This document shows, in pieces, positions 1 through 64,000 of a DNA stretch of 64,000 nt; the first letter of the stretch is position 1, and the number at the start of each line of letters is the position of its first letter. The DNA is taken from positions 736,001 through 800,000 of the forward strand of contig JANVYR010000001.1 in NCBI GenBank assembly GCA_030059665.1, written 5' to 3'. The stretch is from Candidatus Calditenuis fumarioli. GTDB taxonomy: Archaea; Thermoproteota; Nitrososphaeria_A; Caldarchaeales; Calditenuaceae. Below the pieces are notes generated by a model. It searched no databases and was not told the DNA's origin. It worked only from the letters and a program-made list of their open reading frames with translations. Position numbers and translations under genes: made by a program.

Positions 1-492
1 GCCGATGTACCCCCCTCCGAGGACCGCGACCCTGGAAGCGCCGGAGAGCCTCCGCTGCGCCTCCACCACGTCCTCCGGGTGCCTCAACAGAACCGGCCTC
101 GCATCCTCCACCCCCTCGAGCCCGCGAGGTATCAGCGGCTTAGCGCCCGTCGCTATCACAAGTGAGTCCCATGAGAGCTTCTCCGTCCTGCCGTCGCCGA
201 GCGAGACCTCGACTCGTTTGCCGTCGACGTCGATCGAGGTCACCGTCGCGTTCGTCAGGACCCTTATCCTCCTCTCGGAAGCGAACCTCTCGGGAGAGTA
301 GGTCCTCAGCATCCTGTAGGACGGAACTAGCCCTGATATCGCGTAGGGTATGCCGCAGGGAGCGTGGGTGATCATCCCCGTCCTCTCCACGAGCGTCACC
401 TCCGCCTCCGGGTCGAGCCTCCTCGCCCTCGCGGCCGCAGAGGACCCCGCAGCACCCCCTCCGATCACAACGACCCGCTTGACCAAAGGCAC
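1..492 (-). CDS. FAD-dependent pyridine nucleotide-disulfide oxidoreductase (CoA-disulfide reductase/NADH oxidase family), runs off the window edge
   Basis: Not in the ORF track; translated by hand from GTG at 492: MPLVKRVVVIGGGAAGSSAAARARR...HAPCGIPY...VIATGA...VLGGGYIG. Shows the FAD-binding GxGxxG, the single redox Cys and the start of the NAD-binding motif. Confidence 0.88.
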   Translation of the reverse strand, partial: MPLVKRVVVIGGGAAGSSAAARARRLDPEAEVTLVERTGMITHAPCGIPYAISGLVPSYRMLRTYSPERFASERRIRVLTNATVTSIDVDGKRVEVSLGDGRTEKLSWDSLVIATGAKPLIPRGLEGVEDARPVLLRHPEDVVEAQRRLSGASRVAVLGGGYIG

Positions 493-798
493 GGCACCGT
501 CGTGGAGACTTCGGTTTGGAGGATATCTGCCTGACGCACGGGAACGGGAGATGAAATCAGGGAGACTCGGCGACCGCGGCGCCCTGTAGTTGACGTCAGA
601 TGTGTAGAACTGCGTAAACCCGTCCACACCAGCAGACAGCCTTGAGGCTGCTTTGGCGCCGCCTGACTGTGCTGCCTGACGCCTCGACCCGCGCCACAGA
701 TCGGGTTATTACCCTCAAAACCGCTGCGAGCATTCGTTGCAGCCCCTCCGCTAGTATTCTTTATTAGCAGTGCGGGAAGGGCACCTGTGGGAAGGAGG

Positions 799-1560
799 AT
801 GGAGGTTCTCCGGATCAGGCTTCCGAACGCGGACTACATCTCTGACCTCCTGAAGGCGGTGACCGCGGTCGTCGAGGAGGGGACCTTCAGGGCCACGCAG
901 GAGGGCCTCCGGCTCACGGCGATGGACCCCGCCCACATCTCGCTGGTCGACTTCGAGCTCCGGGCGGACGCCGCGGAGGAGTACAAGGTCGCGAAGGAGA
1001 CGGAGATAACGGTGAACGTGGAGGAGCTGGTGAAGCTCCTGAGGAGGGCGAAGAAGACGGACGCGCTGGTGATCAGCTACGACGACGAGCTCCGCAGGCT
1101 GAACGTGACGCTCTCGGACATGAGGGGAGGGAAGGAGCGCCTCTTCACGCTGAACACGCTCGAGCCGATGGGCGGGACGATGAACCCGCCCTCGCTGACG
1201 TTCGAGGCGATGGCCAGGCTAGATTCCGATTCCTTCTACGAGGCGATCGAGGACTCGAAGCCGATAGCCGACGCGGTCAAGATAACCATAAGGCCTGACA
1301 TGGTGGTCGTCGCTGCGAAGGGTGAGACGAAGTCCGCGCAGCACAGGTTCGTCTCAGGAGGTCCGGCTGTTCACGAGATAGACGCCAAGTCCGAGGTCTC
1401 CGCTTCCTTCAGCATCGCCTACCTCGAGAAGATCGTGAAGCCCGGTAAGTCGCTCTCCGACGAGCTCGAGGTCAGGCTGAGCACCAACAGGCCGATAAAG
1501 CTGAGCTTCCCGATCACGTACGGCAGGCTCGAGTACCTGGTGGCACCGAGGATGGACTGA
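799..1560 (+). CDS. pcn: DNA polymerase sliding clamp (PCNA)
   Basis: Motifs LTAMDPAHISLVDFEL, FSIAYL and C-terminal YLVAPR; about 250 aa. ATG at 799 follows a GGAGG element. Confidence 0.93.
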   Translation: MEVLRIRLPNADYISDLLKAVTAVVEEGTFRATQEGLRLTAMDPAHISLVDFELRADAAEEYKVAKETEITVNVEELVKLLRRAKKTDALVISYDDELRRLNVTLSDMRGGKERLFTLNTLEPMGGTMNPPSLTFEAMARLDSDSFYEAIEDSKPIADAVKITIRPDMVVVAAKGETKSAQHRFVSGGPAVHEIDAKSEVSASFSIAYLEKIVKPGKSLSDELEVRLSTNRPIKLSFPITYGRLEYLVAPRMD

Positions 1561-1584
1561 GAGGGGAGCCGGTTCACTGTTCCT

Positions 1585-2745
1585 TCACGCCTCAGCTCTG
1601 ATCAACGCGACCTCCAGGTGACCGTACTTCACCCTCCTGACCTCGGAGACGTTCCAGCCCGAGTCCCCGAGGGCGCGGAGCGCGATCGCCTGCTTGCTGA
1701 AGATCGCCACAAGCCTCGGCTCCCTTATCGCCCTTCTGACCGAGGAGAAGGCCCTGAGGTAGAACCCGTAGGGGTCTGAGAGGCCCATCCTGATGCCGAA
1801 GGGCGGGTCGGTGACCACGTGCACCCTCTCCGGCAGCTCCGCGACCCCCTCCCACCTCTCCAGGTTCAGGGCGTCTGCCAGCTCCACCCGCACAACTCCC
1901 TCGAGCCCCGCGGCTGCCACGTTCCTCCTCGCGGCATCGACGGCCCTCGGCGAGACGTCGGTCCCGTACACCCTCGGCCTCAGCCAGCGCCTCTCGGAGG
2001 ACCTCAGCCTTGCCAACGCCTCCTCAAGGACCTCCTGCTCGATGAATTTGAGCCGGAAGACCGGCATCTCCTCCCTCCGCCTGTAGGCGTTTGGCGGAAC
2101 CCGCATCGCGTAGAGCGCTGCCTCGATTGGGATGGTGGCGCTTCCGCAGAAGGGGTCGAGGAGGCACCCGTTCTCGTTCCAATCGGAGAACATCACCATC
2201 AGGAAGGCCAGCGTGGGAGGGAGCGTGGACCTGACGTCGGCCACCCTGTAGAACCGCTTGTGAAGCGAGGGGCCCGTGAGGTTGATCCCCAGGAGGAACT
2301 CGTCGTCCCTGACCAGCGCGTACATCGGCACGTCTGGCGATTTCAGGTCGACCCTCGGCCTCCACCCCGATGACGATAGACATGACTCTATCACGGCCCT
2401 CCCCACCCGGGAAGCGACGTCCATGCTGGTGAAGGGATGGGTGCCGTGACGCTCCGCCTCGACGCCGAAGCTCTGGTCCCTGCCCATGAGCTGCTGGAAG
2501 TCCACCTCGCGAACCGCGCGCTCGATGTCGTCCAGACCCTCGAACCTCGTCCTTACCAGCTGGAGGAAGACGCGGTTGAGGCTCCTCGTTGAGAAGACGA
2601 GCTCCGCGAGGCCCCTCGCGTCGCACTCGGCGAAGACCTTCGCCACGTCAGCCTCGACATCGGTGCCGAGCAGCTGCGACACCTCAGCGGCTGCAAGGTC
2701 CTCAAGCCCCCAGAAGGTGGTCCCGAAGATCCTGAACCTGCTCAC
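1585..2745 (-). CDS. THUMP-domain RNA (guanine-N2) methyltransferase, Trm14/RlmL-like
   Basis: THUMP region (VDLKSPD), SLHKRFYR, LLDPFCGSATIPIEAA, VTDPPFG. Confidence 0.85.
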   Translation of the reverse strand: MSRFRIFGTTFWGLEDLAAAEVSQLLGTDVEADVAKVFAECDARGLAELVFSTRSLNRVFLQLVRTRFEGLDDIERAVREVDFQQLMGRDQSFGVEAERHGTHPFTSMDVASRVGRAVIESCLSSSGWRPRVDLKSPDVPMYALVRDDEFLLGINLTGPSLHKRFYRVADVRSTLPPTLAFLMVMFSDWNENGCLLDPFCGSATIPIEAALYAMRVPPNAYRRREEMPVFRLKFIEQEVLEEALARLRSSERRWLRPRVYGTDVSPRAVDAARRNVAAAGLEGVVRVELADALNLERWEGVAELPERVHVVTDPPFGIRMGLSDPYGFYLRAFSSVRRAIREPRLVAIFSKQAIALRALGDSGWNVSEVRRVKYGHLEVALIRAEA

Positions 2746-2800
2746 ACGGCATCACCTCGGGTCGTCACATCTCATCGGAGCGGTGTCGAGTGCTTCAGGG

Positions 2801-3154
2801 TCAAGTGGGCATGAAAAGAAGCATGGAGAGCACGGTCACCACCAGACCGGTGATCGCCACGAACTTCAGGTCCCTACGCCGTGCGAAGTAGATCAGGGAC
2901 ACCACCACCCTCGAGTAGGGAGTGAGCATCAGGGCTGCAACGCCGAGCCTCATCAGAAGGGCCGCTGTGCTTCCGCTGGAGCCGATCCCTGCGACGAACT
3001 CCAGGAAGCTGTTGCTCCGCACGACCCACTGATCCGAGACGGAGACCTGCTCCCCCTCCCGGAGGACGTAGAGGGAGATGCCGAGGGCCATGGAGGCCAG
3101 CGAGACGAGCGTGCCTGCCAGCATGAGAAACCCAAGAGCCCTCTCGAGTTCCAT
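2801..3154 (-). CDS. DUF1634-like small membrane protein, partner of the TSUP exporter
   Basis: 117 aa with three hydrophobic segments and a LMLTPYSRVV motif; starts 2 nt after the TSUP stop. The longer ORF-track frame overlaps TSUP and is not credible. Confidence 0.75.
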   Translation of the reverse strand: MELERALGFLMLAGTLVSLASMALGISLYVLREGEQVSVSDQWVVRSNSFLEFVAGIGSSGSTAALLMRLGVAALMLTPYSRVVVSLIYFARRRDLKFVAITGLVVTVLSMLLFMPT

Positions 3155-3156
3155 GC

Positions 3157-3990
3157 TCAGACACCCAGCACCAGCGCCCGGTAGAGCATGACCGCGGCCG
3201 AGACTCCGGCCAGGACGAAGTAGAGCCGCCTGAGGTTGACGTCCCTTATGCGCGTAAGGAGGCTCGAGCCAGCGATCGAGCCGAGCGTGGTCCCGAGGGC
3301 CATGGGTGCTGCCAGGTCCAGTACCATCAGCCCAGAGGCGACGTAGACCCCGGCACCAGCGAGGGCTGTCATCCCCATGATCAGGTTGCTCGTGGACGTG
3401 GAGACCTTGGTGGGCATCCTCAGCACGAGCTCGTGAATCGCCACCTTGAAGGCACCCGCACCGATGCCGAGCATCCCCGCAACAGCACCAGCCCACACCA
3501 TCGCGAGCCCTCCGTAGACCGCGTTGGTCAGCCTGTACCTGACCTCCCTTCCCAGCGATGCGTCGAAGTACGACCCCTCCAGTCCCAGCCACGCCGAGAC
3601 CCTGTCCTGCCTCACGCCCTCCGGCCCCTGATGGCTCCCCGTCAGGCGCGTGAGCAGAAGCGAGAGGATCATGACGGCCGAGAAGGAAAGGGCAACCGCG
3701 GTGGAGCTGACGTTGACGGTCAGGAGCGCACCGAGTATCGCGCCCGTGATGGTGAAGCACTCGAGGAACATCGCCGCCTTCAGGCTCGTTACGCCCTCCC
3801 TGAGGAACGAGGAGGAGGAACCGCTGGACGTCGCGATGACCGAGATCAGGCCAGAGGCCACAGCGTGCTTGACCGGGACGCCCAGCAACACGAGGAAGGG
3901 GATTGTGACGCTCGCGCCGCCGAGGCCGGTCAGAGACCCGAGGAGGCCCCCGAGGGTGGAGACGAGAACCACCTCCAGCACGCCGACCAA
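3157..3990 (-). CDS. Sulfite exporter TauE/SafE (TSUP) family permease
   Basis: GGLLGSLTGLGGASVTIPFL and AGMLGIGAGAFKV repeats; multi-TM protein. Confidence 0.85.
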   Translation of the reverse strand: MVGVLEVVLVSTLGGLLGSLTGLGGASVTIPFLVLLGVPVKHAVASGLISVIATSSGSSSSFLREGVTSLKAAMFLECFTITGAILGALLTVNVSSTAVALSFSAVMILSLLLTRLTGSHQGPEGVRQDRVSAWLGLEGSYFDASLGREVRYRLTNAVYGGLAMVWAGAVAGMLGIGAGAFKVAIHELVLRMPTKVSTSTSNLIMGMTALAGAGVYVASGLMVLDLAAPMALGTTLGSIAGSSLLTRIRDVNLRRLYFVLAGVSAAVMLYRALVLGV

Positions 3991-4054
3991 GGTCCCACTG
4001 GCCTGTGGCGCACGGATCAGGATAAATGGTATTCACAGCCGAGGGGGGGTTCGG

Positions 4055-5962
4055 TCAGAAGTACCCGAGCAGCCTGCCCAGGAGGAAGATCAGGATCAGG
4101 AAGATCCCGATGGCGATCCCTCCGACGTTGACGTTGCTGCTGCCGGTCTGGATGTACCTGAAGGCCTGTACGAAGTAGACGAAGGCCCTCGCGGAGGCGT
4201 AGTTGAGGCCGTCGATCACCCTCTCCTCGACGTACCTCCTCACCGCGGAGGCGAGTTTGATGAAGCCGTTGACGAAGACCGCCTCGAAGGCCGCGTCGAT
4301 GTAGTACCTGTTGACGAGGAGGGTGTGGATAGGTCTGAGCGCTCCCGACCTGACGGACGCAGGGTCAAGCCTTCCGCCGAGGAAGTACAGGTACGAGAAG
4401 AGCAGGCCCGTTCCGAGTATCAGGGCAGAGACCGCGTAGGCCATCGGGTCGACCTCGATGTGCTCCTCGATCCCGAAGAAGTGGAGGAACTGCTCCTCTA
4501 CCGGCGGGAGCCCTATAACGGCTGCGAGGGCCGCGAGCACCACCAGAGGAGTCGTCATCACCGGAGGGGACTCGTGGAGACCTCCGTGGCCGTCCGGATG
4601 GTGGACTTCGCCTCCACGGAACTCGCCGAGGAAGACTCTGCTCAGCCACCGGAAGCTGTAGACAACCGTGAGAACCGAGGCGGCCGTCACCAGCGCCAGC
4701 GGGACCCAGTGACCTCCCTTCAGGAGCGAGTTGACGATCAGGTCCTTGGTGAAGAAGCCGCTGAAGGGCGGGATCCCCGAGAGGCTCAGCACGCCCACCA
4801 GGGCCGTGTAGAACGTGACCGGCATGTACCTCCTCAGCCCTCCCATCCTGTCGATGTCGTTGGTCCCCACAGCGTGGATCACCGAGCCCGCCGCGAGGAA
4901 CAGCAACGCCTTGAAGGCCGAGTGGCTCAGCAGATGGTACGTGCCCGCTGTCCAGCCGTAGATTGAGCCAGCGCCGATCGCGGTGAACATCAGGGCCAGC
5001 TGGCTTATGGTGGAGTAGGCGACGACTCGCTTGATGTCGTTCATGACGAGCCCCATCGTGGCCGCGAAGAGCGAGGTGAACGCGCCGATCGATATCATCA
5101 GCGAGTACCACTGGTCGAGTCCCGAGGTCCCGAGGTGCTCCACGGGGATGAGGGTCCACGAGAACCTCGCCATCAGGTAGACCCCGGCCTTGACCATCGT
5201 GGCCGCGTGGATCAGCGCGCTCACCGGTGTGGGGCCCTCCATCGCGTCCGGGAGCCAGACGTGGAGCGGGAACTGGGCAGACTTGCCCATGGCTCCTCCG
5301 AAGGCGAGGAGCATCGCTAACGTCATCAGCTGGGGTTCGATCCCGTGGAGCTCGACCTCGTGGGCGATCTCTGAGACGCTGAGCGTTCCGTACTTCGCGA
5401 AGAGGAGCGCTATCGCCGCGAAGAGCATGACGTCGCCTATCCTCGTCGTGACGAAGGCCTTGATCCCGGCATACCTCGCCTCCTTCCTGTGGTAGTAGAA
5501 GCTGATCAGGGCGTAGCTGCAGATTCCCACGATCTCCCACCCGATGTAGAGGCCTGCGAGGTTGTCGGAGAGAACGAGGAGCGTCATGCCGCCGATGAAG
5601 AAGGTCATGAAGAACCAGTACCTGGGAAGGCCCTCCTCGTGGGCCATGTACCCGACCGAGTAGACCAGGATCAGCAGTCCTATTCCCGTGGCGATGCAGG
5701 CCATTAGGACCGAGAGCGGGTCCACCAGAAGCCCGAACTCGAGCACCTCGCCGCCCGGGAGGACGAGCCAGGGAACCGAGACCAGCAGCGACCTCCCGCC
5801 GTAGACGTCGGGGACCATGGAGAAGGAGGCTGCCGCGGCCGCCGCGATCAGCAAGATTGAGTAGAGCTCGCCGGCCCTCTTGTGGATCCTGAAGAACGCG
5901 GGGACCAGCGCCGAGCCGAGGATCGGAAGGAGCCAAGCTATCCAGGGAGCGTAGGGGAGCAT
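4055..5962 (-). CDS. nuoL: NADH:quinone oxidoreductase subunit L (antiporter-like)
   Basis: KAFVTTRIGD, GKSAQFPLHVWLPDAMEGPTPVSALIHAATMVKAG, HSAFKALLFL, plus the C-terminal lateral helix ending IQTG. Confidence 0.92.
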   Translation of the reverse strand: MLPYAPWIAWLLPILGSALVPAFFRIHKRAGELYSILLIAAAAAASFSMVPDVYGGRSLLVSVPWLVLPGGEVLEFGLLVDPLSVLMACIATGIGLLILVYSVGYMAHEEGLPRYWFFMTFFIGGMTLLVLSDNLAGLYIGWEIVGICSYALISFYYHRKEARYAGIKAFVTTRIGDVMLFAAIALLFAKYGTLSVSEIAHEVELHGIEPQLMTLAMLLAFGGAMGKSAQFPLHVWLPDAMEGPTPVSALIHAATMVKAGVYLMARFSWTLIPVEHLGTSGLDQWYSLMISIGAFTSLFAATMGLVMNDIKRVVAYSTISQLALMFTAIGAGSIYGWTAGTYHLLSHSAFKALLFLAAGSVIHAVGTNDIDRMGGLRRYMPVTFYTALVGVLSLSGIPPFSGFFTKDLIVNSLLKGGHWVPLALVTAASVLTVVYSFRWLSRVFLGEFRGGEVHHPDGHGGLHESPPVMTTPLVVLAALAAVIGLPPVEEQFLHFFGIEEHIEVDPMAYAVSALILGTGLLFSYLYFLGGRLDPASVRSGALRPIHTLLVNRYYIDAAFEAVFVNGFIKLASAVRRYVEERVIDGLNYASARAFVYFVQAFRYIQTGSSNVNVGGIAIGIFLILIFLLGRLLGYF

Positions 5963-6097
5963 GACCCGAATGAGTGGTGAGGAGCGATCTCTTAAATGAT
6001 GCTCGTCTCGATCGACGTGCCAGATTCTCATCTGAGGTGATGCGGAGCAGGTGAGCCAACGTTAAATCCGACGCAAATCGGTGCGAGTCGAGGAGTT

Positions 6098-6991
6098 TTG
6101 CCGGTCCTCGTCGACGCTTCGACCAGGGTCCTCGTCCAAGGGATCACGGGAAGGGAGGGTAGCTTCCACACCGAGGCGATGATCCGGTACGGGACCAAGG
6201 TCGTCGCAGGCGTCACACCTGGGAAGGGAGGCACCACTGTCCACGGGGTTCCGGTCTACGACTCGGTCGAGGAGGCCGTGAGGGCCCATCCGGAGGTCAA
6301 CGCCTCCATCGTCTTCGTCCCTGCGAAGTTCGCACCTGACGCGGTCTACGAGGCGATCGATGCGGGGATAAGGCTGATCGTGGTCATCACGGAGGGGATA
6401 CCGATCCACGAGGGGATCAGGATGATCAGGTACGCGCGGATGAGGAACGTGACGGTGATAGGCCCCAACACGCCGGGCGTCATCACACCGGGCGAGTGCA
6501 AGCTCGGCATCATGCCGGGTCACGTCTTCTCCCCTGGCAGGATCGGGTTGGTCTCGAGGAGCGGGACGCTGACCTACGAGGTGGCGATGCAGCTGACCTC
6601 CGCAGGTTTGGGGCAGAGCACCTGCGTCGGCATCGGCGGCGATCCTGTGGTCGGTATGGACTTCATCGAGGTGCTGGATCTCTTCAGGAGGGACCCCGGG
6701 ACGGAGGCGGTGGTGCTGATCGGAGAGATCGGTGGGGACGCGGAGGAGAGGGTGGCGCGTTTCGTCGTCGAGACCGAATACCCGAAGCCGGTGGTCGCCT
6801 ACGTCGCCGGGAGGACCGCACCTCCGGGGAAGAGGATGGGCCACGCGGGCGCGATCATCTCGATGGGCGTCGGCGACGCCGAGAGCAAGATCAGGGCCCT
6901 CTCATCCGCAGGGATCAGGGTGGCCGCTACTCCGTTCGAGATACCCTCGCTGGTCAGGGAGGCCCTCAGCTCGAGGGCGAAAGCAGCCTGA
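6098..6991 (+). CDS. sucD: Succinyl-CoA synthetase alpha subunit
   Basis: [45 protein letters not shown] (phospho-His). Confidence 0.96.
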
Positions 6992-7177
6992 GCCTCAGCT
7001 CGCGGAACCTCTTCCTCAGTCCGATCGGCTCCCAGCATCCCGTCGTCCCACATGCACCTGCCCACCAGCTCCGTCGATAACGGCAGGCCCTCGGAGGACG
7101 GGTCATAGGGCATCCTCGTCGCCCTGACGTAGTCGACGGCCCTATCCTCAACCGAAAATAAGCCCATCGGTGGCAGA

Positions 7178-7966
7178 TCAGTCGGGGAGGAACCTCTTCC
7201 TGACCCTGGAGCTGACGAAATCGACCGCGAGGACGAAGGCGAGCAGCACGATCAGCGCAGTGCTGAGGGACCTGTAGTCTAGGACCTGGACGTACGCCAG
7301 AATGTAGAACCCTATGCCGCCTGCTCCCACCAGCCCCAGGATCGCGGAGGCCCTGACGTTGTACTCGAACATGAAGAGCGACTGGCTCAGGACGTAGTTG
7401 GCGGCCTCCGGCAGCACGACGTACCTCATCTCCGCGAGCTTGCCGACCCTCATCACCCTGATCGCCTCCAGCACCTCCCGGTCGACGGCGTCGAAGGCCT
7501 CGTACAGCAGCTTCGAGAGGTAGCCCGTCGAGTACATCGCTGTTCCAAGGACGCCCGCGAGCGGGCCGAATCCCACGGTGACCACGAAGATCAGCGCCCA
7601 GATGATCGATGGGACCGTTCTGATGACCGAGAGGACGAACCTCAGAGGCACGGTGACCGCATCGCCGAAGAGGGACCTCGTGCTGAGGAGCGCGAGGGGG
7701 ACCGAAAGGGCCACGGCGATCGAGGTGCCAGCGAAGGCGATCATCACCGTCTCGATCATGCTCATCACGAGTGTGGGCAGCGGCCTCGGGTCCGGCGGCA
7801 GCATCCCCGCCACGAACGCGGGCAGGTTTCCGAAGCGCGCAACCACAGCTGGGTCGAAGGCGCCGAACCTGATCAGGAGCGAAAGCGTGACCACCGCGAT
7901 GGCCAGCTGGACCGCCAGACCCACGGGAGGCCTTTGGCCCCTCACAGGGTGTGGCGTGGTGGTCAA
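7178..7966 (-). CDS. phnE: Phosphonate/phosphite ABC transporter permease
   Basis: RTVPSIIWALIFV, GPLAGVL, FEYNVRASAILGLVGAGGIG. Confidence 0.9.
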   Translation of the reverse strand: MTTTPHPVRGQRPPVGLAVQLAIAVVTLSLLIRFGAFDPAVVARFGNLPAFVAGMLPPDPRPLPTLVMSMIETVMIAFAGTSIAVALSVPLALLSTRSLFGDAVTVPLRFVLSVIRTVPSIIWALIFVVTVGFGPLAGVLGTAMYSTGYLSKLLYEAFDAVDREVLEAIRVMRVGKLAEMRYVVLPEAANYVLSQSLFMFEYNVRASAILGLVGAGGIGFYILAYVQVLDYRSLSTALIVLLAFVLAVDFVSSRVRKRFLPD

Positions 7967-8670
7967 AGCGCCTCCACGAGCTCCTCCGGTGAGGTCATCG
8001 ATGCCAACCGTTCCATCACGATCTTCCCGTCTTTGAGAACCGCCACTTTGTCCCCGTACCTCGGCACCAGATGGACGTCGTGCGTCGTGATCGCGAAGCC
8101 GATGCCCCTCGCTTTCAGGGACCTGATGAGTTCTAGGACCTCGATCGTCGTCAGCGGATCCAGCTGCGAGACGAACTCGTCCGCAAGGACCAGCTCGGCA
8201 CCGTGCATCAGGCTCCTCGCTATAGCAACCCTCTGCCGCTGGCCGCCGCTGAGCTCCCTCACCAGCTCGTTCTCCATCCCTCCGAGCCCCAGCTGCTCAA
8301 GGATTTCCTCGGCCCTCTCGACCTCCTCCCTCGGGAACCGGCCGAGCAGCGTTCCCAGCCCGCGGTTCCTGTCGAGCGCTCCGAGCAGCACGTTCTCCAT
8401 CACCGTCATGTTCCCCACCACACCTATCCCCTGAGGGATGTAACCGATCTTCGGCCGTGAGAGGGGTTCGCCCGAGTCGTCCACGGCGATCACCCTTCCC
8501 CTGCTGGGCCTCAGCAGCCCTGCTGCCACCTTGAGGAGCGTGGTCTTGCCCGAACCGCTCCTTCCGAGGACCATCGTCACCTCGCCAGACCGGAAGACGA
8601 CGTCCACTCCCCGCAGCACCATGACGGGGTTCCGGTACCCGAACCAGACGCCCTCGAGTTTCAGCTGCAC
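7963..8670 (-). CDS. phnC: Phosphonate/phosphite ABC transporter ATP-binding protein
   Basis: GRSGSGKTT, LSGGQRQRVAIAR, LADE; 4-nt overlap with phnE. Confidence 0.88.
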   Translation of the reverse strand: MQLKLEGVWFGYRNPVMVLRGVDVVFRSGEVTMVLGRSGSGKTTLLKVAAGLLRPSRGRVIAVDDSGEPLSRPKIGYIPQGIGVVGNMTVMENVLLGALDRNRGLGTLLGRFPREEVERAEEILEQLGLGGMENELVRELSGGQRQRVAIARSLMHGAELVLADEFVSQLDPLTTIEVLELIRSLKARGIGFAITTHDVHLVPRYGDKVAVLKDGKIVMERLASMTSPEELVEAL

Positions 8671-8675
8671 TTCCT

Positions 8676-9617
8676 TCAGCCCTTGAACTCCAGTCCCGTC
8701 AGCTCGATGTACCTGTCAAGCGCCGAGAGGTGCTCCTCCGAGGTCCTCCTCTCCCACCTCACGAAGATCGCTGAGACGAGGTTCCTCATCAGCTCCGCGC
8801 CGTCAGGGGTGTTGAGGTCAAGGAAGGCCTCGATCAAGGCCTCCCTCAGCTTCGGGTCGAGGTTTTTCGAGACGACCAGCGCGTGGGACGGCAGCGGCCC
8901 CTGCTTCTCGATCACCCGCGTCGAGCTCATCGCCCTCTCGTAGAGCTCCTTCGAGACGTCACCGGCCATCACCGTCACCTCCACCCTGCCTGCCATCAGC
9001 GCCTCGTAGCACTGGGCGTATCCGCCGGCGAAGTAGACCTCCGAGAAGAAGTCCTTGGGGTCGACCGCGCCGCCGTCCTTCCTGCTCAGGAGACCGAGCT
9101 CGACCATCCTCGCCATCGGCGCCAGGTACCCGGACGAAGAGATGGGGCTCGGGAAGCAGGCGCTCTTCCCCCTCAGGTCCTCGAGTTTGGTATACGGAGA
9201 GTCTGGTCTCACTATCCAGTAGGAGTAGTAGAAGGTGCCCTCGACGTACCTGTCGTCGACGTAGACCCTCCTGACCTCCGCGAGCACCACCTGCGCTCCG
9301 GCCGTTTTGACCGCGATCGCCGCCGGCCACGAGCCCATCAGCGCCGCCTGCGCGGTTCCGAAACGGAGGGCCTCCACCACCGCAGCGTAGCTCGTCGGCA
9401 CGTAGACCTCCACCTCCACCCCGAGCCTTGAGGAGAGGTAACCCTTGAGCCGCTCGGCCCTCTCGAGGATCTGGGCTGGGTTCTGCGTCGGCTGCACTGC
9501 CAGCACCAGCTTCTCTTTCCTCGCCGGTTGCGCCGTGAAGGGGAGGACAGCGACCAGCAGGACAGCTGCGACCACCGCGACTGCCGCAACGAGCAGCCAC
9601 CGGGTGCGCGGCGACAT
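8676..9617 (-). CDS. phnD: Phosphate/phosphite/phosphonate ABC substrate-binding protein
   Basis: N-terminal anchor, PTSYAAVVEALR, YYSYWIVR, SSSGYLAP. Confidence 0.88.
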   Translation of the reverse strand: MSPRTRWLLVAAVAVVAAVLLVAVLPFTAQPARKEKLVLAVQPTQNPAQILERAERLKGYLSSRLGVEVEVYVPTSYAAVVEALRFGTAQAALMGSWPAAIAVKTAGAQVVLAEVRRVYVDDRYVEGTFYYSYWIVRPDSPYTKLEDLRGKSACFPSPISSSGYLAPMARMVELGLLSRKDGGAVDPKDFFSEVYFAGGYAQCYEALMAGRVEVTVMAGDVSKELYERAMSSTRVIEKQGPLPSHALVVSKNLDPKLREALIEAFLDLNTPDGAELMRNLVSAIFVRWERRTSEEHLSALDRYIELTGLEFKG

Positions 9618-9631
9618 CTCGCTCGTCTGTC

Positions 9632-9664
9632 ATAACGGCGTTATTATCAACTTGACGTCGTTGA
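9632..9664. promoter_or_regulatory. Two adjacent inverted repeats overlapping the phnD TATA region
   Basis: ATAAC-GGC-GTTAT (9632-9644) and TCAAC-N8-GTTGA (9647-9664), 15-47 nt upstream of the phnD ATG. Confidence 0.4.
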
Positions 9665-9798
9665 AACTTTCCTTTTACCCTGTAAAAATCGGAGTGAGGC
9701 TACATGGGGTTCCGGCGCATCGCCGACGCGTGTAGTGACCGGGGACCGGGTGGCAATGGTGATAAGGTGGGTCGGTCGATTCGGTGCTGATCGCCGGC

Positions 9799-9831
9799 GC
9801 CCCGGTAGCTCAGCCTGGTCAGAGCACCGGC
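9799..9831 (+). pseudogene. Isolated intron-less 5' half of a tRNA (matches tRNA-Thr GGU); probable att-like island border
   Basis: GCCCCGG-TA-GCTC-AGCCTGGTCA-GAGC-A-CCGGC gives the acceptor 5' strand, a perfect D arm and the anticodon 5' strand, then similarity stops. The first 15 nt and last 7 nt are identical to the tRNA at 21916. Confidence 0.85.
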
Positions 9832-9957
9832 AGAGTCTCAATGATGCGTATGGACTCGAGGGGATTCAGGATCGCCTTTTCCGTTTCGTGAGACTTTACT
9901 TAGCATAACTGCGTGAACCGTGACTCATGTAGTTCGTTCCTCTCCAGAGGCCTATAT

Positions 9958-10412
9958 TTATGAGGCCGGTTCCGCCCTCAATTCCAGCTCATTAATGTTG
10001 CTTTTTATGACTTGAGGGGCGTTCAAGAACATATTTAAGGTAAACTCCTCACCCCCTCTCCCGAGGCCACGCCTCTATCTCCTCCTCTGTTGGTAACAAT
10101 TCTGGTGGGATCTTGATGCCTGATGCACTCTCATACTTGCTGAGGTCGGCCAAAAAATGGATAACCACCTGCTACGCTGATCGGCTCCTTGTGAACCTTG
10201 CGGAAACCCCACTCCTCAAGGGCCCTTACTTCCCTCTCCCTCCCTTCCTCGGCCTTGGGATTCAAGAACGTATCAAGGATGAACTGCTTATGATATGCCA
10301 TACCCCTTATACCCCTCTACTTCATCAACTGCTCAAGGATGGGTATCGCCTGCATCTCTCCTGTCTGAACCAAAACCTCCTTCAGGAGCTTGATGTGCTC
10401 GGAATCAATCGA
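9958..10412 (-). pseudogene. Fragmented ORF remnants of unknown function
   Basis: Minus-strand frames give protein-like pieces (MAYHKQFILDTFLNPKAEEGREREVRALEEWGFRKV; HFLADLSKYESASGIKIPPELLPTEEEIEAWPRER) broken by stops and frameshifts. Confidence 0.35.
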
Positions 10413-10913
10413 TCGTGATGTTAGCTGTCGTCAGGACTCGGTTCCTGAAGGAACGGTCGAGGTGTTTGCCAGGTTGGTGGGGAAGGAAGGCAAAACCTCC
10501 TCGTGGTGGAGGACTAGGCTGGGGACGAGTACAGACTGGCGAACCGCCTAGTGTATGGAGACGTTAGTGTCTTCTCCCTTAACCCAAGTCGTCTTCAAGA
10601 CGCCTCTCCAGATCAACTTACGGCTACGCATCTACCTAGAGGTTCCAGATAGGTGGGACACGTGGCCTCGGCGCTGGTGAGGCCGCAAGGAAACTCCATT
10701 TACAGATGACTTTGTAGTCTACTCCTACATTATAAAGGAACATGGAAGCTGATAAAAGGTCATCGACCTTAAAACCTCATCAGACATTTTGAATTACTTC
10801 TTAGATTGTATGCGGGAACTAACCATATGATGAACTAGTCGTTTTGAGACTGATTTTAACTGGTTTTAACTGGGTTTGATGTCAGAGTTTGAGGTCGACT
10901 CTCACTTATCGTA

Positions 10914-11882
10914 TTATTCCGCGTCTGACATCATAGATTCTTTAAATTTATTCATACATTCTTCGCAACAGAAATAATATGTCATTCCTCCATGAAGCAG
11001 CACATAAGGGGTGTCTTTGGTCACGAACATCCCACAAACGGGATCACGATAATTTTCTACATTTGTATCGTAATGCCACTTTTTATGTGTTAGCTCATTG
11101 TATCGGGTTTCACCAGGAATATTCCTTATAAGTGATATGACCTCTGCTACTATGCTAACTGCAATTTCCTCCAAATTTGATGCATTTATATCTAGTCCAG
11201 CGGGACATTTGACGATGTTGAGGGTCTCAGGACTGTACCCCTCCCTCTCCAAATATTGTCTTAGAGCTTCCCATCTCCTTCTGCTAGCCACCAATAATAT
11301 ATTTCTAAACCCGTTCTTCAGGGCGAACCGTATCGCGTCCTCGTCATAGCGATTCATAGTTGCGACAATAATGATATCGCCAAGCCTCTTATATTCGCCC
11401 TGTATCTTATTCATTACTTGGTCATATGTTATTTTTGAAACTTTATATCCAATAAAATTGAAAAGCTGCTCTAGTTTGCTGGTCAGCTCGTTCTCACCCG
11501 CTATCGTCACCACTGCAGGCTTAATCGGTTCTAAGAGGAAGATCGCTCCGCCCGAACTAATACAGTAATTGACATGAACTGATGTATCAAGCTGAGGCTT
11601 CTCGGTGCCCGCTATAATAGACCTTGAGCGTTGATTGGGGCCAAAAAACACCAGCCTGCTACGCCCCGATTCTAAGCATTTTACGGCCTCGCTAGCTAGC
11701 CATTCGACGATGCAAGGCCCTCCCAGCCAGCCCTCAATCTCCCCGGTGGGGTGCACTATGGCCTTTGTGCCGGGCTCTACGCTTATGAAGGGCGAGGTTT
11801 CGAGCACGGTCACGAGCACGAAACTCCGTCCTTCCTTGATGAGTTCGGTCGCCCTCTGTAAGATTTGCTCCATCAAAGTCAT
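10914..11882 (-). CDS. coxF: XdhC/CoxF-family molybdo-hydroxylase maturation factor with C-terminal YHS (TRASH) domain
   Basis: GWLGGPCI, VKCPAGLDINASNLEEIAVSIVAEVI (XdhC) and C-terminal DPVCGMFV...YYFCCEECMNKF (YHS). ATG overlaps the coxL stop. Confidence 0.82.
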   Translation of the reverse strand: MTLMEQILQRATELIKEGRSFVLVTVLETSPFISVEPGTKAIVHPTGEIEGWLGGPCIVEWLASEAVKCLESGRSRLVFFGPNQRSRSIIAGTEKPQLDTSVHVNYCISSGGAIFLLEPIKPAVVTIAGENELTSKLEQLFNFIGYKVSKITYDQVMNKIQGEYKRLGDIIIVATMNRYDEDAIRFALKNGFRNILLVASRRRWEALRQYLEREGYSPETLNIVKCPAGLDINASNLEEIAVSIVAEVISLIRNIPGETRYNELTHKKWHYDTNVENYRDPVCGMFVTKDTPYVLLHGGMTYYFCCEECMNKFKESMMSDAE

Positions 11883-14221
11883 AGCTCTGAAACCACGCCC
11901 TTTTCCTTCAAGATGCTGTAGACGCGCCACGGATATAGAGGCATCCCTATCTTGGTCACGCCTAAGTGGCTCAACGCGTCTACTACTGCGTTCTCAAAGG
12001 CTGCTGGTGATCCGACAGTTGGTGATTCGGCCACACCCTTTGCTCCCAACGGATGGTGGGGCGATGGTGTCACAGTGCGGTACGTCTCCCACCGAGGCGT
12101 CTCCACTGCCGTAGGTATAAGGTAGTCCATGAAGGTGTTGCCATAGATGTTTCCCTGCTCATCGTACCTTATCTCTTCTAGGAAGGCAGTCCCGAAGCCC
12201 ATGGTCAGAGCACCATGAATTTGTCCCTCCACGATCATGGGATTGATGACGTTGCCGCAGTCGTCCACAGCCACGAACCGTCTGACTTTCACCTCTCCTG
12301 TACCTCTGTCTATATCTACGACGCAGATATAAGCGCCAAATGGGAACGTCATATTTGGAGGATCATAATAGGTTACCGCTTCCAGACCCGGCTCTAGACC
12401 AGGCGGAGGATTGGTGTAGGCCGCGAAAGCCACGTCCTGTATCGTCACGGATTTCTCGGGAGCCTCCTTCACGTAGAAGCGGCCCTTCTCGAAGACTATG
12501 TCCTCCTCCCTTACCTCGAGGAGGTGGGCCGCTATCTTTTTGGCCTTAGCAATAATTTTATCAGCAGTCACCGCCGCTGCAGCCCCAGCAGTTGGTGTGC
12601 TCCTGCTAGCGTAAGTTCCTAGACCGTAGGGTGCTGTGTCGGTATCACCCTCCTCTACTGTAATGTCCTCCTCGGGTATACCTAATTTCTCTGCTAGAAT
12701 CTGCGCGAACGTCGTCTCGTGACCCTGACCCTGTGACTTGGTCCCGAACCGAGCTATGACCTTGCCAGTCGGGTGAATCCTCACCTCGCAGCTTTCGAAC
12801 ATTTTTATACCGAGAATGTCGAAGATCTTCGAGGGGCCAGCCCCTACAATCTCGACGAATGTGCTTATGCCTATTCCCATCAATTCTCCCCGCTTTCTCT
12901 TCTCCTCTTGCTCTTTTCTAAGCTGCTCATAGTCAATTTTCTCCATTGCAAGCCGCAGAGCTCTCTCGTAGTCTCCGCTGTCATATTCCCATCCGAATAC
13001 ACTGGTATATGGGAATTCCTCCTTCTTGATGAAATTCTTCAGCCTCAGCTCCGCTGGATCCATACCCAATTTGTGGGCCAAAATGTCAATCATCCGCTCG
13101 ATGACGTAGGCTGCTTCCGTTACCCTGAACGAGCACCTATACGCTATGCCACCTGGTGGTTTGTTCGTATGGACACCTGTGACCTCTACATAACCAGCCT
13201 TCCACTTGTAACAACCCGAGACTATGGTGAACAGCCCGAACGGGAACTTGGATGGTGTGGCGTCGCCAAAGAATGCTCCGTGATCGCTTAGCACGCTCAT
13301 CCTTAATGCTAGAAGGGTTCCGTCCTTTTTCGCAGCGACCTCAGCAGTGATGTAAGCGTCCCTTGCAAAGGCAGTGCTGCTTAGGTTCTCGGTTCGCGTC
13401 TCGATCCACTTCACAGGCCTCTCAGTCATGATGGAGGCAAAGGCTGCAACAACGTAACCAGGGTATACGTAGACTTTGCCGCCGAACCCTCCTCCAATGT
13501 CTGGAGCTATTATTCTAATTTTATGTTCAGGGATCTTCGTGAACAGTGAGGCAACTGTCCTGACAGCATGAGGTGCCTGGGTTGTCATCCAAAGCGTGAG
13601 TTTCCCTGTAGGCGGATCGTAATGAGCCACGCAACCACATGTTTCCATATGAGCGACGTGTATCCTATGATAGTAGAAGTTCTCTTTCACAATCACGTCT
13701 GCTTCTTGGAAATACCTATCTGTGAGGTCCTTATCTCCAGCAGACCACGTAAATATCTTGTTAGTTCCCTTGTCCGGCCTGACGAGTGGAGCATCTGGCT
13801 CCAAGGCCCTTTGCGGTGTCATAACAGGTTCTAGAGGCTCGTATTCAACCTCGACTAGTTCGGCAGCATCCTCTGCTATATAGCGGTCTTCGGCGACTAC
13901 CGCAGCAACCTCTTGATATGGATAATACACTTTGTCTAATGCTAGAACCGGTTGGCGATCATTCATTAAGGTAGGCATCATGCTTAGTCCTGCGGCCTGC
14001 AAGTCCTTTCCAGTTATTACCGCAACAACTCCGGGTACCTTTAATGCCCTCTCGACGTCAATCCTTTTGATCTTAGCATGTGCGTATGGACTCCTGATCA
14101 GCTTGACGTGGAGCATGTTGGGGAGCTTGATGTCGTCCACATATGTCCCCTTACCTCTGATGAAACGCGCGTCCTCCTTCCTCTTTAATGGGTGGCCCAT
14201 CCCATGGATTGTGGCTGTCAT
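11879..14221 (-). CDS. coxL: Aerobic carbon monoxide dehydrogenase large subunit, form I
   Basis: Form I active-site motif AYRCSFR; [30 protein letters not shown]. Confidence 0.95.
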
Positions 14222-14745
14222 CTCCTCACCACCAATTCGAGGGAACGAACTCCCATCCGATTGAGCTTTTCGGCGGCGTACTGTATAGCTTCGACGATCT
14301 TGACGTAGCCTGTGCACCTGCAGAGATTCCCTGCGATCATCTGCCTTATCTCGTCTTCGGTAGGCATTGGATTTTGATGTAGTAGCCAAGCAGATTGCAT
14401 CAACAGTCCAGGCGTACAGTACCCACACTGAAGACCGTGTTTCTCCCAAAAGCCTTCTTGAACCGGATGTAGCCTACCATCCCTTTCAAGCCCTTCGACT
14501 GTGTATATCTCTGATCCATCGAGCTGCACCGCGAAGAGGGTACAACTCTTGACGGTTACGAAATCCTCGGACCACGGGAATCTCACTAGGATCGTGCATG
14601 CGCCACAGTTAGATGTGTCGCAGCCTATGTGCGTGCCTGTCAAGTTCAGCAGCTCCCTGATCATGTGTACCGCCAATAGCCGCGACTCGACGTCTAGTTC
14701 CTTCTTTACTCCGTTTACAACCACACTTATCTTATGTCTTCCCAT
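14218..14745 (-). CDS. coxS: Aerobic CO dehydrogenase small (2Fe-2S) subunit
   Basis: [27 protein letters not shown]. Confidence 0.95.
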
Positions 14746-14752
14746 CTTTACA

Positions 14753-15622
14753 TCACCTAACCAATCTCTCGTAGACCGTTTTGATGCCTCTGAGGAGGAG
14801 CACTCTCATTACGTCTCTCTTGTACCAGTCCGGGCCCCTTAAGTCGGAGACGGGATTGACCTTCATTTTGTCAAACGCATTCTTAGCCGAGGTCAGCAAG
14901 TTCTCTAAGCCCCTTTTATCGATTATCGATTCCTCTATTTCCTCCGCAGGCAGAGGTGTAGGTCCCGCGTTTGTGAAAGCCACTCCTGCACGCGTGACCC
15001 TATTATCATCATCAACGGTCAGTTGGACCGCCACCGCCGCTATCGCGTAATCGCCCGTGCGCCTCTCAAACTTCAGGTATGTCCCTCCCGAGTATCCGTC
15101 CCAATGTGGGACGTTCACCTCCACGAGCACCTCGTCTGGTCGCAATTCTGTTGTAAAGGGTCCCTTGTAGAAGTCCTTTGCCGGAATCTCCCGTGTGCCC
15201 CTCTTGCTCTTCACAACATATTTTGATTTCAGACTGATGAAAACTGCCGGTAAATCATTGCCTGGATCGCCGTGGGCTGCGTTACCTCCGACGGTGCCCA
15301 TGTTTCTCACTTGAGGGTCTGCGACCTGTCTAGAGGCCGCGCGCAGAATGTCATATTGGGATGGGAACTTAGTTCGTTCCAATTGCGCAATTCTTACCAA
15401 TGCACCGATCTTTAATGAACCGTCTTCCATGTTCATGTAATTTAGGCCTTTGACCCGATTGATGTCAACGACCAGTGCAGGCCGGGCAATCCTCAGCTTC
15501 ATTAAGGGTATCAAGCTCTGTCCCCCGGCCAGTATCTTGGCCTCTTCGCCCCTCTCATCTAGTAACTTTAGGACGTCATCTAAAGAGTTTGCAGGAATGT
15601 ATTCGAATTGTGGTGGGTACAT
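14753..15622 (-). CDS. coxM: Aerobic CO dehydrogenase medium (FAD) subunit
   Basis: [28 protein letters not shown]. Confidence 0.95.
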
Positions 15623-15699
15623 TTCGACACCTTACCCCAATACCTTCTATTAAACCTATCCTTACACATGCCGCGCGATTTGATTACAGTTGGCTGATC

Positions 15700-16000
15700 A
15701 CCTATGAGGGCTTGAAACTCGTCCTCGACGTGCACATGGACCGCAAGTTCCTCGACCATCCCATTGGACTCCAGCTCCCACTAGTCCTCGGCCGTGGGGA
15801 ACCCGACGAGGGCGAAGACTAGCTCCGTCCTGCCGTCCTCCGGAATGATGTGGACGCCAGCGCACGTGGTGACGAGCCCTGATTGAGGAGAGCGTGGGGT
15901 TGGACCACGCTGGTAGGCCGTGGTCGCCGCCGATGACCAGCAGGTCGCACTCGCGGTCCACGAGTTCCGCGATGGTCGTCCGGTTCTTCGCCACGCGTTA
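15700..16000 (-). pseudogene. Frameshifted ORF remnant
   Basis: Overlapping frames MAKNRTTIAELVDRECDLLVIGGDHGLP and GVHIIPEDGRTELVFALVGFPTAED look like pieces of one broken gene. Confidence 0.3.
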
Positions 16001-16339
16001 CCATCATCTACCTCCGTGGAACGATCGTTAATCAGGGGAATCATTAGCGTGATCTTCGTGTCCGCCGAGGCGGCGAAGCTCCTAGGCCTAATCGAGTTTT
16101 CGGCGCGAAGTCGCAGGCAATGGAGGCAACCTAGACTCTCCAGCGGTGCGGATCTAGCCGAGCATGATCCGCGTCGCCCTTGAACTAACTAGCCATGAGT
16201 TCTACGAGCCGGGTTGCCACCTCCTCGGAAAGTCCGAATGACAGCCAGAGGTCACAGAAGAGAAAAGTGCTGTGCCAGAAACCAAGAGAAGGCGTTCCAG
16301 ACTGGCTTCCGTTATTTCCAAGATGTCTGAGGTTGTCGT

Positions 16340-16699
16340 TCACCTCCTGAGAGTCTTACCGTGAACGATCTTGGCCATCAAAGTAATGACTCCCGCGACG
16401 AGGGCCATCACGAAATCTGTTGTGAACAGGACCTCAGAAGGCGCTCTGATGAGTACCTCATTGTTGCCGACCCTAAGGACGTAATTTAGCGCGAACGCTC
16501 CGGCTGTCGGGACGCTCAGCCCCATAGGCCTGACGACCTGAGTCCCTGCAATTATTCCCACGAGGAAGACCAGCGGTACCGTGAGCCCCCTCAGGCTCAT
16601 CAACGACCCGGACCACTTCTTCCCGGCAAAAATCGACCCGATTAGGGTCGTCGAGGCCGCGAGCAGCAGGAAAAGGAAGAGAAGGGCCCGCGGCTTCAT
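16340..16699 (-). CDS. Small membrane protein (about three TM segments), unknown function
   Basis: MKPRALLFLFLLLAAS...; 119 aa with hydrophobic segments; lies downstream of the ATPase gene in the same orientation. Confidence 0.6.
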   Translation of the reverse strand: MKPRALLFLFLLLAASTTLIGSIFAGKKWSGSLMSLRGLTVPLVFLVGIIAGTQVVRPMGLSVPTAGAFALNYVLRVGNNEVLIRAPSEVLFTTDFVMALVAGVITLMAKIVHGKTLRR

Positions 16700-16709
16700 G
16701 GAAGCCCAC

Positions 16710-17270
16710 CTCACGTGACCTGCCGGCCGACCTCCGCGGCGCGCTTCGCCTCGAACGGCACGAAGGTCAGAACGGCCCTCGCCCACAAGGGGTCCCCGAT
16801 CTCGGCGAACCTCTGTCCCCTCCCTCTCCGCCTTCAGCACGGCCTTCCGGACCGTTTTCACGGAGAGGTCCACGTTTCAACCGCCCACTCCTGCGCCCCT
16901 CTGTCCATCCCAGGACCTCGAGCATCCAGCTCCTCAGGTCCTCCTCGCTCTCTATCTGCTCGGTGGAGAGCTGGCCCAGTATATGCCCGCCGAGCGTCAG
17001 CCCCAGGGTCAGACCCTTCCCCCACGAGGGCCGTAGCGTTGACCTGCAAAGGCAGATCCGACTATCCCTCCATCACTGTCCTGTCCGCGGCCTCGGAAAG
17101 GGAGACCCCTGTCTTGACGTATCCCAAATCAGATCAAAGCAACTCTGATGCTATCGACTGGACGGTCCTGCGACCGTCTGTCTTGATCCAGTAACAAAGA
17201 CCATGTTGCAGACGTCTGCATTCACTTTCCTCTCATCGCCCTGAGATGGGGAGTGAGGCTATCACATTTA
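16710..17270 (-). pseudogene. Degenerate gene between the ATPase and the small membrane protein
   Basis: Protein-like fragments in different frames (GHILGQLSTEQIESEEDLRSWMLEVLGW; FAEIGDPLWARAVLTFVPFEAKRAAEVGRQVT*). Confidence 0.35.
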
Positions 17271-17284
17271 ATCCTCGTGGCACT

Positions 17285-19201
17285 TCATGGTTGAAGCCCG
17301 CATCGTTGCAGACGACCCTCATCTACACGCTCGGTCCCCGCGCGCCAGACCACCTTTACCGCCCTTCCTGTCCTAGGCGTCGTAACGACGGCCTCTTCCC
17401 ATCCTAGCGTAGCCAATGCATCCCTCTGCGCGTCGTTTAGCATCATCCTCTCCGAGACGACCTCCAGATCGTCGGCACCCGTCAGCCTCTTGCAGATCAC
17501 CGTCCCAGGAAGGGAGACGGCGTCGTCGGATATCCTCGACGGCCTCTGGTCTACTATCCAGACCGACTCTCCGAACTTCCTCACCTCCCTGAGCATCTGC
17601 TCTACGATAGTAGTCCTCCCGGTCTCGGTCCTGGGGAGCAGGTTGTGCGCCTCCTCGCAGACGACGACGTGGATCTTGCTTCCCCTGCCCGACCTCCTCC
17701 TCTGCTCGAAGATCGCCTTGAGAACCAGCCAAGAGACGACGTTCCTCTCCCGCTCAGAGCTGAGGGACGAAAGGTCTATCACCGCGTCCTCCGTAAGCAG
17801 CTCGCCGATGCCGATTGCACCTTCCCCTCCTTCTATGAACCTCGATGCACTTCCGTCCGCAAGCTCGGAGATCCTAGAATAAAGCGAGAAGAGCGCGTCC
17901 CTTGCCCTCCTCGAGTCCAGGAATCCCCTGATCAGTTCTGAACCGCTTCCCTCGAGGTACCGGACGAAGAGCGATGGCCTGAAGTCTTTGAACTCGGCCC
18001 TGAACCTCCTGTATGCTGTCCTGAAGACGGCCGACTGGAGCGGGCCGAACTCCTCGGGCCAGGCCATGGAGAATATGTCCGAAAGGAACACCGACTCCTC
18101 TTCAGGATCTGACTCAGCGGTAAGGAGCTTTAGACCCTCCACATCGCCTCCGGGCCCCACGACCACGTCGGCATTCTCCCTGTACTCTCCGTGCCTGTCC
18201 AGAACGAGGTACCTGATCCCGAGCGACCTGAGCCTCGTCAACAGGGCCTTGACCAGGGAGGTCTTGCCCGATCCGGGGGAGCCGAAGACCGCCAGGGAGT
18301 GAGGGAGGTGCTCGATGGGCACTGAGACCGGAACCCTTCCACCTGGTCCGTGAGAGAACCCTATCAGGAGACCTCTGCCTCCGGCCTCGCCCCTCATCGG
18401 ACGGTGGAAGACCTCTCTTCTGACCACGGCATAGCTCAGGGATGGCGAGAGAACAGGACCCGTCCTGAGGAGCACAGCTAGCTCTTTGGTGGTCAGGTAA
18501 TGCTCCCTGGGCCTTCTGGACCTCTCCAGCTCCGCCATCAGATAGGATCGGGCCAGAGGCTTCAGAACCCTCACGGCGGGGCCGTCGTGAGCTAGGACCT
18601 CGACAGATACGGCCCAGCCCTCCTCGAGCAGCTCGCTGGCCCTCCAGAGCTCCCTCCTCATCCTCTCCATCCTAGGGAGAAGCTCGGGCCTGACCTCCTC
18701 CCTTCCCTCGGACCTCCCTCCTTCCCTCTCGGTCACGATGGACCTGATGGAAGCCTCTGCTTTGCTGAGGTCCTCGGAGACCTCCCTGAGATGAGCCGAG
18801 ATCCTGAACCTGTCCAGGAATCCCCTGGCCGGCCTGGCGGAGATCACCAGGTCGTACTCGAGTCCGGCGGAGGACGTGGTCCTGAGGAAACCCTCTACGT
18901 CAGCCGAATGCTGCCACCCGTCGAGGAGGCGCTTAATTCCGAGTGACGTGCGGTCAGCGTCACCGAGCTGGAACGTCCCTCCAGGGCTGCATGCTCCGGT
19001 CATGGACCGCAGCAGCCTCACCACATCCCCCGGTTCCATGCCCTCTATACCGATCAGCAGGGAGAAGTTCGCCTTCCTGACCGAGTAGACCGTGACGAGC
19101 TTCCTGTTCATGGCCCAGCACGCCCTAAGTATCCTAGACCTCTCCTCGGTCGAGAGCTCGGGCAAAGAGACCGAGACGAGCTCAGGGACCGAGATATGCA
19201 A
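17285..19201 (-). CDS. HerA/VirB4/FtsK-like (DUF87-type) P-loop ATPase with long N-terminal extension
   Basis: Walker A GSPGSGKT, LDRHGEY, Walker B VCEEAHN, MLREVRKFG, VDQRPS. Confidence 0.85.
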   Translation of the reverse strand: MHISVPELVSVSLPELSTEERSRILRACWAMNRKLVTVYSVRKANFSLLIGIEGMEPGDVVRLLRSMTGACSPGGTFQLGDADRTSLGIKRLLDGWQHSADVEGFLRTTSSAGLEYDLVISARPARGFLDRFRISAHLREVSEDLSKAEASIRSIVTEREGGRSEGREEVRPELLPRMERMRRELWRASELLEEGWAVSVEVLAHDGPAVRVLKPLARSYLMAELERSRRPREHYLTTKELAVLLRTGPVLSPSLSYAVVRREVFHRPMRGEAGGRGLLIGFSHGPGGRVPVSVPIEHLPHSLAVFGSPGSGKTSLVKALLTRLRSLGIRYLVLDRHGEYRENADVVVGPGGDVEGLKLLTAESDPEEESVFLSDIFSMAWPEEFGPLQSAVFRTAYRRFRAEFKDFRPSLFVRYLEGSGSELIRGFLDSRRARDALFSLYSRISELADGSASRFIEGGEGAIGIGELLTEDAVIDLSSLSSERERNVVSWLVLKAIFEQRRRSGRGSKIHVVVCEEAHNLLPRTETGRTTIVEQMLREVRKFGESVWIVDQRPSRISDDAVSLPGTVICKRLTGADDLEVVSERMMLNDAQRDALATLGWEEAVVTTPRTGRAVKVVWRAGTERVDEGRLQRCGLQP

Positions 19202-19817
19202 CCAATCTCGCCCTCCTGCCGTTCAGGCTGACCAGCTCCTCGGCGACCAGGCCCTCCTCCTCGAGCTCCCTCACCCACTTCCTGACCGTCGGCAGCGAGA
19301 GGCCTGCAACCCTAGCCAGCTCGGACTTCGTCACGCTTCCCCTCTCCCTCAGGACCCGGAGTATCCTGTCCCTGGGGCCCTCGATGGCGTCAGTCCTCGA
19401 ATGGACGTAGTTCAGGCCTCCGTCGGTCCAGAGATCCTTTCCCCCTGATGGCGTTACCGCCTCTTCCCGGCCCATCAGTCCTGAGATGGCGCCTGCGGCC
19501 ATACGCGCTAAAGCGAGGGGGCCGATGCCGGCGAACCTCCGGAGGAGCGCCAGGGCGGTAGCCGCTATAGCAGCAGCGCCCACCATGGGGTTCTCCACGG
19601 AGAGGACCGCGGCCGAGAGGGTCGCCGTGACCAGGAGACCGGTCTTAAGGACCCTCAGACTCCCGGTCAGGAGAGCTGAGAGCAGGGTGAGATAGAGTCC
19701 CATCGAGAGGACCAGGGATGAGGTCCCCATCCACTCGGTGATGCCGTAGACCGCGATGGCCGGGATCGCCGGCGCGAGCAGCTTGACCGTTGCCGAGCCG
19801 GTGCCCATCCAGGTCAA
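19182..19817 (-). CDS. Membrane protein with C-terminal winged HTH
   Basis: About four hydrophobic helices, then RDRILRVLRERGSVTKSELARVAGLSLPTVRKWVRELEEEGLV; overlaps the ATPase start by 20 nt. Confidence 0.72.
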   Translation of the reverse strand: MTWMGTGSATVKLLAPAIPAIAVYGITEWMGTSSLVLSMGLYLTLLSALLTGSLRVLKTGLLVTATLSAAVLSVENPMVGAAAIAATALALLRRFAGIGPLALARMAAGAISGLMGREEAVTPSGGKDLWTDGGLNYVHSRTDAIEGPRDRILRVLRERGSVTKSELARVAGLSLPTVRKWVRELEEEGLVAEELVSLNGRRARLVAYLGP

Positions 19818-19979
19818 CGGAGGACGTACCCGCTTATCCGAATGCGACCCGAAACGGAATTTCTGGGCTTCTCCAGGCGGGGGAGGGGCTGGACCCCGGA
19901 CCGGGTTGATGGGAAAGGAAGGATGATAACTCGGTCTTAGCTGGGTCAGACCGGAGACGGGAGCGTCGGTGAGCGGAAC

Positions 19980-20693
19980 TTGTGTGACGATCCATACGAG
20001 GAGTACGGGTTGGACGCTCTGGGCGGGCTCCTCGTCCTGCTGATACTGCTCCTTGCGATATTGGTCCTCATCGATGCCATAGTGAAGGAGATCACAAAGC
20101 TCCTCATGAGCGTGAAGGCGATGCTGGACGCTCTGGTCGCGACGCTCATCTCGGCCTTTATGGTGGTGGTTATCGGGGCGCTTAACGCATTCGTCTATTT
20201 ACTCGTCGCCGTTGCAACCCTGATACTCGGCGTTCAGCTGTACAAGCGCTCCGACAAAATAATCGGGGCGCTCTCGTCCTTAGCACGCTGGATAGCGGGC
20301 CATATACATTACCGGATGATCGAGCCCCTCCTCGCGATCAGGGAGCTCAGGAGTACGCTGGATAGGATGTCCGGTGACACTTCCTGTCTGATGGTTCTCA
20401 TGGAGCTCTTAAATGGTCCGGCTGGAAGCATCAGCGAGCTCGGTGAAAGGGTCGGTAAAAGGGCCCTCAGCACCGTTCACACCCACATACGGCACCTGGT
20501 GGATTGTGGTCTGGTGGAGAGGGTCGAAGAGAGGATAACGGGCAGGAGGGGCTCTTCGGCCGAGGTCAGGGTGGGGCTGGCGAGGAGGTTCGACAGATGG
20601 ACCGCGAGGCTCTACCTCAGATGGAGGATAGGAAGGCTGCTGAAAGCCGGTGAAAGGGTTGCTGAAAGGCAAGGTTTGAGTAGCTTTCACTGA
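19980..20693 (+). CDS. Membrane-anchored ArsR-like winged-HTH protein
   Basis: Hydrophobic N-terminal half; C-terminal LMELLNGPAGSISELGERVGKRALSTVHTHIRHLVDCGLVER. Confidence 0.68.
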   Translation: MCDDPYEEYGLDALGGLLVLLILLLAILVLIDAIVKEITKLLMSVKAMLDALVATLISAFMVVVIGALNAFVYLLVAVATLILGVQLYKRSDKIIGALSSLARWIAGHIHYRMIEPLLAIRELRSTLDRMSGDTSCLMVLMELLNGPAGSISELGERVGKRALSTVHTHIRHLVDCGLVERVEERITGRRGSSAEVRVGLARRFDRWTARLYLRWRIGRLLKAGERVAERQGLSSFH

Positions 20694-20911
20694 CAGCTGA
20701 TTAGCGAGGAAGGCTGTACGGCCGCCAACGGTCGGATGGGATATAGTGGTACCTTGGTGAGAGAATGAGTGATGGGAAGTTTCAGGACCCCGGGGTTGAC
20801 CCGGAAGCGGTCGCGGCCCCGGGCCCGGGGGATAAGGCCGCGCCCCCTGATGGCGTTTTTGGGCGAAGCGCCCCCATCGGGGAATCTCTCGGGAGGGGAG
20901 GGGTTGAGAGA

Positions 20912-21694
20912 TTGTCCAGAAAGTTCTACGCCGACGTCCACTGGAGGAAGGACCACGTGGTCGTAGCAGACGGGATCGTTAAGAGGTTCAGGAAGCTCGG
21001 CGACATACCCGCACAGGCCGGAGACGAGCTGTACGTGGATGCGATGCTACCGAGCAGATTTCAGGAGTTCGAGGAGTTGCTGAACAGAGGTGTCCGGGTA
21101 TTCTACCTGAGGAGGACCGACGTCTTGGAGAAGTACAGGGAGAAGAAGAGCGATGAGGACGACGCCAGGGCGCTGATGAGAATACCACAACACCTCTTCA
21201 GGGAGCTCATAGGAAAGGAGCTGGAGGTCAGAAGGCTTCTGCACAAATACACGACGACGAAATCGCACCTGGAACTTGTAAAGCAACTGTCACGCGAGGC
21301 GGATGATGAGGAGACCAGGGCACACTACAGACATCTCATCAATCACCTGAGGAGGCGGAAATACAAACTGGCTAAAGAGATAGACGCGTTGGCTAGAAAC
21401 TTCCTTCCGGTCCAACAGATAGCATGGAAACTTGGAATCATTTCAAACAATTGCCTCTTCGGCAGGGTAGCTCTGGTTCAGCTGCTGTTGTACGTGGACT
21501 TCAGCTTAGGGCTGAGAAAGATATTGACCTATACCGGTAACTACTATCCTAACGACGGAAGGTACAGCAGAACTCTAAAGGATGCAACCGAATCGCTGAC
21601 AATCAGCGTCAAGAGAAGGCAGAAGATCAAGGGAAAAGAGGTGAGAGAGGTCCTGAAAACCATAAAGAACGTGCTGAAGGCGATGAAGAGGTGA
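20912..21694 (+). CDS. Compact IS110-family-like transposase (about 260 aa)
   Basis: RuvC-like acidic residues FYADVH, LYVDA and KSDEDDARAL; coiled-coil middle; shortened C-terminal domain. TTG start at 20912 follows GGAGG elements. Confidence 0.65.
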   Translation: MSRKFYADVHWRKDHVVVADGIVKRFRKLGDIPAQAGDELYVDAMLPSRFQEFEELLNRGVRVFYLRRTDVLEKYREKKSDEDDARALMRIPQHLFRELIGKELEVRRLLHKYTTTKSHLELVKQLSREADDEETRAHYRHLINHLRRRKYKLAKEIDALARNFLPVQQIAWKLGIISNNCLFGRVALVQLLLYVDFSLGLRKILTYTGNYYPNDGRYSRTLKDATESLTISVKRRQKIKGKEVREVLKTIKNVLKAMKR

Positions 21695-21698
21695 GAAC

Positions 21699-21811
21699 GG
21701 GGGAAAGAGCCGGATGGGGACCTGGGCAATAGAGCACCGAATGCAGACCTACCGAAAGGGGGGATGAAGCAATTACCAAGCCAATGCTCTAGGTTCTCAT
21801 TCCGGCTCCCC
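21699..21811 (+). ncRNA. Candidate structured ncRNA downstream of the IS110-like transposase
   Basis: GAGCCGGA (21707-14)/TCCGGCTC (21801-08), TGGGGACCT/AGGTTCTCA (two G-U pairs) and AGAGCA/TGCTCT form a long interrupted stem enclosing a GAAA hairpin. Confidence 0.5.
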
Positions 21812-21837
21812 TAGACGGCATACGGCTGGCGATCTAA

Positions 21838-21856
21838 CCCCTCCCCTCTCTTTTTC
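21838..21856 (+). terminator. Pyrimidine/oligo-T tract, likely archaeal terminator
   Basis: CCCCTCCCCTCTCTTTTTC follows the structured region. Confidence 0.4.
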
Positions 21857-21884
21857 AATGCCCTCTTCTCACGTTAATTACAGG

Positions 21885-21891
21885 TTTAAAT
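21885..21891 (+). promoter_or_regulatory. TATA box of tRNA-Thr
   Basis: TTTAAAT about 25-30 nt upstream of the tRNA 5' end. Confidence 0.55.
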
Positions 21892-21915
21892 GTAGAGTTC
21901 ACGGAATTCCGCTTA

Positions 21916-22013
21916 GCCCCGGTAGCTCAGGTGGCGGAGAATTGGGAGAACCCCCAATCTGAATCACCGGCTTGGTAAGCCGGGGGTCGCGGGTTCAAGT
22001 CCCGCCCGGGGCT
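21916..22013 (+). tRNA. tRNA-Thr(GGU) with a 25-nt intron at position 24/25 (21940-21964); CCA not encoded
   Basis: GCCCCGG/CCGGGGC acceptor stem, CCGGC-TT-GGT-AA-GCCGG anticodon arm, GCGGG-TTCAAGT-CCCGC T arm. Removing 21940-21964 restores the GCTC/GAGC D stem. Confidence 0.88.
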
Positions 22014-22450
22014 CACCTGGCTTAATTGGGACGTTCTCAGACGGAATTGGGCGAGCCGTCCGGGAGGACTCGACAGAAACCCAGGCGTTAGGAGATGCCC
22101 AAACAGCACACGGCCTAACGTTGGAATACGCTCAAACGGTCCCGATGTGGACTGGGCCTTCGTGGAGATGGTGATGCTCCAGAACTATAGCTGCAGGTGG
22201 GCAAGGGAGTGCCTGCGCCTCATGAGGCGCTACGCTCATTCCCTGTGCTCAGGCGATGCCTCATCCCTCTTGACGCTCGGTCCCCACGAATGGCTCGAGG
22301 CGATGAAGGCGCGCGGCATGCTCTCGAGGGTCTAGGGCTCCGAGTGAGTGGAGAGCGATCAGAGAGGCTTATGGGCTCAAGTGGAGCCTAGGCGAATGCG
22401 CATCACCTCCGATGCTCTCTGGAGGAGCATATTCGAGCCTTCTGTCCGAT
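21979..22450 (+). pseudogene. SSV-type split tyrosine integrase C-fragment, inactivated
   Basis: Frame is open from the anticodon loop through the tRNA 3' half (GGRGFKSRPG) into VDWAF...YSCRWARECLRLMRRYAHSLCSGDASSLL...AMKARGMLSRV*. After a frameshift it reads EWRAIREAYGLKWS. These resemble archaeal integrase N-proximal motifs as I recall them; the catalytic domain is absent. Confidence 0.7.
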
Positions 22451-22521
22451 GCGCACAGGGTCTGAAAGCCCTTGAGGAGGGCAGGGAAGCGCGCTCCCCT
22501 CAAACATAGGCCTCGGTTGAT

Positions 22522-23259
22522 GTGTTGATGGACCAGGGTCTTATTACGACCTTTGCTGGTATCAGTAGGTGTCTCGTTGTGGCGAGGGGTCTCCGGCTCA
22601 GACTCGACCGGAAGGACGTTGAGATTTTGAGGGCGCTCCAAGAAGACGCAAGGATTCCCCTCAAAGAGCTGGCCCTCAAAGTCGGTCTCAGCATACCATC
22701 TATAAGGAACAGGATCGATAAGTTGTTGGAACTAGGAGTCATAAAGAAGTTCACCGTTGTTATAGATTCCTCCAGGATCGCCGAGAGGGTCAGGGCGCTG
22801 ATATTGTGTAAGGTCCCGACAGATCGTCTCAAGGGATTAGGGGAGAAGCTCAGTAAGCTTGACTCCGTGAGGGAGCTACACGTGCTTGCCGGCTCGTATA
22901 ACATGGTGTTGAAGGCGGAATTCAGAGACTTCGAGGAGGTGATGAGGTTCGTCCATGAGAGGTTACCAGGAACTCTAGACATGGAGGTTCTGATAATTTC
23001 AGGCACCTATAAGGAGGAGTATGGAGGAAACGTCTACCCTGACGAGGCCATCAGGATGAGGTGTGACTTCTGCCACTCACTTATCGTCGAGAAACCGGTC
23101 GTGAGGGAGATAGGAGGAGGCAGGTACTATTTCTCCAGTGAGGAGTGCGCCGAGGCCTTCGAGCGGAGGTTGAGGGGCGAGGAGAAGGAGGTACCCTGGT
23201 GGGAGAAGCAGTCCCAAGAACCTTCAAGAACCCGTAGGAGGCGGAAGGGAGGCGGATAG
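22522..23259 (+). CDS. Lrp/AsnC-family regulator with C-terminal TRASH/YHS metal-binding domain (CopR/CopT-like)
   Basis: LDRKDVEILRALQEDARIPLKELA HTH, AsnC ligand domain, CDFC...YYFSSEEC. The true start may be somewhat downstream. Confidence 0.85.
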   Translation: MLMDQGLITTFAGISRCLVVARGLRLRLDRKDVEILRALQEDARIPLKELALKVGLSIPSIRNRIDKLLELGVIKKFTVVIDSSRIAERVRALILCKVPTDRLKGLGEKLSKLDSVRELHVLAGSYNMVLKAEFRDFEEVMRFVHERLPGTLDMEVLIISGTYKEEYGGNVYPDEAIRMRCDFCHSLIVEKPVVREIGGGRYYFSSEECAEAFERRLRGEEKEVPWWEKQSQEPSRTRRRRKGGG

Positions 23260-23973
23260 AAGCGCCTGAGTAATCGGCCCATCGCTCCTTAACCTCACGA
23301 TTCCCTCCGAGTCTATGACGAACGTGGTGTCGACGTATGCGATCCTCCATTCTCTGGCCAACTCGCCGCTCTCGTCCAGGACCAGATGCCATCGCCTGTC
23401 TCCCCACTGAGAAACGAATGAGGTCAGAACGTCGGCGTCTTCCGGCGGCGGTACTCCTGGACGTCCCTCAAGTCCAGCCATCTTCAACACCTGCCTCGTC
23501 CAGAGGTCCACCACAATTACGACCACTCTATCTCCCTTCTCCTTGACGACCTCCTTAATCGCCGGACCGACCGAAGCGCAGCTGGGGCACCAAGCGGCCA
23601 TGAACCAAACCACGACGAACTTCCCCCTGAGCTCCGAGAGCCTCATCGTCCTGCCATCGATGGTCCTGAAGGTGGAGTCCGGCGCCCTCATGCCTTCGTA
23701 TGGGCCTACCTTCGAGTCCGCTGCGGTCCGTTGGGTCTCGGTCGTCACGCTCCTTTCTGCTAACCTAGTGGGAAGTCCGCTTTGGCGTCCAGCGTCCCAA
23801 CTCCCAAAGAGGGCCAAGAACGCAATAACCCCTATGAGGAGAAGGCAACACGCTAAGAAGGTTGCTACCTGCCAGCTTCGCCTTCCGCTACCTTCCTTGA
23901 AAGCTGTTGACCTCTTAGCTCTCTTTACGTTGGATGAACTGGAGGTTCGCCCTCCACCACAGCACGTAGCCAC
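23224..23973 (-). CDS. Membrane-anchored TlpA/ResA-like thioredoxin-fold protein with N-terminal CCGGG
   Basis: MATCCGGG, one TM helix, FMAAWCPSC active-site motif, TTFVIDSEG. Confidence 0.8.
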   Translation of the reverse strand: MATCCGGGRTSSSSNVKRAKRSTAFKEGSGRRSWQVATFLACCLLLIGVIAFLALFGSWDAGRQSGLPTRLAERSVTTETQRTAADSKVGPYEGMRAPDSTFRTIDGRTMRLSELRGKFVVVWFMAAWCPSCASVGPAIKEVVKEKGDRVVVIVVDLWTRQVLKMAGLEGRPGVPPPEDADVLTSFVSQWGDRRWHLVLDESGELAREWRIAYVDTTFVIDSEGIVRLRSDGPITQALLSASLPPPTGS

Positions 23974-23985
23974 GGCTCCCCACCT

Positions 23986-24627
23986 TCAGCAGCAGGCGGG
24001 TGTAGAAGACAACTCGAACCTCAGCTTCCTGTTAGCTTTCCCCATCGAACTCCTGGCCCATCTCCTGTAAAGCGACCAGTGATTGAGCCATAACAGCGCC
24101 ACAGAGAGGACGACCAAGAGCTTACCGTATGTGCTAATCGAGCCCGCGATTAAGGGCAATGCGCCAGCCGACAGTAAGACCGCGAACACCAATCCACCGC
24201 CGCAACAGGAGAAGACGCTGAAGGCTGCCGGGAGCGCCGAGACGAAGACCGAGACGGACCTAGTGAGCGCCGTCCTCCTCGGACAACTCGTGACACCTCT
24301 GTGATAGATGTAGTAGAGAGATGATGCGTTGAGGCCCACGAGGGACGAGAGCACCAAAGTTGACAGGAAGGCCTCGAGGTTCACAGAGAGCGTCCAATAT
24401 CTATCAATGTAAGCTATGAGCCAGGGGACTTGTCCGATGGGACCTCTTGTTATAAGAGTGATCTGTGGCACTGATATATACGATGGAATAGGTTGCGGGT
24501 TCCGAAATACCACTCCTATCGCGAACGCGTAGACCAACGCGAATATGACAGCTGACATTACCCCTGTGTTCCTAGCTCTCTTGTCAGACATCAATGCTCT
24601 GACGAATCCCTTGTACGTCATCCTCAT
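23986..24627 (-). CDS. Multi-TM membrane protein with vicinal Cys motifs; candidate metal (Hg) transporter
   Basis: About four TM segments, internal FSCCGGG, C-terminal TPACC; divergent from merA. Confidence 0.65.
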   Translation of the reverse strand: MRMTYKGFVRALMSDKRARNTGVMSAVIFALVYAFAIGVVFRNPQPIPSYISVPQITLITRGPIGQVPWLIAYIDRYWTLSVNLEAFLSTLVLSSLVGLNASSLYYIYHRGVTSCPRRTALTRSVSVFVSALPAAFSVFSCCGGGLVFAVLLSAGALPLIAGSISTYGKLLVVLSVALLWLNHWSLYRRWARSSMGKANRKLRFELSSTPACC

Positions 24628-24812
24628 AACGTCCCCTTCTATATCCCGACTAAAGCCTTGTCGTTTAATCTTTCGAAGCTTCACGCCCTTTGGGATCTCG
24701 TCGAAGCGATTGTTTTCGGGACATCAGCCTCAAAACCTGAAGGTAGAGCTGTAGAGCGCTTAAACGATTTACAGGAACGCACTAAATGTTATGAGGCTTT
24801 AACCGTGTAGTG

Positions 24813-26234
24813 ATGGCAAGGGAGTACGACTTCGTGATAATAGGTGGAGGTGCTGCTGGCTTTGCGTGCGCCGTCAAGCTCTCAGAGCTCGGCAAGGGGA
24901 GGTTGAGGGTAGCTATGGTCAACGATGGAAAACTGGGTGGAACGTGCGTTAACGTGGGATGCGTCCCATCGAAGGCCCTTATAGAGGCAGCTAAGGCGGC
25001 CTATGGGACATCGTGGTCTAAGATTCCCGGAATAAGAAAGGAGGTGGAGATCGGGTTCGGCGATGTGATGAACTGGGTCAGGCGAATTATAGCAGACCTG
25101 AGGAGGGAGAAGTACGAATCGCTCGTTGAGAGGTTGAACGGCGTTGAGCTGATCGAGGGACGGGCCTCGTTCCGAAAGGACGGGACTGTGACCGTTGAGG
25201 CGGACGATGAGGTGTTACTCGTCAAAGGACGGAAGTACTTGGTGGCCACTGGCTCAAGACCCGCCATCCCCCCGATAGAAGGTCTGAGGGAGGTGGGTTA
25301 CATGACGAGCGACGACGTGTGGGAGATGAGGGAGAAGCCTGACAGCCTGATGGTCATAGGGGCGGGTGCAGTGGGAGTTGAGATAGGTCAAGCGATGAAC
25401 CGTCTTGGCGTTCAGGTGTCAATGGTCGAGGTCCTCGACAGGGTCCTCCCCGGCATGGAGCCCGAGATCTCCCGCGTCATAACGGAAGTGCTCGGGGAAG
25501 AAGGGATCAGGGTCTTCACGAAGACGAGGGTCGTGAGGGTAACGAGAAAGGGTGAGAGGAAGGTCGTCGAGCTGGTTACCGGTGAGGGAAGGAAGGTCGA
25601 GGAGGTCGATCAGATCCTGGTCGCAACGGGAAGGCGGCCCAATACGGACGGGCTCAATCTGGAATCGCTGGGTGTACGGATCGACAGAAGAGGGTTCGTG
25701 GAGACCGATAGCACGATGCGGACTTCCAACCCTCAGATCTACGCAGCAGGAGACGTCGTCTCGAAGAGGTGGATGCTGGAGACGCTGGCTGCAAGGGAGG
25801 GTGTGGTCGCAGCCCTCAACATGTACGGTGAGAGAGCCGAGATGGACTACACCGGAGTTCCCCTCGTGGTCTTCACGGAGCCCCAAGTGGCTTCCATCGG
25901 CCTCACCGAGGAGGAAGCAGTTAAGGAGCTCGGAGGGTGCTCGTGCAGGACCCTAGATGTGAGCGAACTTCCCAAGGCCAGGATAACAGGTCAGAGAGCA
26001 GGCATCGCGAAGGTCGTAGTCGACCCATCAACCGGCAGAGTAATAGGTTATCATATAGTGTCCCCCAATGCCGCTGAGTTCGCATTGGCTGCTTCGCTGT
26101 TCGTGAGACTTGGATTCACGGTAGAGGACGTTCTATGGACACATTCCGTCTTCCCGACCTTCTCCGAATCTCTGAAGTTAGTTGCAACGAAGTTCATCAG
26201 AGCACCAGAACTAATGCCATGTTGCATGGAATGA
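24813..26234 (+). CDS. merA: Mercuric reductase (core MerA, no N-terminal NmerA domain)
   Basis: GGTCVNVGCVPSK redox pair, GAGAVG NAD(P) motif, IYAAGD, VFPTFSE, C-terminal vicinal PCCME. Confidence 0.9.
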   Translation: MAREYDFVIIGGGAAGFACAVKLSELGKGRLRVAMVNDGKLGGTCVNVGCVPSKALIEAAKAAYGTSWSKIPGIRKEVEIGFGDVMNWVRRIIADLRREKYESLVERLNGVELIEGRASFRKDGTVTVEADDEVLLVKGRKYLVATGSRPAIPPIEGLREVGYMTSDDVWEMREKPDSLMVIGAGAVGVEIGQAMNRLGVQVSMVEVLDRVLPGMEPEISRVITEVLGEEGIRVFTKTRVVRVTRKGERKVVELVTGEGRKVEEVDQILVATGRRPNTDGLNLESLGVRIDRRGFVETDSTMRTSNPQIYAAGDVVSKRWMLETLAAREGVVAALNMYGERAEMDYTGVPLVVFTEPQVASIGLTEEEAVKELGGCSCRTLDVSELPKARITGQRAGIAKVVVDPSTGRVIGYHIVSPNAAEFALAASLFVRLGFTVEDVLWTHSVFPTFSESLKLVATKFIRAPELMPCCME

Positions 26235-26719
26235 ATTGGAACACAATTGATAAAATTTATCTTACAAGACTATATTTATACCTCAATTCTAAGTATCCGT
26301 TCTCTTTTCTTATCGTGTGTATTTTTGTAATTTTCCCACCATTACTCGCATTATCTGCAGCAAAATTTATGCAAATAACAATGCTTGTGGTTCTATAGTC
26401 CATGTTCTATAGTGAACGCTTAACCCTTCTTAGGGTCAGTATCCGGTTAAAAGACAGATATGTAAGTTAATTGGCGCGATTCGGCAGTAGAGGTCTCATC
26501 CTAAATTATTCAGCTTCTACTCCACAGTAGACGACAATTTCGGCGAATTCATGATTACAAAGGTTTTTATGCAGCGAGTTGCCTTGCCTCTTTCAGATTC
26601 CATGAGTGAAGGATACTGAAAATCTCTAGAAAGGATGAAAATCATAATGGGTGGTAATTTATAACAAATGGATTTGGATTTTGGCGAGATAAAAAATATG
26701 ACACTAGAGGTTTGGTATC

Positions 26720-27118
26720 CTATGCCTTCCGAATATGTGGAGATGAATTGTGGTGATAACTACCGCGTGAAATCTCTTGAACATCTAATATGCGATATTC
26801 GTGAACCACTCCTGAGGTTGTAACGATCTTACTGTTGAAGATGTTTAGAGAAGTTAGGTCGTTTGGACTTACCTCGCCCTTCTTGAGTATGACTAAGAAA
26901 TGCCCTATATTCTTGTTGACCTGCGAACCTTTCACATATAATATACCTCTCATAGATTTAATACGCGATTCGATGAACTCAACACATTTGCAACATGTCA
27001 CCCCTTCTACAACTAACTTCACGTGTATAACTTCATTCCATTCTTCATCGTATAGCGGTACCGAGTTCTCAACGTCCAATCCTAGATGCTGAGGCCCGCA
27101 GCTAAAACTCTCTGCCAT
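26720..27118 (-). CDS. HMA-domain metallochaperone (MerH/CopZ-like)
   Basis: VEGVTCCKCVEFIESRI variant of GMxCxxC; AT-rich; start uncertain. Confidence 0.6.
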   Translation of the reverse strand: MAESFSCGPQHLGLDVENSVPLYDEEWNEVIHVKLVVEGVTCCKCVEFIESRIKSMRGILYVKGSQVNKNIGHFLVILKKGEVSPNDLTSLNIFNSKIVTTSGVVHEYRILDVQEISRGSYHHNSSPHIRKA

Positions 27119-27176
27119 TTCCTCGCGAAATCGCCCCTAAACTTTTATAAAAAGATTTATTATTTATACTGCATTT

Positions 27177-27590
27177 GGGGGCTTAATTCCCCGACCTTCG
27201 CTCATCTCGTTCTCGTCAAGGGATTTACATATTCTCCTTAGAATTTCCCTTGGACATATACCCAGATGCTGGCAGGTCTGTATTCCTTCCTGACAGGGAG
27301 AGGTGCCTGGCCTACCTCAGGAGGGTCAGGTTCAAGGGAAATCTCAAATGCGTCTACTGCGGTTCATCCGAGGTCAGGAAGGACGGAAGGGACAAGAACG
27401 GATACCAAGTCTATGAATGCAATTCATGCTCATTCCTCAAGTCATTCCTATCGAGGTTAAGAAGCGTAAGTAAGAGTTACCTACAGGGATACCTGTCGTT
27501 CCTAGCGCTATTAATTAACAAGGTGGTTTAGTATACTGCTATCCCTTACGATGCCTGGGTGAGCGCGACCTTTTCCACCTCATGAGCCCC
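27177..27590 (+). mobile_element. Internally deleted IS1595-like element (non-autonomous)
   Basis: ORF 27250-27531 joins an N-terminal zinc ribbon (CVYCGS...YECNSC) directly to the C-terminal SVSKSYLQGYL motif, with no DDE core. Imperfect terminal IRs GGGGCT(T/C)A; no TSD seen. Confidence 0.6.
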
Positions 27591-27783
27591 AATTTCCGGA
27601 AATTTTTGACGGAGCCTTCGCGATTTCTCGCGACTTGCTTCTCGATGAAAATTACTACTTAAATCTTACCAGAAAGTTTATGTAAAAGTTTTTCTTCAAT
27701 CGGAGAAGCTTTCCCTAAAAATCGCTTCTGCTACGCCAGGATGGTCGTCTCCAGCATGCAAATGACCACGACCTCCACTTATA

Positions 27784-28104
27784 TTACTCTGCAAAGCTTG
27801 TACCAAAATTGAAGCCAATGCCAAGTACCCTACAAATCTCTTCGACCTCTTTCTGCAATTTCCTAACACCCTCCCTGTGCAGTCTCGACCTCTCTTCACC
27901 TGCTACATCATCTGAGATCACGTCGCTGCAGAACCGATAACAGCCTACGGACTCGTCATAATAACCGAACCATATCAGACTACCGTCTATCACCTTTTCA
28001 AATTGAAGTAGTGGCAATTGACTGCTAATGGACCAGCCACGCGCTATCAACTCCTTAAGCAGACTCGCCGCCTTCTCGCGTGGTATGTATACTGCGATCC
28101 CCAA
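27784..28104 (-). CDS. Hypothetical protein, last gene of the sulfate assimilation operon
   Basis: 106 aa; starts 1 nt after the cobA stop. Confidence 0.6.
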   Translation of the reverse strand: MGIAVYIPREKAASLLKELIARGWSISSQLPLLQFEKVIDGSLIWFGYYDESVGCYRFCSDVISDDVAGEERSRLHREGVRKLQKEVEEICRVLGIGFNFGTSFAE

Positions 28105-28105
28105 T

Positions 28106-28861
28106 TCACCGCACCTCTACCGCGACGGCCGATCTCGAATGTAGAGTCTTGCCCACCGTGACTACGTCGCCTATGATCAGGAGGGACGGAGAGCTCGAGT
28201 CGAGGTGGCCAGCAGCGTCGACGAGAGACCTGACATCTGTGAAGACTAGCCTTTGCCCATAGGTCGTTGCATTGGATACGATCGCTGCAGGCTTGTCTCC
28301 TAACCCTATCCCCTCCAATTGTAACTGGAGCTCGCGGGCCTTCGTCAACCACATCATGACGATCAAAGTATCCGCTGCACTGGCCAACCTACGTATATCG
28401 GTTACCCCTCCACCCATACTACTTCCCGACGTGATGCCTATCGAGGACGAGAGGCCCCTGAGCGTCAAAGGTATCAATGCGGCAGCCGGTGCGGCCGTAA
28501 CGGAAGAGACACCGGGAACGACTTCTAGGTCAATACCGCGGGAGCTGAGGTAAAGCATCTCCTCACCGGTCCTGCCGAAAATTAGAGGGTCGCCACCCTT
28601 CAACCTGACGACCTTCTTCCCCTCGAGCGCTTTCTCAGCTATGATCCTGTTGACTTCTGCTTGCCTCCAGGACTCGCCCCTCTCCTTTCCGGCGTATATC
28701 AACTCTGCGTCTCTACAAAACCTGAGGATGTTGGGATCGACTAACCTGTCGTAAATTACTACGTCGGCCTCAGACAGCAGTCTCGAGGCCTTTAGCGTGA
28801 GCAGCTCAGGGTCACCAGGTCCAGCGCCGACGATGTAGACTTTACCTGCTCCCATCCCCAA
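28106..28861 (-). CDS. cobA: Uroporphyrinogen-III C-methyltransferase (SUMT)
   Basis: VYIVGAGPGDPELLT, RLKGGDPLIFGR, VPGVSS. Confidence 0.93.
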   Translation of the reverse strand: MGMGAGKVYIVGAGPGDPELLTLKASRLLSEADVVIYDRLVDPNILRFCRDAELIYAGKERGESWRQAEVNRIIAEKALEGKKVVRLKGGDPLIFGRTGEEMLYLSSRGIDLEVVPGVSSVTAAPAAALIPLTLRGLSSSIGITSGSSMGGGVTDIRRLASAADTLIVMMWLTKARELQLQLEGIGLGDKPAAIVSNATTYGQRLVFTDVRSLVDAAGHLDSSSPSLLIIGDVVTVGKTLHSRSAVAVEVR

Positions 28862-29495
28862 ACGCCTCGATTATCCTCATTGAGATCCTCATGGCTCCCT
28901 CCAGGTCCCGTGAGTAGAGGCGCTCAACCACGCACTGGTCGTGGATTACGGCCTCAGCGACGCTAGACCTGACCGATGGCTCCCTGAACCTAGAGAGGAG
29001 AACGGGCCTGAGCGCCCCCAACAGCTCGACCTTCAGGGCGTCGAGCTCAGAGACTTGGGCCTCCAACCTTCTCCTCAAGGACGAGGCCATATACGGACTC
29101 ATGCCCCCAGTGCTGACTCCTACTTCTATAGGCCCCTTCTTGAAGCTGGCAGGAAGATAGAAGTCGCAAAGGTCTGGCATATCGGCGAAGTTCAGAAACC
29201 TGACCTTCGGGCTCAATACGCCCTTCAACTTCACCGCTAGAGACCTCTCCTTAACTGCCACCACCCCTATGTCGGCCACCGGGACCGAGGATGGGTCGAG
29301 GGATCCCAGATCCATGGCCTTGACCGAGAGCCTGTCACCATACGTCGCGAGGAGTTCGTGAAGACCCTCCTCGGCAGAGCCAGCGATGGCGATGACGCTC
29401 GCACCTCTATCCAAGAACTTCTTCACCTTGGAGACCATCTCCTCTCCCTCTCCAACTATCAGGACGGGACGACGTAGGACGACGTCTATCAGCAA
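28842..29495 (-). CDS. sirC: Precorrin-2 dehydrogenase/sirohydrochlorin ferrochelatase (SirC/Met8/CysG-N-like)
   Basis: VLIVGEGE, NFADMPDLCDFYLP, GVSTGGMSP. Confidence 0.85.
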   Translation of the reverse strand: MLIDVVLRRPVLIVGEGEEMVSKVKKFLDRGASVIAIAGSAEEGLHELLATYGDRLSVKAMDLGSLDPSSVPVADIGVVAVKERSLAVKLKGVLSPKVRFLNFADMPDLCDFYLPASFKKGPIEVGVSTGGMSPYMASSLRRRLEAQVSELDALKVELLGALRPVLLSRFREPSVRSSVAEAVIHDQCVVERLYSRDLEGAMRISMRIIEAFGDGSR

Positions 29496-29920
29496 CCCCT
29501 CTCACCCTCAAGGATTGAAGTGACGATGACCTGTAACGATCGGGGACTCGCCAACGTCGGCCCTCCGATCTCCGCTTCTTCGACAAGTACCTCCCTCTCC
29601 AGCTTGCAGGCATAACACGCGACCCTAACGATTAGGACTCCGCCTTCAAGCCTCCTCGGTCTTCCCCTGAGAAGCCAGTGGTGTTTCCCTCCGCACTTCC
29701 AGTAACCCCACGTCTCCCTCGCTATGAACCTCAAGAGGTCTTCGGAGACGTGATCGAAAACGCGGACTTCCGCTATGCCTTTGGAGGAAAGCACCTCGCT
29801 CAACGCGTTGCGGTCACACCTCCCAAAGGCCAACCGCATCACTAGGTAGTCGAGACCGATCTCACATGCCTTAAGCAGTAACTCCCTCACCGCCTCTCTC
29901 ATTGATGACGTGCCACCCAT
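29489..29920 (-). CDS. Hypothetical protein with a possible metal-binding C/H motif
   Basis: WKCGGKHHW...ACYAC; overlaps both neighbours. Confidence 0.55.
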   Translation of the reverse strand: MGGTSSMREAVRELLLKACEIGLDYLVMRLAFGRCDRNALSEVLSSKGIAEVRVFDHVSEDLLRFIARETWGYWKCGGKHHWLLRGRPRRLEGGVLIVRVACYACKLEREVLVEEAEIGGPTLASPRSLQVIVTSILEGERGC

Positions 29921-30179
29921 CGACTTCCACCCAAGCAGCTATACCCCTCAGGACGACCGTTCTTGAGCGGATGTCAATGGAGGCGTAAGGCTGGTCCGAG
30001 ACTCGAACCCTGCCGAAGGTGTGGTGCTTCAGGTACTCATAACACGCACTTATAGCAAGGGCCTCGTCGGTGTGCTGAACTCCTGTAGATACCTCGTCTA
30101 TTCTTCGGAGCAATGAGACCAACCTCTCGAGGTTGCCCTTACCTACGAACCTCCCATTAAGTAGAACATCAATCTCCAA
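29871..30179 (-). CDS. Hypothetical protein
   Basis: 102 aa; overlaps the cysH stop. Confidence 0.55.
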   Translation of the reverse strand: MEIDVLLNGRFVGKGNLERLVSLLRRIDEVSTGVQHTDEALAISACYEYLKHHTFGRVRVSDQPYASIDIRSRTVVLRGIAAWVEVDGWHVINERGGEGVTA

Positions 30180-30993
30180 CTCGTCTCACCCCTCCCTTCA
30201 GGATAGTTGCGAGTTCCTTCTCGAAGCCGCCAGTGTATATGCTGCAGTGCATGCCGCACTCCTTAGGAGCGTCCCTCTCCCACCACCACCTGCCAGCCCT
30301 TGGATCCTCACCGGGGGAAACGGGCCTAGTGCATGGGGCGCATCCTATGCTCTTGTAACCCTTATCGTAAAGGGAAACGTAAGGAACCCTCCTCTCCCTA
30401 ACGTACTTCCACACGTCCTCGTACGTCCAATCCGCTAACGGGTTTACTTTCAAAATCCCACCGTGGTCGTGATCCACCTCCACTTTCCGGACGTTGACCC
30501 TGCTGGCCCACTGTTCCCTCCTAAGCCCTGTGATCCACGCGTCGAGGTTCGCGAGGTATCTCTGGAGTGGTCTCACCTTCCTTATATGGCAACAGAGCAA
30601 TCTAAGGTCAACGCTCTTGTAGAAGAGATTGAATCCATACCTGTAAACCATCTCAGCGACTTCCTTCTCGTCCGGGAAGATCACCTCTATTTTGATCCCA
30701 TAGTGGTCTCTAACTATGTCGACGTATTCGTAGATCTCCTGGGGCAACCTGCCCGTATCTATGATGAATGCCCTTACTTCGCTGTTGATCCTATATGCGA
30801 TATCGAGGACCACGGCGTCCTCTACCTGTCCACTGAACGCTATGGCAACTCTGGGGTGGTAGTTCTCGAGTACGAACCTGACTAGGTCCTCAGCGGGCCT
30901 CATCTCGTACTCGAGCGCTAACGCTTCGGCCTCCAGGTCATCCAAGACTGTCCTCCTCCTGGACGAAACGCCAGGTTCGGCCATCGAACTCAC
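30169..30993 (-). CDS. cysH: APS reductase (Fe-S-type CysH)
   Basis: AFSG, IDTGRL, LCCHIRKVRPL, WITGLRREQ, IGCAPC, GRW, KECGMH. Confidence 0.92.
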   Translation of the reverse strand: MSSMAEPGVSSRRRTVLDDLEAEALALEYEMRPAEDLVRFVLENYHPRVAIAFSGQVEDAVVLDIAYRINSEVRAFIIDTGRLPQEIYEYVDIVRDHYGIKIEVIFPDEKEVAEMVYRYGFNLFYKSVDLRLLCCHIRKVRPLQRYLANLDAWITGLRREQWASRVNVRKVEVDHDHGGILKVNPLADWTYEDVWKYVRERRVPYVSLYDKGYKSIGCAPCTRPVSPGEDPRAGRWWWERDAPKECGMHCSIYTGGFEKELATILKGGVRRVGD

Positions 30994-32603
30994 CTCTTAG
31001 TAGCCATGAACTGGAGGCCCTCCTCGCCGCCCATGAGCCTCACCAGCTCCTCTGGAGACTTCGAGCGAATGAAGTCCCTGAAGTTTGTGAATCCTGACGT
31101 CTTATAGGCCTTGAGGAGGTTGGCTATCCAGCCCGGTATTAGCTCCGCCGGGACTCTCCTAGCAGTCACGGACCCTATGCTCGCGTCGAGTCCGTAACCG
31201 CCGCCGAGGATCACGTCAAAGGCGTACTTGACTCCCGTCGGGGTCCTAATAGTCGTGCCCTGGAGACCTATGTCACCGAGCCAGTGTTGTCCGCACGCAT
31301 GTGGGCAACCGTCGAGGTTTATCTTCACATCCATATCCAAGAGACCCTCCAGCTCTAGCCTCTTCAATATCCTGATGAGCATGACCTTAGTCTCGCCGAC
31401 GGAATAATTGCAATATGGGTCGCCTGTGCAGGCAACACTGAGGGACTCGACCCTACGTGGTCTGAGCCCGAAGCCCAGCTTCGAAGCCCGCCTCAGGACC
31501 CTCTCCAACTCGCGCTCGGGAACGTTCACCGCTATGAGGTTCTGATGTTGGGTCACCCTGAGCTCTATGCCATCACCTAAGGCGTCGAGGAGCCTCAACA
31601 GCTGCCTTCCGGTGAGGAGTCCTGCAGTGACCGACAAGCCCACCGAGTAGAGGCCCTCTTGTTTCTGGGGGTTCACGCCCAGATGGTCGATAACCCCGCG
31701 CTTCTGGGGCAGTGGGAGGACAGGATGGTCTTCAAGCCTCCGTCCTAGCCTCTCCTCCACCAGAATCCTGAGCTTCTCAACTCCCAGGTCGTCAACTAAG
31801 AACTTCAACCTCGCCCTCACGAAGGAGGCCCTGTAGGAAGGCATGTCGTACCAGACATCGATTATAGCCCGCACCACTTCCAACTCCTCGCCGAGCTCCA
31901 CGAAGACCGGTAGGTGCCTCGATATCCTCGGAGACGAAGAGAGGCCTCCGCCGACTCTTATCGTGTATCCCTTCCTTCCGTCTTCCTTCTCCACGCCTAT
32001 CAGGGCGATGCAGTGCATCTCAGGAGCGTTGCACTGGTGCGGGCAGCTAGAGACGGTTATCTTGTGTTTTCTCGGGAGATTGCTGTATCTCCTGTTCCCG
32101 TAGAAGTATTCCGCCAGCTCGAATAGCGTGGGCCTCACGTCGAAGAGCTCCTCAGGGTTAACGCCTGATAGGGGGCAGGAAGTGATGTTCCTTACCGTAT
32201 CTCCGCAACCGGCAGCCGTGGTCAGTCCAACATCGAGCAGCCTCGAGAAGACCTCGGGTACGTCCTCTAGCCTGATCCAATGGAGCTGGACGTTCTGCCT
32301 GGTAGTCAACTCTATGTATCCCCTTCCAAACGCCTCGGCAATCTCCGCAATGGCCTTTGCCTGTTCCCAGCTCAGGATTCCTCCCGGTAACTTTATCCTG
32401 ACCATGAAGTACCCAAGCCTTGGCTTGTCGTGGTAAAGCCCCCACCACTGGAGCCTTACAACGTCCTCCTCAGGTATAGCTTCGTAGCCCTTGTCTATCA
32501 GGCTGTATATCTCGTCCAGGACGTCCAGCGGGTGCTTCTCGAGCTTCATGCGCTCCCTGGGGTTCCTTCTCAACGCCTCCTCCATGCTGACAGACCCTGA
32601 CAT
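30990..32603 (-). CDS. sir: Ferredoxin-dependent assimilatory sulfite (nitrite/sulfite) reductase, siroheme
   Basis: TTRQNVQLH, LPRKHKI, ACTGDPYC and GCPHACGQH cluster ligands. Confidence 0.9.
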   Translation of the reverse strand: MSGSVSMEEALRRNPRERMKLEKHPLDVLDEIYSLIDKGYEAIPEEDVVRLQWWGLYHDKPRLGYFMVRIKLPGGILSWEQAKAIAEIAEAFGRGYIELTTRQNVQLHWIRLEDVPEVFSRLLDVGLTTAAGCGDTVRNITSCPLSGVNPEELFDVRPTLFELAEYFYGNRRYSNLPRKHKITVSSCPHQCNAPEMHCIALIGVEKEDGRKGYTIRVGGGLSSSPRISRHLPVFVELGEELEVVRAIIDVWYDMPSYRASFVRARLKFLVDDLGVEKLRILVEERLGRRLEDHPVLPLPQKRGVIDHLGVNPQKQEGLYSVGLSVTAGLLTGRQLLRLLDALGDGIELRVTQHQNLIAVNVPERELERVLRRASKLGFGLRPRRVESLSVACTGDPYCNYSVGETKVMLIRILKRLELEGLLDMDVKINLDGCPHACGQHWLGDIGLQGTTIRTPTGVKYAFDVILGGGYGLDASIGSVTARRVPAELIPGWIANLLKAYKTSGFTNFRDFIRSKSPEELVRLMGGEEGLQFMATKR

Positions 32604-32709
32604 CCTCTCGTAACGCGAGATGGAGCTTTCTCAAAAATATTTGTCATAATATCGCAAAATTAGTCAAGCATAATATTCAAATAGAACTATATAAGCATGC
32701 ATCCACCGA

Positions 32710-33867
32710 ATGAACGCGCCTTACGGCGGAAGGCTCGTCGACCGCTTGGTCAAGGGAGGTAGGGCGGAGAAGTTGAGAGAGGAGGCACGGGAGCTGCAGC
32801 CGATTCGCTTGTCGGCGGAAGAGGAGCTGGACCTCGACAAGATCGCGATTGGAGCCTATAGCCCGCTCGAAGGGTTCATGACGAGGGAGGAGCTCGAGTC
32901 GGTCATTTCGAAGGGGGAGCTGCCGAGTGGGCTTCCGTGGACAATCCCCATTCTCCTGGATGCCAGACGGGAGGAGGTTAGGTTCTCAGAGGGCGACGAG
33001 GTCAGGCTAGAGGGGGAGACGTTTGGCGCGCTTGGTGTCATGAGGGTAGAGGAGATCTACGAGGTGGATCAGAAGGAGGTGGCCCAAAGGGTCTATGGTA
33101 CCCTCGACCCGCGTCACCCTAACGTGCGGAGGCTGCTCACCAAGGGTGAAGGTGTAGCCATAGGAGGTAGAGTGGAGCTCATCGAAAGGCCGGCATTCAA
33201 CGGTGTCGTGGGGCCGTACGAGCTCACGCCTTCAGAGGTCAGGGCCTTGATAAGCGAAAGGGGATGGAGGACCGTGGTCGGATTCCAGTGCAGGAATCCG
33301 CCCCATCTCGGACACGAATACATACAGAGGCTAGCGATGGAGCTTTACGACGGCCTGCTGATACACCCCGTCACGGGGCTCCTGAAGGAGGACGATTATC
33401 CGCCTGAAGCTATAATCGAGGCCTACGAGGCCCTAGTCGGCAATTACTACCCGAAGGGAAAGGTCCTCCTAGCATCGCTGGGAATCGAGATGAGGTACGC
33501 CGGACCGAAGGCCGCCGTTTTCCTGGCTATCATCAGGAGGAATTACGGGTGCACTCACTTCGTCGTCGGAAGGGACCTGGCTGGCGTAGGGGGTTTCTAC
33601 GACCCCTACGAGGCTCAACAGGTCCTCAGGAGCATGAGGGACGAGTTGGGAATAGAGCCGATCTGCGTCAAAGAGGTCTACTACTGCGGGAAGTGCGGTT
33701 GGGGTGTTACCGAGAACACTTGCACCCACGTCGGATGGTCTTATAACGTCACGACGATAAGCCAGACTTACATCAGGTCCGTTCTGAGACGCGGTGGCAC
33801 AGTCCCAGCAGGAGTGCTGAGGGAGGAGGTGCTCGAAGTCCTGAGGAAGTATTACCAGCGGAACTGA
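32710..33867 (+). CDS. sat: Sulfate adenylyltransferase
   Basis: GAYSPLEGFM, PWTIPI, FQCRNPPHLGHE, YAGPKAA, FVVGRDLAG. Confidence 0.94.
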   Translation: MNAPYGGRLVDRLVKGGRAEKLREEARELQPIRLSAEEELDLDKIAIGAYSPLEGFMTREELESVISKGELPSGLPWTIPILLDARREEVRFSEGDEVRLEGETFGALGVMRVEEIYEVDQKEVAQRVYGTLDPRHPNVRRLLTKGEGVAIGGRVELIERPAFNGVVGPYELTPSEVRALISERGWRTVVGFQCRNPPHLGHEYIQRLAMELYDGLLIHPVTGLLKEDDYPPEAIIEAYEALVGNYYPKGKVLLASLGIEMRYAGPKAAVFLAIIRRNYGCTHFVVGRDLAGVGGFYDPYEAQQVLRSMRDELGIEPICVKEVYYCGKCGWGVTENTCTHVGWSYNVTTISQTYIRSVLRRGGTVPAGVLREEVLEVLRKYYQRN

Positions 33868-33882
33868 GGGGAGCGGCAGACC

Positions 33883-34632
33883 ATGCTACCACATGTCTTG
33901 CCGGCATTGGGCTTCGTGGGTGGGTTCCTGTTGGGGTTAGTGGGGTTCGGTTGGGGATCCACAATCCTCCCTCTCTTGATCCTTCTGGAGGCAGATCCCA
34001 AGGTAGCCATAGGGGCCGTAGTGACGTCGAACACCGTCATGTGCCTCCTGGGCAGCCTTAGGTACGGGAACTCGAAGCTCTTCAGCTGGAGGGTCGCAGC
34101 TCCCACGGCTGCAGCCGCCATATCAGCTGCCCTAGTGGGAACCGCTTTCAGCACGCTTCTACCAGGGAAGGTGGTCGTTGCGGTCCTGGGTCTCTACCTG
34201 ACGGTGGGAGGGGTATCGCTAGCTCTCCGCCCTCCAAGCTTCAAGAGGAGCCCCGACGGAGCCACCGTTGCGCTCTGGAAGTTCGTTGCAGGAGGAGCCA
34301 TACCTGGCTTCTTCGAAGGTGCTTACGGGTCCGGAGGACCTGCTGGCATGCTTACGCTTATGATGCTTAGGGTCCCTGTGAAGGTCGCTATAGGCAGCTG
34401 GCTTACGGCATCCCTGTTGAGCCAGGGAGCGGCTTCTGTAGTATACGGGGTCCAGGGAATCGTGGACCCGGTGATGACTGGGTTACTAGTCGTTGGCGGC
34501 ATCCCTGCCATGATCTTAGGGAGCCATATCACCATAAAGAGGCTGGCTGATTCTACCATCGAAAGGGTAGCCGGTTTAGCGATCTTCCTGTTGGGCTCAA
34601 GATTGATCGCGATAAACGTGCTTCATTTCTGA
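33883..34632 (+). CDS. TSUP (TauE/SafE) family permease, candidate sulfate/sulfur oxyanion transporter
   Basis: GLVGFGWG and GAYGSGG repeats; directly follows sat. Confidence 0.8.
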   Translation: MLPHVLPALGFVGGFLLGLVGFGWGSTILPLLILLEADPKVAIGAVVTSNTVMCLLGSLRYGNSKLFSWRVAAPTAAAAISAALVGTAFSTLLPGKVVVAVLGLYLTVGGVSLALRPPSFKRSPDGATVALWKFVAGGAIPGFFEGAYGSGGPAGMLTLMMLRVPVKVAIGSWLTASLLSQGAASVVYGVQGIVDPVMTGLLVVGGIPAMILGSHITIKRLADSTIERVAGLAIFLLGSRLIAINVLHF

Positions 34633-35033
34633 CCGTCATCGGAACACCTTTGACGGAAATCAGATTTGATGTTCCTCATAATATAGCATCTAGTTCCTAA
34701 CTAGTTTGCCGAGACTTTCGTAATCAACATCGAACGCCGTGTCAATAGTTGTGGGAGGCTCCATCCTCTCTGCAACGTGAAAAGTCGTGTTTAACCCCCA
34801 AACGAACAGCCACCTTGTCCGTAGCGACTGCGCAAGAATAGGCTGCTTTCTCCTTGCTGCAGACGAAGAAGGTAACCGCTCTACGGTGTGCTGACGTGGA
34901 CGGAGATATTGGGAGACGCGCATGCGGACAAACCTAGGAGATGTGCGACAAAACTGCGAGATGAACCAGTTATCTGTCATCAACTCTAGGGTGTGAAAGA
35001 ATCTTTTTATTCCAGCCACCACGTCGCAAAATT

Positions 35034-35552
35034 GTGACGTTACTATCCAATCATCAAATGCGATCTGGAACAATTTTAACCAACGGAAGGGGGCAGGAAA
35101 GTCCTCAACAACATGAAGCTAGGAGGGTCAACATAGTCCTGACAATCATATTAGTGATCTCGATTGTGGTAGGATTGCTCATATTAATATTCGATGGACT
35201 GCTATGGTTCGATAACCCGAAGAACGGTCATGCATATGCTCTCATAGCGTTCACCATCATACAGTTGGCCCTTCTATATGGTCTCTTCCGTAGCCCACAT
35301 AGGGCCACTAAGGCTATAAACTATTGGTCTGCAATCTATCTGGTGCTGTTACTGCTGAACCCGTTGACAGGCCCTTTCATAGGAGTCTCACCAGCCCAGT
35401 TCGCGTCATATCTCTTCGGCATCACACCGATCCCGAGCTTTAATGGCGTCAGCTGTCCGTTTCTGTGTCCTCCCTTCGCCATCAGCTACGATCTGCTGAT
35501 CGCGTGTCAGATAGCTATCTTGGTACTCGGCAGGAGGGGACTGAAAAGATAA
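35034..35552 (+). CDS. Hypothetical membrane protein
   Basis: About four TM segments; extracellular CPFLCPP. Confidence 0.6.
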   Translation: MTLLSNHQMRSGTILTNGRGQESPQQHEARRVNIVLTIILVISIVVGLLILIFDGLLWFDNPKNGHAYALIAFTIIQLALLYGLFRSPHRATKAINYWSAIYLVLLLLNPLTGPFIGVSPAQFASYLFGITPIPSFNGVSCPFLCPPFAISYDLLIACQIAILVLGRRGLKR

Positions 35553-35561
35553 TGCGCAAAT

Positions 35562-36752
35562 ATGTGGCGAAATGGACCAGATAGCTTTGCCAACCGTCGT
35601 GTTCTGATGGCTGCAATTGCTGCCCAGATAGCGACCATGCCCTTCGTCTCACATGGATATGATCTACTGGTTAGCTACGTTGCGGCAAGGAACGTCTTTG
35701 ACGGTAAGAGCCCTTATCTCGGTGGCTCGCTGCCAAACCCGTCCTATCCCGCCAACGTCCAGGGCATTGGAGAAACCCCCCTTTGGCCGTTATACCTCTC
35801 GCTCTCATACGTGGTTTCCGGTGGCGAGCTGTTCCTCTTCAACGCGATTGCTAAAATCCCATTACTTCTGTCCAACATTCTGTTATATTATGTGTTCACG
35901 AAACGTGGCATTAAGGGTGCCGAGTTCTACATCTTAAATCCAATGATATTGGTGATCACGGTGTTCTGGGGGAAGCCCGACGTCGTTTCGACGTTGTTAG
36001 CCATCGCTTCTCTGCTGCTTGTCGATAGGCCCATCATCTCGGGACTTCTCATGGGCGTCTCCGTCAACGTGAAGCCATTGTCGCTGGGCACGATCCCAGC
36101 CACGCTAGCCTACCTGGGGTCCAGAAGGAGCGTCGCGTTCCTGCTCGCTTTCTTCTCCTCCTCGGCTTCGATCTTCATAATGCCCTTCGTTCTGCTGGGA
36201 TGGGACCTTTCGGTGCCATCTTCGGGAATCGTGAACTGGTTTCGGGAAGCGGGAGGTCTGAACCCTCTGAACGTCTTCGAGTTGTTCTACGGATGGAGTT
36301 ATGAGCGCGGCTACAATCCACTTGGGGAGTGGGTCAGTCTCCCTTGGATCGCTGCGGTCCTAGCAGTGACAGTTCGCATCGCGGTGAAGCGGCCTATTAG
36401 TTACCGGGAGATGGTCTGGGGAGCGATTCTGGGATCGTCGGCATTCATAGTCGGCAGGTCGAGGGTCTCTGAGCAGAACTTAATCCTTCCCATGGCGCTG
36501 ATGCACCTCTACGCTGGAAGGCCCCCTAGACCCAGATTGTGGGCAGTGCTCCTGCTATACTCGGCCCTGAACTACTCGATACCACAGCTCTTGTATCCTG
36601 TTTGGCGCAGCGTCACTGTCGACCTTCACGAGCTCACGAAACAATTTGAGGGGATTAGGATATTTAGCAGGTTCATTTCCTCAATCGCGTTCTACACGCT
36701 CTACATCCTCGAACTCAGGGAGGTCCGGAGGGGAGCGTTCAATGAGGGATGA
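35562..36752 (+). CDS. GT-C-fold glycosyltransferase-like membrane protein (GT87/PIG-M-like)
   Basis: Multi-TM; YPxxxxxPLWPLY, KIPLLLSN, ILNP...WGKPD, VKP motifs. Confidence 0.6.
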   Translation: MWRNGPDSFANRRVLMAAIAAQIATMPFVSHGYDLLVSYVAARNVFDGKSPYLGGSLPNPSYPANVQGIGETPLWPLYLSLSYVVSGGELFLFNAIAKIPLLLSNILLYYVFTKRGIKGAEFYILNPMILVITVFWGKPDVVSTLLAIASLLLVDRPIISGLLMGVSVNVKPLSLGTIPATLAYLGSRRSVAFLLAFFSSSASIFIMPFVLLGWDLSVPSSGIVNWFREAGGLNPLNVFELFYGWSYERGYNPLGEWVSLPWIAAVLAVTVRIAVKRPISYREMVWGAILGSSAFIVGRSRVSEQNLILPMALMHLYAGRPPRPRLWAVLLLYSALNYSIPQLLYPVWRSVTVDLHELTKQFEGIRIFSRFISSIAFYTLYILELREVRRGAFNEG

Positions 36753-37482
36753 GCTGGTGCCGTATTCCATAGCTGCGACCAGCGTCTTCTGGGGAGCGGC
36801 AGCTCTCGTTGATCCGAGAATCGGTCTACATCCGAGACTACCACCTCCAGAGATCGTCGCAGTTCTGCACTTCCTTGCAGGGCTACTGATCGTTCCAAAG
36901 AGAGTCAGATGGATAGGTTGCTTCACCGTTTTCGTAGTTACGGCGTACTATTCCGTTTGGGTGAAACCTTTTGCCCCGATCGCAGAACCCCAGACGATCG
37001 GCATATCAATGATCGCGCTCGGGTCCACTATAGAGGAGGTCTCCTCCAGAGTTGCCGCAAGGGACTACCGGGTCTCGAAGCTGGCAATCACCTTGTTGAT
37101 GCGGGGAGGCATAGCCTATCCGTTCGTTGAATGGGGTCTAGACGCCCTGAGGAACCCCAAACACTTCGTCAACTACATCTCCAGCAACGAAAGGGCATCA
37201 ACCCTTGCAAATCCAATAGGTATTGAAAACGCGGTTTTTCTGATCTTTTTGGTGGAAACGGTACTTGCAACTCTGATAGCCACCGGGTTGCTGCGTAAGC
37301 TTACTGGAATCGTTTCCGCTTTAGTCCTCACCCTGTTTTCAGCGGTTGCAGGATATCCTCTGGCTCTACCCCAGAACGTTGTCCTGATAGCAACGTCAAT
37401 TAGGTATGGGCTTGAAAGGTCCGATTTGCGGATTTCGCAGCCGCAGAAGGCAGCCGGATGTCGATGGCTTGGCGTCGTCTAA
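36742..37482 (+). CDS. DoxX-like membrane protein
   Basis: LLMRGGIAYPFVEWGLDALRNP resembles the DoxX first helix; overlaps the upstream gene. Confidence 0.5.
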   Translation: MRDELVPYSIAATSVFWGAAALVDPRIGLHPRLPPPEIVAVLHFLAGLLIVPKRVRWIGCFTVFVVTAYYSVWVKPFAPIAEPQTIGISMIALGSTIEEVSSRVAARDYRVSKLAITLLMRGGIAYPFVEWGLDALRNPKHFVNYISSNERASTLANPIGIENAVFLIFLVETVLATLIATGLLRKLTGIVSALVLTLFSAVAGYPLALPQNVVLIATSIRYGLERSDLRISQPQKAAGCRWLGVV

Positions 37483-37782
37483 TTGTATGATTTGGTATGT
37501 ACTAGAATCTCAACGACCCGTGGACGGCTTCCATCGAAATAGCAAAGACGTCGAATCGCTACAGAGGAGATGCTACCGGTTCTGCCTTGAAAACAATTGG
37601 GGAAGGAACCTAGATTATTATGGGTACCGAAGCGGACTAAGAGGTTTCTCGAGAACTGGTCCACTTACAGTTGCCCCTGAAGTCTTAGAATGTAGATTAG
37701 CAAACAGGGATTTTCAAAGGGTCGCCCTCCGTCAATGGGTAGGTCAGAAATGCAAATATATCTTCCAATGGGCGGGACTTGT

Positions 37783-38289
37783 ATGAAAAGACGTCTGTTC
37801 GGAACGATCCTTATGTTGGGGATGCTGCTCGGTTTATCAATTTCGCTGTCAGCGTTTTCCGACGCATCGGCGGGTGCAAGGAACTTCACCGCAACGCTCA
37901 ACGGATGGGGTGAGGTCCCTTCACTGGTGAGCAAAGGTTTCGGGTTCGCAAGGGTTCAGATATCAGAGGACGAAAAGACCATTTACTTTGAACTAGTCTA
38001 CTATGGTCTCGTAAACGTTACGGCTGCCCACATCCACATAGGAAAGGAGGGACACGTGGGAGGAGTTGCGGTGTGGCTTTGTGGCGGACCTAGACCACCG
38101 TGTCCACCTTCAGGGACCAAGGTAACTGGGACGATAACGTCTGGTGATGTGTTGTCAATTCCAGCACAAGGTCTCACGGCAGGCGACCTGAAGTCGCTAA
38201 TAGCTGCCATAAGGAGCGGGAGTGCCTACGTCAACGTCCACACCACCAGATTTCCGGCAGGTGAGATCAGGGGTCAGCTAAGCAGCTGA
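37783..38289 (+). CDS. Secreted CHRD-domain protein
   Basis: Signal peptide; TAAHIH, GGVAVWL, AYVNVHT..FPAGEIRGQL. Confidence 0.85.
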   Translation: MKRRLFGTILMLGMLLGLSISLSAFSDASAGARNFTATLNGWGEVPSLVSKGFGFARVQISEDEKTIYFELVYYGLVNVTAAHIHIGKEGHVGGVAVWLCGGPRPPCPPSGTKVTGTITSGDVLSIPAQGLTAGDLKSLIAAIRSGSAYVNVHTTRFPAGEIRGQLSS

Positions 38290-38649
38290 CGGCTGAATTG
38301 GAGAAGACGGAAGTTGAACATAGCTACCCGCTTTTTGGATCATTTGGCCGGAGGGGTTGATTGCGCCTAATCTTTCGCCACTTAAAAGACGCGTTCGAGG
38401 AGCATTAACGGGCGTCGTTGTTGTTATGCGCGTTGAAGCCTAATCCTGGAGGCGGATCAATCGGGATCAGAACGAGTAATCTAGGAAACTTGGAGCAGAA
38501 AGATTGCCGGCGGATTTCATTACTAAAATGCGTTATCGCGATGGCCTCTTGGGCCCGCTTATAAGCCAGACCCAGTTTCATCTGTTCCTGTAGTTCACCT
38601 GCGCTCCAATAATGATAAGAGATGAAAAGCCGAAACGGAACGGGACGCA

Positions 38650-40017
38650 TCAGCTCATCCGTTTGAACCGCCAGTCCGTGAAGAGCTCATAGGGCTTCAG
38701 GAGGATGTAGAGCGGCCCCAACTTCCTTCTGGCCTTCCACTGGAACCTCGCCTTCCACATCCCGTACCTGAGCTTCCTCAGCGAGAAATCGTGTCTGAAG
38801 AGGAGCCTGTGGTCGTAGCCGTGCAACGGTTTCTCCCATTCGAACGTCTCCATTCTATCTTTGACCTTCTCGTAAAGCCCCGTGCCAGGAAGAGGGTATG
38901 GGATAGTCATGCTGAAGTAATCGAGCGGTAGGCTTGACGCCAGCTTTATCGTCTTCAGCATCGTCTCATTAGTCTCTCCCGGGTATCCGAGTATGAAGAA
39001 CGCGCCAACCTCGAGTCCGGCCCGCTTCGCATAGGTGACCGCGGCCCTAGACTGGGCAACTGTTATCCTCTTGTTCATCAGGTTGCTCAGCACGTAATCG
39101 TCACCGGACTCCAACCCGAAGATCACCCTATAGCAGCCGGCCTCACGCATGGCCTTAGCGACCTCGGCGTCGAAGAGGTCGACCCTCGAGAGGCACTCCC
39201 ACCCCACGTCTATCCCCCTCTTACGTATCTCCTCGCAGAGCCTAAGGACGTGCTTCTTGTTGGCTATGAAGAGTTCGTCGGCGAACCAGATCCTCTCGTA
39301 TCCCCATTTGTACCTTATCTCCTCCATCTCCTCTGCTATCTTCTCGGGGGACCTGTACCTGTAGACCCTGCCGTAATCGGGCCGCCAGCAGAAGTCACAG
39401 GAGAATGGACATCCTCGGCTCGCTATCATGGACGTCATTGTGTATCCGAAGTTCCTCCTGTAGTAGGACTGGTAGAGGTGATGGTCGTATAGGTCCCTCG
39501 CGGGGAACGGAAGCGCATCGAGGTCACGCACGAGGGGCCTGGCGCCGGTGTGCTCCACCCTGCCTCCGTTCAGGTGGGACGCCAACCATACGCCCCTCAC
39601 CCTGTGGAACTTGGGCTCTGACCGACCGTCCATTGCGTCCATCAGCTCAGCGACAGTTATCTCTCCTTCCCCCTGAACTACTGCATCGAACGCGCCCAGG
39701 AACATCGACGGGTAGGCCGACGGCATCGGTCCGCCTGCTATGACCAGCTCGCTGACCTCCTTGGCCTCTGCAGCGAGCTCCTTCGCGGTCCTGACCATCG
39801 ACAGCATGCTGTAGATTCCGACCACGCGGGCCCGCTCCCTCCTGATCCTCTCCCTTACCTCCTCCCGACTGAGGAAGGTGCAGTCCAGTATCTTGACGTT
39901 ATAACCCCTCTCCCTGACGTACGAGGCGATGTAACCTATGCCGAGCGGAGGGAACTGCCAGTGCTTTGACCTGCCGTCGAAGAAATAGGGGAAGACCAGA
40001 AGGAGGTCCGTCGTCAT
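38650..40017 (-). CDS. B12-binding radical SAM protein (class B-like)
   Basis: PPLGIGYIAS, VIAGGPMPS, VVQGEGE, SRGCPFSCDFC, FADELF, FILGYPGET. Confidence 0.9.
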   Translation of the reverse strand: MTTDLLLVFPYFFDGRSKHWQFPPLGIGYIASYVRERGYNVKILDCTFLSREEVRERIRRERARVVGIYSMLSMVRTAKELAAEAKEVSELVIAGGPMPSAYPSMFLGAFDAVVQGEGEITVAELMDAMDGRSEPKFHRVRGVWLASHLNGGRVEHTGARPLVRDLDALPFPARDLYDHHLYQSYYRRNFGYTMTSMIASRGCPFSCDFCWRPDYGRVYRYRSPEKIAEEMEEIRYKWGYERIWFADELFIANKKHVLRLCEEIRKRGIDVGWECLSRVDLFDAEVAKAMREAGCYRVIFGLESGDDYVLSNLMNKRITVAQSRAAVTYAKRAGLEVGAFFILGYPGETNETMLKTIKLASSLPLDYFSMTIPYPLPGTGLYEKVKDRMETFEWEKPLHGYDHRLLFRHDFSLRKLRYGMWKARFQWKARRKLGPLYILLKPYELFTDWRFKRMS

Positions 40018-40081
40018 CCTGTGTGTGACCCACGTGATTAGCTTAAGCCTTGCAGTCCTACACAAGATCAGGAGTGAGCCT

Positions 40082-40897
40082 ATGAGCAGTAGAAGGACGT
40101 GGCAGGTAGGGCCCCTCACCGCGTACCTCCTGCCGAGGGCACCTCGGTCGACGGAGATCTCCGGAGTGGCTAGGGGGCTGGGGCTGATCCACGACGGAAG
40201 AGATCTGACTGGGGAGGGCATGGGCATAGGTGGCGTCGTCCTGAGGTTGGGGGGCGTGACGTATTTCCCGCTAACCACCAGGGACTCATTGTCGGATGAT
40301 GGCGCATCCAGGACCTTCGAGCTCAACGGAGTGGCTAGGAAGATGTTGGGGCCGCTCGACGTCACCGGCCCTCACCGATTCCTGAGGGAATCCCTTTCGC
40401 CACTGTACCTTAGAGGAGGGAGGGGGGCGCTCGCCTTCAGGGGTCTGATGAGGGTTAGGTCGCTGCTGATAAGGACAGAATACAGGTCTTCGGAGCGCGT
40501 CGAGGTGTGCGTCGTCTCCTACCGATTTAACGGGTGTTGCATCGAGATTAGGGTTTCAAGGGAAACCGGAAGGGGTAAACTGATAGTTGCAAACGAACTC
40601 TCGGGGACGCTCTTCGATTCCCTCGTGGTCGGCGGTTCTCGGATCGCGTTGGGCCCTTGGGTCAGATGTCCGTCAAGGACCCCTGCACTGCTATCGAGGA
40701 CCCTCGGGATATGCGTTCGCTTCGAGCTCCCGGAGGGCGCAGAGGCGTTCGCTGGTAGGGAGGTGCTTCCGCCGAGGCTGGATTGGGCTGGGGTCGACTT
40801 GATACTGGATGAGGGCGTGCTCGCGGTCACATACGCCGTGAGAATCTGCTCCGGTCCATCAACGCCAGCGCTGGAGTCATGCAGTAGAGCGACCTAG
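40082..40897 (+). CDS. Hypothetical protein
   Basis: Long host-like ORF divergent from the radical SAM gene; overlaps the convergent gene at its 3' end. Confidence 0.55.
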   Translation: MSSRRTWQVGPLTAYLLPRAPRSTEISGVARGLGLIHDGRDLTGEGMGIGGVVLRLGGVTYFPLTTRDSLSDDGASRTFELNGVARKMLGPLDVTGPHRFLRESLSPLYLRGGRGALAFRGLMRVRSLLIRTEYRSSERVEVCVVSYRFNGCCIEIRVSRETGRGKLIVANELSGTLFDSLVVGGSRIALGPWVRCPSRTPALLSRTLGICVRFELPEGAEAFAGREVLPPRLDWAGVDLILDEGVLAVTYAVRICSGPSTPALESCSRAT

Positions 40898-41468
40898 TCA
40901 CGGCGTTGAACGCGTAGCCTGTGGCGTCGCCTGACTCTGGCAGCTTGTAACCGGTCAAACCCCAGAGGGCGAACGCAAGCAGCGCAAGGGACACCGACGC
41001 GATTGCGAGCATAAAGCCGTCCCTCCTGATCCACGGTAGAAGCGCGCTGACATACCCCGCCTTCACCGCGGTCCAACCCAAGTTCGGCAGGAAATGTTCC
41101 ACCAGCGCCCTCCACCCATACGCCAGATAACCGATCGACACGAAGGTCAGCTCGTATAATTCCGAGATTGCAGCGATTGAGGCCCTTCCGATCAGCGCGC
41201 CGAGTAGAGCCCCCTTCAAGCCTCCAACCCTGCGCCATACCAGGAAGGCCGTTAGGACCATACCGAACAGGGACGAAGCTATAGTGAACGGGTAAACCGT
41301 GACTCCTCCGGCCGAGAAGACGAGGTTCCCAGCTGAGTCGGTTGAGGGGTTGGTGAGCGCAGATAGAGCCGTATGGTCGTACCAGGAGAAGACCGGGATG
41401 GAGCTCAGCAGGTACACGTAGTAGACCGTCCAGAGTCGCTTCGCGTCAATCTCCTTCACCGCTTCCAC
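40827..41468 (-). CDS. Hypothetical membrane protein
   Basis: About five or six TM segments; overlaps the GT2 stop. Confidence 0.6.
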   Translation of the reverse strand: MEAVKEIDAKRLWTVYYVYLLSSIPVFSWYDHTALSALTNPSTDSAGNLVFSAGGVTVYPFTIASSLFGMVLTAFLVWRRVGGLKGALLGALIGRASIAAISELYELTFVSIGYLAYGWRALVEHFLPNLGWTAVKAGYVSALLPWIRRDGFMLAIASVSLALLAFALWGLTGYKLPESGDATGYAFNAVTRSLYCMTPALALMDRSRFSRRM

Positions 41469-43383
41469 CCGATTCGTTCCTGACCTTGACGTAGAGCCGG
41501 ATCAGGACGACTAGGGCGGTCAACCAGATGGCAGAGAACAGGAGCGCCTGCGGGCTAACGAAGTAGAACGCAGCGGCCTCCATGACCTGGTCCTTGATCA
41601 ACTTGAGGCTGTCCTTTATCTGGTCCACACCCTGCTGGTACGTCGGAGATCCTCTCCCCTCGTAAGCCAAGGCCTTAGCCTCCTCGCGTAGCCGAGCCAG
41701 ATCCGATCTGATCAGCGAGAAATCCGTTCTAGGTGTGGGGAAGATCCAAACTGGGTTGCCCTCGGGCGGGATGAGCTCCAGGGCGCGCTCGATGTAGCTC
41801 ACCATCTCGTTGGCATCCGAGGTCGAGGCCCCTCTGACGAGGTAGGAGCTGGCTACGTCAAGCCTGTAATAGGTTTGGGAGTAGCCGTAAACAGAGGAGA
41901 TAAGGGCGATGGCAAGCATCGAGAAGATCGCCCATCTCAGAAGCCTCATTCTCAGGTTCCTTTCGGGCGCTTTCGACTTCGGAGCGTGGACCACTGACAA
42001 CACACCAGCGTAGAGAAGGGAGACGCCAGCGATGAACGTGTAGAGGACGTAACCGTGGAGGCCCCTGAGAAACGCGAAGAACGAAGTCGCCAGGGAAACT
42101 GTGCCCAGAGACAACTCCACGTAGGACTGCAGGTCCAACGGGAGGACGTATCTCTTTCGCCTCCAATCCCCTTCTCCGAACTTAGGCGTCCGCATGAACC
42201 CCCTCCTCAGACCGATGATGGCCTCGAGGACCGCGCGGGCGTTGTTGAGCGTCATGGAGGTCACGAAGATCACCATGTCAGGGAGTTCCTTCAGTCTCCT
42301 CAGGCCCAGGGACGTCGTTACGACGAAGCCGGTGATCAGCGCCCACGAAGCTGATGCCAAGATACCGCCTGAGGGAAGGCCTAGCAGCACGGCAAGCGGT
42401 GTCAACAGGAGCGCGACCAGGAAGAGGAGGTAGGGGATGTGCCTCGTCGCGTGAAGGAGGACCTGGAGCTTTGAAGCCAAGGGCATCCGGGAACGGATCA
42501 CGTTGAGGAGGTGAGCCTTTCCAACCTCAATAGCGCCGTATGCCCATCTGTACTGTTGCCTCTTCGCGGCCTCCATCTGTGGGGGCACCTCTCCGGGGCA
42601 AGACGGTTCGGCGAGGTAAACTATCCGCCAGCCTCGCATGTAGGCGCGCACGCTCAGCTCGAGGTCCTCGGCAAGGAATTGCCTCCAGCCGCCAGACTGC
42701 TCGATGCACTGCCTCCTCCACACGCCTGCTGTGCCGTTGAAGTTGAGGAAGAGACCAGCGCACGATCTGGCCCTCTGTTCGACCTCAAAGTGAAGGTCCA
42801 GGTTCAATGCTTGTCCCCTCGTAAGCGTGGAATCGTTGCGGTTCAGGTGATCCCATCTTACCTGTACAGCGCCCACGCGTTCATCGGCGAGCAGATAGGG
42901 CAGAACCCGCTTCAGGAAGTCTCTGGGAGGGACGAAGTCCGCGTCGAAAACCGCTATGAAGTCACCTCTCGTCACCTTCAAGGCCTCCTGCAGAGCGCCA
43001 GCCTTGAACCCCTTCCTAGAAGACCTCCTCATGTGAACGAACTCTATCCCCTTATCTGGGTTGGCCTGCAGGAACTCCTCGATGATCTCCGAGGTGTCGT
43101 CGGTCGAGTCGTCGATTACTACGACCTGGATCTTCTCTCGAGGGTAATCCAAGTTGATAATAGCGTCCAACAACCTCCTAACAACGTATCTCTCGTTGTA
43201 GACCGGGACGTGTATTGACACACAAGGCCAGTCGTTCGGCTCGATCTTCCGCGGTCTCCGACCTCCGGTGACGTAGGCCAGTAACGCCAGAACTACGTAG
43301 TTGGCTAACCAGATTGAGGAAATGAAACCCAAGGTTGCTATGAGTGTCTGTAGCGCCCAATTGACCCCCAAACCATCACGCAC
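41446..43383 (-). CDS. Processive GT2 family glycosyltransferase (cellulose-synthase-like) with C-terminal extracytoplasmic domain
   Basis: PVYNE, IDDSTD, GFKAGAL, FDADF, LAEDLEL, QQYRW (QxxRW). Confidence 0.9.
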   Translation of the reverse strand: MRDGLGVNWALQTLIATLGFISSIWLANYVVLALLAYVTGGRRPRKIEPNDWPCVSIHVPVYNERYVVRRLLDAIINLDYPREKIQVVVIDDSTDDTSEIIEEFLQANPDKGIEFVHMRRSSRKGFKAGALQEALKVTRGDFIAVFDADFVPPRDFLKRVLPYLLADERVGAVQVRWDHLNRNDSTLTRGQALNLDLHFEVEQRARSCAGLFLNFNGTAGVWRRQCIEQSGGWRQFLAEDLELSVRAYMRGWRIVYLAEPSCPGEVPPQMEAAKRQQYRWAYGAIEVGKAHLLNVIRSRMPLASKLQVLLHATRHIPYLLFLVALLLTPLAVLLGLPSGGILASASWALITGFVVTTSLGLRRLKELPDMVIFVTSMTLNNARAVLEAIIGLRRGFMRTPKFGEGDWRRKRYVLPLDLQSYVELSLGTVSLATSFFAFLRGLHGYVLYTFIAGVSLLYAGVLSVVHAPKSKAPERNLRMRLLRWAIFSMLAIALISSVYGYSQTYYRLDVASSYLVRGASTSDANEMVSYIERALELIPPEGNPVWIFPTPRTDFSLIRSDLARLREEAKALAYEGRGSPTYQQGVDQIKDSLKLIKDQVMEAAAFYFVSPQALLFSAIWLTALVVLIRLYVKVRNESGGSGEGD

Positions 43384-43447
43384 GCCCTCGAATCGAATTT
43401 AAAGCTGCAGGGACGGTTCGTATGCCCTGTTCCAGAATCCACCCATG

Positions 43448-44386
43448 TCACTTGCACGTCAGGCCGAGCGCTCTGCTCACCTCGGTCAACGCGGACCGCG
43501 GGTCAGGTCCTATGGGCAGCCCTATGCAGACGTGATCCACGCCAGCCTTCGAGATCTCGCGACAACCCTCCGCGAAGTCCTCCGCCGGCCCGAAGAAGGC
43601 GAAGTTGCCGATCAGGTCCTCCAGGCGTTTGTCGGGGCGATCCCAGCTCACGTACCTCAGCTCGTCAGGACCCACACCGGCGAAGGAGAGCATCGGCGAC
43701 CGCCCCACCAGCTCCCAAAGGTACTTCCGCAGCACAGGCCCGAGGAACTCCAGCGCCCTCCTCCTGTCGTCGCATATGCAACAGAAAGGCCTCGCGATGA
43801 CTTCGAACCCTTCCCTTTCCCTGCCAGCCTCCGAGAGCGACCGGCGTATAACGTCCACCAGGAAGCGAGCGTAATCCGTGTTCCAGAGGCCGTCCACGAC
43901 GACGCCCTTCACGAAGGGCAGCTTACAGACCTCGGAGATCAGCCTCGGGCCTGAGGTGCCCACCAGGATCGCGGGCGTCCTGCGAGTCCACCAGTCCAGG
44001 CACGGTCCGGTCCTGCAGCACAGCAGATCCGCAAGCGTTCTGAGGTAGCCCACGAAGTCCCTGACCTTCGGCCTGCCAGTGCCCATCGTCTCGCTGAACG
44101 CTCCCCTCGATACCCCGATCAGGGCCCTCTCGCCTGCGAACTCCGCGAGAGACTGAACGAGTCGGGCCAACGTGAAGGGATCGTAGGCGAAGGACGGTAC
44201 GGTCACCGGCCCAACGGCCACCCTCCTCGTCCTAGACGCTATCAGGAACGCCAGCGGCCACGCGGGCCTGTTGATCATGTGCTCGTATATCTGGACCGAG
44301 TGGAAGCCGCAGTTTTCCGCGCGGACCGCGAGATCGAGGAGCTCGTCGTATCTCTTGGAACATTCCAGCGCAACGCTGAACAGCAC
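43448..44386 (-). CDS. LLM-class flavin/F420-dependent oxidoreductase (Mer-like)
   Basis: AENCGFHSVQIYEH, P..LARLVQSL, GTSGPRL, C.EISKAGVDHV. Confidence 0.75.
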   Translation of the reverse strand: MLFSVALECSKRYDELLDLAVRAENCGFHSVQIYEHMINRPAWPLAFLIASRTRRVAVGPVTVPSFAYDPFTLARLVQSLAEFAGERALIGVSRGAFSETMGTGRPKVRDFVGYLRTLADLLCCRTGPCLDWWTRRTPAILVGTSGPRLISEVCKLPFVKGVVVDGLWNTDYARFLVDVIRRSLSEAGREREGFEVIARPFCCICDDRRRALEFLGPVLRKYLWELVGRSPMLSFAGVGPDELRYVSWDRPDKRLEDLIGNFAFFGPAEDFAEGCREISKAGVDHVCIGLPIGPDPRSALTEVSRALGLTCK

Positions 44387-44442
44387 GTCGCTCGTCCTCC
44401 ATGCACTCGCTTAACCGTTCACGTCACATCAGATTGAGGTTT

Positions 44443-44964
44443 TCAAAGGGCTCGGAGGTGGTTCTCGATGTTCTCAGCGAGCATCCTTGCGACCGACCGC
44501 GGGTCGAAGGGCCAGGCGTAGACCACCTTCTTCGGGGAGATCTTCTCCCTGTAACGCTCGATCACCGACGGTATCTCCTCCTCGGCGTGCTCGCCACCGC
44601 GTGTGGTCATCGTCGTCACAACCACTATCACGTCGACGTCGCTCCTCGAAGCCTCATCAAGCACCTCCTCCAGCGTAGGCGCGCAGAACTCGTTGAAGGC
44701 CACCCAGACCTCGTCGTATCTTCCGATCCGCTTCAGCTCCTCCGAAAGCACCCTCAGCGAGTGCGCGTACGGGTCGTTCGCATCGTTGCGGGGCCAGCTC
44801 ATGATGGTTTTCTCGAGGGACCTCAGCCTCTCTTCCTCCTCAGCTGACCTGCTGGCCTTGAACTTCAGGCTCAGGTACTCTCCCTTCATTTTGGGTGGGA
44901 GGTCCTTCGGCAGCTGACCGTGACCTACGAGGATCACGCCGACCTTGGGTCTGTTCTCCCTCAC
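44443..44964 (-). CDS. Short CbiX/SirB-type class II tetrapyrrole chelatase
   Basis: ILVGHG, VAFNEFCAPTLEE, GGEHAEEEIP. Has its own TATA (TTTATA on the minus strand near 44990). Confidence 0.8.
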   Translation of the reverse strand: MRENRPKVGVILVGHGQLPKDLPPKMKGEYLSLKFKASRSAEEEERLRSLEKTIMSWPRNDANDPYAHSLRVLSEELKRIGRYDEVWVAFNEFCAPTLEEVLDEASRSDVDVIVVVTTMTTRGGEHAEEEIPSVIERYREKISPKKVVYAWPFDPRSVARMLAENIENHLRAL

Positions 44965-45102
44965 GGCTCGAACCCGTTCACGCAGCCTATAAATCGGAAC
45001 GGACGTTCACTTCCATGAAGATCCCGCACGTCCAGGTCGCGAGGTCACTGAGCATCGAACGAAGCTCGAGGCCCAGATCAAGAGCGATCACGAGAGCGCT
45101 TC

Positions 45103-46287
45103 TCACGGTCGAACCGGTCTCTCGTCCAACGGATCGTAGACGCAGGAGGGATCGGATTCCAGAGGATCCCCTGTGAAGGAGAAGGCTCTGGCCCTAGATC
45201 CGCCGCAGACGAGCCTGTACTCGCAGAGACCGCACCTCCCCTTGAACCTCCCCTCCCTCATCGCCAGCAGGAGCGGATGCTCCCGGTAGATCCCGACGAT
45301 GGATTGCGTCTTGACGTTTCCGAGTCGGACAGGCAGGAATCCGGACGGGTAGACGTCGCCGTTGTACGCCACGAATATCACTCCGTTGCCGTCACGCGTG
45401 GGGATGAAGGCGCTATCGGCTTCTTGCACGGGAGGCCCGAGGAGCTCGTTGAGTTCCGCCTGCAGGCGATCGAGGAGGGCCTCACCCTCACCGACAGGCC
45501 TCACCCACGAGCCCAGCTTGACCCGCCTGAAGAAGGGAGCCTCCACGGTCCTGACCTGCAACCCCCTCCTCGAGACCTCGAGCAGGAACCGCATGACGAC
45601 CTCGTACTCCCATGGTCTTATGTCGAGCTCGGCCACAGCCCTCCCCGTGACCACAAGGAAGAAGACCTCCCAGACGGTGACTCCGAGCCTCCTGAGCAAG
45701 CGTGCGATCCTCGGCAGCTCCAGAACGTTCCTCCTCCAGACCACCGTGTTGACCTGGACCCGGAGCCCCTCTTCCAGCGCCTCCCTGATCGCCTTAACCG
45801 TTGACTCGAAGGACCCGTTGACCATCCTCATGTAGTCGTGGGTCTCTGGACCAGCGCCGTCGAGGCTGACGGACATCATCTTCACTCCTGACGCCTTCAG
45901 GCGTCTCATCACCTCCCGGGTGAGGTGCGGCGAGACGGCCGGCGAGACAGCTACCGGCACGGACAGTTCGTTCGCTTTCTCGATGAGGTCGAAGAGGTCC
46001 CTCCTCTGGAGCGGGTCACCGCCAGTCAGCACCAGCAGCGGCTTGGGATCTCCGAAGCTCGCGACCTCCTCGATCAGCCTGAACCCCTCTTCCGTCGTGA
46101 GCTCTCCCGGAAGGGGGTTGGGTATGGCCATGGCCCTGCAGTGCCTGCAGGCCAGAGGACAGGCCTTAGTAGTCTCCCAGAAGACCAGTAACGGTGACCT
46201 CTTGAACCTCTCCAGCCAGGCGCCGAGCTTCTCGTCGAGGTAAGGTGGTCTTCCGCTGATCCCCTCAACGGAGTAGGTGCCCACCAC
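45103..46287 (-). CDS. Radical SAM/SPASM protein, AhbD/NirJ-like
   Basis: WETTKACPLACRHCRA, TGGDPL, SPASM CGLCEYRLVCGGSRARA...DPSC; inside the hem operon. Confidence 0.8.
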   Translation of the reverse strand: MVGTYSVEGISGRPPYLDEKLGAWLERFKRSPLLVFWETTKACPLACRHCRAMAIPNPLPGELTTEEGFRLIEEVASFGDPKPLLVLTGGDPLQRRDLFDLIEKANELSVPVAVSPAVSPHLTREVMRRLKASGVKMMSVSLDGAGPETHDYMRMVNGSFESTVKAIREALEEGLRVQVNTVVWRRNVLELPRIARLLRRLGVTVWEVFFLVVTGRAVAELDIRPWEYEVVMRFLLEVSRRGLQVRTVEAPFFRRVKLGSWVRPVGEGEALLDRLQAELNELLGPPVQEADSAFIPTRDGNGVIFVAYNGDVYPSGFLPVRLGNVKTQSIVGIYREHPLLLAMREGRFKGRCGLCEYRLVCGGSRARAFSFTGDPLESDPSCVYDPLDERPVRP

Positions 46288-46293
46288 TGCGCA

Positions 46294-46776
46294 TCACCCG
46301 AACCTCAGCGCGGTTCCTAAGACCGCGAGGGCGATGGACAGGACCACGGTCGCCCACCCTACGATCACGATCCTCCTCCTGAGGGCACGAGCACCGTTTG
46401 AGTTCGCTATCCTTGCGATTGAGGCCCCCAGGGACGAATGGTACTCGACCAGGATCAGGACAGCGGTACCCAGCATCACCTTGAGCAGTACGAGGACTAC
46501 GGGCCTGTACTCGAAGGCAAACGCGAGGAGCGCTGAGAGGAACCCCCTTTGCATCGCGAGGAGAGCGCCGCTGACTATAGCAAGGTAGAGGGAGGTCCTG
46601 GTCAGAGGTCTGAGCCTTCTGCCCATCTCAGAGGATATGGCGATCGACGCAGGGCTGCCGACGAACCGTCTGACGACTCTCACGGCCAGCGAGAGCGAGA
46701 TGATCGAACCTATCCAGATGGATGCGGCGACCACGTGAACTGCCTTGATGAGCATTAGCGTGAGCAGCTCATCCAT
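46294..46776 (-). CDS. Four-TM CopD/HemJ-like membrane protein
   Basis: LIKAVHVVAASIWIGS first-helix motif; a second His in VEYHSS; lies between hemE and the radical SAM gene. Confidence 0.6.
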   Translation of the reverse strand: MDELLTLMLIKAVHVVAASIWIGSIISLSLAVRVVRRFVGSPASIAISSEMGRRLRPLTRTSLYLAIVSGALLAMQRGFLSALLAFAFEYRPVVLVLLKVMLGTAVLILVEYHSSLGASIARIANSNGARALRRRIVIVGWATVVLSIALAVLGTALRFG

Positions 46777-46779
46777 CTC

Positions 46780-47793
46780 TCACGCACCCCACTTCTTCAC
46801 GAACTCCACGAGCGCTCGGAGCGCATCGACCGGTGTGAGGGGATGAACGCCGTGCCCCAGACTGAAGACGTGCCCCCTCCTGCCCTCGGTCGAGACGAGG
46901 ATCCTCGTGGCCTCCTCCAGCACTAGGTGCTGGTCGCAGAGCAGCAGCGAGGGGTCGAGGTTTCCCTGGATGCCTACTGAACGGCCGATCTCAAGCCAGG
47001 CCTTCCTGATGTCAACCGTCCAGTCCACAGCGATGACGTCCGCACCCGTCGTCCCGAGGGACTTCAGCTGATGCGCTGGGAAGCGAACGCAGTATATCAC
47101 AGGCACGTTGAGGCTTTTCGCCCGGAGGACGAGGGACCTGCTGTACTGCAGCACGTGCTTCCGGAACTGTTCGTCGCTGAGGGTGTAAGCGAGGGTGTCG
47201 AAGAGGGCCACGGCCCTGGCACCTGCACGGACCTGCTCCTCGACGTAGATCCCCAGCAACTCCACCAGCGATTCCATGAGCCTCTCCCATTCGGGGCCCC
47301 TCCTCATGAGCGCCCTAACCCGAGCGGCGTCCCTCTCCTTCCCTCCCAACAGGTAGACAGAAGCAGTGTACGGTGCACCCGCGAAGCCTATGATGGGGAC
47401 CGAGTCGGAAAGGATCTTCCTCGAAAGCGACACGGTCTCGTAAACGTAGTGGACCGAGTTCGCCTCGAACCTCCCCAGAAGTCCCAGCAGCTCGGGCAGA
47501 TCGGGGACGTTGGCCAGAAACGGCCCGGAGCCGTCGTAAACCGCCCTCAGACCGGCTCCCTCGAAGGGCGTGAGGAGGTCCGCGAAGACTATGGCGGCGT
47601 CGACTCCCAGAACGCGGACCGGAAGGGCGGTGAGCTCAGCGGAGGACTCGACGTCCCTGAAGAGCTCGTCGAGCGGCCTACCCCGCCTTATCTGCTCGTA
47701 CTGTGGAAGGTACCTTCCGGCCTGTCTCATGAACCAGACGGGCCTCCTCTCGGTCTCCTCCAGCCTGCAGGCCCTAAGGAGCAGGTCGTTCAT
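46780..47793 (-). CDS. hemE: Uroporphyrinogen decarboxylase
   Basis: PVWFMRQAGRYLPQY, FADLL, GFAGAPYT, QGNLDP, LGHGV. Confidence 0.95.
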   Translation of the reverse strand: MNDLLLRACRLEETERRPVWFMRQAGRYLPQYEQIRRGRPLDELFRDVESSAELTALPVRVLGVDAAIVFADLLTPFEGAGLRAVYDGSGPFLANVPDLPELLGLLGRFEANSVHYVYETVSLSRKILSDSVPIIGFAGAPYTASVYLLGGKERDAARVRALMRRGPEWERLMESLVELLGIYVEEQVRAGARAVALFDTLAYTLSDEQFRKHVLQYSRSLVLRAKSLNVPVIYCVRFPAHQLKSLGTTGADVIAVDWTVDIRKAWLEIGRSVGIQGNLDPSLLLCDQHLVLEEATRILVSTEGRRGHVFSLGHGVHPLTPVDALRALVEFVKKWGA

Positions 47794-47799
47794 CGCACC

Positions 47800-49062
47800 T
47801 CAACCTCCGAGCGACCGCTCGAGCTCGGGGACGACCTCGGAGTGTGACACCGTAACGAAGGAGGCCTCGAACTGCGACGGCGGCATCAGCACACCGGACT
47901 TCAGAAGGGCATCGAAGAAGGCCCTGAACGACCCCGCGTCCGAGGACTTTGCGTCCCTGTAGTTCCTAACGCGTCTTCCGCGGGTGAAGAAGACCGTGAA
48001 CATGGAGCCGACCCTGTTCAGAACGGGGCCCTCACCGAACCCGGAGGCCAGCTTCAGCAGCGCGTCACCGACCCTCCTCCCCACGTCCTCGAGGACCTCG
48101 TACGTCCCACTGCTCAGGCTCCTGACGGTCGCAAGGCCCACGGCCATCACCAGAGGGTTGCCGGCGAAGGTGCCAGCGTGGTAGACTGGCCCCTCAGGCG
48201 CGAGGAGCCTCATCACCTCGGACCTCCCTCCCACGCATCCTATCGGCAGCCCTCCTCCCAGGACCTTCCCGAGGCACGTGAGGTCTGGCTCAACCCGGTA
48301 GAGCTCCTGGGCTCCACCCTTAGCCACCCTGAAGCCCGTAACGACCTCGTCGAAGACGAGGAGACATCCCTCTCTGTCAGCGACCTCCCTCAGCTCCTCG
48401 AGGAACCCGTCCTCGGGCGTCACGACCCCCATGTTCGCCGGTATAGGCTCGAGGAGAATGGCTGCGACCTGGCCCCTGTGACTTCTGAGCGCCCTCCTTA
48501 CGGATTCCACGTCGTTGAACGGCACCACGATTGTGTCGGCCACCACCTCGTCCGGTATCCCAGCTGAGAATGGAACACCGATCATCGATTCAGGATCGCG
48601 TGACTCCTTGACGAGGAGCGAATCGGAATGTCCGTGATAGCAGCCTTCGAAGACCAGGACCTTCTTCCTTTTGGTATAAGCCCTGGCGAGCCTGACCGCC
48701 GTCATGACGCTCTCCGTTCCGGAGTTGGTGAACCGCACGAGCTCCACAGACCTGAAGGATTTGGTGACCTCCTCCGCGAGCTCGACCTCGAGCTCACACG
48801 TCAGGCCCAGCATATGCCCCTCCCTGATCCTCTCAACCGCGGCCGCGACGACCTCATCCTGTGCGTGCCCCAAGATTATCGAGCCCCATCCGCAGATCAG
48901 ATCGATGTACCTCCTTCCGTCCTGATCGTACACGAATGGGCCCTTCGCCCTGGCGAGGACTACGGGATTGGAGCCCACCGACCGGAAGGCCCTCACAGGG
49001 CTGTTAACCCCTCCTACCAGGACCCTCTTGGCCCTCTCGAGGACGAGCGAAGAGCCCATCAC
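47800..49062 (-). CDS. hemL: Glutamate-1-semialdehyde 2,1-aminomutase
   Basis: GGVNSPVRAF, NSGTES, FDEVVTGFR, LGKVLGGGLP, PSQFEA. Confidence 0.96.
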   Translation of the reverse strand: MMGSSLVLERAKRVLVGGVNSPVRAFRSVGSNPVVLARAKGPFVYDQDGRRYIDLICGWGSIILGHAQDEVVAAAVERIREGHMLGLTCELEVELAEEVTKSFRSVELVRFTNSGTESVMTAVRLARAYTKRKKVLVFEGCYHGHSDSLLVKESRDPESMIGVPFSAGIPDEVVADTIVVPFNDVESVRRALRSHRGQVAAILLEPIPANMGVVTPEDGFLEELREVADREGCLLVFDEVVTGFRVAKGGAQELYRVEPDLTCLGKVLGGGLPIGCVGGRSEVMRLLAPEGPVYHAGTFAGNPLVMAVGLATVRSLSSGTYEVLEDVGRRVGDALLKLASGFGEGPVLNRVGSMFTVFFTRGRRVRNYRDAKSSDAGSFRAFFDALLKSGVLMPPSQFEASFVTVSHSEVVPELERSLGG

Positions 49063-50039
49063 CTACCACCCCGCAGCAGCTCCGCCACCTCCAGGGCCGA
49101 GTAGGTGATGATGACGTCAGCTCCCGCACGCCTGATCGCCATGAGCGCCTCAAGCTCCACCTGAAGGTCGTTGAGCCATCCGAGCCTGCCGGCGGCCCTG
49201 ATCATCGCGTACTCGCCGCTCACGTGGTAAGCAGCGATGGGGACGTTGAAGCGCCTCCTCACCTCAGCTATGACGTCCAGGTAGAAGAGAGCAGGCTTGA
49301 CCATGACGATGTCGGCCCCCTCAGCCACGTCCAGCTCGACCTCCCTGACGGCCTCTCTGGCGTTGGCTGGGTCCATCTGGTAAGTGGACCTGTCGCCGAA
49401 GGCTGGGGCGGATCCGGCGGCCTCCCTGAAGGGGCCGTAGAGCGAAGACGCGAACTTGGCGCTGTAGGACATGATGAGCGTGTCGGTGTAACCTTCCCTG
49501 TCGAGGGCCCTCCTGATCGCGGCCACCTGATGGTCCATCATGGCGCTGGGTGCGACGACGTCCGCTCCAGCCTCAGCGTGGCTCACCGCGGTGCGGGCCA
49601 ATAGCTCGAGCGTCTCGTCGTTCACCACCTTCCCGTTCCTCACGACTCCACAATGCCCGTGGGAGGTGTACTGGCACAGGCAGACGTCCGTCGCTATCAC
49701 GCCCCTGTACCCGCTCGCCCTGAGGGCCCTGACCGCCCTCTGGACTATCCCCTCCCTGCTGTAGGCCATCGATCCCAGCTCGTCCTTCACCGAAGGGATG
49801 CCGAAGACGAGCAGCCCGGCCACCCCCAGCTCCTCAGCCCTCGGCGCGACGTCGTTCACCAGCACGTCCACCGAGACCCTCTCCACCCCGGGAAGCGAGT
49901 TCAGGGGCTCCCTGATCCCCTCCCCCTCCCTCACGAAGACCGGGTATAGGAACCTCGAGGGCCGTAGGTCCGTCTCCCTCACCATCGACCTTATCGCCGG
50001 AGAGATCCTGAGCCTTCTGAGCCTCACCACCTCATGCAA
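49059..50039 (-). CDS. hemB: Porphobilinogen synthase (Zn-type)
   Basis: DVCLCQYTSHGHCG, APSAMMD, YGPFREA, MVKPAL, YHVSGEY. Confidence 0.96.
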   Translation of the reverse strand: MHEVVRLRRLRISPAIRSMVRETDLRPSRFLYPVFVREGEGIREPLNSLPGVERVSVDVLVNDVAPRAEELGVAGLLVFGIPSVKDELGSMAYSREGIVQRAVRALRASGYRGVIATDVCLCQYTSHGHCGVVRNGKVVNDETLELLARTAVSHAEAGADVVAPSAMMDHQVAAIRRALDREGYTDTLIMSYSAKFASSLYGPFREAAGSAPAFGDRSTYQMDPANAREAVREVELDVAEGADIVMVKPALFYLDVIAEVRRRFNVPIAAYHVSGEYAMIRAAGRLGWLNDLQVELEALMAIRRAGADVIITYSALEVAELLRGGR

Positions 50040-50760
50040 CGCGCATCACCCTCCGGAGCTCCCTGACCAGGCCGTCGAGCGAGTGCTCCTCAGCAACTGC
50101 CATCACCTCCAGTCCATGTTCCCTAGCGGCCGCCGAGGTAACCGGTCCAATGCAGATCGCCGGCCTCGGTTCGCAGCCTTGTAGCTCGCAGAGCGTCCGG
50201 TAAGCCCTGGCAGCGCTCGGAGAGCCCAGAAGGACGACCGAGTGATCCCTCGGCAGCTCCACGTCCTCTCTCACCCTGACCGAATAGGCCCTAACCTGCA
50301 CGACGCTCCTAGCGCCTCTCCTCAGCAAGGCTGAAACGAGCTCGTCGCTTGCAAGGGCGGATCTGAAGGCTATCACCGATGTGCCCTCGACGTCAGGCAG
50401 TTCCTCGGCTAGAGCGGAGACCGTGTACCTCTTCGGGACGAAAACCTCACCGTCCCAGATCGCCCTTAAGGCTTCGGCGCTCGCTGGCCCGACGGCCCCG
50501 ACGCGTCTCAGACCGTCAAGCGGTCTCCTCAGCCCCACACGATCGGCGACGAGCGAGATCGACCGCACGGCGTTTACGCTGGTGAATATCCCCCAGTCGT
50601 ATTCGCGTATCGATCTGAGTGATTCGGCAACCACATTGAAGTTCGTTTCCTCTACTAACGCGTCGAGTGCTGTAAACGGGATCCCGATTCTGTTGAGGAC
50701 CGAACCGGCTCTCCTGCAGAACCCTTCCGTTCCGACGACCAGGACGTTAATAGCCCGCAT
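50032..50760 (-). CDS. hemD: Uroporphyrinogen-III synthase
   Basis: FTSVNAV, AVGPASA, GSPSAA, CIGPVTS. Confidence 0.85.
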   Translation of the reverse strand: MRAINVLVVGTEGFCRRAGSVLNRIGIPFTALDALVEETNFNVVAESLRSIREYDWGIFTSVNAVRSISLVADRVGLRRPLDGLRRVGAVGPASAEALRAIWDGEVFVPKRYTVSALAEELPDVEGTSVIAFRSALASDELVSALLRRGARSVVQVRAYSVRVREDVELPRDHSVVLLGSPSAARAYRTLCELQGCEPRPAICIGPVTSAAAREHGLEVMAVAEEHSLDGLVRELRRVMRVA

Positions 50761-51644
50761 CAGCCCCCACCACTCATCTCCTTCACGATTCGATCGATCA
50801 GGCGGTCAACCGAGTCCAGAGGTCCCTCGACGTTCGACCTCCTGAGCCCTCTATCGCCGGTGCTCACCGCAACGATCCTGATGCGACCGTCAGCCACCAT
50901 TGCGTTGACTCCGACTGGGACCCTGCAGCCTCCGCCGAGCAGTCGGGCGACCCTCCGCTCGACCTCCACCTCGAGCCTAGCCTTTCTGTCCTCTATGGTG
51001 CCGAAGAGCTCGACCAACTCGGCGTTCTCGGCGAGGCACTCCACTGCTATCGCTCCCTGACCCGGTGCTGGAACGAGGCGATCCACATCGAAGACCTCCG
51101 ATGCCAGATGGTCGAGTCCCAGACGCTTGAGCGCAGCATACGAGATCACCGCGGCATCGCATGCGCTGTGCTCCAGAACCTTCCTGACCCTCGTGTCGAC
51201 GTTCCCCCTCAACTCGACTATCTCGACGTCTGGCCTCAGCTCCCTCAACTGCACCGCTCGCCTCTCGCTTGACGTCCCTACCTTTGCACCGCTCCTCAGC
51301 TCGTGAAGCGACCTCCTGTCCCTCGAGACTAGGGCGTCGCGCGGGTCGTCCCGCAGGGGCACCGACGCGAGGACCAGTCCATCGGGCCCCTCCAGCGGAA
51401 GGTCCTTCAGGCTGTGCACCGCGGCGTCTATCTCGCCGTCGAGGCACTTCTGCTGCAGCGTCCTGACGAAGGCCCCCTTCCCCCAGCTCCCAGGACGCGT
51501 CGGCTGGTCCTCATCCCCCTCCGCCACCACCTTCACGATCTCTACATCGACGTCGGGATGTCTGCCCTGTAGCAAACGGGCAACCGTCTCCGCCTGCATC
51601 ACGGCCAGCCTGCTCCTCCTCGTTCCCAGCCTTACGCTCCTCAC
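50760..51644 (-). CDS. hemC: Hydroxymethylbilane synthase (porphobilinogen deaminase)
   Basis: GTRRSRLA, AVHSLKD, GTSSERR, RGNVDTR, PAPGQG, GGGCRVP. Confidence 0.95.
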   Translation of the reverse strand: MRSVRLGTRRSRLAVMQAETVARLLQGRHPDVDVEIVKVVAEGDEDQPTRPGSWGKGAFVRTLQQKCLDGEIDAAVHSLKDLPLEGPDGLVLASVPLRDDPRDALVSRDRRSLHELRSGAKVGTSSERRAVQLRELRPDVEIVELRGNVDTRVRKVLEHSACDAAVISYAALKRLGLDHLASEVFDVDRLVPAPGQGAIAVECLAENAELVELFGTIEDRKARLEVEVERRVARLLGGGCRVPVGVNAMVADGRIRIVAVSTGDRGLRRSNVEGPLDSVDRLIDRIVKEMSGGG

Positions 51645-52849
51645 TGCCGGACACGCCCCGCTGCTAGGACCACCTCGAGGCCGTGGGGCGAGGCAGACGC
51701 ATCAGTCACGTCACCGTTCTCGGGAATCGCCCTGATGTTCTCGGTGAGGTCGTGCAGAAGCCTGTTGGCGAGCCGCTCCAGCGCCTTCCGGAGGACGCCT
51801 TCAGGGCCGAGCCCTCGGCCCAACATGGTCATCGCGGTTGCGAGCTCCTCCTCGATCGCGCTCGCCGCCTTGGACCTGATGAGGCGTACCGTCTCCTCGG
51901 CCGAGATCCTCTCGGAGAGCCACTCGAGCGACTCCTCCACGGCCCCCTTTATCACCGATCGGGCGACCAGCAGCTCGCGTTCCGATATCCTGAACCGCTT
52001 TTCCGCAATCTCGGCCACGTCGTCCACGTTCATGTAATTTCCGCAGGCGTCGCGTACCTGAGATGGGTCGAGGGAGCGCGGGAAGGAGAGGTCCACGACG
52101 ACTTCGGGACGCTTCCCCTCGATGACCCTCCTCAGCACGTCCCCGGCCACTGGTCCCTTAGTCGCCGAAACGACGGCATCGAAACCACCTTTCCCCAGAT
52201 CGTCCAGTCGGTCCCAATGTACGGTGAATATGTGACCTACATCCCAATCGAGCTCCCTTCTGCGGGTCAACGCGTAGAGCCTGATGTCCCTGCCGGAGGA
52301 CCGCAGTGACCTCGCGACGTCGATCGCCATGCTCCCTGAGCCCACCAACAGGACCCTTGAGCCGTCGCTCAGGAACTCCGAAACCAGCTCGCCGGTGAAC
52401 GTGCCGAGCGACCTGTAAGGGACATCCAGAACGTTCCTTATCCTTCTGCCGACGGAGGAGGCCAGCCTGAGGAGTTCCCGCAGGACCGACGAGTACTTGC
52501 CCTCCCCGTACACCTCCGCGTTCTCCACCTGGTCGGCGATCTGCGGTTCGAAGGGCACCGCTGACTCGAGCCCCGAGGCGACCGAAAGCAGATGCTCGAG
52601 CGCGGAACGGCCCAGGTGAACGTAGTGCCCCTCTGTCTCCTTGAACGGGGAGGCGCCGTATTCCCCCTCCGACGGCAGCAGCGCGACCATCTCGATCCTG
52701 TGGCAGGTCTTCACCAGTGCGATCGAACGGGCCCGTACGGTCCTGAACGCTTCCCCTCCCGCGACTGCCCTGCTCAACTCGGTGTACAACACCTCCCGGG
52801 TTTGGATGGAGGCCGTTTTGTAATTGACACCAATTATACCCAGCAGCAC
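51641..52849 (-). CDS. hemA: Glutamyl-tRNA reductase (divergent)
   Basis: GVNYKTA, KTCHRIE catalytic Cys, VASGLES, VGSGSM, VDLSFPRS; GTG start at 52849. Confidence 0.85.
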   Translation of the reverse strand: MLLGIIGVNYKTASIQTREVLYTELSRAVAGGEAFRTVRARSIALVKTCHRIEMVALLPSEGEYGASPFKETEGHYVHLGRSALEHLLSVASGLESAVPFEPQIADQVENAEVYGEGKYSSVLRELLRLASSVGRRIRNVLDVPYRSLGTFTGELVSEFLSDGSRVLLVGSGSMAIDVARSLRSSGRDIRLYALTRRRELDWDVGHIFTVHWDRLDDLGKGGFDAVVSATKGPVAGDVLRRVIEGKRPEVVVDLSFPRSLDPSQVRDACGNYMNVDDVAEIAEKRFRISERELLVARSVIKGAVEESLEWLSERISAEETVRLIRSKAASAIEEELATAMTMLGRGLGPEGVLRKALERLANRLLHDLTENIRAIPENGDVTDASASPHGLEVVLAAGRVRQ

Positions 52850-52850
52850 C

Positions 52851-52873
52851 TTGTGATTTTCCTTGTGATTTTC
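52851..52873. repeat. Direct repeat TTGTGATTTTC x2 immediately upstream of hemA
   Basis: Copies at 52851-52861 and 52863-52873. Confidence 0.6.
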
Positions 52874-53168
52874 ACCAAATGTTGCGCGCATTTTTGTCAA
52901 AAAAATGAAACTGGTCCTTTATATAAAATTTCCTCGGCAACGCCTGGACTACCGTGAGCGCAGATGGAAACCCAAAGAGGTCGCGTCCCTGCTCGGAGCC
53001 ATGCGAAGTGACTAGGCGGAGATCGCACCGCCATTCGAGTGAGGGTTCGATGCTCGCGCTCTGAACGCCTGTTGGGAACGGGCCACGTCGAGAGTCCCCG
53101 GCATCCCATCGATGGGGTGCCATCTTTACCATAGCAAACCTTTTGGTCCGTGACGACGGACTCGAAAT

Positions 53169-54224
53169 GTGATGCCGCCACTCGTTGACCTCCACGAGGA
53201 CATATCGCTCTACTACGTGACGCAGGGAGCTGGGCTCAGGTTCGGCGTGGCGGACTTCGGGATCGATCTGGAGGGGAGGCACTGCGACATACCCAAGTAC
53301 GAGAGGAGCAACACGAGGCTCGTCTTCGCCGCGATAGCGCCGCTGACGCCGACCATCTCTCCAAAGCGCGTCGAGAGGCTCACGAGCTTGTATGGGGCGC
53401 CCTTCGGAGGTTACAGGGTCAGGGCACCCCTCTCGGCAGCGCTGGAGCACATCACCGTCTACAGGAACCTGTTCAGGATGCACGGCGACAGGCTCTTCCC
53501 CGTCAGGACCCTCTGGGACCTGGAGAGGGTAGAGCGCGGTCAGGGCATAGGCCTGTTGCTCGCACTGGAGGGCGCCGAGCCGCTGGAGGACGTGGAGGAC
53601 CTCGAGCTGCTCTACGACCTGGGCCTGAGGTCGCTGCAGCTGACGTGGAACTTCGACAACAGGTACGGTGCCTCGTGCATGTCGAGGAAGGACTACGGCC
53701 TCACGGGCGACGGTGAGGAGCTGATAGCGCTCTGCAACAGGCTCGGCGTGATCGTGGACCTAGCCCATGCCAGCAAGAGGACGACGCTCGAGGTGATCGA
53801 GGCATCGAGGCTGCCGGTCATCGTCAGCCACGCCAACTTCAGGACCGTCAGGGATCATCCTAGGAACGTCGACGACGAGCAGCTCGAGGCACTCAACAGG
53901 AACCGCGGCGTGGTGGGAGTAACGTTCATACCGCCCACGATATCGGATCACCCCTCGGTGGAGGCGCTGGCAGATCACATAGTGTATGCTTGCGAGCGAT
54001 TCGGGCCTCAGCTGGTGGCGATCGGGACGGATTACTTCGGGCTGCTCAACATGGTCGAGCCGAGGGGGCTCGAGGAGGTCTCGAGGATTGGGAACCTCTG
54101 GCGGGAGCTGGAACGGAGAGGCCTTGGGGAGCGGGAGATCCGGATGATCGCTTACGAGAACGCGATGCGGGTCATCAGGGAGAACGCCGCCAGGTGGAGG
54201 CTCAGCTCGCTCGCGTCGACCTGA
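53169..54224 (+). CDS. Membrane dipeptidase (peptidase M19) family protein
   Basis: VDLHED, LALEGAE, LTWNFDN, DLAHAS, SHAN, IGTDYFG. Confidence 0.88.
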   Translation: MMPPLVDLHEDISLYYVTQGAGLRFGVADFGIDLEGRHCDIPKYERSNTRLVFAAIAPLTPTISPKRVERLTSLYGAPFGGYRVRAPLSAALEHITVYRNLFRMHGDRLFPVRTLWDLERVERGQGIGLLLALEGAEPLEDVEDLELLYDLGLRSLQLTWNFDNRYGASCMSRKDYGLTGDGEELIALCNRLGVIVDLAHASKRTTLEVIEASRLPVIVSHANFRTVRDHPRNVDDEQLEALNRNRGVVGVTFIPPTISDHPSVEALADHIVYACERFGPQLVAIGTDYFGLLNMVEPRGLEEVSRIGNLWRELERRGLGEREIRMIAYENAMRVIRENAARWRLSSLAST

Positions 54225-54296
54225 GGGGCCCTCATTTCACGCGGAGGTATGAAGGAACGGGGTTAACGTTATTGACGGGAAGGGAGCTGCTGGTGA

Positions 54297-54371
54297 GGGG
54301 CCGTAGTCTAGCATGGAGTGGACGCCCGGCTTGGGCCCGGGAGGTCGTGGGTTCAAATCCCACCGGCCCCA
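54297..54371 (+). tRNA. tRNA-Pro(UGG), no intron, CCA not encoded
   Basis: GGGGCCG/CGGCCCC acceptor, GTCT/GGAC D stem, CCCGG-CT-TGG-GC-CCGGG, GTGGG-TTCAAAT-CCCAC. Confidence 0.93.
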
Positions 54372-54397
54372 CACCCGGTTGGATGACGTAGACCCCC

Positions 54398-54817
54398 TCA
54401 CCGACCTGATCTCCTTCCGCCTTCGCGAACCTCAACTATCCTCATGAGCGGGTACCTCAACCCCTTGACGTAGCCGAGCCTCGCCCTCACCGCACAGCCG
54501 GCATACTCCACGACGACCTCAGCCGATATGTCGCGCTGACCGATCTCGCCGTAGGAGTAGGGGCCGCGGCCGCGCCTGACCGACCTGATCCTCACCCTCA
54601 CGCTCCTCCTGAACGGCTGCGCCAGCACCGACGAAGCCACCCCCCTTGCCAGCTCCTCCCTCCCTCTGCTGGTCCTCGGCATGGGAAGCCCCACCAGCGA
54701 GTGGTAGATCGTGGCCAGCGCAATTCCCGCCTCGAAAGCCGCCCTCTCCCTCGGCGTGACGCCCTTTGCGAAGTACCTCGCAGCCGGGTCTTTGAGGGTC
54801 CTCCCCACGACGCCCAC
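54398..54817 (-). CDS. Archaeal dihydroneopterin aldolase (MptD/DHNA family)
   Basis: RERAAFEAGIALATIYHSLVGLP, QPF, YPLM. Confidence 0.75.
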   Translation of the reverse strand: MGVVGRTLKDPAARYFAKGVTPRERAAFEAGIALATIYHSLVGLPMPRTSRGREELARGVASSVLAQPFRRSVRVRIRSVRRGRGPYSYGEIGQRDISAEVVVEYAGCAVRARLGYVKGLRYPLMRIVEVREGGRRSGR

Positions 54818-54853
54818 GGAACAGGGCCAGAAGACGTTGAGATTATAGTTGTC

Positions 54854-55336
54854 TCAGAGCTTCGCGAGGAACCTCTCCCACTCCTCCTCGTCGTCGATCT
54901 CGTCCTCGAGGAGCTCCTCGAAGAGCTCGTGAGTTACCACGTCGGTGTTCCTGTACTTCTCGACCATCTCGTTGTAGAACCTGATGGCGCACTGCTCAGC
55001 CCTCAGCACGTCCTCGATCACCTTCCTCAGGTCTGTCGGGTCCTCTGGCGGGGCTATGTAGCCGCACCTCGACGTAGTGAGGAGCTTGGAGAAGTCCATC
55101 ACAGGCCTCCCTCCCAGCTGGATGATCCTCTGAGCCAGCTTCTCCGCGTGCTTCAGCTCGTCCATCGACTGCTTGAGGAGGACGGGCCTGAGCGTGTCGG
55201 CGTCTATCCCCCTGATCCACTGGGCAGCGAGCCAGTACTGGTAGTGGGCGAGCCACTCGTCCGCATAGGCCTGGAGCAGGTCCTTCAGGACCTCGTTCAC
55301 GTCGACCTTCAGGATTTCCCTCGCTGTCCTGCCCAT
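54854..55336 (-). CDS. Dps-like/ferritin-family protein (DPSL)
   Basis: YADEWLAHYQYW, ELKHAE.LAQRIIQLGG, AEQCAIRFY, DEIDDE. Confidence 0.85.
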   Translation of the reverse strand: MGRTAREILKVDVNEVLKDLLQAYADEWLAHYQYWLAAQWIRGIDADTLRPVLLKQSMDELKHAEKLAQRIIQLGGRPVMDFSKLLTTSRCGYIAPPEDPTDLRKVIEDVLRAEQCAIRFYNEMVEKYRNTDVVTHELFEELLEDEIDDEEEWERFLAKL

Positions 55337-55470
55337 TGCGGTCAACAATTCGGCTTCCGGTATTTCTGTCTTGCCAGAGGGGTCTCCGACGGGGTTGTTC
55401 GGTGACGGACGAGGCCCAAAAAGCTGCGGGTCGAGGCGTTGTCAGGTCTAAGACGTAAGCGACGACGTAC

Positions 55471-57771
55471 TTGGAGGACTCGGGATTGCTGCCTCCGTAC
55501 GTCGACCATCTGAGGCGTCTCACCGGCGCCGGTTACAGGTGCGTCGTCTACGTCGCGAAGACTCAGAACTGGTCAGGGGTGCTCAGCGAGGTGGTCTCAA
55601 CGTATCTGTCCATCCGAGGAAAGGACCGCAGGTTCCTGCTCGCGGTCCGGGATCCGGGTGACGATTCGGCCCAGACCATCAGGGGCGTCCTCGAGTCGCA
55701 CGGCGTCCCCTATTCCGTCGTCAACTACGAGGATTGCGAGAAGGCGCTGGGGAGCACGTGGGATTCGCTCGTCATGGACATCTCATACCAGTTCAGGCCG
55801 AACGATCTCGGCATATTGGTCGAGGTCGTCAGGGGAGGCGGGGTCGTGATCGTTGTGGGGCCTCCCATCGAGGGCCTTGAATACTGGGTCACCGATTTCC
55901 ACAAAAAGAGCGTCGTCCCTCCCTTCGGGATCGGGGAGCTTCGGAGGCGTTTCGAGAAAAGGATGCTGGAGATGAGCATCGGTCGTCGCGGCTTGATCTA
56001 TCTGGCCGATCGGGTCGAGTTGCCACAGATCCCCGGAGACGTCGATCTGATGAAACCGGTTCCGAGGAGGCCCTATCCAGAGGTCACGGGTCAGAGGTTC
56101 CGAAAGGAGTTGTACGAGATGTGCGCCACCTGGGAGCAGGCCGAGCTGCTGAGGGCCTTCGAGGACCTCGTTGCGCGAAAGAGGTGGGCCTTCGTGCTGA
56201 AGGCTAACCGGGGGAGGGGGAAGTCGGCGGCCATCGGCATCCTCGCTGCGGCCTTGATGTCGGATCGGAGGTTGAGGAAGAGGTTCAGGAGGATCCTCGT
56301 GACCGCACCCCACCCCGACAACGCGAGGACGCTCTTCGAGTTCGCGGTCAAAGGGCTCGAGAGGCTCGGAATCAGGTTCTTCGTAACTGAGAGGAACGGG
56401 TCCATCGTCGAGGTCCGCTGCGGCCCCTCCTCCCTGTACTACGTCAGCCCTTACATCGCGGTCAACAGGCACGCGAACCTCGTGATCGTCGACGAGGCCG
56501 CATCCGTTCCCGTGCCCATACTGATCGGTCTGGCGAAGCGCGCACGTAGGGCGATCTACTCCTCGACCGTCCACGGATACGAGGGGGCTGGGAGGGGCTT
56601 CGTCGTGAGGTTCCTCTCGAGGCTGAGGCGCGAGTTCAGGGAGTCGCTGGTGGAGTTCGAGATGTCCGAGCCCATAAGGTACCCTCCGGGAGACCCCGTG
56701 GAGGAGTGGCTCTACGACGTCCTCCTGCTCAACGCGGAGCCACCGGAGATATCGGACGACCAGATCGGTCCGGAGAACTGCAGCTACGTCAAGCTCGAGA
56801 GGGACGTCCTTTTCTCGAGAGGGGGCGAGAGCGTCCTCCGGCAGCTGGTGGGCCTCCTGGTTCTCACCCACTACAGGAACAGACCCAACGACATAGCCCT
56901 TCTGGGAAACGCACCTCACCACTTCGTGAGGGCCCTGATGCTCCCCGATGGCAGGGTCGTCAACGCCATGCACCTGTGCTACGAGGGCTTCCTGGACGAC
57001 GAGCTGATCGCGGCCATCGAGACGATGGAGAAGGGTCACATGATACCTGCGGTCGTCACAAGGTACTATCCGCCCCTCCGCGGGTTCGGAAGGCTCAAGG
57101 GCATCAGGGTGGTAAGGATCGCCACGCATCCGGCATTGTGGGGCCGGGGCCTGGGGTCATATGCGGTCCAGAGGCTCGTCGAGGAGGCAAGGGAGATGGG
57201 GATGGACTGGGTGGGTTCGGGCTTCGGTGCCACCCCACAGCTCCTCAGGTTCTGGCTCAGGAACGGCTTCCTTCCCATAGCGATAGGGCCGTACAGGAAC
57301 AGGGTCTCGGGCGAGTTCAGCGTCCTGGTCGTTCGACCCTTGACCGAGGAGGCAACGACGTTCGTGACGGAGCTCAGCAGGGAGTTCAGGTTGAGGCTCG
57401 TGACCGGCCTCTCGGATCCGTACTTCGACCTGGACCTCGAGACCGCCTGGCTCCTCCTCAGGAACGGATTGGGCCGAAGGGAGAGGGCCGAGCTGAGGGG
57501 GTTCCAGAGGGAGAGGCTGGAGAACTACCTGCGCGGGTACCTCAACTACGAGGGCGCAGCGGACGGGGTAAGGGCCCTTGCGGAGGCCCACTTCCTCACG
57601 GCGAGCGACCAGAGGCTCGAGCTGAGCGAGCTGGAGGAGAAGCTGTTGCTGGCCAAGACCCTCCAGGGTAGGCGCTGGGACCAGGTCTCCGCACTGCTGA
57701 GGGTCAAGGCGCGCGAGCTGATGGAGCTGATGCGCGACGTGACCAGTAGGCTTTACGGGCACTACGCTTGA
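55471..57771 (+). CDS. tmcA: tRNA(Met) cytidine acetyltransferase (TmcA/Nat10)
   Basis: ANRGRGKSA, VDEAA, STVHGYEGAGRGF, EPIRY, HYRNRPND, RIATHP...GLGS. Confidence 0.93.
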   Translation: MEDSGLLPPYVDHLRRLTGAGYRCVVYVAKTQNWSGVLSEVVSTYLSIRGKDRRFLLAVRDPGDDSAQTIRGVLESHGVPYSVVNYEDCEKALGSTWDSLVMDISYQFRPNDLGILVEVVRGGGVVIVVGPPIEGLEYWVTDFHKKSVVPPFGIGELRRRFEKRMLEMSIGRRGLIYLADRVELPQIPGDVDLMKPVPRRPYPEVTGQRFRKELYEMCATWEQAELLRAFEDLVARKRWAFVLKANRGRGKSAAIGILAAALMSDRRLRKRFRRILVTAPHPDNARTLFEFAVKGLERLGIRFFVTERNGSIVEVRCGPSSLYYVSPYIAVNRHANLVIVDEAASVPVPILIGLAKRARRAIYSSTVHGYEGAGRGFVVRFLSRLRREFRESLVEFEMSEPIRYPPGDPVEEWLYDVLLLNAEPPEISDDQIGPENCSYVKLERDVLFSRGGESVLRQLVGLLVLTHYRNRPNDIALLGNAPHHFVRALMLPDGRVVNAMHLCYEGFLDDELIAAIETMEKGHMIPAVVTRYYPPLRGFGRLKGIRVVRIATHPALWGRGLGSYAVQRLVEEAREMGMDWVGSGFGATPQLLRFWLRNGFLPIAIGPYRNRVSGEFSVLVVRPLTEEATTFVTELSREFRLRLVTGLSDPYFDLDLETAWLLLRNGLGRRERAELRGFQRERLENYLRGYLNYEGAADGVRALAEAHFLTASDQRLELSELEEKLLLAKTLQGRRWDQVSALLRVKARELMELMRDVTSRLYGHYA

Positions 57772-57822
57772 CGATCGCGTGATCCGAAACGGCGTCGTGG
57801 ACCGGGCTAGGACTGAGACGTC

Positions 57823-58377
57823 CTAAAGCGGCTCGGGCACGAACTCGTCTATCCTCAGGGCTCTGATCCCCGACTGCCCGCTCCGCTCCTCCGGGCTTCG
57901 TTTCACGTCCCCGACCCTGTAAACGTAGAAGGTGTGATATCGGTAGCTCGTGTCGGACCAGATCCTCAGGACCTCCCTTGGCGTCCATCCCCTGATCTTG
58001 TAACCGTGGGTGATCACGACCGCGTCGCGTCCCGCGGTCAGAAGCGCCGGCTTCAGGACCTCCAAAGCTTCGGTGGTGAGGTACGCGTAGACGAAGTCCA
58101 CGCCGTTGAGGTCGACGTACCGGGCGTCCCCCTCCACGAAGGCGACGTTCCTCAGACCCATCGACCTGCTGATCCTCAAGGAGTGCTCGACGAGCCTACC
58201 GTTGACCTCGACGCCCACAGCTCTCGCGCCGAAGTGCCTGGCCGCAGCTATCGGCACTCTGCCGTCACCGCTCCCCAGATCGACGAGGACCCTGTCCCTC
58301 TCGAGGCCTGCCTCGCCGAGGGCCTTTACGACGACGTCCAGAGGGGACGGAACGAAGGGGTTCAGCCTCCGTCCCAT
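57823..58377 (-). CDS. Class I SAM-dependent methyltransferase (protein-lysine MTase-like)
   Basis: PFVPSP, LVDLGSGDGR, GVEVN, EGDA, YAYL. Confidence 0.8.
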   Translation of the reverse strand: MGRRLNPFVPSPLDVVVKALGEAGLERDRVLVDLGSGDGRVPIAAARHFGARAVGVEVNGRLVEHSLRISRSMGLRNVAFVEGDARYVDLNGVDFVYAYLTTEALEVLKPALLTAGRDAVVITHGYKIRGWTPREVLRIWSDTSYRYHTFYVYRVGDVKRSPEERSGQSGIRALRIDEFVPEPL

Positions 58378-58444
58378 TCCCGCAGGTCACCGTCGGCACC
58401 ACGGTAAAAAGCTCAGACGAGACGACCGGCAGAGAAGCGGTCCC

Positions 58445-59107
58445 TCAGGGGTTGCGCCTGAGCAGCGGTGTGATCGTGACGTACCTCCGGATGGAGGGCA
58501 GAGCCCTCAGGACCGCGCCGTAGACGGCCATAGCCGGGATGACGCTGACGAAGACGTGGATCGCGTTGAAGACGCCGTTGAGCGTGGTCATCAAGAGCGC
58601 CAACGTGAGCTCTCCCTGAACCGAGATACCGACGCGCTGAAGGGCCCTGCTCCCGAAGGGGAGGTAGACGTTGGGGAGGAGCACGTAGTACAGCAGGAAG
58701 GTGACGAGCGACATGACCAGCGTCCTCGAGGCGACCGCGCCGACCAGACCCCACCAGATCGATCCCCTGCTCAACCGGATCCCGAGGAAGAGGCCGAGGA
58801 GCGTCGAGAGGACCGCGATCAGCTTCATCGTCTCGCCCACCCCGGGCACCAGGGCACCTCCGTTCACGATCAGCCCGTACCAGTGAGCAAGGGATGTGAC
58901 CAGTCCCCCAATCGGCCCGAAGATCAGGAAGGAGAGGACGTCGAATATCTCGGCCGCGTCGAACCTGAGGAACGGCAGCAACGGGAACGGTGTGCTAAGC
59001 CTCGCTATCCCCGCAGCTATCGCAGCACCTCCCAGCGAAGCAACACCGGCTGTCCAGAGCGACCTTGGCATGCGGTCGCTTCCGGCCATCTCACGCCAAC
59101 TTTCCAA
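58445..59107 (-). CDS. ECF transporter S component
   Basis: PFLRFDAAEIFDVLSFLIFGP; about six TM segments. An ATG at 59089 is a likely start. Confidence 0.75.
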   Translation of the reverse strand: MESWREMAGSDRMPRSLWTAGVASLGGAAIAAGIARLSTPFPLLPFLRFDAAEIFDVLSFLIFGPIGGLVTSLAHWYGLIVNGGALVPGVGETMKLIAVLSTLLGLFLGIRLSRGSIWWGLVGAVASRTLVMSLVTFLLYYVLLPNVYLPFGSRALQRVGISVQGELTLALLMTTLNGVFNAIHVFVSVIPAMAVYGAVLRALPSIRRYVTITPLLRRNP

Positions 59108-59183
59108 ATGACGTATTTAGGACTTGTCAATGACTTGGCTGAATTGTGGTTTGAAAATCACATTTCTGCTAAGTTGTGGACGC

Positions 59184-59474
59184 TCATTTCGTGAATTGTG
59201 TTGCTATTTTCAGCAAGTCATCTAACTCCTTCTGGTGCCTGAGGGCGACGACGCGGGACCTTCCGACCTCGTGGACCGTGACTATCCCCGCCTTCCGGAG
59301 CGTGGCCACGTGACGGTAGATCGCGCTGTAGCGGACCTTGAGCGCCCTGGACAGGGCCTTGATGTGAAGTGGTCTGTCCGTCTCGGCGATGAGCTTGATG
59401 ATCCGGAGCCTGGTCCTGTTTCCGAGCGCTCCTAGGACGTCCGCCACCCTGTCGATCAGCTCGTTCTCCAGCAC
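59184..59474 (-). CDS. ArsR/wHTH transcriptional regulator
   Basis: LGALGNRTRLRII...IKALSRAL...IYRHVATLRKAGIV. Confidence 0.8.
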   Translation of the reverse strand: MLENELIDRVADVLGALGNRTRLRIIKLIAETDRPLHIKALSRALKVRYSAIYRHVATLRKAGIVTVHEVGRSRVVALRHQKELDDLLKIATQFTK

Positions 59475-59541
59475 ACCTTAACACTTCGAAGGCATCTATT
59501 AATCCAATTCCGAGCAAACTTCCGGTCGACGGCGGCTGAAT

Positions 59542-59557
59542 TACTCAGATCTGAGTA
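59542..59557. promoter_or_regulatory. Perfect 16-bp palindrome, candidate operator
   Basis: TACTCAGATCTGAGTA in the divergent ArsR/ECF-S intergenic region, about 15 nt upstream of TTTAAAA. Confidence 0.6.
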
Positions 59558-59597
59558 GGTACGCAGAGTTGTTTAAAACCCCAGAGGGCCGGGGGGT

Positions 59598-60212
59598 GTG
59601 GACACCAAGGAGCTCGCTGCCGGGACCTCGACCGCGGCGATCTCCGCGGCCATGGCGCTGCTTCCCCTGAGCTTCTCATACCCCCCGATACCCTACCTGA
59701 AGTTCGATCTGGCCGAGGTGCCGGTGTTCCTGGCGCTGCTGGGCTTCGGGCCGACCGCGGGCTTCCTCTCGGCGACGGTCTACCTCTTCGCGCTCCTGCT
59801 GATGGGGCAGTTCTCGCCGCTGGGGCCGTTGATGAAGTACGCCGCAGTGGTCTCGACCTTCCTCGGCATCTGGGCCGGCCTGAGGCTCATCGGCAGGTCC
59901 GGGCCCCGGGCTAAGCTCGTCCTCTCGGGGACGCTCGGCGCCGCCCTCAGGATAGCGGTGATGACCGCGCTCAACTACCTGGTGCTTGTGGTCTTCTTCC
60001 CCGATTTCCTGGGGTTCGCGGTCGGCGCGCTCTCCGCCTTCATGGGGACCAAGCTGGATCCGGGGACGGTCGGCCTGCTGCTGGTGCTGGCGCACACCGC
60101 CCTTTACAACGCACTCCACACCGTGATGAGCCTCGCGCTCTCGGTGGCGGTGCTGAAAGGCGTGATGGCCGCAGGGGCACCCAGGCCCGGCTGGAGGCCC
60201 TGGATCGTCTGA
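59598..60212 (+). CDS. ECF transporter S component (RibU/PanT-like)
   Basis: PYLKFDLAEVPVFLALLGFGP; about six TM segments. Confidence 0.8.
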   Translation: MDTKELAAGTSTAAISAAMALLPLSFSYPPIPYLKFDLAEVPVFLALLGFGPTAGFLSATVYLFALLLMGQFSPLGPLMKYAAVVSTFLGIWAGLRLIGRSGPRAKLVLSGTLGAALRIAVMTALNYLVLVVFFPDFLGFAVGALSAFMGTKLDPGTVGLLLVLAHTALYNALHTVMSLALSVAVLKGVMAAGAPRPGWRPWIV

Positions 60213-60220
60213 CGGACAGA

Positions 60221-61486
60221 TCACTCGTAACGCAGCGCCTTCACCGGATCGAGCCTCCCCGCCCTCCACGCGGGATAGATGCCGGCTAGCACGCTGATCA
60301 TCAGAGCGAACCCAAAGGCCATGAGGGTCATCTCCGGCGATATCACCGGGGTTATCTGCAGTGACGTCTGAGAGGCTCCTCCGAAAGGAGGGCCACCGAA
60401 CCCGCCTGCGCCCCTTACGGGCCCGCCAGCAGGGACCCTTGGCGCAAAGGACGTCAGCACCGACGGGAGCAGGTAGGAGCCCACAGAGCCAATCGCGATC
60501 CCCAAAAGGCCTCCGAAGACCCCGATCAGGAAAGCCTCGGTCAGGAATATCATCAGGACCTCCCTGTCCCTGTAGCCGAAGGCCTTCATCACGCCGATCT
60601 CCTTGGTCCGTTCGACCACCGAGATGACCATGATGTTGGTGATGCCGAGCCCGGCGACCGCCAGCGAGATGGCCGCCACGGAGGCCAGCAGCAACCCGAA
60701 CGAGGCGATGATCCCGCTCACCGTCTCCGACAGCGCCTGGACCGAAACGATCCTGGCGTTGTTGCCGTACATGACCGTCAGCTGGTCCACAAGGTCCTGG
60801 ACGTAGTCCACCGAGCTGGCCCTGACCAGTATCAGGTTGTAGTCCCTCCTGTTGGTGAGCGTCTTGACCGCGTCGAGCGGTAAGAAGACCGAGCCGTCGA
60901 TGGAGACGAACGCGGAGGCGCCGTACCTGTCAAGCACACCGCTGACTATGACTGTGATCCTTCGGGAGAAGGTCTGGAACCTCTGCTCGAGGATTAGGGG
61001 CTGGTTGACGAAGACCTGCCTGTTGCCTCCCGCGCTGGGCGGGAACGTCACGTCGTACCCTGCCAGACCGATGGGCGCGGTGGTGGGCGGATACGGCTGC
61101 CCCTCGATCAGCTTCAGTTCGCCCAGCAGCAAGGGGAGCTGTTCTGGCCTGACCCCGATCACTGTGAGCTCCACGTCCTGACCGGAGACGGTCATGTAGG
61201 CCCTCGTCGAAACCATTGGGATCACGGCCTCCACGTTCGGGAGCGACGAGATCATTGCCACGTCAGCGTCTGTCAGCTGCGTCCTCCCGAAGGGCGTGAT
61301 GACGATGCTCGTGGGGCCAAGAGTCTGGAGCGACCTGACAACCGATTGCTGGACGCCAGCGGTCTGGGAGGTGAGCGCTATGACCGAGGCGACGCCTATG
61401 GCTATCGCGAGCATCAGCAGGAATACCCGCAGCCTCTTCTCGCGCCAGTGCCTCAGGCTCAGGAAGAAAACGTCGCTCGCCCTCAT
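60221..61486 (-). CDS. MacB/FtsX-family ABC permease
   Basis: ERTKEIGVMKAFG, AGIYPAWRAGRLDPVKALRYE. Confidence 0.9.
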   Translation of the reverse strand: MRASDVFFLSLRHWREKRLRVFLLMLAIAIGVASVIALTSQTAGVQQSVVRSLQTLGPTSIVITPFGRTQLTDADVAMISSLPNVEAVIPMVSTRAYMTVSGQDVELTVIGVRPEQLPLLLGELKLIEGQPYPPTTAPIGLAGYDVTFPPSAGGNRQVFVNQPLILEQRFQTFSRRITVIVSGVLDRYGASAFVSIDGSVFLPLDAVKTLTNRRDYNLILVRASSVDYVQDLVDQLTVMYGNNARIVSVQALSETVSGIIASFGLLLASVAAISLAVAGLGITNIMVISVVERTKEIGVMKAFGYRDREVLMIFLTEAFLIGVFGGLLGIAIGSVGSYLLPSVLTSFAPRVPAGGPVRGAGGFGGPPFGGASQTSLQITPVISPEMTLMAFGFALMISVLAGIYPAWRAGRLDPVKALRYE

Positions 61487-63435
61487 CGCCTGAACCTCCT
61501 CCCCACGAAGAGGCCAACTCCTAACCCAACCACCGCCGTGATGACCGGCAGGATCAGTCCCTGCGTTTGGACTTGCTGTGTTGCCTGTGCGGTCTGGCGC
61601 GCTCCACCTCCGAACCGACCACCGAACTGCCCTGCCGACTGGCCTCCGCCGATCGGCACGGTGACCGACAGCCTCTCCGTGTGCTGCTCGCCCATCTCGT
61701 CCCTGTATGCCACCAGCAGCGGTATCTGGACGGGCCCTGGCCTGGTCGCGTTCGGAGCCACGAATGTGAAGGTCACCGAGGTCGGAGTGTTGACCGCGAC
61801 GTCTCCGAGGAAGGTCCTCGACTGTCCGAAGGACCTGACCTCAGAGCCACGATCGACGCTGACCGATGTAGCGATCGCCCTCGCGGTTCCCGTGTTCACC
61901 AGAACGAGGGTGACGGAGAAGGTCTGTCCCGGAGCCGGTCTCTCGGGCAGCACGGTGTAGTCCACGATCTCGAACTTCCTGATCCCCTTCACGAGGACGC
62001 CCAGCTGCCTCTGCTCAGACTTCTGGACGTTGTCGGGCCCGTAGTACCTCACTCCCACGTTAAGTGTCAGCGATGTCGGCGCGTCGCTGGGGACGAAGAG
62101 GCCCACCGAGAACCTCCTCTCCTCGTTCGGCTGGAGGGATTCGACAGAGAGGACCGCATCGGAGATCCAGGTGGCCGTGCCAGACTGGAGCAGCTCGACC
62201 GTCAGCGCGTTCAGGACGGATCCTCCCACGTTCCTGACGACCAGGGTCACGTTGTTCACCATTCCCGAGTAGATCACCGTCGGCGATACCCTCACGTCGA
62301 GGGGCGACAACAGCTCCCTAGGCTTCGCGGAGACGAAGAACGTGATCGACCTGGTCTCGGTCCTGAGCTGGTTGGCGTCGTCGAGGTAGCTGAGCGTCAG
62401 GGTGACCGGAACAGACGGGGCGGTCGTCTCGGCGAGGTAGAGCCTCAACGGGATCGCTACGCTCTCACCGATTTCTATCGAGTCGATGTGGAACCTCCCG
62501 TCGGATCCGATCATGATTATCGGGAGACCCACCGAGACCAGCACGGTCAGGTCCCTCACCGAGGACGTACCTGTGTTGGATAGCCTCAGGGTTACGTCGT
62601 TGACCTGCTGCATCACGAGCTCCGAGGCCGACGCCTCCACTAGCAGGTTGGGGACCTTCGGGTAATCCGCAACGAAATCGACCGTTTTCGTCACGGTCTT
62701 CTGGTTCAGGTATGGATCGAGGTAGCTCACGGATAGCGCCAGCGAGATCGACGCTCCTGCGAGGTTCGGAGGGATGTAAATCCTTACCCTCACTTTCGCA
62801 GCCTTACCCGCCTCCAGGTCGCCCAAATCTATCGTTCTGTCGAGCACGCTGATCTGCTGCTGGGAGGACACCTCGAGTCGCAAGTTGCGGGCCGTGCCGG
62901 TGCCAGCGTTCTGGACCGACAGCTCCACGGTGTTCTGCGTTCCTGCAACCACTGACGATCTCGATGCGATCACCCTCAGGTCGGTCGTCCCGAGAACCCT
63001 TACCGGCAGCGAGACGGTTCCGGAGAACGTGGTGTCGTCGGACCTCGTGCCGGTGATCAGCGCCTGGACCTGATAGGTGCCTAGCTGCAGGGCTTCTGCC
63101 AGGTTGAGCCTGAAGGTTACTGTCACCGACTGACCGGGCTGCATCGCCGGAATGTAGACTGACGGTCTGGGATCTCCATTTGCGGATTCGAACCCGTCCG
63201 GTAGGAGGAGGGTTACGGTGCCGTAACGCAGCTGGATCTTCCCCGTGTGGAGGAGCGTGATCGTCAGAGGGGCCCCAAAACTTCCAGGTCCCACCTCGAC
63301 GGGCGACCCTCCCTCGGACCATCTCACGTCGGTCACGGCGATGTCCCCGACCTCCTGCGGAAAGGCCGGGATTGGAGCAAGAGCGACTACACCTAGGATG
63401 ACCAGGGCCGCAAGGACGAACGCAGCGCCCCTCAA
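61483..63435 (-). CDS. COG1361-type S-layer-domain/CARDB-repeat surface protein
   Basis: Signal peptide, repeated beta-rich N.G...A/L..G/YxD modules, C-terminal TM anchor. Confidence 0.75.
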   Translation of the reverse strand: MRGAAFVLAALVILGVVALAPIPAFPQEVGDIAVTDVRWSEGGSPVEVGPGSFGAPLTITLLHTGKIQLRYGTVTLLLPDGFESANGDPRPSVYIPAMQPGQSVTVTFRLNLAEALQLGTYQVQALITGTRSDDTTFSGTVSLPVRVLGTTDLRVIASRSSVVAGTQNTVELSVQNAGTGTARNLRLEVSSQQQISVLDRTIDLGDLEAGKAAKVRVRIYIPPNLAGASISLALSVSYLDPYLNQKTVTKTVDFVADYPKVPNLLVEASASELVMQQVNDVTLRLSNTGTSSVRDLTVLVSVGLPIIMIGSDGRFHIDSIEIGESVAIPLRLYLAETTAPSVPVTLTLSYLDDANQLRTETRSITFFVSAKPRELLSPLDVRVSPTVIYSGMVNNVTLVVRNVGGSVLNALTVELLQSGTATWISDAVLSVESLQPNEERRFSVGLFVPSDAPTSLTLNVGVRYYGPDNVQKSEQRQLGVLVKGIRKFEIVDYTVLPERPAPGQTFSVTLVLVNTGTARAIATSVSVDRGSEVRSFGQSRTFLGDVAVNTPTSVTFTFVAPNATRPGPVQIPLLVAYRDEMGEQHTERLSVTVPIGGGQSAGQFGGRFGGGARQTAQATQQVQTQGLILPVITAVVGLGVGLFVGRRFRR

Positions 63436-64000
63436 TTCCTCCTCACCTCGCTCTCCACCCTGCCATCCCTCATCCGGACGATCCTGTCTGCGTACTCCGC
63501 GATCTCGAGGTTGTGCGTCACCAGCAGTATCGTCTTCCCCTCGCGCTTGTTGATTTCCCGCAGGAGCTCGACGACGTTCTTCGCGTTGGCGGAGTCGAGG
63601 TTCCCCGTCGGCTCGTCGGCCAGTATCACCGAGGGGTTGTTGACAAGGGCCCTCGCGATGGCGACCCTCTGCTGCTCCCCTCCCGAGAGCTCCGTAGGTT
63701 TCTTCGAGGCCTTGTTCTCCATTCCCAACCTGGCCAGCATCTCGAGCGCCCTCCGCCTCCGCTCGGATCTGGGGACGCCGGCGGCGATCAGCGGTAGCTC
63801 CACGTTCTCCAGTGCCGTCAGGTGCGACAGAAGGTTGAAGGTCTGGAAGACGAATCCCAGTTCCTTCCGCCTGAGCTCGTTAAGTCCTGACCTGCCGAGC
63901 GAGGTGTAGGAGGTGCCGTTGAGGACTATGTCGCCCTTCGTGGGGAGGTCCAGCGCACCAACTAGGTTCAGCAGCGTCGTCTTCCCCGAGCCGGACGGCC
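63432..64000 (-). CDS. LolD/MacB-type ABC ATP-binding protein (start lies beyond the window)
   Basis: GPSGSGKTTLLN at the window edge, LSGGEQQRVAIAR, ADEPTGNLD. Confidence 0.92.
   Translation of the reverse strand, partial: PSGSGKTTLLNLVGALDLPTKGDIVLNGTSYTSLGRSGLNELRRKELGFVFQTFNLLSHLTALENVELPLIAAGVPRSERRRRALEMLARLGMENKASKKPTELSGGEQQRVAIARALVNNPSVILADEPTGNLDSANAKNVVELLREINKREGKTILLVTHNLEIAEYADRIVRMRDGRVESEVRRN

Follow-up and report, generated by a model that had tools for sequence, protein, structure and literature searches.

Homing endonuclease genes of introns and inteins, and the TnpB and IscB proteins of IS200/IS605 elements, follow a scheme in which the empty allele is cut, the occupied allele is immune through its broken site, and repair copies the element. 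Split tRNAs and multi-intron tRNAs are known from archaea related to Candidatus Calditenuis fumarioli, the source of the 64,000-nucleotide stretch of DNA analysed here (the window; contig JANVYR010000001.1, positions 736,001 to 800,000). The closest published case is the 'a-b' insertion sequence of 1,868 bp at tRNA-Thr(GGU) of Candidatus Caldiarchaeum subterraneum, for which Sugahara et al. (2012; PLoS One 7:e32504, PMC3293823) presented a model of intron gain and scattered tRNA fragments through insertion, at exactly this tRNA. Intron transposition among the tRNA genes of Thermoproteales has also been described (Fujishima et al., 2010, as cited in bioRxiv 10.64898/2026.10.13.758758). In the RNA-guided TIGR-Tas systems, two tigRNA spacers pair with opposite DNA strands (PMC12045711).

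Here we describe an island at tRNA-Thr(GGU) that is likely to represent a single insertion into the native gene by a unit of the family of Sugahara et al. (2012), for which we propose RNA-guided cutting and homing. Insertion-driven intron gain at this tRNA is already the proposal of these authors (PMC3293823).

Borders, empty site and cargo

A tRNA-Thr(GGU) half and a complete tRNA-Thr(GGU) flank 12.1 kb of DNA, and both contain CACCGGC (Table 1). An earlier note on this DNA had described the borders as two 5' halves of one tRNA, intron-less on the left and with a 25-nt intron on the right, and with dissimilar D loops; this is confirmed at 9799-9831 and 21916-22013. The left half comprises the acceptor 5' strand, a complete D arm and the anticodon-stem 5' strand, with CACCGGC at its end, and non-tRNA sequence begins directly after position 31. 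The right copy is recognized as a full tRNA (Rfam, 48 bits), reads by hand as tRNA-Thr with the anticodon GGT, and has its intron directly after GAG. The anticodon-loop intron found in tRNA-Thr(GGU) of all five congeners is absent from the island-bearing genome (G000).

The two border copies do share their first 15 nt, as the earlier note observed, but this block is not specific to them, being present also in tRNA-Thr(CGU), tRNA-Thr(UGU) and tRNA-Phe of the same genome; assignment of the half to tRNA-Thr(GGU) therefore needs other evidence. This is provided by the whole sequence of the half and by its upstream flank, both of which resemble those of the congeners' tRNA-Thr(GGU), and by the closest relative (G002), where an intact, uninterrupted tRNA-Thr lies directly upstream of phnD. 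The half is thus a remnant of the native gene and not of another tRNA, and the comparison with relatives that the earlier note had proposed yields an empty-site allele. Both junctions are also present in contigs from other hot-spring metagenomes, in favor of a stable arrangement.

Comparison with relatives and base composition favor a foreign origin of the island. In three congeners (G001-G003) nothing in the DNA corresponds to 9832-29800 beyond the tRNA itself and weak matches to CoxL paralogs. The flanks have about 63% GC; within the island the value is 47-54% from 10 to 16 kb and 59-64% from 16 to 20 kb. The gene that follows tRNA-Thr in G002 corresponds to window position 53169; because the right-side synteny differs in this way, and GC is also low at 22-30 kb, to the right of the rebuilt tRNA, foreign DNA may reach past the tRNA into 22-30 kb.

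Table 1. Features of the island and its borders, in window coordinates.
Feature	Position	Strand	Remarks
Native 5' half of tRNA-Thr(GGU), displaced; positions 1-31, native upstream flank adjoining phnD	9799..9831	+	Sequence and 5' flank like congeners' tRNA-Thr(GGU); intact gene here in G002
CACCGGC, left copy; 7-nt block, tRNA positions 25-31	9825..9831	+	Would lie between nick sites predicted from the two guides (TasR rule)
Variable left arm and cargo	9832..20563		GC 47-54% over 10-16 kb; no DNA match in G001-G003
68-nt repeat	9835-9902		Second copy at C1:220103-220170, beside winged-helix gene
Dispersed short repeats in left arm	9968-10410
XdhC-like maturation factor with C-terminal YHS/TRASH metal-binding domain (cargo)	10914..11930	-
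Molybdenum hydroxylase large subunit, CoxL/xanthine dehydrogenase family (cargo)	11879..14449	-	10 paralogs in genome, best 50% identity
[2Fe-2S] small subunit, CoxS-like (cargo)	14218..14745	-
FAD-binding medium subunit, CoxM-like (cargo)	14753..15622	-
HerA/FtsK-like P-loop ATPase (cargo)	17285..19201	-	Type usual in archaeal plasmid- or virus-like elements
Membrane protein with C-terminal winged-helix domain (cargo)	19182..19817	-
Membrane protein, weak MarR-like winged helix	19980..20693	+	3' end runs into module's conserved upstream region
Conserved region 5' of nuclease-like gene	20564..20764	+	Common to Lys copy and fragment C2:56408-56706
309-aa RuvC, coiled-coil and Nop-like protein (TasR/IS110 fold)	20765..21694	+	Conserved acidic D57, D92, D133
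Putative guide RNA, about 115 nt	21699..21813	+	Predicted fold: long closing stem, internal loop with both guides, terminal hairpin
Guide 1, AGAGCACCG	21731..21739	+	Sense, tRNA positions 21-29; native half 9/9, rebuilt exon 8/9
Guide 2, TACCAAGCC	21774..21782	+	Antisense, tRNA positions 29-37; 9/9
TATA-like promoter box TTTAAAT	21883..21892	+	About 25 nt 5' of rebuilt tRNA; read from sequence; similar box at Asn and Lys copies
Replacement 5' exon, element-borne, tRNA positions 1-24	21916..21939	+	D loop unlike all 5 congeners compared
D-arm intron, 25 nt, position 24/25	21940..21964	+	Homologous to introns of Asn and Lys copies; interrupts guide-1 target
3' part of tRNA-Thr(GGU) from position 25	21965..22013	+	Starts with right CACCGGC copy (21965-21971); without anticodon-loop intron

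A TasR/IS110-fold protein and a putative dual-guide RNA

The model of the 309-aa protein (pLDDT 95.7) has TIGR-TasR (9mty) as its best structural match (Z 14.7, 239 of 258 residues aligned), with further matches to TasH (Z about 13) and to IS621 and ISCro4 (Z 12.4-12.8 over 248-249 residues). When the family profile was compared with the PDB, TasH was matched at E 8e-7 and IS621 at E 0.005. Sequence identity to TIGR-Tas is only 10-13%, and the acidic residues are invariant across the family. Weak matches to PF01548 occur in 6 of 34 family members; there is no match to PF02371 and no invariant serine in the family, and the C-terminal region is predicted to consist entirely of helices. The modelled fold would fit either a nuclease or a recombinase and does not separate the two. 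The only named near match in the protein database (P0004) is 43-44% identical to the 309-aa protein and is presumably ORF 'b' of Sugahara et al. (2012).

In the adjoining RNA a conserved frame holds two variable 9-nt stretches, and the stem, internal loop and hairpin are kept in all three copies compared (Thr, Asn and Lys). Of the 18 guide positions, 17-18 agree in each case with the tRNA at which the element lies, against 11-15 for other tRNAs. The 25-nt intron cuts the guide-1 target in two in the rebuilt tRNA gene, which is therefore probably immune to the element. Under the TasR rule, in which the cut falls 3' of the base paired with the fifth spacer base and which is taken over from a distantly related protein (10-16% sequence identity), the predicted bottom-strand nick would lie at 24|25, which coincides with the intron/exon junction in each of the five cases that have this guide frame, and the predicted top-strand nick near 33|34. 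CACCGGC looks like the leftover duplication of such a staggered cut, which fits better than the recombinase crossover region that the earlier note had taken it for. However, identity between stump and native tRNA stops at 31, 31, 35 and 33, and this variable end, which a fixed staggered cut does not predict, counts against one.

The same order of stump, gene, conserved RNA, TATA box and tRNA with a homologous intron after GAG is found at tRNA-Asn and tRNA-Lys of this genome, the sites of the two paralogs of the 309-aa gene (87% and 66% identity); in G002 the tRNA-Asn gene is uninterrupted and has the same left flank. The architecture is also seen at tRNA-Met in another genus (G050), at tRNA-Leu in G055 and at tRNA-Thr(GGU) in G024, which appears to be the Caldiarchaeum subterraneum genome of the published case (PMC3293823) and whose copy has a pair of 9-nt guides that match its tRNA-Thr. 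The Asn and Lys copies span 1.3-1.6 kb, with space for the TasR-like gene alone, and the lengths of those at Asn, Lys and Met and in C. subterraneum range over 1.3-1.9 kb. No sequence common to the Thr, Asn and Lys copies was found at their left ends, and the anticodon stem of the Lys stump (GCCGG) matches neither the guides nor the rebuilt gene. In related genera the family is multi-copy and IS-like; relatives in G024 occur in multiple copies, whose 1.6-kb bodies and defined ends are conserved and which lie at non-tRNA sites, behaving as a true insertion sequence. Homing alone does not explain these copies.

Proposed mechanism and alternatives

The conserved right end of the unit carries, in order, the gene for the small RuvC/coiled-coil/Nop protein, the putative two-guide RNA, a promoter, a replacement 5' exon (positions 1-24) and a 25-nt spacer that the host splicing endonuclease could remove as a D-arm intron. 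In the mechanism that we propose, the two 9-nt guides of the one RNA would read both DNA strands of tRNA positions 21-37, and the protein-RNA complex would recognize the uninterrupted tRNA gene and make staggered cuts, in the bottom strand at 24|25 and in the top strand near 33|34. The unit would be placed between the cuts, most likely through repair that copies an already occupied allele (homing); the old 5' half (1-31) would stay as a dead stump, positions 25-31 would be duplicated, and the gene would be rebuilt from the promoter, 5' exon and intron of the unit joined to the 3' part. Neither copy could be cut again, because the intron interrupts the guide-1 site in the rebuilt gene and the stump has no guide-2 site. 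The DNA between the stump and the conserved right end would be a passenger, in this case 10.7 kb of low GC with a molybdenum-hydroxylase operon and plasmid-like genes.

Our data support the gain of the tRNA-Thr(GGU) intron through insertion, with promoter, 5' exon and intron all derived from the element. To this extent the first inference of the earlier note stands, while the tyrosine recombinase that it invoked was not found among the main ORFs of the island, and the protein has a TasR/IS110 fold and adjoins a putative dual-guide RNA that matches the tRNA gene. Its second inference, a crossover in the 15-nt block, is unsupported because the intron would then be expected in the left copy, whereas it is in the right one. 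The missing anticodon-loop intron and the D loop of the 5' exon, which is unlike that of the congeners, may reflect co-conversion, and we count them in favor of our explanation. The idea that tRNA introns evolve against integration holds in altered form: the intron would come with the element and disrupt the element's own target. A mobile block that rebuilds a tRNA gene with its own promoter, front half and intron, and whose putative guide RNA spells the gene in its uninterrupted form, suggests a route by which unusual tRNA introns of archaea arise.

The history of the island may have had two steps, in which a short element of about 1.4-1.9 kb rebuilt the tRNA and a 10-kb foreign block later entered between stump and element; this we regard as possible but doubtful. 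It would agree with the lengths of the Asn, Lys, Met and C. subterraneum units and with the uneven GC within the island. The block begins 3 nt past the stump, with the 68-nt repeat, and since this repeat is found elsewhere in the genome the cargo could have reached the junction as a second element. Against this, nothing of a short element's left arm remains between stump and block (left arms are in any case not conserved among the copies), and neither an integrase nor a transposase was found for the block; moreover, two events would alter the history of the island and not the mechanism at the tRNA. A change of mechanism would follow if the protein were an IS110-type bridge recombinase, with circular excision, an RNA bridging the tRNA target and the circle junction, and strand exchange in CACCGGC, without a double-strand break or homing. 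This is unlikely, even though the structural matches to IS621 and ISCro4, the weak PF01548 matches, the defined ends of the multi-copy 1.6-kb bodies in G024 and the 7-nt repeat on both sides of the unit, which resembles a recombination core, all argue for it. Only one guide loop was found in the RNA, without the second, donor-binding loop, no stretch of the unit of at least 8 nt matches its own left end, and the left ends of the copies have no sequence in common. In addition, the catalytic serine of IS110 enzymes sits on a beta-sheet, whereas the family lacks PF02371 and an invariant serine and its C-terminal part is predicted to be all helical, and TasR is the best structural match.

It is very improbable that a tyrosine recombinase of pNOB8 or SSV type exchanged strands in the 7-bp block, as in the earlier note and in the model of Sugahara et al. 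(2012), who noted the likeness to pNOB8-type integration borders (PMC3293823); this would require an integrase since lost or supplied in trans. The direct repeats of a tRNA segment at both ends of the island and its plasmid-like genes (HerA/FtsK ATPase, winged-helix proteins) would suit this origin, but no integrase or tyrosine recombinase domain was found in the sizeable ORFs of the island (Pfam, PHROGs), the 1.3-1.6-kb Asn and Lys copies fit only the TasR-like gene, and the guide-target matches would be an unexplained coincidence, five times over. We find it scarcely credible that the left half is a working piece of a split or giant-intron tRNA, transcribed from the native promoter and spliced to the 3' part by the splicing endonuclease. 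The half keeps its native upstream flank, and related archaea have split and multi-intron tRNAs (reviewed in PMC3293823); however, a search of the genome found no complementary leader, no trailer complement and no lone 3' half, the downstream gene is complete with its own promoter, and no bulge-helix-bulge partner is evident past position 31.

Comparison with known systems

Our preferred reading of an RNA-guided insertion places the locus closest to the C. subterraneum 'a-b' sequence, with which it shares the tRNA species and the layout: an upstream 5' fragment, inserted DNA whose ORF has the orientation of the tRNA, and a rebuilt tRNA that has gained an additional intron at 24/25. In contrast to the 1,868 bp of 'a-b', the present element, including 10.7 kb of cargo, measures 12.1 kb and comes from another family of the same order. 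Sugahara et al. (PMC3293823) traced their element to a pNOB8-type integrase and gave no description of a guide RNA or of the protein's fold. The RuvC, coiled coil and Nop domain resemble those of TIGR-TasR (Faure et al., 2025, Science; PMC12045711; PDB 9mty; Z 14.7), as do the two 9-nt spacers, one for each strand of a continuous target of about 18 bp, and the frame of stem, internal loop and hairpin that holds the guide. TIGR-Tas has a guide array where each present element has one guide unit; here the host is archaeal, the gene is multi-copy and IS-like, and the nuclease activity is putative. For the present elements tRNA genes are evident as the natural target; for TIGR-Tas, both the natural targets and the role are reported to be unknown (PMC12045711).

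With IS110/IS1111 elements that use bridge or seek RNAs (Durrant et al., 2024, PMC11208160; 8wt6-8wt9) the element shares a DEDD/RuvC-like N-terminus, a coiled coil, a helical RNA-binding domain, a non-coding RNA that adjoins the gene and has guides for both DNA strands, and site-specific insertion. It differs from them in having no evident serine-bearing Tnp domain, one guide loop instead of two and left ends that are not conserved, and in bringing part of the target gene and an intron. As in homing endonucleases and TnpB/IscB, we propose that the empty allele is cut, that the site broken by insertion is immune and that repair copies the element. Unlike in homing endonucleases, recognition would use RNA guides, splicing would remove no more than a 25-30-nt intron at the end of the element, and the gene is restored through a duplicated 5' exon and its own promoter, not by splicing of the whole element. 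The intron transposition of Thermoproteales is similar in that homologous introns occupy different tRNA genes at sites compatible with a bulge-helix-bulge; as far as that case is cited no vehicle was identified for it, whereas here the Thr, Asn, Lys and Met introns each end a gene-bearing element.

Borders of the island and its surroundings

Within this archaeal genome (1.57 Mb in three contigs, 62% GC), the island begins at an isolated 5' half of tRNA-Thr(GGU), the stump, and ends in a complete, rebuilt copy of the same tRNA gene. Hand reading of both borders, with Rfam for the full tRNA, agreed with the earlier note on all coordinates, the shared 7-nt block, the differing D loops and the position at which the intron ends. 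The first 15 nt are indeed common to both copies, and are weak evidence by themselves, as the same 15 nt open three other tRNAs of the genome. A split tRNA gene was considered and rejected: a genome-wide search for a complement to the trailer of the stump and for lone 3' halves ending CCGGGGC gave complete tRNAs only. The sole match to the trailer in the genome is a 68-nt direct repeat (9835-9902 and C1:220103-220170, 88% identical), whose second copy has the 3' end of one gene on one side and a winged-helix gene on the other. ARAGORN, with introns allowed, made seven calls of "giant intron" tRNAs; five are false, lying inside coding sequence, and those at tRNA-Asn and tRNA-Lys are real.

Features of the tRNA-Thr(GGU) borders and the adjoining module (window positions)
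Feature	Position	Strand	Description
tRNA-Thr 5' stump	9799-9831	+	tRNA positions 1-31: acceptor 5' strand, full D arm, anticodon-stem 5' strand ending CACCGGC; unrelated DNA beyond
309-aa gene	20765-21694		
Guide RNA, ~115 nt	21699-21813		3' of the 309-aa gene
Guide 1, Thr copy	21731-21739		AGAGCACCG; 5' side of loop; sense of tRNA positions 21-29
Guide 2, Thr copy	21774-21782		TACCAAGCC; 3' side of loop; reverse complement of positions 29-37
Complete tRNA	21916-22013	+	Rfam 48 bits; not typed by ARAGORN; read by hand as Thr
Rebuilt tRNA, 5' exon	21916-21939	+	
Rebuilt tRNA, 25-nt insert	21940-21964	+	After D-stem GAG, position 24/25
Rebuilt tRNA beyond insert			CACCGGC, then loop TTGGTAA (anticodon GGT = Thr), then remainder

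The check proposed in the earlier note, whether relatives lacking the island have tRNA-Thr directly upstream of phnD, came out positive in the closest congener, G002 (phnD 82% identical), where an uninterrupted tRNA-Thr occupies this place. Its 5' half is similar to the stump, and over the last 34 nt it does not differ from the window tRNA. The D loop and upstream flank of the stump are similar to those of two further congeners (G001 and G003), and the D loop of the rebuilt gene is unlike that of all five congeners compared. An anticodon-loop intron of 15-26 nt is present in this tRNA in five of five congeners and absent from the genome studied here. No DNA counterpart of 9832-29800 was found in G001-G003 beyond weak matches to CoxL paralogs and the tRNA itself, and over 10-16 kb the GC content is 47-54%, lower than the roughly 63% of the flanks. 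The half is the remnant of the native gene, and the island is an insertion. The tRNA-Thr(GGU) of G002 (L002:2624-2714) has C32 and C33 in its anticodon loop, and its 15-nt intron is unlike the 26-nt intron of the other congeners.

On the 3' side, the gene that follows tRNA-Thr in G002 is the counterpart of the gene at 53169 in the window, and the intervening 31 kb encode siroheme, sulfate-assimilation and heme-synthesis enzymes. Since tRNA-Thr(GGU) of G008, from another genus, adjoins a homolog of the glycosyltransferase gene at 41446-43383, the linkage seems old, and G002 has probably lost or moved the block. The stretch from 22000 to 30000, which codes for an Lrp/AsnC-TRASH regulator, a thioredoxin-like protein and a pyridine-nucleotide disulphide oxidoreductase, is likewise low in GC (40-59%, with 26-28 kb at 40-46%). 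As no DNA match to it was found in G001-G003, it may be a second acquired block. No native 3' remnant was seen at the sites syntenic with G002, G004 and G001 (window ~53100, C1:362700-363245 and C3:60000-61000). A CRISPR array with the 24-nt repeat GAATCTCGCGAAGAGAGTTGAAAG lies at C1:362700-363190, directly 5' of tRNA-Leu(GAG); in G002 that tRNA follows tRNA-Asn.

A module of protein gene and guide RNA at tRNA genes

The 309-aa gene at the right-hand end of the island has three paralogs in the genome, at C1:627176-627946 (87% identity), C2:492171-493070 (66%) and C1:325144-325848 (34%). Around the first two, the parts follow one another as in the Thr copy. A tRNA stump that breaks off in the anticodon stem or loop comes first, and 170-500 nt of unrelated DNA separate it from the gene. 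After the gene come a conserved non-coding block (about 115 nt), a TTTAAAT box and finally a complete tRNA (Asn-GUU or Lys-UUU), whose 30-nt insert after GAG is a homolog of the Thr intron. In G002 tRNA-Asn is uninterrupted and has the same 1.3-kb left flank. Like architecture was found at tRNA-Met in G050 and tRNA-Leu in G055, both from other families of the order, and at tRNA-Thr(GGU) in G024, which we take to be the genome of Caldiarchaeum subterraneum. The relatives in G024 include 1.6-kb copies that are 86-96% alike with conserved ends, whereas the left ends of the three copies studied here are not conserved; alignment of the left arms at six junctions gave nothing except the match of the Thr arm with C1:220170.

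Several further loci carry parts of this family. In G024, the 1.6-kb copies L043-L050 lie at non-tRNA sites, with different guide stretches in each; with shifted ends, the guides of L050 agree with its flanking DNA at about 16 of 18 positions, and those of L046 and L047 fit partly. The most distant paralog (34%; L013, C1:324940-326200) also has a GC-rich folded block, about 110 nt long, on its 3' side, and its neighbours are genes typical of integrated elements; an upstream ORF contains a hairpin like those of the tRNA introns (TATTGGGG...CCCCAATA). At C2:56408-57300, a 300-nt fragment homologous to 20564-20864 (the conserved upstream region plus about 40 codons from the start of the 309-aa gene) runs into another ORF with a LAGLIDADG-like motif, whose homolog lies upstream of tRNA-Lys(UUU) in G004. 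At L033, L036 and L096 (in G032, G040 and G017) a complete tRNA, tRNA-Val in two of the three, lies on the opposite strand 240-280 nt downstream of the family ORF, which, by its layout, is a different mode of association between family and tRNA.

The RNA block, which matches no Rfam family, folds alike in the three copies: a stem of about 25 bp closes the structure, a large internal loop follows, and a hairpin forms its tip. Nine variable bases lie on either side of the loop, set in a conserved frame that reads GCAAT-N9-AATGC in Thr and Asn. In five elements (Thr, Asn, Lys, Met and C. subterraneum) these guides match their own target at 17-18 of 18 positions, and cross matches reach 11-15. Because the Thr and Asn modules are 88% identical over 896 nt, the differences between guides are specific. 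Guide 1 is in the sense of the tRNA and cannot pair with its transcript, therefore the target is DNA and not RNA. Guide 1 of the Thr copy matches the native stump at nine of nine positions and the rebuilt exon at eight. A target that matches the Thr guides at 18 of 18 positions is present in G001, G003, G004 and G006, which have no copy of the gene; G002 has two mismatches to the Thr element, C32 and C33, in the guide-2 site. There is one guide unit per element, downstream of the gene, and no tandem array. In TIGR-Tas systems, motifs like box C and box D flank the spacers; words like GAUGA and CUGA stand beside the guides in the Asn and Lys copies, and the Thr copy has CUAG at one such place, as judged by eye only.

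The 309-aa ORF belongs to no Pfam or PHROG family, and a sequence search of the PDB with the single protein returned nothing useful. The family is rare in sequence databases, with four near matches, of which the only one named in the protein database, P0004, is presumably the ORF of the C. subterraneum insertion sequence. A family profile gave no match in six same-genus genomes and as many as 43 in single genomes of related genera, many of these broken or at contig ends; by this distribution, the family is IS-like in its behaviour. Six of 34 members match PF01548, the DEDD RuvC-like N-terminal domain of IS110/IS1111 recombinases, weakly (best E 0.0098, below the Pfam threshold). Among solved structures, the profile matches TasH at E 8e-7 and the IS621 transposase at E 0.005. 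The AlphaFold model (34 sequences; pLDDT 95.7) contains RuvC, coiled-coil and Nop domains. It matches TIGR-TasR (9mty) with a Foldseek probability of 1.00 and a VIA-align Z of 14.7 over 239 of 258 residues, followed by the Nop domain of TasH (Z ~13) and IS621/ISCro4 (Z 12.4-12.8; IS621 12.5), with archaeal Nop5 well behind (Z ~8). The acidic residues D57, D92 and D133 are invariant or nearly so. In IS110 enzymes the catalytic serine sits on a beta-sheet. Here PF02371, the serine-bearing Tnp domain, is not among the families listed, no serine is invariant, and the C-terminal half is predicted to be all helical, with no strand after model residue 97. A helical C-terminal half with no invariant serine leans, on the model, towards a TasR-like nuclease.

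Predicted cut sites and a proposed route of insertion

Each strand is nicked by TasR on the 3' side of the base that pairs with spacer base 5, so that 3' overhangs of 8 nt are left. By analogy, guide 1 would direct a bottom-strand nick at 24|25, the exact intron/exon junction, in five of five elements with the same guide frame, and guide 2 one in the top strand at about 33|34. The stump follows the native tRNA as far as position 31 (Thr), 31 (Asn), 35 (Lys) and 33 (Met). Filling of the overhangs on both sides of the inserted unit would duplicate positions 25-33, and CACCGGC (25-31) could be the remainder of such a staggered-cut duplication. The "intron" would then be the final 25-30 nt of the inserted DNA. 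This should be harmless, because a relaxed bulge-helix-bulge can be drawn from it and its neighbouring exons: the motif drawn by hand has a strong intron hairpin, a helix of 3-4 bp between exon end and intron end, and unpaired triplets at both splice sites. Minimum-energy folds of the region contain the hairpin and the adjacent unpaired triplets, and do not prove a canonical bulge-helix-bulge. In the Asn copy, the single difference between stump and rebuilt exon (T to A, in the D loop) completes the short helix.

From the observed anatomy, empty sites, fold, guide-target matches and recurrence, we tentatively propose an RNA-guided element with a TasR-like nuclease that drives itself into essential tRNA genes present in single copy, keeps the host viable by rebuilding the gene, and plants a short spliceable intron exactly where it cuts, as self-immunity. 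The protein-RNA complex would most likely cut an uninterrupted tRNA gene, and the unit would become fixed between the cuts. The rebuilt gene and the stump would both be immune, because the intron splits the guide-1 site and the stump has no guide-2 site. The idea in the earlier note that introns protect against integration thus takes another form: the protection would be planted by the element itself, against its own re-entry. The integrase-type element proposed there found no counterpart, since scanned ORFs of at least 98 aa in the island include no integrase, intact or split, in Pfam or PHROGs.

We favour break-repair copying (homing) over recombination of the IS110 type, because the RNA has one guide loop, the left ends are unconserved, no donor guide was found, and co-conversion would account for the foreign D loop as well as for the loss of the anticodon-loop intron seen in congeners. 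An IS110-type reaction would use a donor-binding loop, and in place of this the RNA has a single internal loop; no match of at least 8 nt was found between the left end of any element and its right-hand module. Homing alone fits less well with the relatives in G024, which look like a true insertion sequence at non-tRNA sites with guides that differ per copy.

The island encodes an XdhC-like factor, three molybdenum-hydroxylase subunits, a HerA/FtsK-like ATPase and two winged-helix membrane proteins (Pfam, PHROGs). The conserved module starts near 20564, and the DNA from 9832 up to there is variable; about 10.7 kb of foreign genes lie within the same borders. A single 12-kb unit is plausible because homing would carry any DNA between stump and module, and the Thr copy may indicate that such a unit can carry cargo. 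That a 10-kb block landed separately and later between stump and module is about as plausible. The block opens, 3 nt past the stump, with the 68-nt repeat that recurs at C1:220103-220170; the repeat could mark where an element of another kind ends. Between 9968 and 10410 lie dispersed short repeats that occur in about ten copies across C1, C2 and C3 at 74-90% identity, and the 101-aa "ORF" at 10113-10418 is probably one of these and not a gene.

In contigs from other hot-spring metagenomes both junctions and long parts of the cargo recur with few differences, so the arrangement is stable; none of these contigs shows a genuine joint of an empty site. Among the public runs listed as holding this stretch there is none of RNA. 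Contigs from four runs with 12-kb "skips" between the tRNA copies were rejected as empty sites: their shorter side is 21-27 nt and the anticodon arms between differ, so they derive from other tRNAs. Contigs from two runs join 20645 to 21680, skipping the 309-aa ORF almost exactly (depth 4-10, shorter side 28 nt); they may represent a variant without the gene that keeps RNA, promoter and intron, or an assembly artefact.

Implications and comparison with known systems

The feature is real, and its interest lies in a testable mechanism of tRNA-intron gain and in a natural target for a TasR-like system. A 2026 census regards the route by which tRNA introns arrive as still open (bioRxiv 10.64898/2026.10.13.758758). 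The origin of non-canonical introns and tRNA fragments becomes testable here, with the intron visible as the terminal piece of a mobile unit, at the predicted cut site. If our proposal is true, decayed elements would leave orphan non-canonical introns and stray tRNA halves, and the family would be a general source of odd tRNA introns, and possibly of split tRNAs, in thermophilic archaea. The Thr copy, with 10 kb of metabolic and plasmid-like cargo, would be an RNA-guided genomic island. The natural targets and role of TIGR-Tas systems were reported as unknown (PMC12045711); the guides of the five elements appear to name such targets outright, and TIGR-Tas-like systems would gain both a natural target and a biological role.

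The likeness to TIGR-Tas lies in the RuvC/coiled-coil/Nop fold and in two guides of about 9 nt on opposite strands of a contiguous ~18-bp site, a way of targeting that has been shown for those systems (PMC12045711). A TIGR array, however, holds several guide units in tandem, whereas each element here has one. With IS110/IS1111 elements the family shares, in its G024 relatives, multiple copies with defined ends; their RNA has separate target- and donor-binding loops, in contrast to the one loop here. Unlike tyrosine-recombinase elements of the pNOB8/SSV type, which have an integrase at the border, the island has none that we found among its scanned ORFs. The closest architecture is the 'a-b' family of Sugahara et al., with a homolog of ORF 'b' on the same strand as an adjacent rebuilt tRNA with a 24/25 intron, and an upstream 5' fragment. 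The insertion sequence that these authors described at tRNA-Thr(GGU) of C. subterraneum is 1,868 bp long, contains an ORF of 813 bp and lies between a 5' fragment and a rebuilt tRNA with an extra 24/25 intron; they proposed that integration leads to intron gain and scatters fragments (Sugahara et al., 2012; PMC3293823). A full-text literature search found no paper linking TasR or tigRNA with tRNA genes and introns. The architecture at this tRNA was thus known already from that study, and the fold and dual-guide logic from TIGR-Tas and IS110; new here are the cargo, the better match of guide 1 to the stump than to the rebuilt exon, the missing anticodon-loop intron and the nick-site reading of the 7-nt block.

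What the first reader, a model, noticed from the sequence alone, without database searches (positions are those of the whole stretch)
20694..21860. Compact archaeal IS110-like recombinase flanked by structured non-coding ends: candidate bridge/seek RNA system
Seen: a ~260-aa ORF with a DDDD-like RuvC tetrad (ADVH, YVDA, KSDEDDA) and a very short C-terminal domain with no obvious 'SG' serine loop. The 3' region (21699-21811) folds into a ~23-bp interrupted stem with G-U pairs, internal loops and a GAAA hairpin, followed by a T-tract. The 5' region also has nested hairpins (CCCTGATGG/CCATCGGGG around GGGCG-AAG-CGCCC at 20845-20882; GCGGCC/GGCCGC). Established: IS110/IS1111 elements encode guide RNAs in their non-coding ends that specify target and donor DNA. 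Inference: this is a miniature, probably thermostable RNA-guided recombinase, or a lineage that uses a different second nucleophile.
Basis: partly seen in the sequence, partly recalled or inferred. Interest (0 to 1): 0.72.

Follow-up and report, generated by a model that had tools for sequence, protein, structure and literature searches.

The report
RNA-guided element rebuilding a tRNA gene
The small gene and the folded RNA behind it are the targeting module of a mobile element that sits in the threonine-tRNA gene of a hot-spring archaeon: the RNA carries two 9-base guides that spell the uninterrupted tRNA gene, and the element repairs the gene with its own promoter, front half and a new intron, here dragging along a 12-kb island of cargo genes.

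Summary
A 259-aa ORF (TTG 20915 to 21694) has an IS110-like acidic motif set and no serine loop, and a conserved hairpin RNA follows it (21684-21846).

That loop holds two 9-nt spacers, each framed by GCAAU...AAUGC. Spacer A (AGAGCACCG) equals the top strand, and spacer B (UACCAAGCC) pairs with the top strand, of tRNA-Thr(GGU) positions 21-37. That is exactly the site where the element sits.

Eleven further copies in nine genomes show the same cognate match to their own tRNA. Two copies of a second class match non-tRNA flanks.

The element supplies a TATA box, a new 5' exon (21916-21939) and a 25-nt intron at position 24/25, which splits the guide's target. The old 5' fragment lies 12.1 kb upstream (9799-9831), and the DNA in between is foreign cargo.

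Sugahara et al. (2012) described such insertions in Caldiarchaeum subterraneum without recognising the RNA or the fold. Other agents of this scan read the two paralogous copies of this genome the same way. The chemistry (nuclease-driven homing or true transposition) is open.

The parts
9799..9831 (+). Displaced original 5' part of tRNA-Thr(GGU) (positions 1-31), the left border of the insertion; it contains the full spacer-A match AGAGCACCG.
   Evidence: Sequence; pattern search finds only two copies of the tRNA 5' end in the window, at 9802 and 21919; in congener G002 the same upstream flank abuts an uninterrupted tRNA-Thr.
9832..21964 (+). The whole 12,133-bp insertion between the two tRNA pieces. 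It holds cargo (XdhC, a molybdopterin dehydrogenase operon, a HerA-like ATPase, two membrane wHTH proteins) plus the targeting module at its right end.
   Evidence: Junctions; Pfam; cargo not found in five congeners apart from weak paralogue matches; GC 47-54% over 10-16 kb against 63% in the flank.
20642..21816 (+). Unit repeated within this genome. It is 74% identical to the copy on contig 2 (L003, in tRNA-Lys); from 20921 on it is 88% identical to the copy in tRNA-Asn (L002).
20694..20914 (+). 5' leader with nested hairpins (20845-20882). It is non-coding by its substitution pattern and more conserved than synonymous sites. Its role is unknown and it is not shared by other copies.
20915..21694 (+). 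Gene for the 259-aa RuvC - coiled coil - Nop-like protein (TTG start; an upstream in-frame ATG at 20765 is probably not used).
21684..21846 (+). Guide RNA gene: basal stem, GCAAU-spacer A-AAUGC, apical hairpin, GCAAU-spacer B-AAUGC, basal stem, tail.
   Evidence: Covariance model R1, 102.8 bits; pair counts.
21731..21739 (+). Spacer A, AGAGCACCG. It is identical to the tRNA-Thr top strand at positions 21-29, so it pairs with the bottom DNA strand.
   Evidence: perfect uninterrupted target in congener G003.
21742..21772 (+). Apical hairpin. In the copies of this genome it carries an extra stem with a kink-turn-like GA/AG motif and a GAAA loop.
   Evidence: the kink-turn is read from the sequence only.
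21774..21782 (+). Spacer B, UACCAAGCC. It is the reverse complement of GGCTTGGTA, tRNA positions 29-37 including anticodon GGT; the match runs on to 10 nt.
21851..21855 (+). T-tract after a conserved C-rich tail, the likely end of the RNA.
   Evidence: Sequence; the tail is conserved across genomes.
21885..21890 (+). TTTAAA box 26 nt before the tRNA start: an element-borne promoter for the rebuilt tRNA (inferred).
   Evidence: Sequence; the same layout is seen in L002, L003 and L057.
21916..21939 (+). Element-borne replacement 5' exon of tRNA-Thr (positions 1-24). Its D loop differs from the displaced original.
21940..21964 (+). 25-nt intron at tRNA position 24/25, the right terminus of the element. 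It interrupts the spacer-A match.
   Evidence: the same position as in Sugahara et al. 2012.
21965..22014 (+). Resident 3' part of tRNA-Thr(GGU). It begins with CACCGGC, which is duplicated at 9825-9831, and it contains the spacer-B half-site 21969-21978.

Best explanation
This is the targeting module of an RNA-guided mobile element that uses tRNA genes as landing sites.

Shown:
- The protein has an active-looking RuvC domain, a coiled coil and a Nop-type RNA-binding domain.
- The RNA behind it is a conserved pseudo-symmetric hairpin with two 9-nt spacers that read opposite strands of one 17-nt DNA site, tRNA-Thr(GGU) positions 21-37.
- The insertion lies exactly in that site.
- The element brings a promoter, a new 5' exon and an intron at 24/25, so the tRNA gene is rebuilt while the guide's target is split.
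- Other copies carry other spacers that match their own tRNA or flank.

Inferred:
- A protein dimer loaded with one guide RNA binds and cuts the uninterrupted tRNA gene with a 3' stagger, as TasR does.
- The break is filled with the element. The route is either recombination with the tRNA-derived arms that bracket it (homing, which would carry any cargo lying between the arms) or direct joining.
- The intron then gives immunity against re-cutting.

In this window the module sits at the right end of a 12.1-kb foreign island, so it acts, or acted, as the integration module of a cargo-bearing island.

For: Guide: a conserved structure with variable spacers.

Cognate matches: 9-11 nt in 10 of 12 copies against their own downstream tRNA. 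The cognate mean is 8.9 nt and the non-cognate mean 5.9 nt. The only 4 of 132 non-cognate matches of 9 nt or more are between copies that target the same tRNA. Spacer A matches the displaced 5' fragments.

Empty sites: G003 carries the perfect 18-nt target; G002 has the same upstream flank next to an uninterrupted tRNA-Thr; for the paralogue, G002 holds an intact tRNA-Asn.

Geometry: the right junction at 24|25 is where the TasR rule (a cut next to the nucleotide opposite the 5th spacer base) puts the bottom-strand cut.

Sole gene: minimal elements of 1.29-1.6 kb encode nothing else.

Beyond tRNAs: class-2 copies match non-tRNA flanks.

Recent mobility: filled and empty alleles coexist in a natural C. 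subterraneum population (PMC3293823).
Against: - No biochemical or RNA-seq evidence is on hand, and no RNA run holds the locus.
- Nothing shows how spacers are reprogrammed together with the 5' exon.
- The left junction is not at a fixed distance: the apparent duplication is 3 to about 11 nt across copies. This fits recombination or heteroduplex repair better than a simple cut-and-ligate event.
- A subgroup, including the C. subterraneum protein, lacks the third acidic residue (KSA/KTA instead of KSD).
- The 12-kb island could have grown by later insertions to the left of the module rather than having moved as one piece.
Confidence: 0.75

Rival explanations
1. It is a true IS110-type RNA-guided recombinase (a bridge-RNA system) that joins a circular donor to the target by strand exchange, with a nucleophile other than the canonical serine or with RuvC-only (DDE-like) chemistry.
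For: - Full-length structural match to IS621 and ISCro4.
- Weak PF01548 hits in 5 of 30 members.
- Guide halves match the left and right target flanks, as LTG and RTG do.
- Class-2 copies sit at unrelated sites, which homology-dependent homing does not easily explain.
- A short identical segment at both junctions resembles a core.
Against: - No Transposase_20 hit, no conserved Ser/Thr/Tyr, and an all-helical C-terminal half without the serine sheet.
- Only one guide loop per element and no donor-binding loop.
- Left ends are not conserved, and nothing in the RNA is seen to match them.
- The overlap is 7 nt, not a 2-nt core.
- No circle junction in metagenome contigs, which is a weak negative.
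Confidence: 0.2
2. The RuvC-Nop/RNA pair is not what inserts the element. Another integrase (pNOB8- or SSV-type, as Sugahara et al. proposed) integrated a plasmid at the tRNA, and the pair is a passenger that eliminates empty or competing alleles, or blocks rival elements.
For: - tRNA-gene integration with a duplicated tRNA piece is the classic integrase signature.
- The window copy lies in a 12-kb island with plasmid-like genes such as a HerA/VirB4-like ATPase.
Against: - Minimal copies of 1.3 kb hold no other gene.
- The insertion point coincides with the centre of the guide's target in every parsed copy.
- No integrase domain was found among the ten ORFs of the surrounding region that I scanned (seven of them inside the island).
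Confidence: 0.05
3. The RNA is a box C/D-like guide for 2'-O-methylation, or another modification, of the tRNA transcript. The Nop-domain protein would be a Nop5-like scaffold.
For: - Spacer B is complementary to the tRNA anticodon loop.
- The apical hairpin has a kink-turn-like motif.
Against: - Spacer A has the same sense as the tRNA, so it can pair only with the antisense DNA strand.
- The RuvC acidic residues are conserved, unlike in Nop5.
- The family is multi-copy and sits at contig ends like an insertion sequence.
- Class-2 guides match non-tRNA DNA flanks.
Confidence: 0.02

Closest known systems
TIGR-Tas systems, TasR with stem-loop tigRNA units (Faure et al. 2025, PMC12045711; PDB 9mty)
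   Same: - One RNA with two short spacers that read opposite DNA strands.
- Identical conserved motifs frame both spacers, which implies a symmetric dimer.
- The right junction lies where the TasR cleavage rule predicts a cut.
   Different: - A single guide unit per locus instead of an array.
- The unit sits on a multi-copy mobile element and targets the host's own tRNA gene rather than foreign DNA.
- The frame motifs are GCAAU/AAUGC, not CCA/UG.
- At the sequence level only the Nop domain is detectably related, and to TasH.
- Confined to one archaeal order in the sample searched.
IS110/IS1111 bridge-RNA (seekRNA) recombinases (IS621, ISCro4; PDB 8wt6, 9t56)
   Same: - Mobile element with one protein and a guide RNA in a non-coding end.
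- The two strands of the guide loop match the left and right target flanks.
   Different: - No Tnp domain with a catalytic serine.
- No donor-binding loop.
- A 7-nt overlap instead of a 2-nt core.
- No Pfam hit for the window protein.
- The element rebuilds the interrupted gene.
[quoted passage not shown] 2012, PMC3293823)
   Same: The same family: its ORF 'b' of 813 bp is my hit P0005, 43% identical. It has the same target tRNA, the same intron position 24/25, the same displaced 5' fragment, and several copies per genome.
   Different: That paper saw neither the guide RNA nor the RuvC-Nop fold, and it attributed integration to a pNOB8-type plasmid. The window copy is in another family of the order and carries 10.9 kb of cargo.
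Homing introns and inteins with homing endonucleases; TnpB/IscB omega-RNA nucleases of IS200/IS605
   Same: A selfish element whose nuclease recognises the uninterrupted allele, and whose own insertion destroys the recognition site while host gene function is kept.
   Different: Recognition here is by a dual-spacer RNA. The large insert is not itself spliced out; only a 25-30-nt terminal piece serves as the intron, and a new promoter and 5' exon are supplied.

Membership tests
IS110 family (bridge-RNA recombinases) | N-terminal DEDD RuvC-like domain (PF01548) | tested here: inconclusive
   The fold matches IS621 and ISCro4, and the acidic residues are conserved. The window protein has no Pfam hit at E<=1, and only 5 of 30 relatives give weak hits, the best at 0.0098.
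IS110 family (bridge-RNA recombinases) | C-terminal Tnp domain (PF02371) with a catalytic serine on a beta-sheet | tested here: not met
   No PF02371 hit. No conserved Ser/Thr/Tyr in the C-terminal half of 30 members. The model is all-helical after residue 100.
IS110 family (bridge-RNA recombinases) | Bridge RNA with two loops, one target-binding and one donor-binding | tested here: not met
   In this window, and in the fetched loci other than L008, there is one sense-strand hairpin hit with one internal loop per element. L008 has a second, ORF-less guide-like hairpin upstream. No segment matching the element ends was seen.
IS110 family (bridge-RNA recombinases) | Insertion at a 2-nt core without a target duplication | tested here: not met
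   A 7-nt identical segment is present at both junctions in the window (CACCGGC) and in L002 (CGCCCGG).
TIGR-Tas (TasR) | Nop-type RNA-binding domain | tested here: met
   [not shown]
TIGR-Tas (TasR) | N-terminal RuvC nuclease fused through a coiled coil | tested here: met
   [not shown]
TIGR-Tas (TasR) | Guide with two spacers reading opposite strands, each framed by the same pair of motifs | tested here: met
   GCAAU-N9-AAUGC occurs twice. Spacer A is sense and spacer B antisense to one 17-nt site. The motifs differ from TasR's CCA/UG.
TIGR-Tas (TasR) | Tandem array of many guide units next to the tas gene | tested here: not met
   One unit per element; three model hits in the whole genome, one per copy.
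TIGR-Tas (TasR) | RNA-guided double-strand DNA cleavage with a 3' stagger | not testable with these tools
   The only evidence is the position of the junctions relative to the spacers.
Box C/D sRNP (Nop5) | Inactive N-terminal domain that recruits fibrillarin, with guides complementary to RNA | tested here: not met
   [not shown]
Archaeal BHB-spliced tRNA intron | Intron flanked by a bulge-helix-bulge motif and removed by EndA | tested here: inconclusive
   The exons join to a normal cloverleaf and the intron forms a hairpin. A strict BHB was not demonstrated and no RNA data are on hand.

The most novel reading that the evidence does not exclude
A single 259-aa protein with one about 120-nt RNA is a complete, reprogrammable RNA-guided insertion system. 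It moves DNA of at least 12 kb into chosen 17-nt sites. It is the agent that creates non-canonical tRNA introns, orphan tRNA fragments and perhaps split tRNA genes in archaea. It is also a living link between TIGR-Tas nucleases, IS110 recombinases and the Nop5 box C/D machinery.
Probability: 0.3. Interest if true: 0.92.

Novelty: new variant of a known kind. Interest (0 to 1): 0.8.

Why it matters
- It gives a concrete molecular agent for a 2012 population-genomic model of how archaeal tRNA genes gain introns and shed fragments.
- It shows that the RuvC-Nop lineage (TIGR-Tas, IS110, Nop5) includes serine-less, single-guide mobile elements in archaea. That is the domain where the box C/D machinery arose, and Vaysset et al. 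proposed that its IS110-like ancestor clade may be extinct.
- It is a very small, presumably thermostable, PAM-free dual-spacer DNA-targeting system.
- This window's copy, at the edge of a 12-kb foreign island, suggests that cargo of that size can travel with the module.

Tried and rejected
- Pfam, NCBIfam and PHROGs on the protein gave nothing usable. Rfam over the region found only the tRNA.
- A parse-free search for contiguous split guide matches in the flanks found nothing. This is expected, because the intron splits the site in the integrated state.
- No RNA holder was listed among public runs. Contigs of four hot-spring metagenomes laid on 9600-22300 gave no clean empty site or excision product. 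The joints across the island are other organisms' tRNA genes with short sides. One joint, 20645 to 21680, could be an ORF-less derivative or an alignment artefact.
- Exact-pattern scans of metagenome contigs for right-end to left-end circle junctions, of the tRNA-Asn copy and of the window island, found nothing.
The order is inferred from the C. subterraneum hit.
- The left ends of six copies show no shared terminal motif by eye. I made no computational search of the guide RNA or the leader for sequences matching the element termini.
- I rejected the 5' leader as a second guide. It is missing from L002, BLAST finds it only in two other loci of this genome and not in the fetched loci of other genomes, and it shows no variable loop.

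Full report
**What is in the window**

The frame 20765-21694 (+) is open for 309 aa. The part shared with relatives begins near residue 50.

Paralogues L003 and L002 have ATG where the window has TTG at 20915. Between the window and L003, the stretch 20765-20914 changes equally at all three codon positions (13/12/15; dN/dS 0.6). The core changes mostly at third positions (48/40/96; dN/dS 0.19).

I therefore read the gene as 20915-21694, 259 aa, and 20694-20914 as a non-coding leader. Pfam, NCBIfam and PHROGs give nothing for the protein.

**The protein family**

An exhaustive HMMER search of 1.84 billion representatives finds only 75 clusters. Nearly all are 70-330 aa, the longest is 388 aa, and the full-length ones are about 230-330 aa. 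A word-index search finds four proteins, one of them an uncharacterised protein of Candidatus Caldiarchaeum subterraneum (43% identity).

In an alignment of 30 full-length members, K79 and D84 (KSDxxDA) are invariant. D8 (yvDV), D20, D43 (YvD) and R76 are nearly so. Nothing in the C-terminal half is conserved that could act as a nucleophile.

AlphaFold2 on this alignment gives pLDDT 96.1. The model has a five-stranded RuvC-like domain (residues 1-98), two long helices (101-161) and a helical C-terminal domain with no strands.

Structure and profile comparisons:
- Foldseek ranks ISCro4 (9t56), TasR (9mty) and IS621 (8wt6, 8wt9) together, at E about 1e-5 and TM about 0.6.
- A profile of the family hits only TasH among all PDB sequences, at E 1.2e-5 over the Nop domain.
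- Five of 30 members give sub-threshold hits to DEDD_Tnp_IS110, and none hits Transposase_20.

The serine domain that defines IS110 recombinases is missing, and the C-terminal half is a Tas-type Nop domain.

**A repeated, lineage-restricted element**

The genome (1.57 Mb, 3 contigs) holds three full copies and a 5' fragment. A more distant copy and a further weak partial match are seen only at protein level.

Among 61 relatives, 25 genomes have matches, with up to 43 or more per genome and many at contig ends. In an even sample of 301 genomes of the phylum, matches occur in 22 of 40 other genomes of three families of one order, and in none of about 260 elsewhere.

**The RNA**

Directly after the stop codon every copy has a long hairpin. 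A covariance model built from eight copies finds it behind nearly all fetched copies, once per element except in L008, and exactly three times in the window's genome. Over 16 homologues from nine genomes, 95.5% of cells pair, against 34-53% when the partners are slid by 1-3 columns. Three pairs show double changes.

In the window the layout is:
- a basal stem;
- GCAAU, 9 nt, AAUGC;
- an apical hairpin;
- GCAAU, 9 nt, AAUGC;
- the basal stem again;
- a C-rich tail and a T-tract at 21851-21855.

The two 9-nt stretches vary between copies while their frames do not. This is the logic of a tigRNA stem-loop unit, in which the same box motifs frame both spacers because a symmetric dimer binds them (Faure et al.). 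The motif sequences themselves differ.

**The spacers spell the tRNA gene in which the element sits**

Spacer A (21731-21739, AGAGCACCG) is the top strand of tRNA-Thr(GGU) positions 21-29. Spacer B (21774-21782, UACCAAGCC) is the reverse complement of positions 29-37, which include the anticodon.

The tRNA gene starts 60 nt after the T-tract. Its 3' part contains GGCTTGGTAA at 21969-21978. A congener, G003, has an uninterrupted tRNA-Thr(GGU) with the whole 18-nt string AGAGCACCGGCTTGGTAA.

The same holds for the paralogues:
- tRNA-Asn, 10 nt;
- tRNA-Lys, 11 nt.

It also holds for copies in other genomes:
- Met, Thr, Arg(CCU), Lys, Leu(CAG) and Leu(CAA), 9-10 nt each;
- Arg(GCG), 7 nt.

Spacer A recurs in the displaced 5' fragments.

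In a 12 x 12 table the cognate longest match averages 8.9 nt and the non-cognate 5.9 nt. The four non-cognate values of 9 or more are all pairs that target the same tRNA.

Two copies of a second RNA class in the C. subterraneum-like genome match non-tRNA flanks in the same way: spacer A at the left border and the complement of spacer B to the right.

Because spacer A has the sense of the tRNA, the target must be double-stranded DNA, not the tRNA transcript.

**Anatomy of the insertion**

- The original tRNA 5' part (positions 1-31) lies at 9799-9831 and is followed by unrelated DNA.
- At the right end the element supplies a TTTAAA box (21885-21890), a new 5' exon (21916-21939, with a D loop different from the original) and a 25-nt hairpin intron (21940-21964).
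- The resident gene resumes at C25.
- CACCGGC (positions 25-31) is present at both junctions.

In the tRNA-Asn copy the layout is the same, with CGCCCGG. Congener G002 holds the intact, intron-less tRNA-Asn as the empty site.

Element lengths are 1,287-1,625 bp elsewhere and 12,133 bp here.

The right junction, 24|25, is where the rule reported for TasR places the bottom-strand nick, that is, a cut next to the nucleotide opposite the fifth spacer base. The same paper also words the rule with the other side of that nucleotide, so the agreement is within one position.

The left junction is less regular. Identity with the tRNA ends after position 27 in C. subterraneum, and after about 30-33 (35 in L003) in the other copies. 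L003 and L012 show mismatches between the two copies of the overlap. This suggests exchange over a heterologous overlap, or recombination, rather than a clean fill-in duplication.

The intron splits the spacer-A match, and no uninterrupted target remains in the window. This is the self-immunity logic of homing elements.

**What is special about this copy**

In G002 the same upstream genes (phosphonate transporter) lie about 160 nt from the matching tRNA 3' part, that is, directly next to an uninterrupted tRNA-Thr(GGU). The 12.1 kb is therefore an insertion.

The interior encodes:
- XdhC;
- a three-subunit molybdopterin dehydrogenase;
- a HerA/VirB4-like ATPase;
- two membrane-tethered wHTH proteins.

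Five congeners show only weak paralogue matches to this interior. Part of it has 47-54% GC, against 63% outside.

Only two tRNA 5' ends and one guide RNA occur in the island, so it is not a simple stack of several elements. Either cargo travels between the two tRNA-derived arms, or DNA was added to the left of the module later. I cannot tell which.

**The 5' leader**

The three copies of this genome that have the leader keep them, with four compensated pairs. The leader is about 26% diverged between the window and L003, where synonymous sites have dS 0.97, so it is under some constraint.

It is absent from the tRNA-Asn copy, which has an unrelated 170-nt leader. BLAST finds it only in L003 and L004 of this genome. 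It also has no variable loop. I do not count it as part of the guide system.

**Prior knowledge**

Sugahara et al. 2012 (PMC3293823) described a 1,868-bp insertion at tRNA-Thr(GGU) in a natural C. subterraneum population. They reported filled, empty and rearranged alleles, the 24/25 intron, the orphan 5' fragment and an 813-bp ORF 'b' with six to seven copies. They proposed integration of a pNOB8-type plasmid. ORF 'b' belongs to the family studied here.

I found no paper that links it to IS110, to TIGR-Tas or to a guide RNA.

Other agents of this scan reached the same reading on the tRNA-Asn and tRNA-Lys copies of this genome. I saw their notes only after my own analysis of those loci.

**Mechanism: what is shown and what is not**

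Shown from sequence and models: the fold, the conserved acidic residues, the conserved dual-spacer RNA, the spacer-to-site correspondence, the rebuilt tRNA, and the empty sites in relatives.

Inferred:
- the protein binds this RNA as a dimer;
- it cuts the uninterrupted site;
- the intron is spliced.

Open: how the DNA is joined. Three observations favour nuclease-triggered copying through the tRNA arms (homing):
- the left ends are not conserved;
- there is no donor loop;
- the cargo size varies.

The class-2 copies at unrelated sites favour a homology-independent insertion. How the spacers and the borne 5' exon are retargeted together is unexplained.

Noticed in passing
window 9950-10410: Short repeats of 60-190 nt, 80-90% identical, recur at about 15 other places on all three contigs of the genome. 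They look like miniature repeat elements just inside the left border of the island.
   Followed up: no
L008:1158-1267 (+): A second, ORF-less guide-like hairpin (33.5 bits with model R1) lies about 1 kb upstream of the complete element in genome G038. Its 3' loop differs by one base from that of the main guide. It may be a solo guide or the remnant of an earlier insertion.
   Followed up: no
window 21742-21772: In the three copies of this genome the apical hairpin of the guide RNA is extended by a stem with tandem G.A/A.G pairs and a 3-nt bulge (UGC-AGA-CC ... GG-GAU-GA-A-GCA). This is the shape of a kink-turn that L7Ae could bind. Other genomes have a plain 10-13-nt hairpin here.
   Followed up: partly
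L028, L031 (genome G024, the C. subterraneum-like complete genome): A second class of the element, with guide frames UAUGAC-N8-UGACG and a conserved upstream region of about 600 nt (region 'a' of Sugahara et al.), has spacers that match non-tRNA flanks. The family is therefore not restricted to tRNA genes.
   Followed up: partly
window 20645 joined to 21680 in contigs of runs X2 and X12: Two metagenome contigs join the start of the repeated unit directly to the start of the guide RNA, skipping leader and ORF (1,034 nt). This could be an ORF-less derivative or an alignment artefact, since the sides are only 28 nt.
   Followed up: no
L080:107-214 (G003) and L079:238-328 (G002): The congeners' tRNA-Thr(GGU) genes carry a canonical-position intron but none at 24/25. 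G003 keeps a perfect target for the window's guide. G002 differs at two anticodon-loop bases, so it would be a poorer target.
   Followed up: partly
G000:C1:325048-325797 (-) and G000:C2:391733-392260 (-): A more distant fourth protein copy (open frame 289 aa, about 35% identity) and a further weak partial match (E 6e-11 within a 405-aa open frame) exist in the window's genome. Model R1 finds no guide RNA next to them.
   Followed up: no
L004 (G000:C2:56408-56706): An isolated copy of the last 130 nt of the upstream wHTH gene plus the 5' leader (75% identical to window 20564-20864) has no ORF or guide RNA behind it. It may be a recombination remnant like the scattered 'a' regions of C. subterraneum.
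   Followed up: no
window 16340-20693: A HerA/VirB4-like ATPase (17285-19201, minus strand) overlaps a membrane wHTH gene and faces a second membrane wHTH gene (19980-20693) that ends right at the repeated unit. These are plasmid-like genes inside the island.
   Followed up: partly

Follow-up and report, generated by a model that had tools for sequence, protein, structure and literature searches.

The window, a stretch of 64,000 nucleotides, comes from a Caldarchaeales/Aigarchaeota genome of 1.57 Mb that is 91% complete. On its minus strand, nine genes follow one another, hemA-C-D-B-L-E and then the genes for a membrane protein (called TM4 here), a radical SAM enzyme and a CbiX-like protein. 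These features are listed below in the order in which they are read, together with two genes from elsewhere in the window.

51641..52900, minus strand: hemA, glutamyl-tRNA reductase, divergent (PF05201, PF00745 and PF01488; GlutR_N, dimerisation and NAD domains)
50760..51644, minus strand: hemC, hydroxymethylbilane synthase (TIGR00212, 286 bits; cut-off 164)
50032..50760, minus strand: hemD, uroporphyrinogen-III synthase (PF02602, HEM4, 108 bits)
49059..50039, minus strand: hemB, porphobilinogen synthase (NF006762, 471 bits, cut-off 297; ALAD, 466 bits)
47800..49062, minus strand: hemL, glutamate-1-semialdehyde aminomutase (NF000818, 531 bits; cut-off 398)
46780..47793, minus strand: hemE, uroporphyrinogen decarboxylase (TIGR01464, 304 bits, cut-off 303; PF01208, 294 bits)
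46294..46776, minus strand: TM4, four-helix membrane protein of 160 aa, CopD-like superfamily, candidate coproporphyrinogen III oxidase (AlphaFold2, fold search)
45103..46287, minus strand: radical SAM heme synthase of the AhbD type, in the form of non-methanogenic archaea with a single auxiliary cluster (TIGR04053, 497 bits; cut-off 395)
44965..45102, minus strand: spacer of 138 nt (TTTATA box about 25 nt ahead of the CbiX-like start)
44443..44964, minus strand: CbiX-like small class II chelatase of 173 aa, candidate coproporphyrin III ferrochelatase that may have a different role (PF01903, 41 bits)
28842-29495, minus strand: SirC/Met8-like precorrin-2 dehydrogenase (PF00590, PF13241 and PF14824 matches with the SUMT region, 28106..29495)
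28106-28861, minus strand: SUMT (TIGR01469, 251 bits)

The original prediction had described a cluster of hemA-C-D-B-L-E and three further genes in one direction, and all nine are present at that place, with hemA to hemE encoding the enzymes listed. HemA scores 128 bits with TIGR01035, which is under the model cut-off, and its true start may lie downstream, near 52849. Overlaps of 1 to 8 nt occur throughout hemA-hemL, and from hemE through TM4 to the radical SAM gene the intergenic gaps are 3 to 6 nt long. The 138-nt spacer with its TTTATA box is probably a separate promoter for the CbiX-like gene. Since the identical gene order recurs in 8 further Caldarchaeales genomes (decayed in one of them), the arrangement is not due to chance; hemE lies inside the operon in ten genomes.

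The genome encodes a heme-copper oxidase (COX1, 440 bits), and the organism therefore needs heme. Canonical late heme genes are missing from the cluster, as had been claimed for hemF/N, hemY, hemH, chdC and ahbAB and as the profile searches bear out. The same holds for the whole 1.57-Mb, 91% complete genome, where PF00762, PF06778, TIGR00562, PF03653, PF07285, TIGR00538 and PF01218 have no match, and where HemH, HemY, HemJ, HemN, HemF, CgoN, ChdC, AhbA/B and a second NirJ-like (AhbC-like) radical SAM enzyme were not found. The sole AhbA/B match is a 29-bit, AsnC-like one that is also present in heme-less genus mates. HemH and HemY are absent from the five operon-bearing relatives searched; CgoX (TIGR00562), CgoN (PF07285) and CpfC (PF00762) were found neither in the genome itself nor in the searched relatives; and the searches of hemE-bearing Caldarchaeales genomes gave no class II chelatase homolog other than the CbiX-like protein. 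The known enzymes searched for the oxidation and iron-insertion steps between HemE and AhbD were thus not found.

The radical SAM enzyme is of the AhbD type. The nearest characterised model is that of AhbD (TIGR04545, 257 bits), and the seven invariant cysteines are arranged as CX3CX2C and CX2CX5CX20C, which is the motif given for non-methanogen AhbDs (PMC10452713). In a survey of 401 Thermoproteota genomes, TIGR04053 was counted where it exceeded the model cut-off, which it did in 72 of them, 11 from Caldarchaeales and 61 others. Two-domain AhbA/B, often adjacent, accompanies it in 59 of these 61, while 12 genomes, the 11 Caldarchaeales and one of the 61 (G319), have hemE instead. It is on this pairing and on the cysteine pattern that the assignment rests, and the original description as an AhbD/NirJ-like heme synthase held up in this respect.

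TM4 has no Pfam or NCBIfam match. Its AlphaFold2 model (pLDDT 74) consists of four long helices and a short one in the second loop, and the Atlas fold search gives a TM of 0.79 to CopD/DUF4149, which are also its nearest named relatives. It fails with the Pfam CopD model and gives no match to HemJ (PF03653) at a threshold as loose as E = 1, although a few of its relatives reach PF03653 weakly. Of the earlier CopD/HemJ-like label, the CopD superfamily part is thus retained on the basis of fold and remote homologs, whereas the HemJ family threshold is not reached. The invariant residues are H14, W21, G23, G70, K99, H113, R133 and G154. By the positive-inside rule, the arginine-rich loops would be cytoplasmic. 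His14 and His113 seem to lie near opposite membrane faces in the model, which counts against an oxidase role.

Within Caldarchaeales, the distribution of TM4 follows that of hemE. Close orthologs (at least 141 bits) are found in all 11 Caldarchaeales genomes with hemE and in no others, so that the co-occurrence, a check proposed at the outset, is complete (11/11), and in nine of these the gene is placed between hemE and ahbD; in the other two (G034 and G289) it is kept but unlinked. Two further lineages also have a TM4-like gene beside one of the AhbD type, namely G319, which has hemA-C-D-B-L-E-hemH, and a metagenomic contig (L083). TM4 is almost never present in genomes where AhbD is paired with AhbA/B, and it therefore belongs to the HemE branch rather than being a general AhbD partner. 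It is important to point out that TM4-like proteins of a separate, though related, family occur in 56/56 genomes of another family, all without hemE, which means that the fold alone implies no heme role. From sequence and analogy, TM4 is a good candidate for the coproporphyrinogen oxidase, and the best one, although in hot surroundings exposed to air the oxidation of coproporphyrinogen may be spontaneous, which counts against the need for an enzyme.

The CbiX-like protein, with a predicted model of pLDDT 96, has CfbA, CbiXS and SirB as top Foldseek matches, while CpfC halves reach a TMq of 0.6. H15 is nearly invariant and H126 invariant, and the GHG and GxH...IP histidines are retained. There is also a 45-aa two-helix insert in which a WPR..NDPY motif is conserved, and an NEFC motif that is invariant; the score with the CfbA equivalog is 33 bits, below the cut-off of 120. 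In five genomes, which represent three families, the gene comes immediately after ahbD (G000, G040, G312, G392 and G016, where it is decayed). It was proposed to be the coproporphyrin ferrochelatase. The class II fold and the two histidines agree with this, as does its presence in 10 of the 11 Caldarchaeales genomes with hemE, but seven hemE-less relatives (G010, G012, G027, G038, G243, G350 and G374) also carry intact copies, which the tree identifies as orthologs and not as a separate paralog. A search for ALAD covered five of these seven, G010, G012, G027 and G038 among them, and found it in none, while the genus of G374 has ALAD and SUMT. Moreover, in G034 and G289 the protein is represented by a divergent clade alone, G319 carries a CbiX-like gene in addition to HemH, and the Nitrospira homologs adjoin photolyase and DUF1722 genes. 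As intact orthologs persist in relatives without tetrapyrrole synthesis, the protein is a less supported candidate for its step than TM4 is for the oxidation.

Taken together, these results point to a hybrid coproporphyrin pathway, fed by HemE and ending with an AhbD-type enzyme, without the canonical coproporphyrin enzymes or AhbABC. As originally proposed, this general reading is well supported, both by the pairing of TIGR04053 with AhbA/B or hemE among the 401 genomes and by the hem cluster of G034, hemC-D-B-A-ChdC-L-E, whose ChdC (PF06778, 191 bits) makes coproheme a likely intermediate. In such a pathway, HemA, L, B, C and D would yield uroporphyrinogen III, which HemE would decarboxylate to coproporphyrinogen III. 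The oxidation to coproporphyrin III would be catalyzed by TM4, in analogy to HemJ, which appears to belong to its superfamily, the electrons probably going to the membrane and not directly to O2. Iron insertion to give coproheme may be due to the CbiX-like protein in place of CpfC/HemH, and the radical SAM enzyme would finally convert two propionates into vinyl groups, O2-free, to yield heme b. To the complete pathway, with TM4 as oxidase and the CbiX-like protein as ferrochelatase, we assign a probability of roughly 55%. A classical HemE and an archaeal AhbD are thus found in one hot-spring archaeon, with two intervening steps for which no known enzymes were found; our literature search gave no paper describing a module of HemE, TM4, AhbD-type and CbiX-like proteins.

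Another option considered was that the route from HemE to AhbD is real while TM4, the CbiX-like protein or both are accessories, the oxidation being spontaneous, or oxidation and metalation being carried out by unrecognised proteins. TM4 could then be a membrane electron sink for AhbD, or handle metal or heme, and the CbiX-like protein could have an unrelated role. AhbD does require an external electron acceptor, the identity of which is not known (PMC10452713), and the CopD-type relatives of TM4 and its position beside AhbD-type genes without nearby hemE in G319 and L083 fit such a function. However, since about 60 genomes with an AhbD of this family have no TM4, the latter is not a general requirement of AhbD. 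For the CbiX-like protein, the orthologs outside tetrapyrrole synthesis and the photolyase context in Nitrospira speak for an accessory. Against this, a chelatase is chemically required for heme and no other one of class II was found, and in G016 the operon-linked copy decays along with hemE while TM4 and ahbD are intact. We consider this explanation possible but rather unlikely.

The order of the steps could also be different, with the radical SAM enzyme decarboxylating coproporphyrinogen III (HemN/CgdH-like), TM4 oxidising protoporphyrinogen IX and the CbiX-like protein metalating protoporphyrin IX. To our knowledge, no tetrapyrrole enzyme of the CopD-like superfamily other than HemJ has been characterised, and the substrate of HemJ is protoporphyrinogen; together with the weak PF03653 matches among the TM4 relatives and the gene order hemE, TM4, radical SAM, CbiX-like, this would suit a protoporphyrin route, and retention of the CbiX-like protein in heme auxotrophs would be sensible if scavenged protoporphyrin is metalated. 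The radical SAM enzyme bears the AhbD cysteine motif, however, its family sits with AhbA/B in 59 genomes, where the substrate must be coproheme, and the coproheme decarboxylase homolog ChdC lies within the G034 cluster, which makes this order improbable. In a siroheme route, finally, SUMT, the SirC-like protein and the CbiX-like protein (as SirB) would give siroheme and then heme, with hemE as a bystander. The SUMT and SirC/Met8-like genes, missed in the original prediction, lie 16 kb from the operon beside a siroheme-dependent sulfite reductase and are siroheme genes of a neighbouring sulfate-assimilation operon; CbiX homologs are, moreover, named sirohydrochlorin chelatases in the sources. 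In this one genome the CbiX-like protein could therefore serve siroheme. As a source of heme, we find the route very hard to sustain, with AhbA/B and an AhbC-like enzyme not found in the genome and hemE conserved in the operon of ten genomes. Searches of six other genomes with the operon gave no SUMT, which closes the route there; most operon-bearing genomes are without it, and no sirohydrochlorin can be made in them.

The hybrid coproporphyrin pathway can be compared with several known systems. It shares the last enzyme, with TIGR04053 and the non-methanogen AhbD cysteine motif, with the Ahb siroheme pathway of archaea and sulfate reducers (SUMT, SirC, chelatase, AhbA/B, AhbC, AhbD), but it has hemE and lacks AhbA/B and AhbC, and SUMT is absent in most operon genomes. 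HemJ (PF03653), the protoporphyrinogen IX oxidase of cyanobacteria and proteobacteria, is like TM4 a small four-helix membrane protein with an invariant helix-1 histidine, and TM4 occupies the place of the missing porphyrinogen oxidase in a heme operon. The two appear to belong to the same superfamily, judging from the weak matches of relatives; TM4 differs in being unmatched by PF03653, in being closest to CopD/DUF4149 and in its presumed substrate, coproporphyrinogen III. HemJ is reported in no archaeon (table in PMC4231631). The CbiX-like protein has PF01903, the fold and the GHG and GxH...IP histidines in common with SirB and the sirohydrochlorin cobalt/nickel chelatases CbiXS/CfbA, but differs in its two-helix insert, NEFC motif and sub-cut-off CfbA score, and most of its hosts make no sirohydrochlorin. 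The Thermoplasmatales are likewise archaea with hemE and an unexplained oxidation step, having hemE and hemH and no known coproporphyrinogen or protoporphyrinogen oxidase (PMC3004389); their chelatase is the canonical HemH, which is missing here, where a CbiX-like gene stands at the operon end. AhbD is also found in organisms with the coproporphyrin-dependent (CPD) pathway that lack other Ahb enzymes (review PMC13564367). This AhbD-for-ChdC variant (HemE, CgoX or CgoN, CpfC, AhbD) of the pathway of Firmicutes and Actinobacteria resembles the present one in the HemE feed, the likely coproheme intermediate and the O2-free AhbD finish. The difference is that the host here is an archaeon, and that the places of CgoX/CgoN and CpfC in the operon are filled by a membrane protein of the CopD superfamily and a CbiX-type protein of 173 aa.

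The original prediction described the gene cluster correctly: all nine genes are co-directional on the minus strand, with the following positions in the window and profile matches.

51641-52900, minus strand: hemA (GlutR_N, dimerisation and NAD domains)
50760-51644, minus strand: hemC (TIGR00212, 286 bits)
50032-50760, minus strand: hemD (PF02602)
49059-50039, minus strand: hemB (ALAD, 466 bits)
47800-49062, minus strand: hemL (NF000818, 531 bits)
46780-47793, minus strand: hemE (TIGR01464, 304 bits, barely above the cut-off)
46294-46776, minus strand: TM4, a four-helix membrane protein of 160 aa, without a family match
45103-46287, minus strand: radical SAM enzyme (TIGR04053, 497 bits)
44443-44964, minus strand: CbiX-like protein, a small class II chelatase (PF01903, 41.4 bits)

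From hemA through hemL the genes overlap by 1 to 8 nt, and gaps of 3 to 6 nt separate hemE, TM4 and the radical SAM gene. The CbiX-like gene is preceded by a 138-nt spacer containing a TTTATA box, and probably has its own promoter. A luciferase-like and probably F420-dependent oxidoreductase (43448-44386) lies 56 nt downstream of it and was not found at the other loci compared. Elsewhere in the window, a low-GC island (10914-15622; GC 0.47-0.53 vs 0.62-0.64 across most of the remaining window) encodes a Mo-hydroxylase/CO-dehydrogenase-type set of flavoprotein, 2Fe-2S subunit and large Mo subunit, together with an XdhC/CoxI-like protein carrying a YHS/TRASH metal domain.

The host genome (G000) comprises 1.57 Mb in three contigs, is 91% complete, and contains the window in contig 1. 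Among named archaea it is closest to Calditenuaceae/Caldarchaeales (formerly Aigarchaeota), and the stretch is present in hot-spring metagenomes of about a dozen studies. Since a heme-copper oxidase subunit I is encoded (440 bits), the organism requires heme. Genome-wide profile searches, in each of which control genomes gave matches, detected no ferrochelatase (PF00762), ChdC (PF06778), HemY/CgoX (TIGR00562), HemJ (PF03653), CgoN (PF07285), HemN (TIGR00538) or HemF (PF01218) in G000. The sole match to AhbA/B (PF17805) reached 29 bits, in an AsnC-like ORF also found in genus mates without hem genes, and the TIGR04053 search revealed no further NirJ-like radical SAM/SPASM gene as a potential AhbC. 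HemH (PF00762) and HemY were likewise missing from the five operon-bearing relatives searched (G008, G015, G017, G034 and G040). HemE and AhbD occur together where none of the known enzymes sought for oxidising the porphyrinogen and inserting iron was detected, which points to at least one, possibly two, heme-biosynthetic enzymes not yet described.

We propose a route in which HemE would be followed by oxidation, iron insertion and AhbD. This layout is well supported by comparative genomics, and we assign it a probability of about 0.75. The hybrid coproporphyrin pathway of the original prediction thus stands in its layout, while two of its assignments, TM4 as coproporphyrinogen III oxidase and the CbiX-like protein as coproporphyrin III ferrochelatase, are retained as best candidates only. 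For TM4, the best oxidase candidate, the chances appear evenly balanced; for the CbiX-like protein, the best available chelatase candidate, they lie slightly on the unfavorable side. The AhbD-type radical SAM enzyme is proposed to convert coproheme to heme b.

Compared with characterised models, the radical SAM enzyme scores best with AhbD (TIGR04545, 257 bits), above NirJ2, NirJ and AhbC. It fails the AhbD equivalog cut-off (257 vs 500 bits) and passes that of TIGR04053 (497 vs 395). The enzyme has exactly seven cysteines, invariant across 118 family members, which form an N-terminal CX3CX2C motif (C43, C47, C50) and a C-terminal CX2CX5CX20C motif (C352, C355, C361, C382), the latter fitting the AuxII motif CX2CX5CX20-38C (PMC10452713). 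The AuxI cysteines are missing, as in non-methanogen AhbDs; Fix et al. 2023 described the pattern of CX3CX2C plus CX2CX5CX20-38C, without an AuxI cluster, for AhbDs of non-methanogenic archaea (PMC10452713). Judged by its sequence, the enzyme is an AhbD.

The strongest argument for TM4 as the putative oxidase is its distribution. Among the Caldarchaeales sampled, close orthologs are confined to the genomes with hemE and are found in all 11 of these. Within this order the co-occurrence with hemE, on which the original prediction could be checked, is complete (11/11). TM4 lies between hemE and ahbD in nine of the 11, and in G034 and G289 the hem, TM4 and ahbD genes are dispersed and all retained. 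A TM4-like gene also adjoins an AhbD-type gene in one metagenomic contig and in G319, a genome outside the Caldarchaeales in which hemA-C-D-B-L-E-hemH is located elsewhere. Where AhbD is paired with AhbA/B (some 60 genomes), TM4 is almost never present, which places it in the HemE branch and argues against a general partnership with AhbD.

The AlphaFold2 model of TM4 (ten orthologs, pLDDT 74) consists of four long helices. By ESM Atlas fold search it reaches a TM of 0.79 to a CopD/DUF4149 cluster, and a feature search likewise favoured this clan and listed HemJ much further down. Against 1.8 billion representatives, the TM4 profile gave no more than about ten proteins with an E of 1e-10 or better. 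Its more remote matches are genuine CopD or DUF4149 members, and remote relatives obtained with the profile pass the CopD cut-off; TM4 itself has no match to CopD (PF05425). Foldseek against the PDB yielded generic four-helix bundles only, none at E 0.001 or better, and a pattern scan with one genome per species matched the HR02 genome only. Four remote relatives (P0133, P0135, P0136, P0137) are found on short contigs or in ribosomal-protein contexts without hem neighbours, and are uninformative either way.

TM4 shares with HemJ the four helices and an invariant histidine in helix 1 (H14), presumably the counterpart of the heme-ligand histidine of HemJ, but it has no match to the HemJ profile at E up to 1 (PF03653, gathering score 34.2 bits). 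Five of 17 TM4 relatives match that profile weakly, the best at E 1e-5. Across the wider TM4 family, H14, W21, G23, G70, K99, H113, R133 and G154 are invariant. The Arg-rich loops (GRRLRP, RRR) are predicted by the positive-inside rule to be cytoplasmic, where they would provide a site for an anionic tetrapyrrole. HemJ was listed in no archaeon by Kobayashi 2014 (PMC4231631).

The 173-aa CbiX-like protein matches PF01903 well above the gathering cut-off (41.4 vs 22 bits) and stays below that of the sirohydrochlorin nickel/cobalt chelatase equivalog NF033198 (32.6 vs 120 bits). A 32-sequence alignment delineates a distinct subfamily, which retains the GHG and GGEH..EIP histidines and is marked by NEFC, invariant throughout, and by a 45-aa insert bearing WPR..NDPY. 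Of the two catalytic histidines, H126 is invariant and aligns with the histidine of the CfbA motif GxH...IP, and H15 is nearly so. The best Foldseek matches of the model (pLDDT 96) are CfbA, CbiXS and SirB, and CpfC halves give a TMq of 0.6. The modelled protein has both the fold and the two catalytic histidines of a class II chelatase. It resembles half of CpfC structurally, whereas the CpfC/HemH family itself (PF00762) has no match in G000 or in the five relatives.

Of the 11 hemE-bearing Caldarchaeales genomes, 10 carry a CbiX-like gene; it directly follows ahbD in G000, G040, G312 and G392, and occupies this position as broken pieces in G016. The latter belongs to a decaying operon, seen in locus L015 (G016:C74), in loci L086 and L087 and in many metagenomic contigs, in which hemE survives only as its C-terminal 136 aa and the linked CbiX-like gene is split into three pieces and interrupted by a stop, with TM4 and ahbD intact; ALAD is lacking in the G016 genome. 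Intact CbiX-like orthologs also occur in seven hemE-less Caldarchaeales genomes, four of which lack ALAD too, and an eighth copy contains a stop codon. These copies do not constitute a separate CbiX paralog, as the tree mixes them with hemE-positive ones. G034 and G289 have only a divergent clade in the tree. A clean either/or distribution of HemH and the CbiX-like protein can be ruled out, as G319 has both. Bacterial members of about 40% identity, on Nitrospira contigs (L045-L048), are conserved beside a DUF1722/2-thiouracil-desulfurase-like gene, joined in one lineage by a DNA photolyase gene, a context that hints at a role unrelated to heme. The neighbours of unlinked CbiX-like genes (Topo VI B, metallophosphoesterase, HTH protein, MscS, DAO) are uninformative.

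These distributions bear on the alternative that TM4, the CbiX-like protein or both are accessories. The hemE-less orthologs, the G034/G289 clade, the HemH of G319 and the Nitrospira context speak against an exclusive heme role of the CbiX-like protein, which probably has a second role. In the case of TM4, caution comes from a related family (85-94 bits): each of the 56 genomes sampled from family f5 has a member, and none has hemE. These are perhaps genomes of ammonia oxidisers, and their TM4-like protein may be involved in copper handling. It has 165-175 aa (e.g. G114:C3:106381-106869); the f5 genomes measure 1.1-4.3 Mb, most of them 1.4-2.0 Mb and many closed, and most also encode a protein of ca 926 aa with a related domain. 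Another alternative is that the same genes act in protoporphyrin order. Here, the AhbD family is informative. TIGR04053 is above its cut-off in 72 of 401 sampled Thermoproteota genomes, 61 of them outside the Caldarchaeales; two-domain AhbA/B (PF17805) is present in 59 of these 61, frequently adjoining the radical SAM gene, and hemE takes its place in the 11 Caldarchaeales genomes and in G319, one of the 61. One enzyme family thus terminates two different upstream branches, in line with coproheme as the common substrate. Independent support for coproheme comes from G034, where the cluster order is hemC-D-B-A-ChdC-L-E and the ChdC homolog (L050:8785-9471, i.e. G034:C2:198785-199471; PF06778, 191 bits) has HemQ_actino as its best NCBIfam model. 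In addition to this cluster, G034 has AhbD, TM4 and a CbiX-like gene, each located apart from it, and in its genus the last heme step may exist in an aerobic as well as an anaerobic version. In another Thermoproteota lineage (L070:6599-10411, G309:C18), an AsnC-type regulator, two radical SAM/SPASM genes and hemE are consecutive; neither AhbA/B nor a TM4 at E 1e-8 or better was found in G309, which may represent a different hybrid.

The siroheme route to heme has to be considered as well, because the window contains a sulfate-assimilation operon, 16 kb from the hem operon, that the original prediction overlooked.

28106-33867: sulfate-assimilation and siroheme cluster with ATP sulfurylase (plus strand), sulfite reductase, PAPS reductase, a 143-aa ORF (29489-29920), a SirC/Met8-like gene and SUMT

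With a siroheme-type sulfite reductase, a SirC/Met8-like dehydrogenase and SUMT, G000 makes siroheme. However, the six other operon-bearing genomes in which SUMT was sought (G008, G015, G016, G017, G034, G040) gave no match, and the siroheme route therefore cannot account for heme synthesis in the group; it is nearly excluded. Likewise, no SUMT turned up in the 18 other genomes of the host's family examined, and the cluster may be an acquired island. In most of its hosts, the CbiX-like protein is without a sirohydrochlorin substrate.

A 2026 review considers all known heme-synthesising organisms accounted for and their pathways complete (PMC13564367). In the literature on TIGR04053, Aigarchaeota hemE and an archaeal coproporphyrin-dependent route with AhbD, we found no paper describing the operon. 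Storbeck 2010 reported archaeal hemE in Thermoplasmatales only, with hemH and without an oxidase (PMC3004389), and TM4 would explain this step, missing there since the first genomes. According to Beam 2015, most Aigarchaeota are heme auxotrophs (PMC4681859); the patchy operon would explain this apparent auxotrophy, and its presence predicts which uncultured lineages need heme in growth media.

Compared with the known systems, the host shares HemE and AhbD with the coproporphyrin-dependent pathway, of whose other enzymes (CgoX, CgoN, CpfC, ChdC) none was detected in G000, and SUMT and AhbD with the siroheme-dependent Ahb pathway, whose AhbA/B and AhbC were not found. The most far-reaching reading, which we regard as rather doubtful, is that Caldarchaeales, and probably other hemE archaea, complete heme via two enzyme types new to the field. 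A membrane protein of the CopD superfamily would join CgoX and CgoN as a third coproporphyrinogen III oxidase, homologous to neither, and a CbiX chelatase of the homodimer type, bearing a lid-like insert, would be the coproporphyrin ferrochelatase. If true, this would constitute a distinct fourth heme-pathway layout beside the known ones, and would close the gap that archaeal hemE genomes have shown at the oxidation step since 2002-2010.
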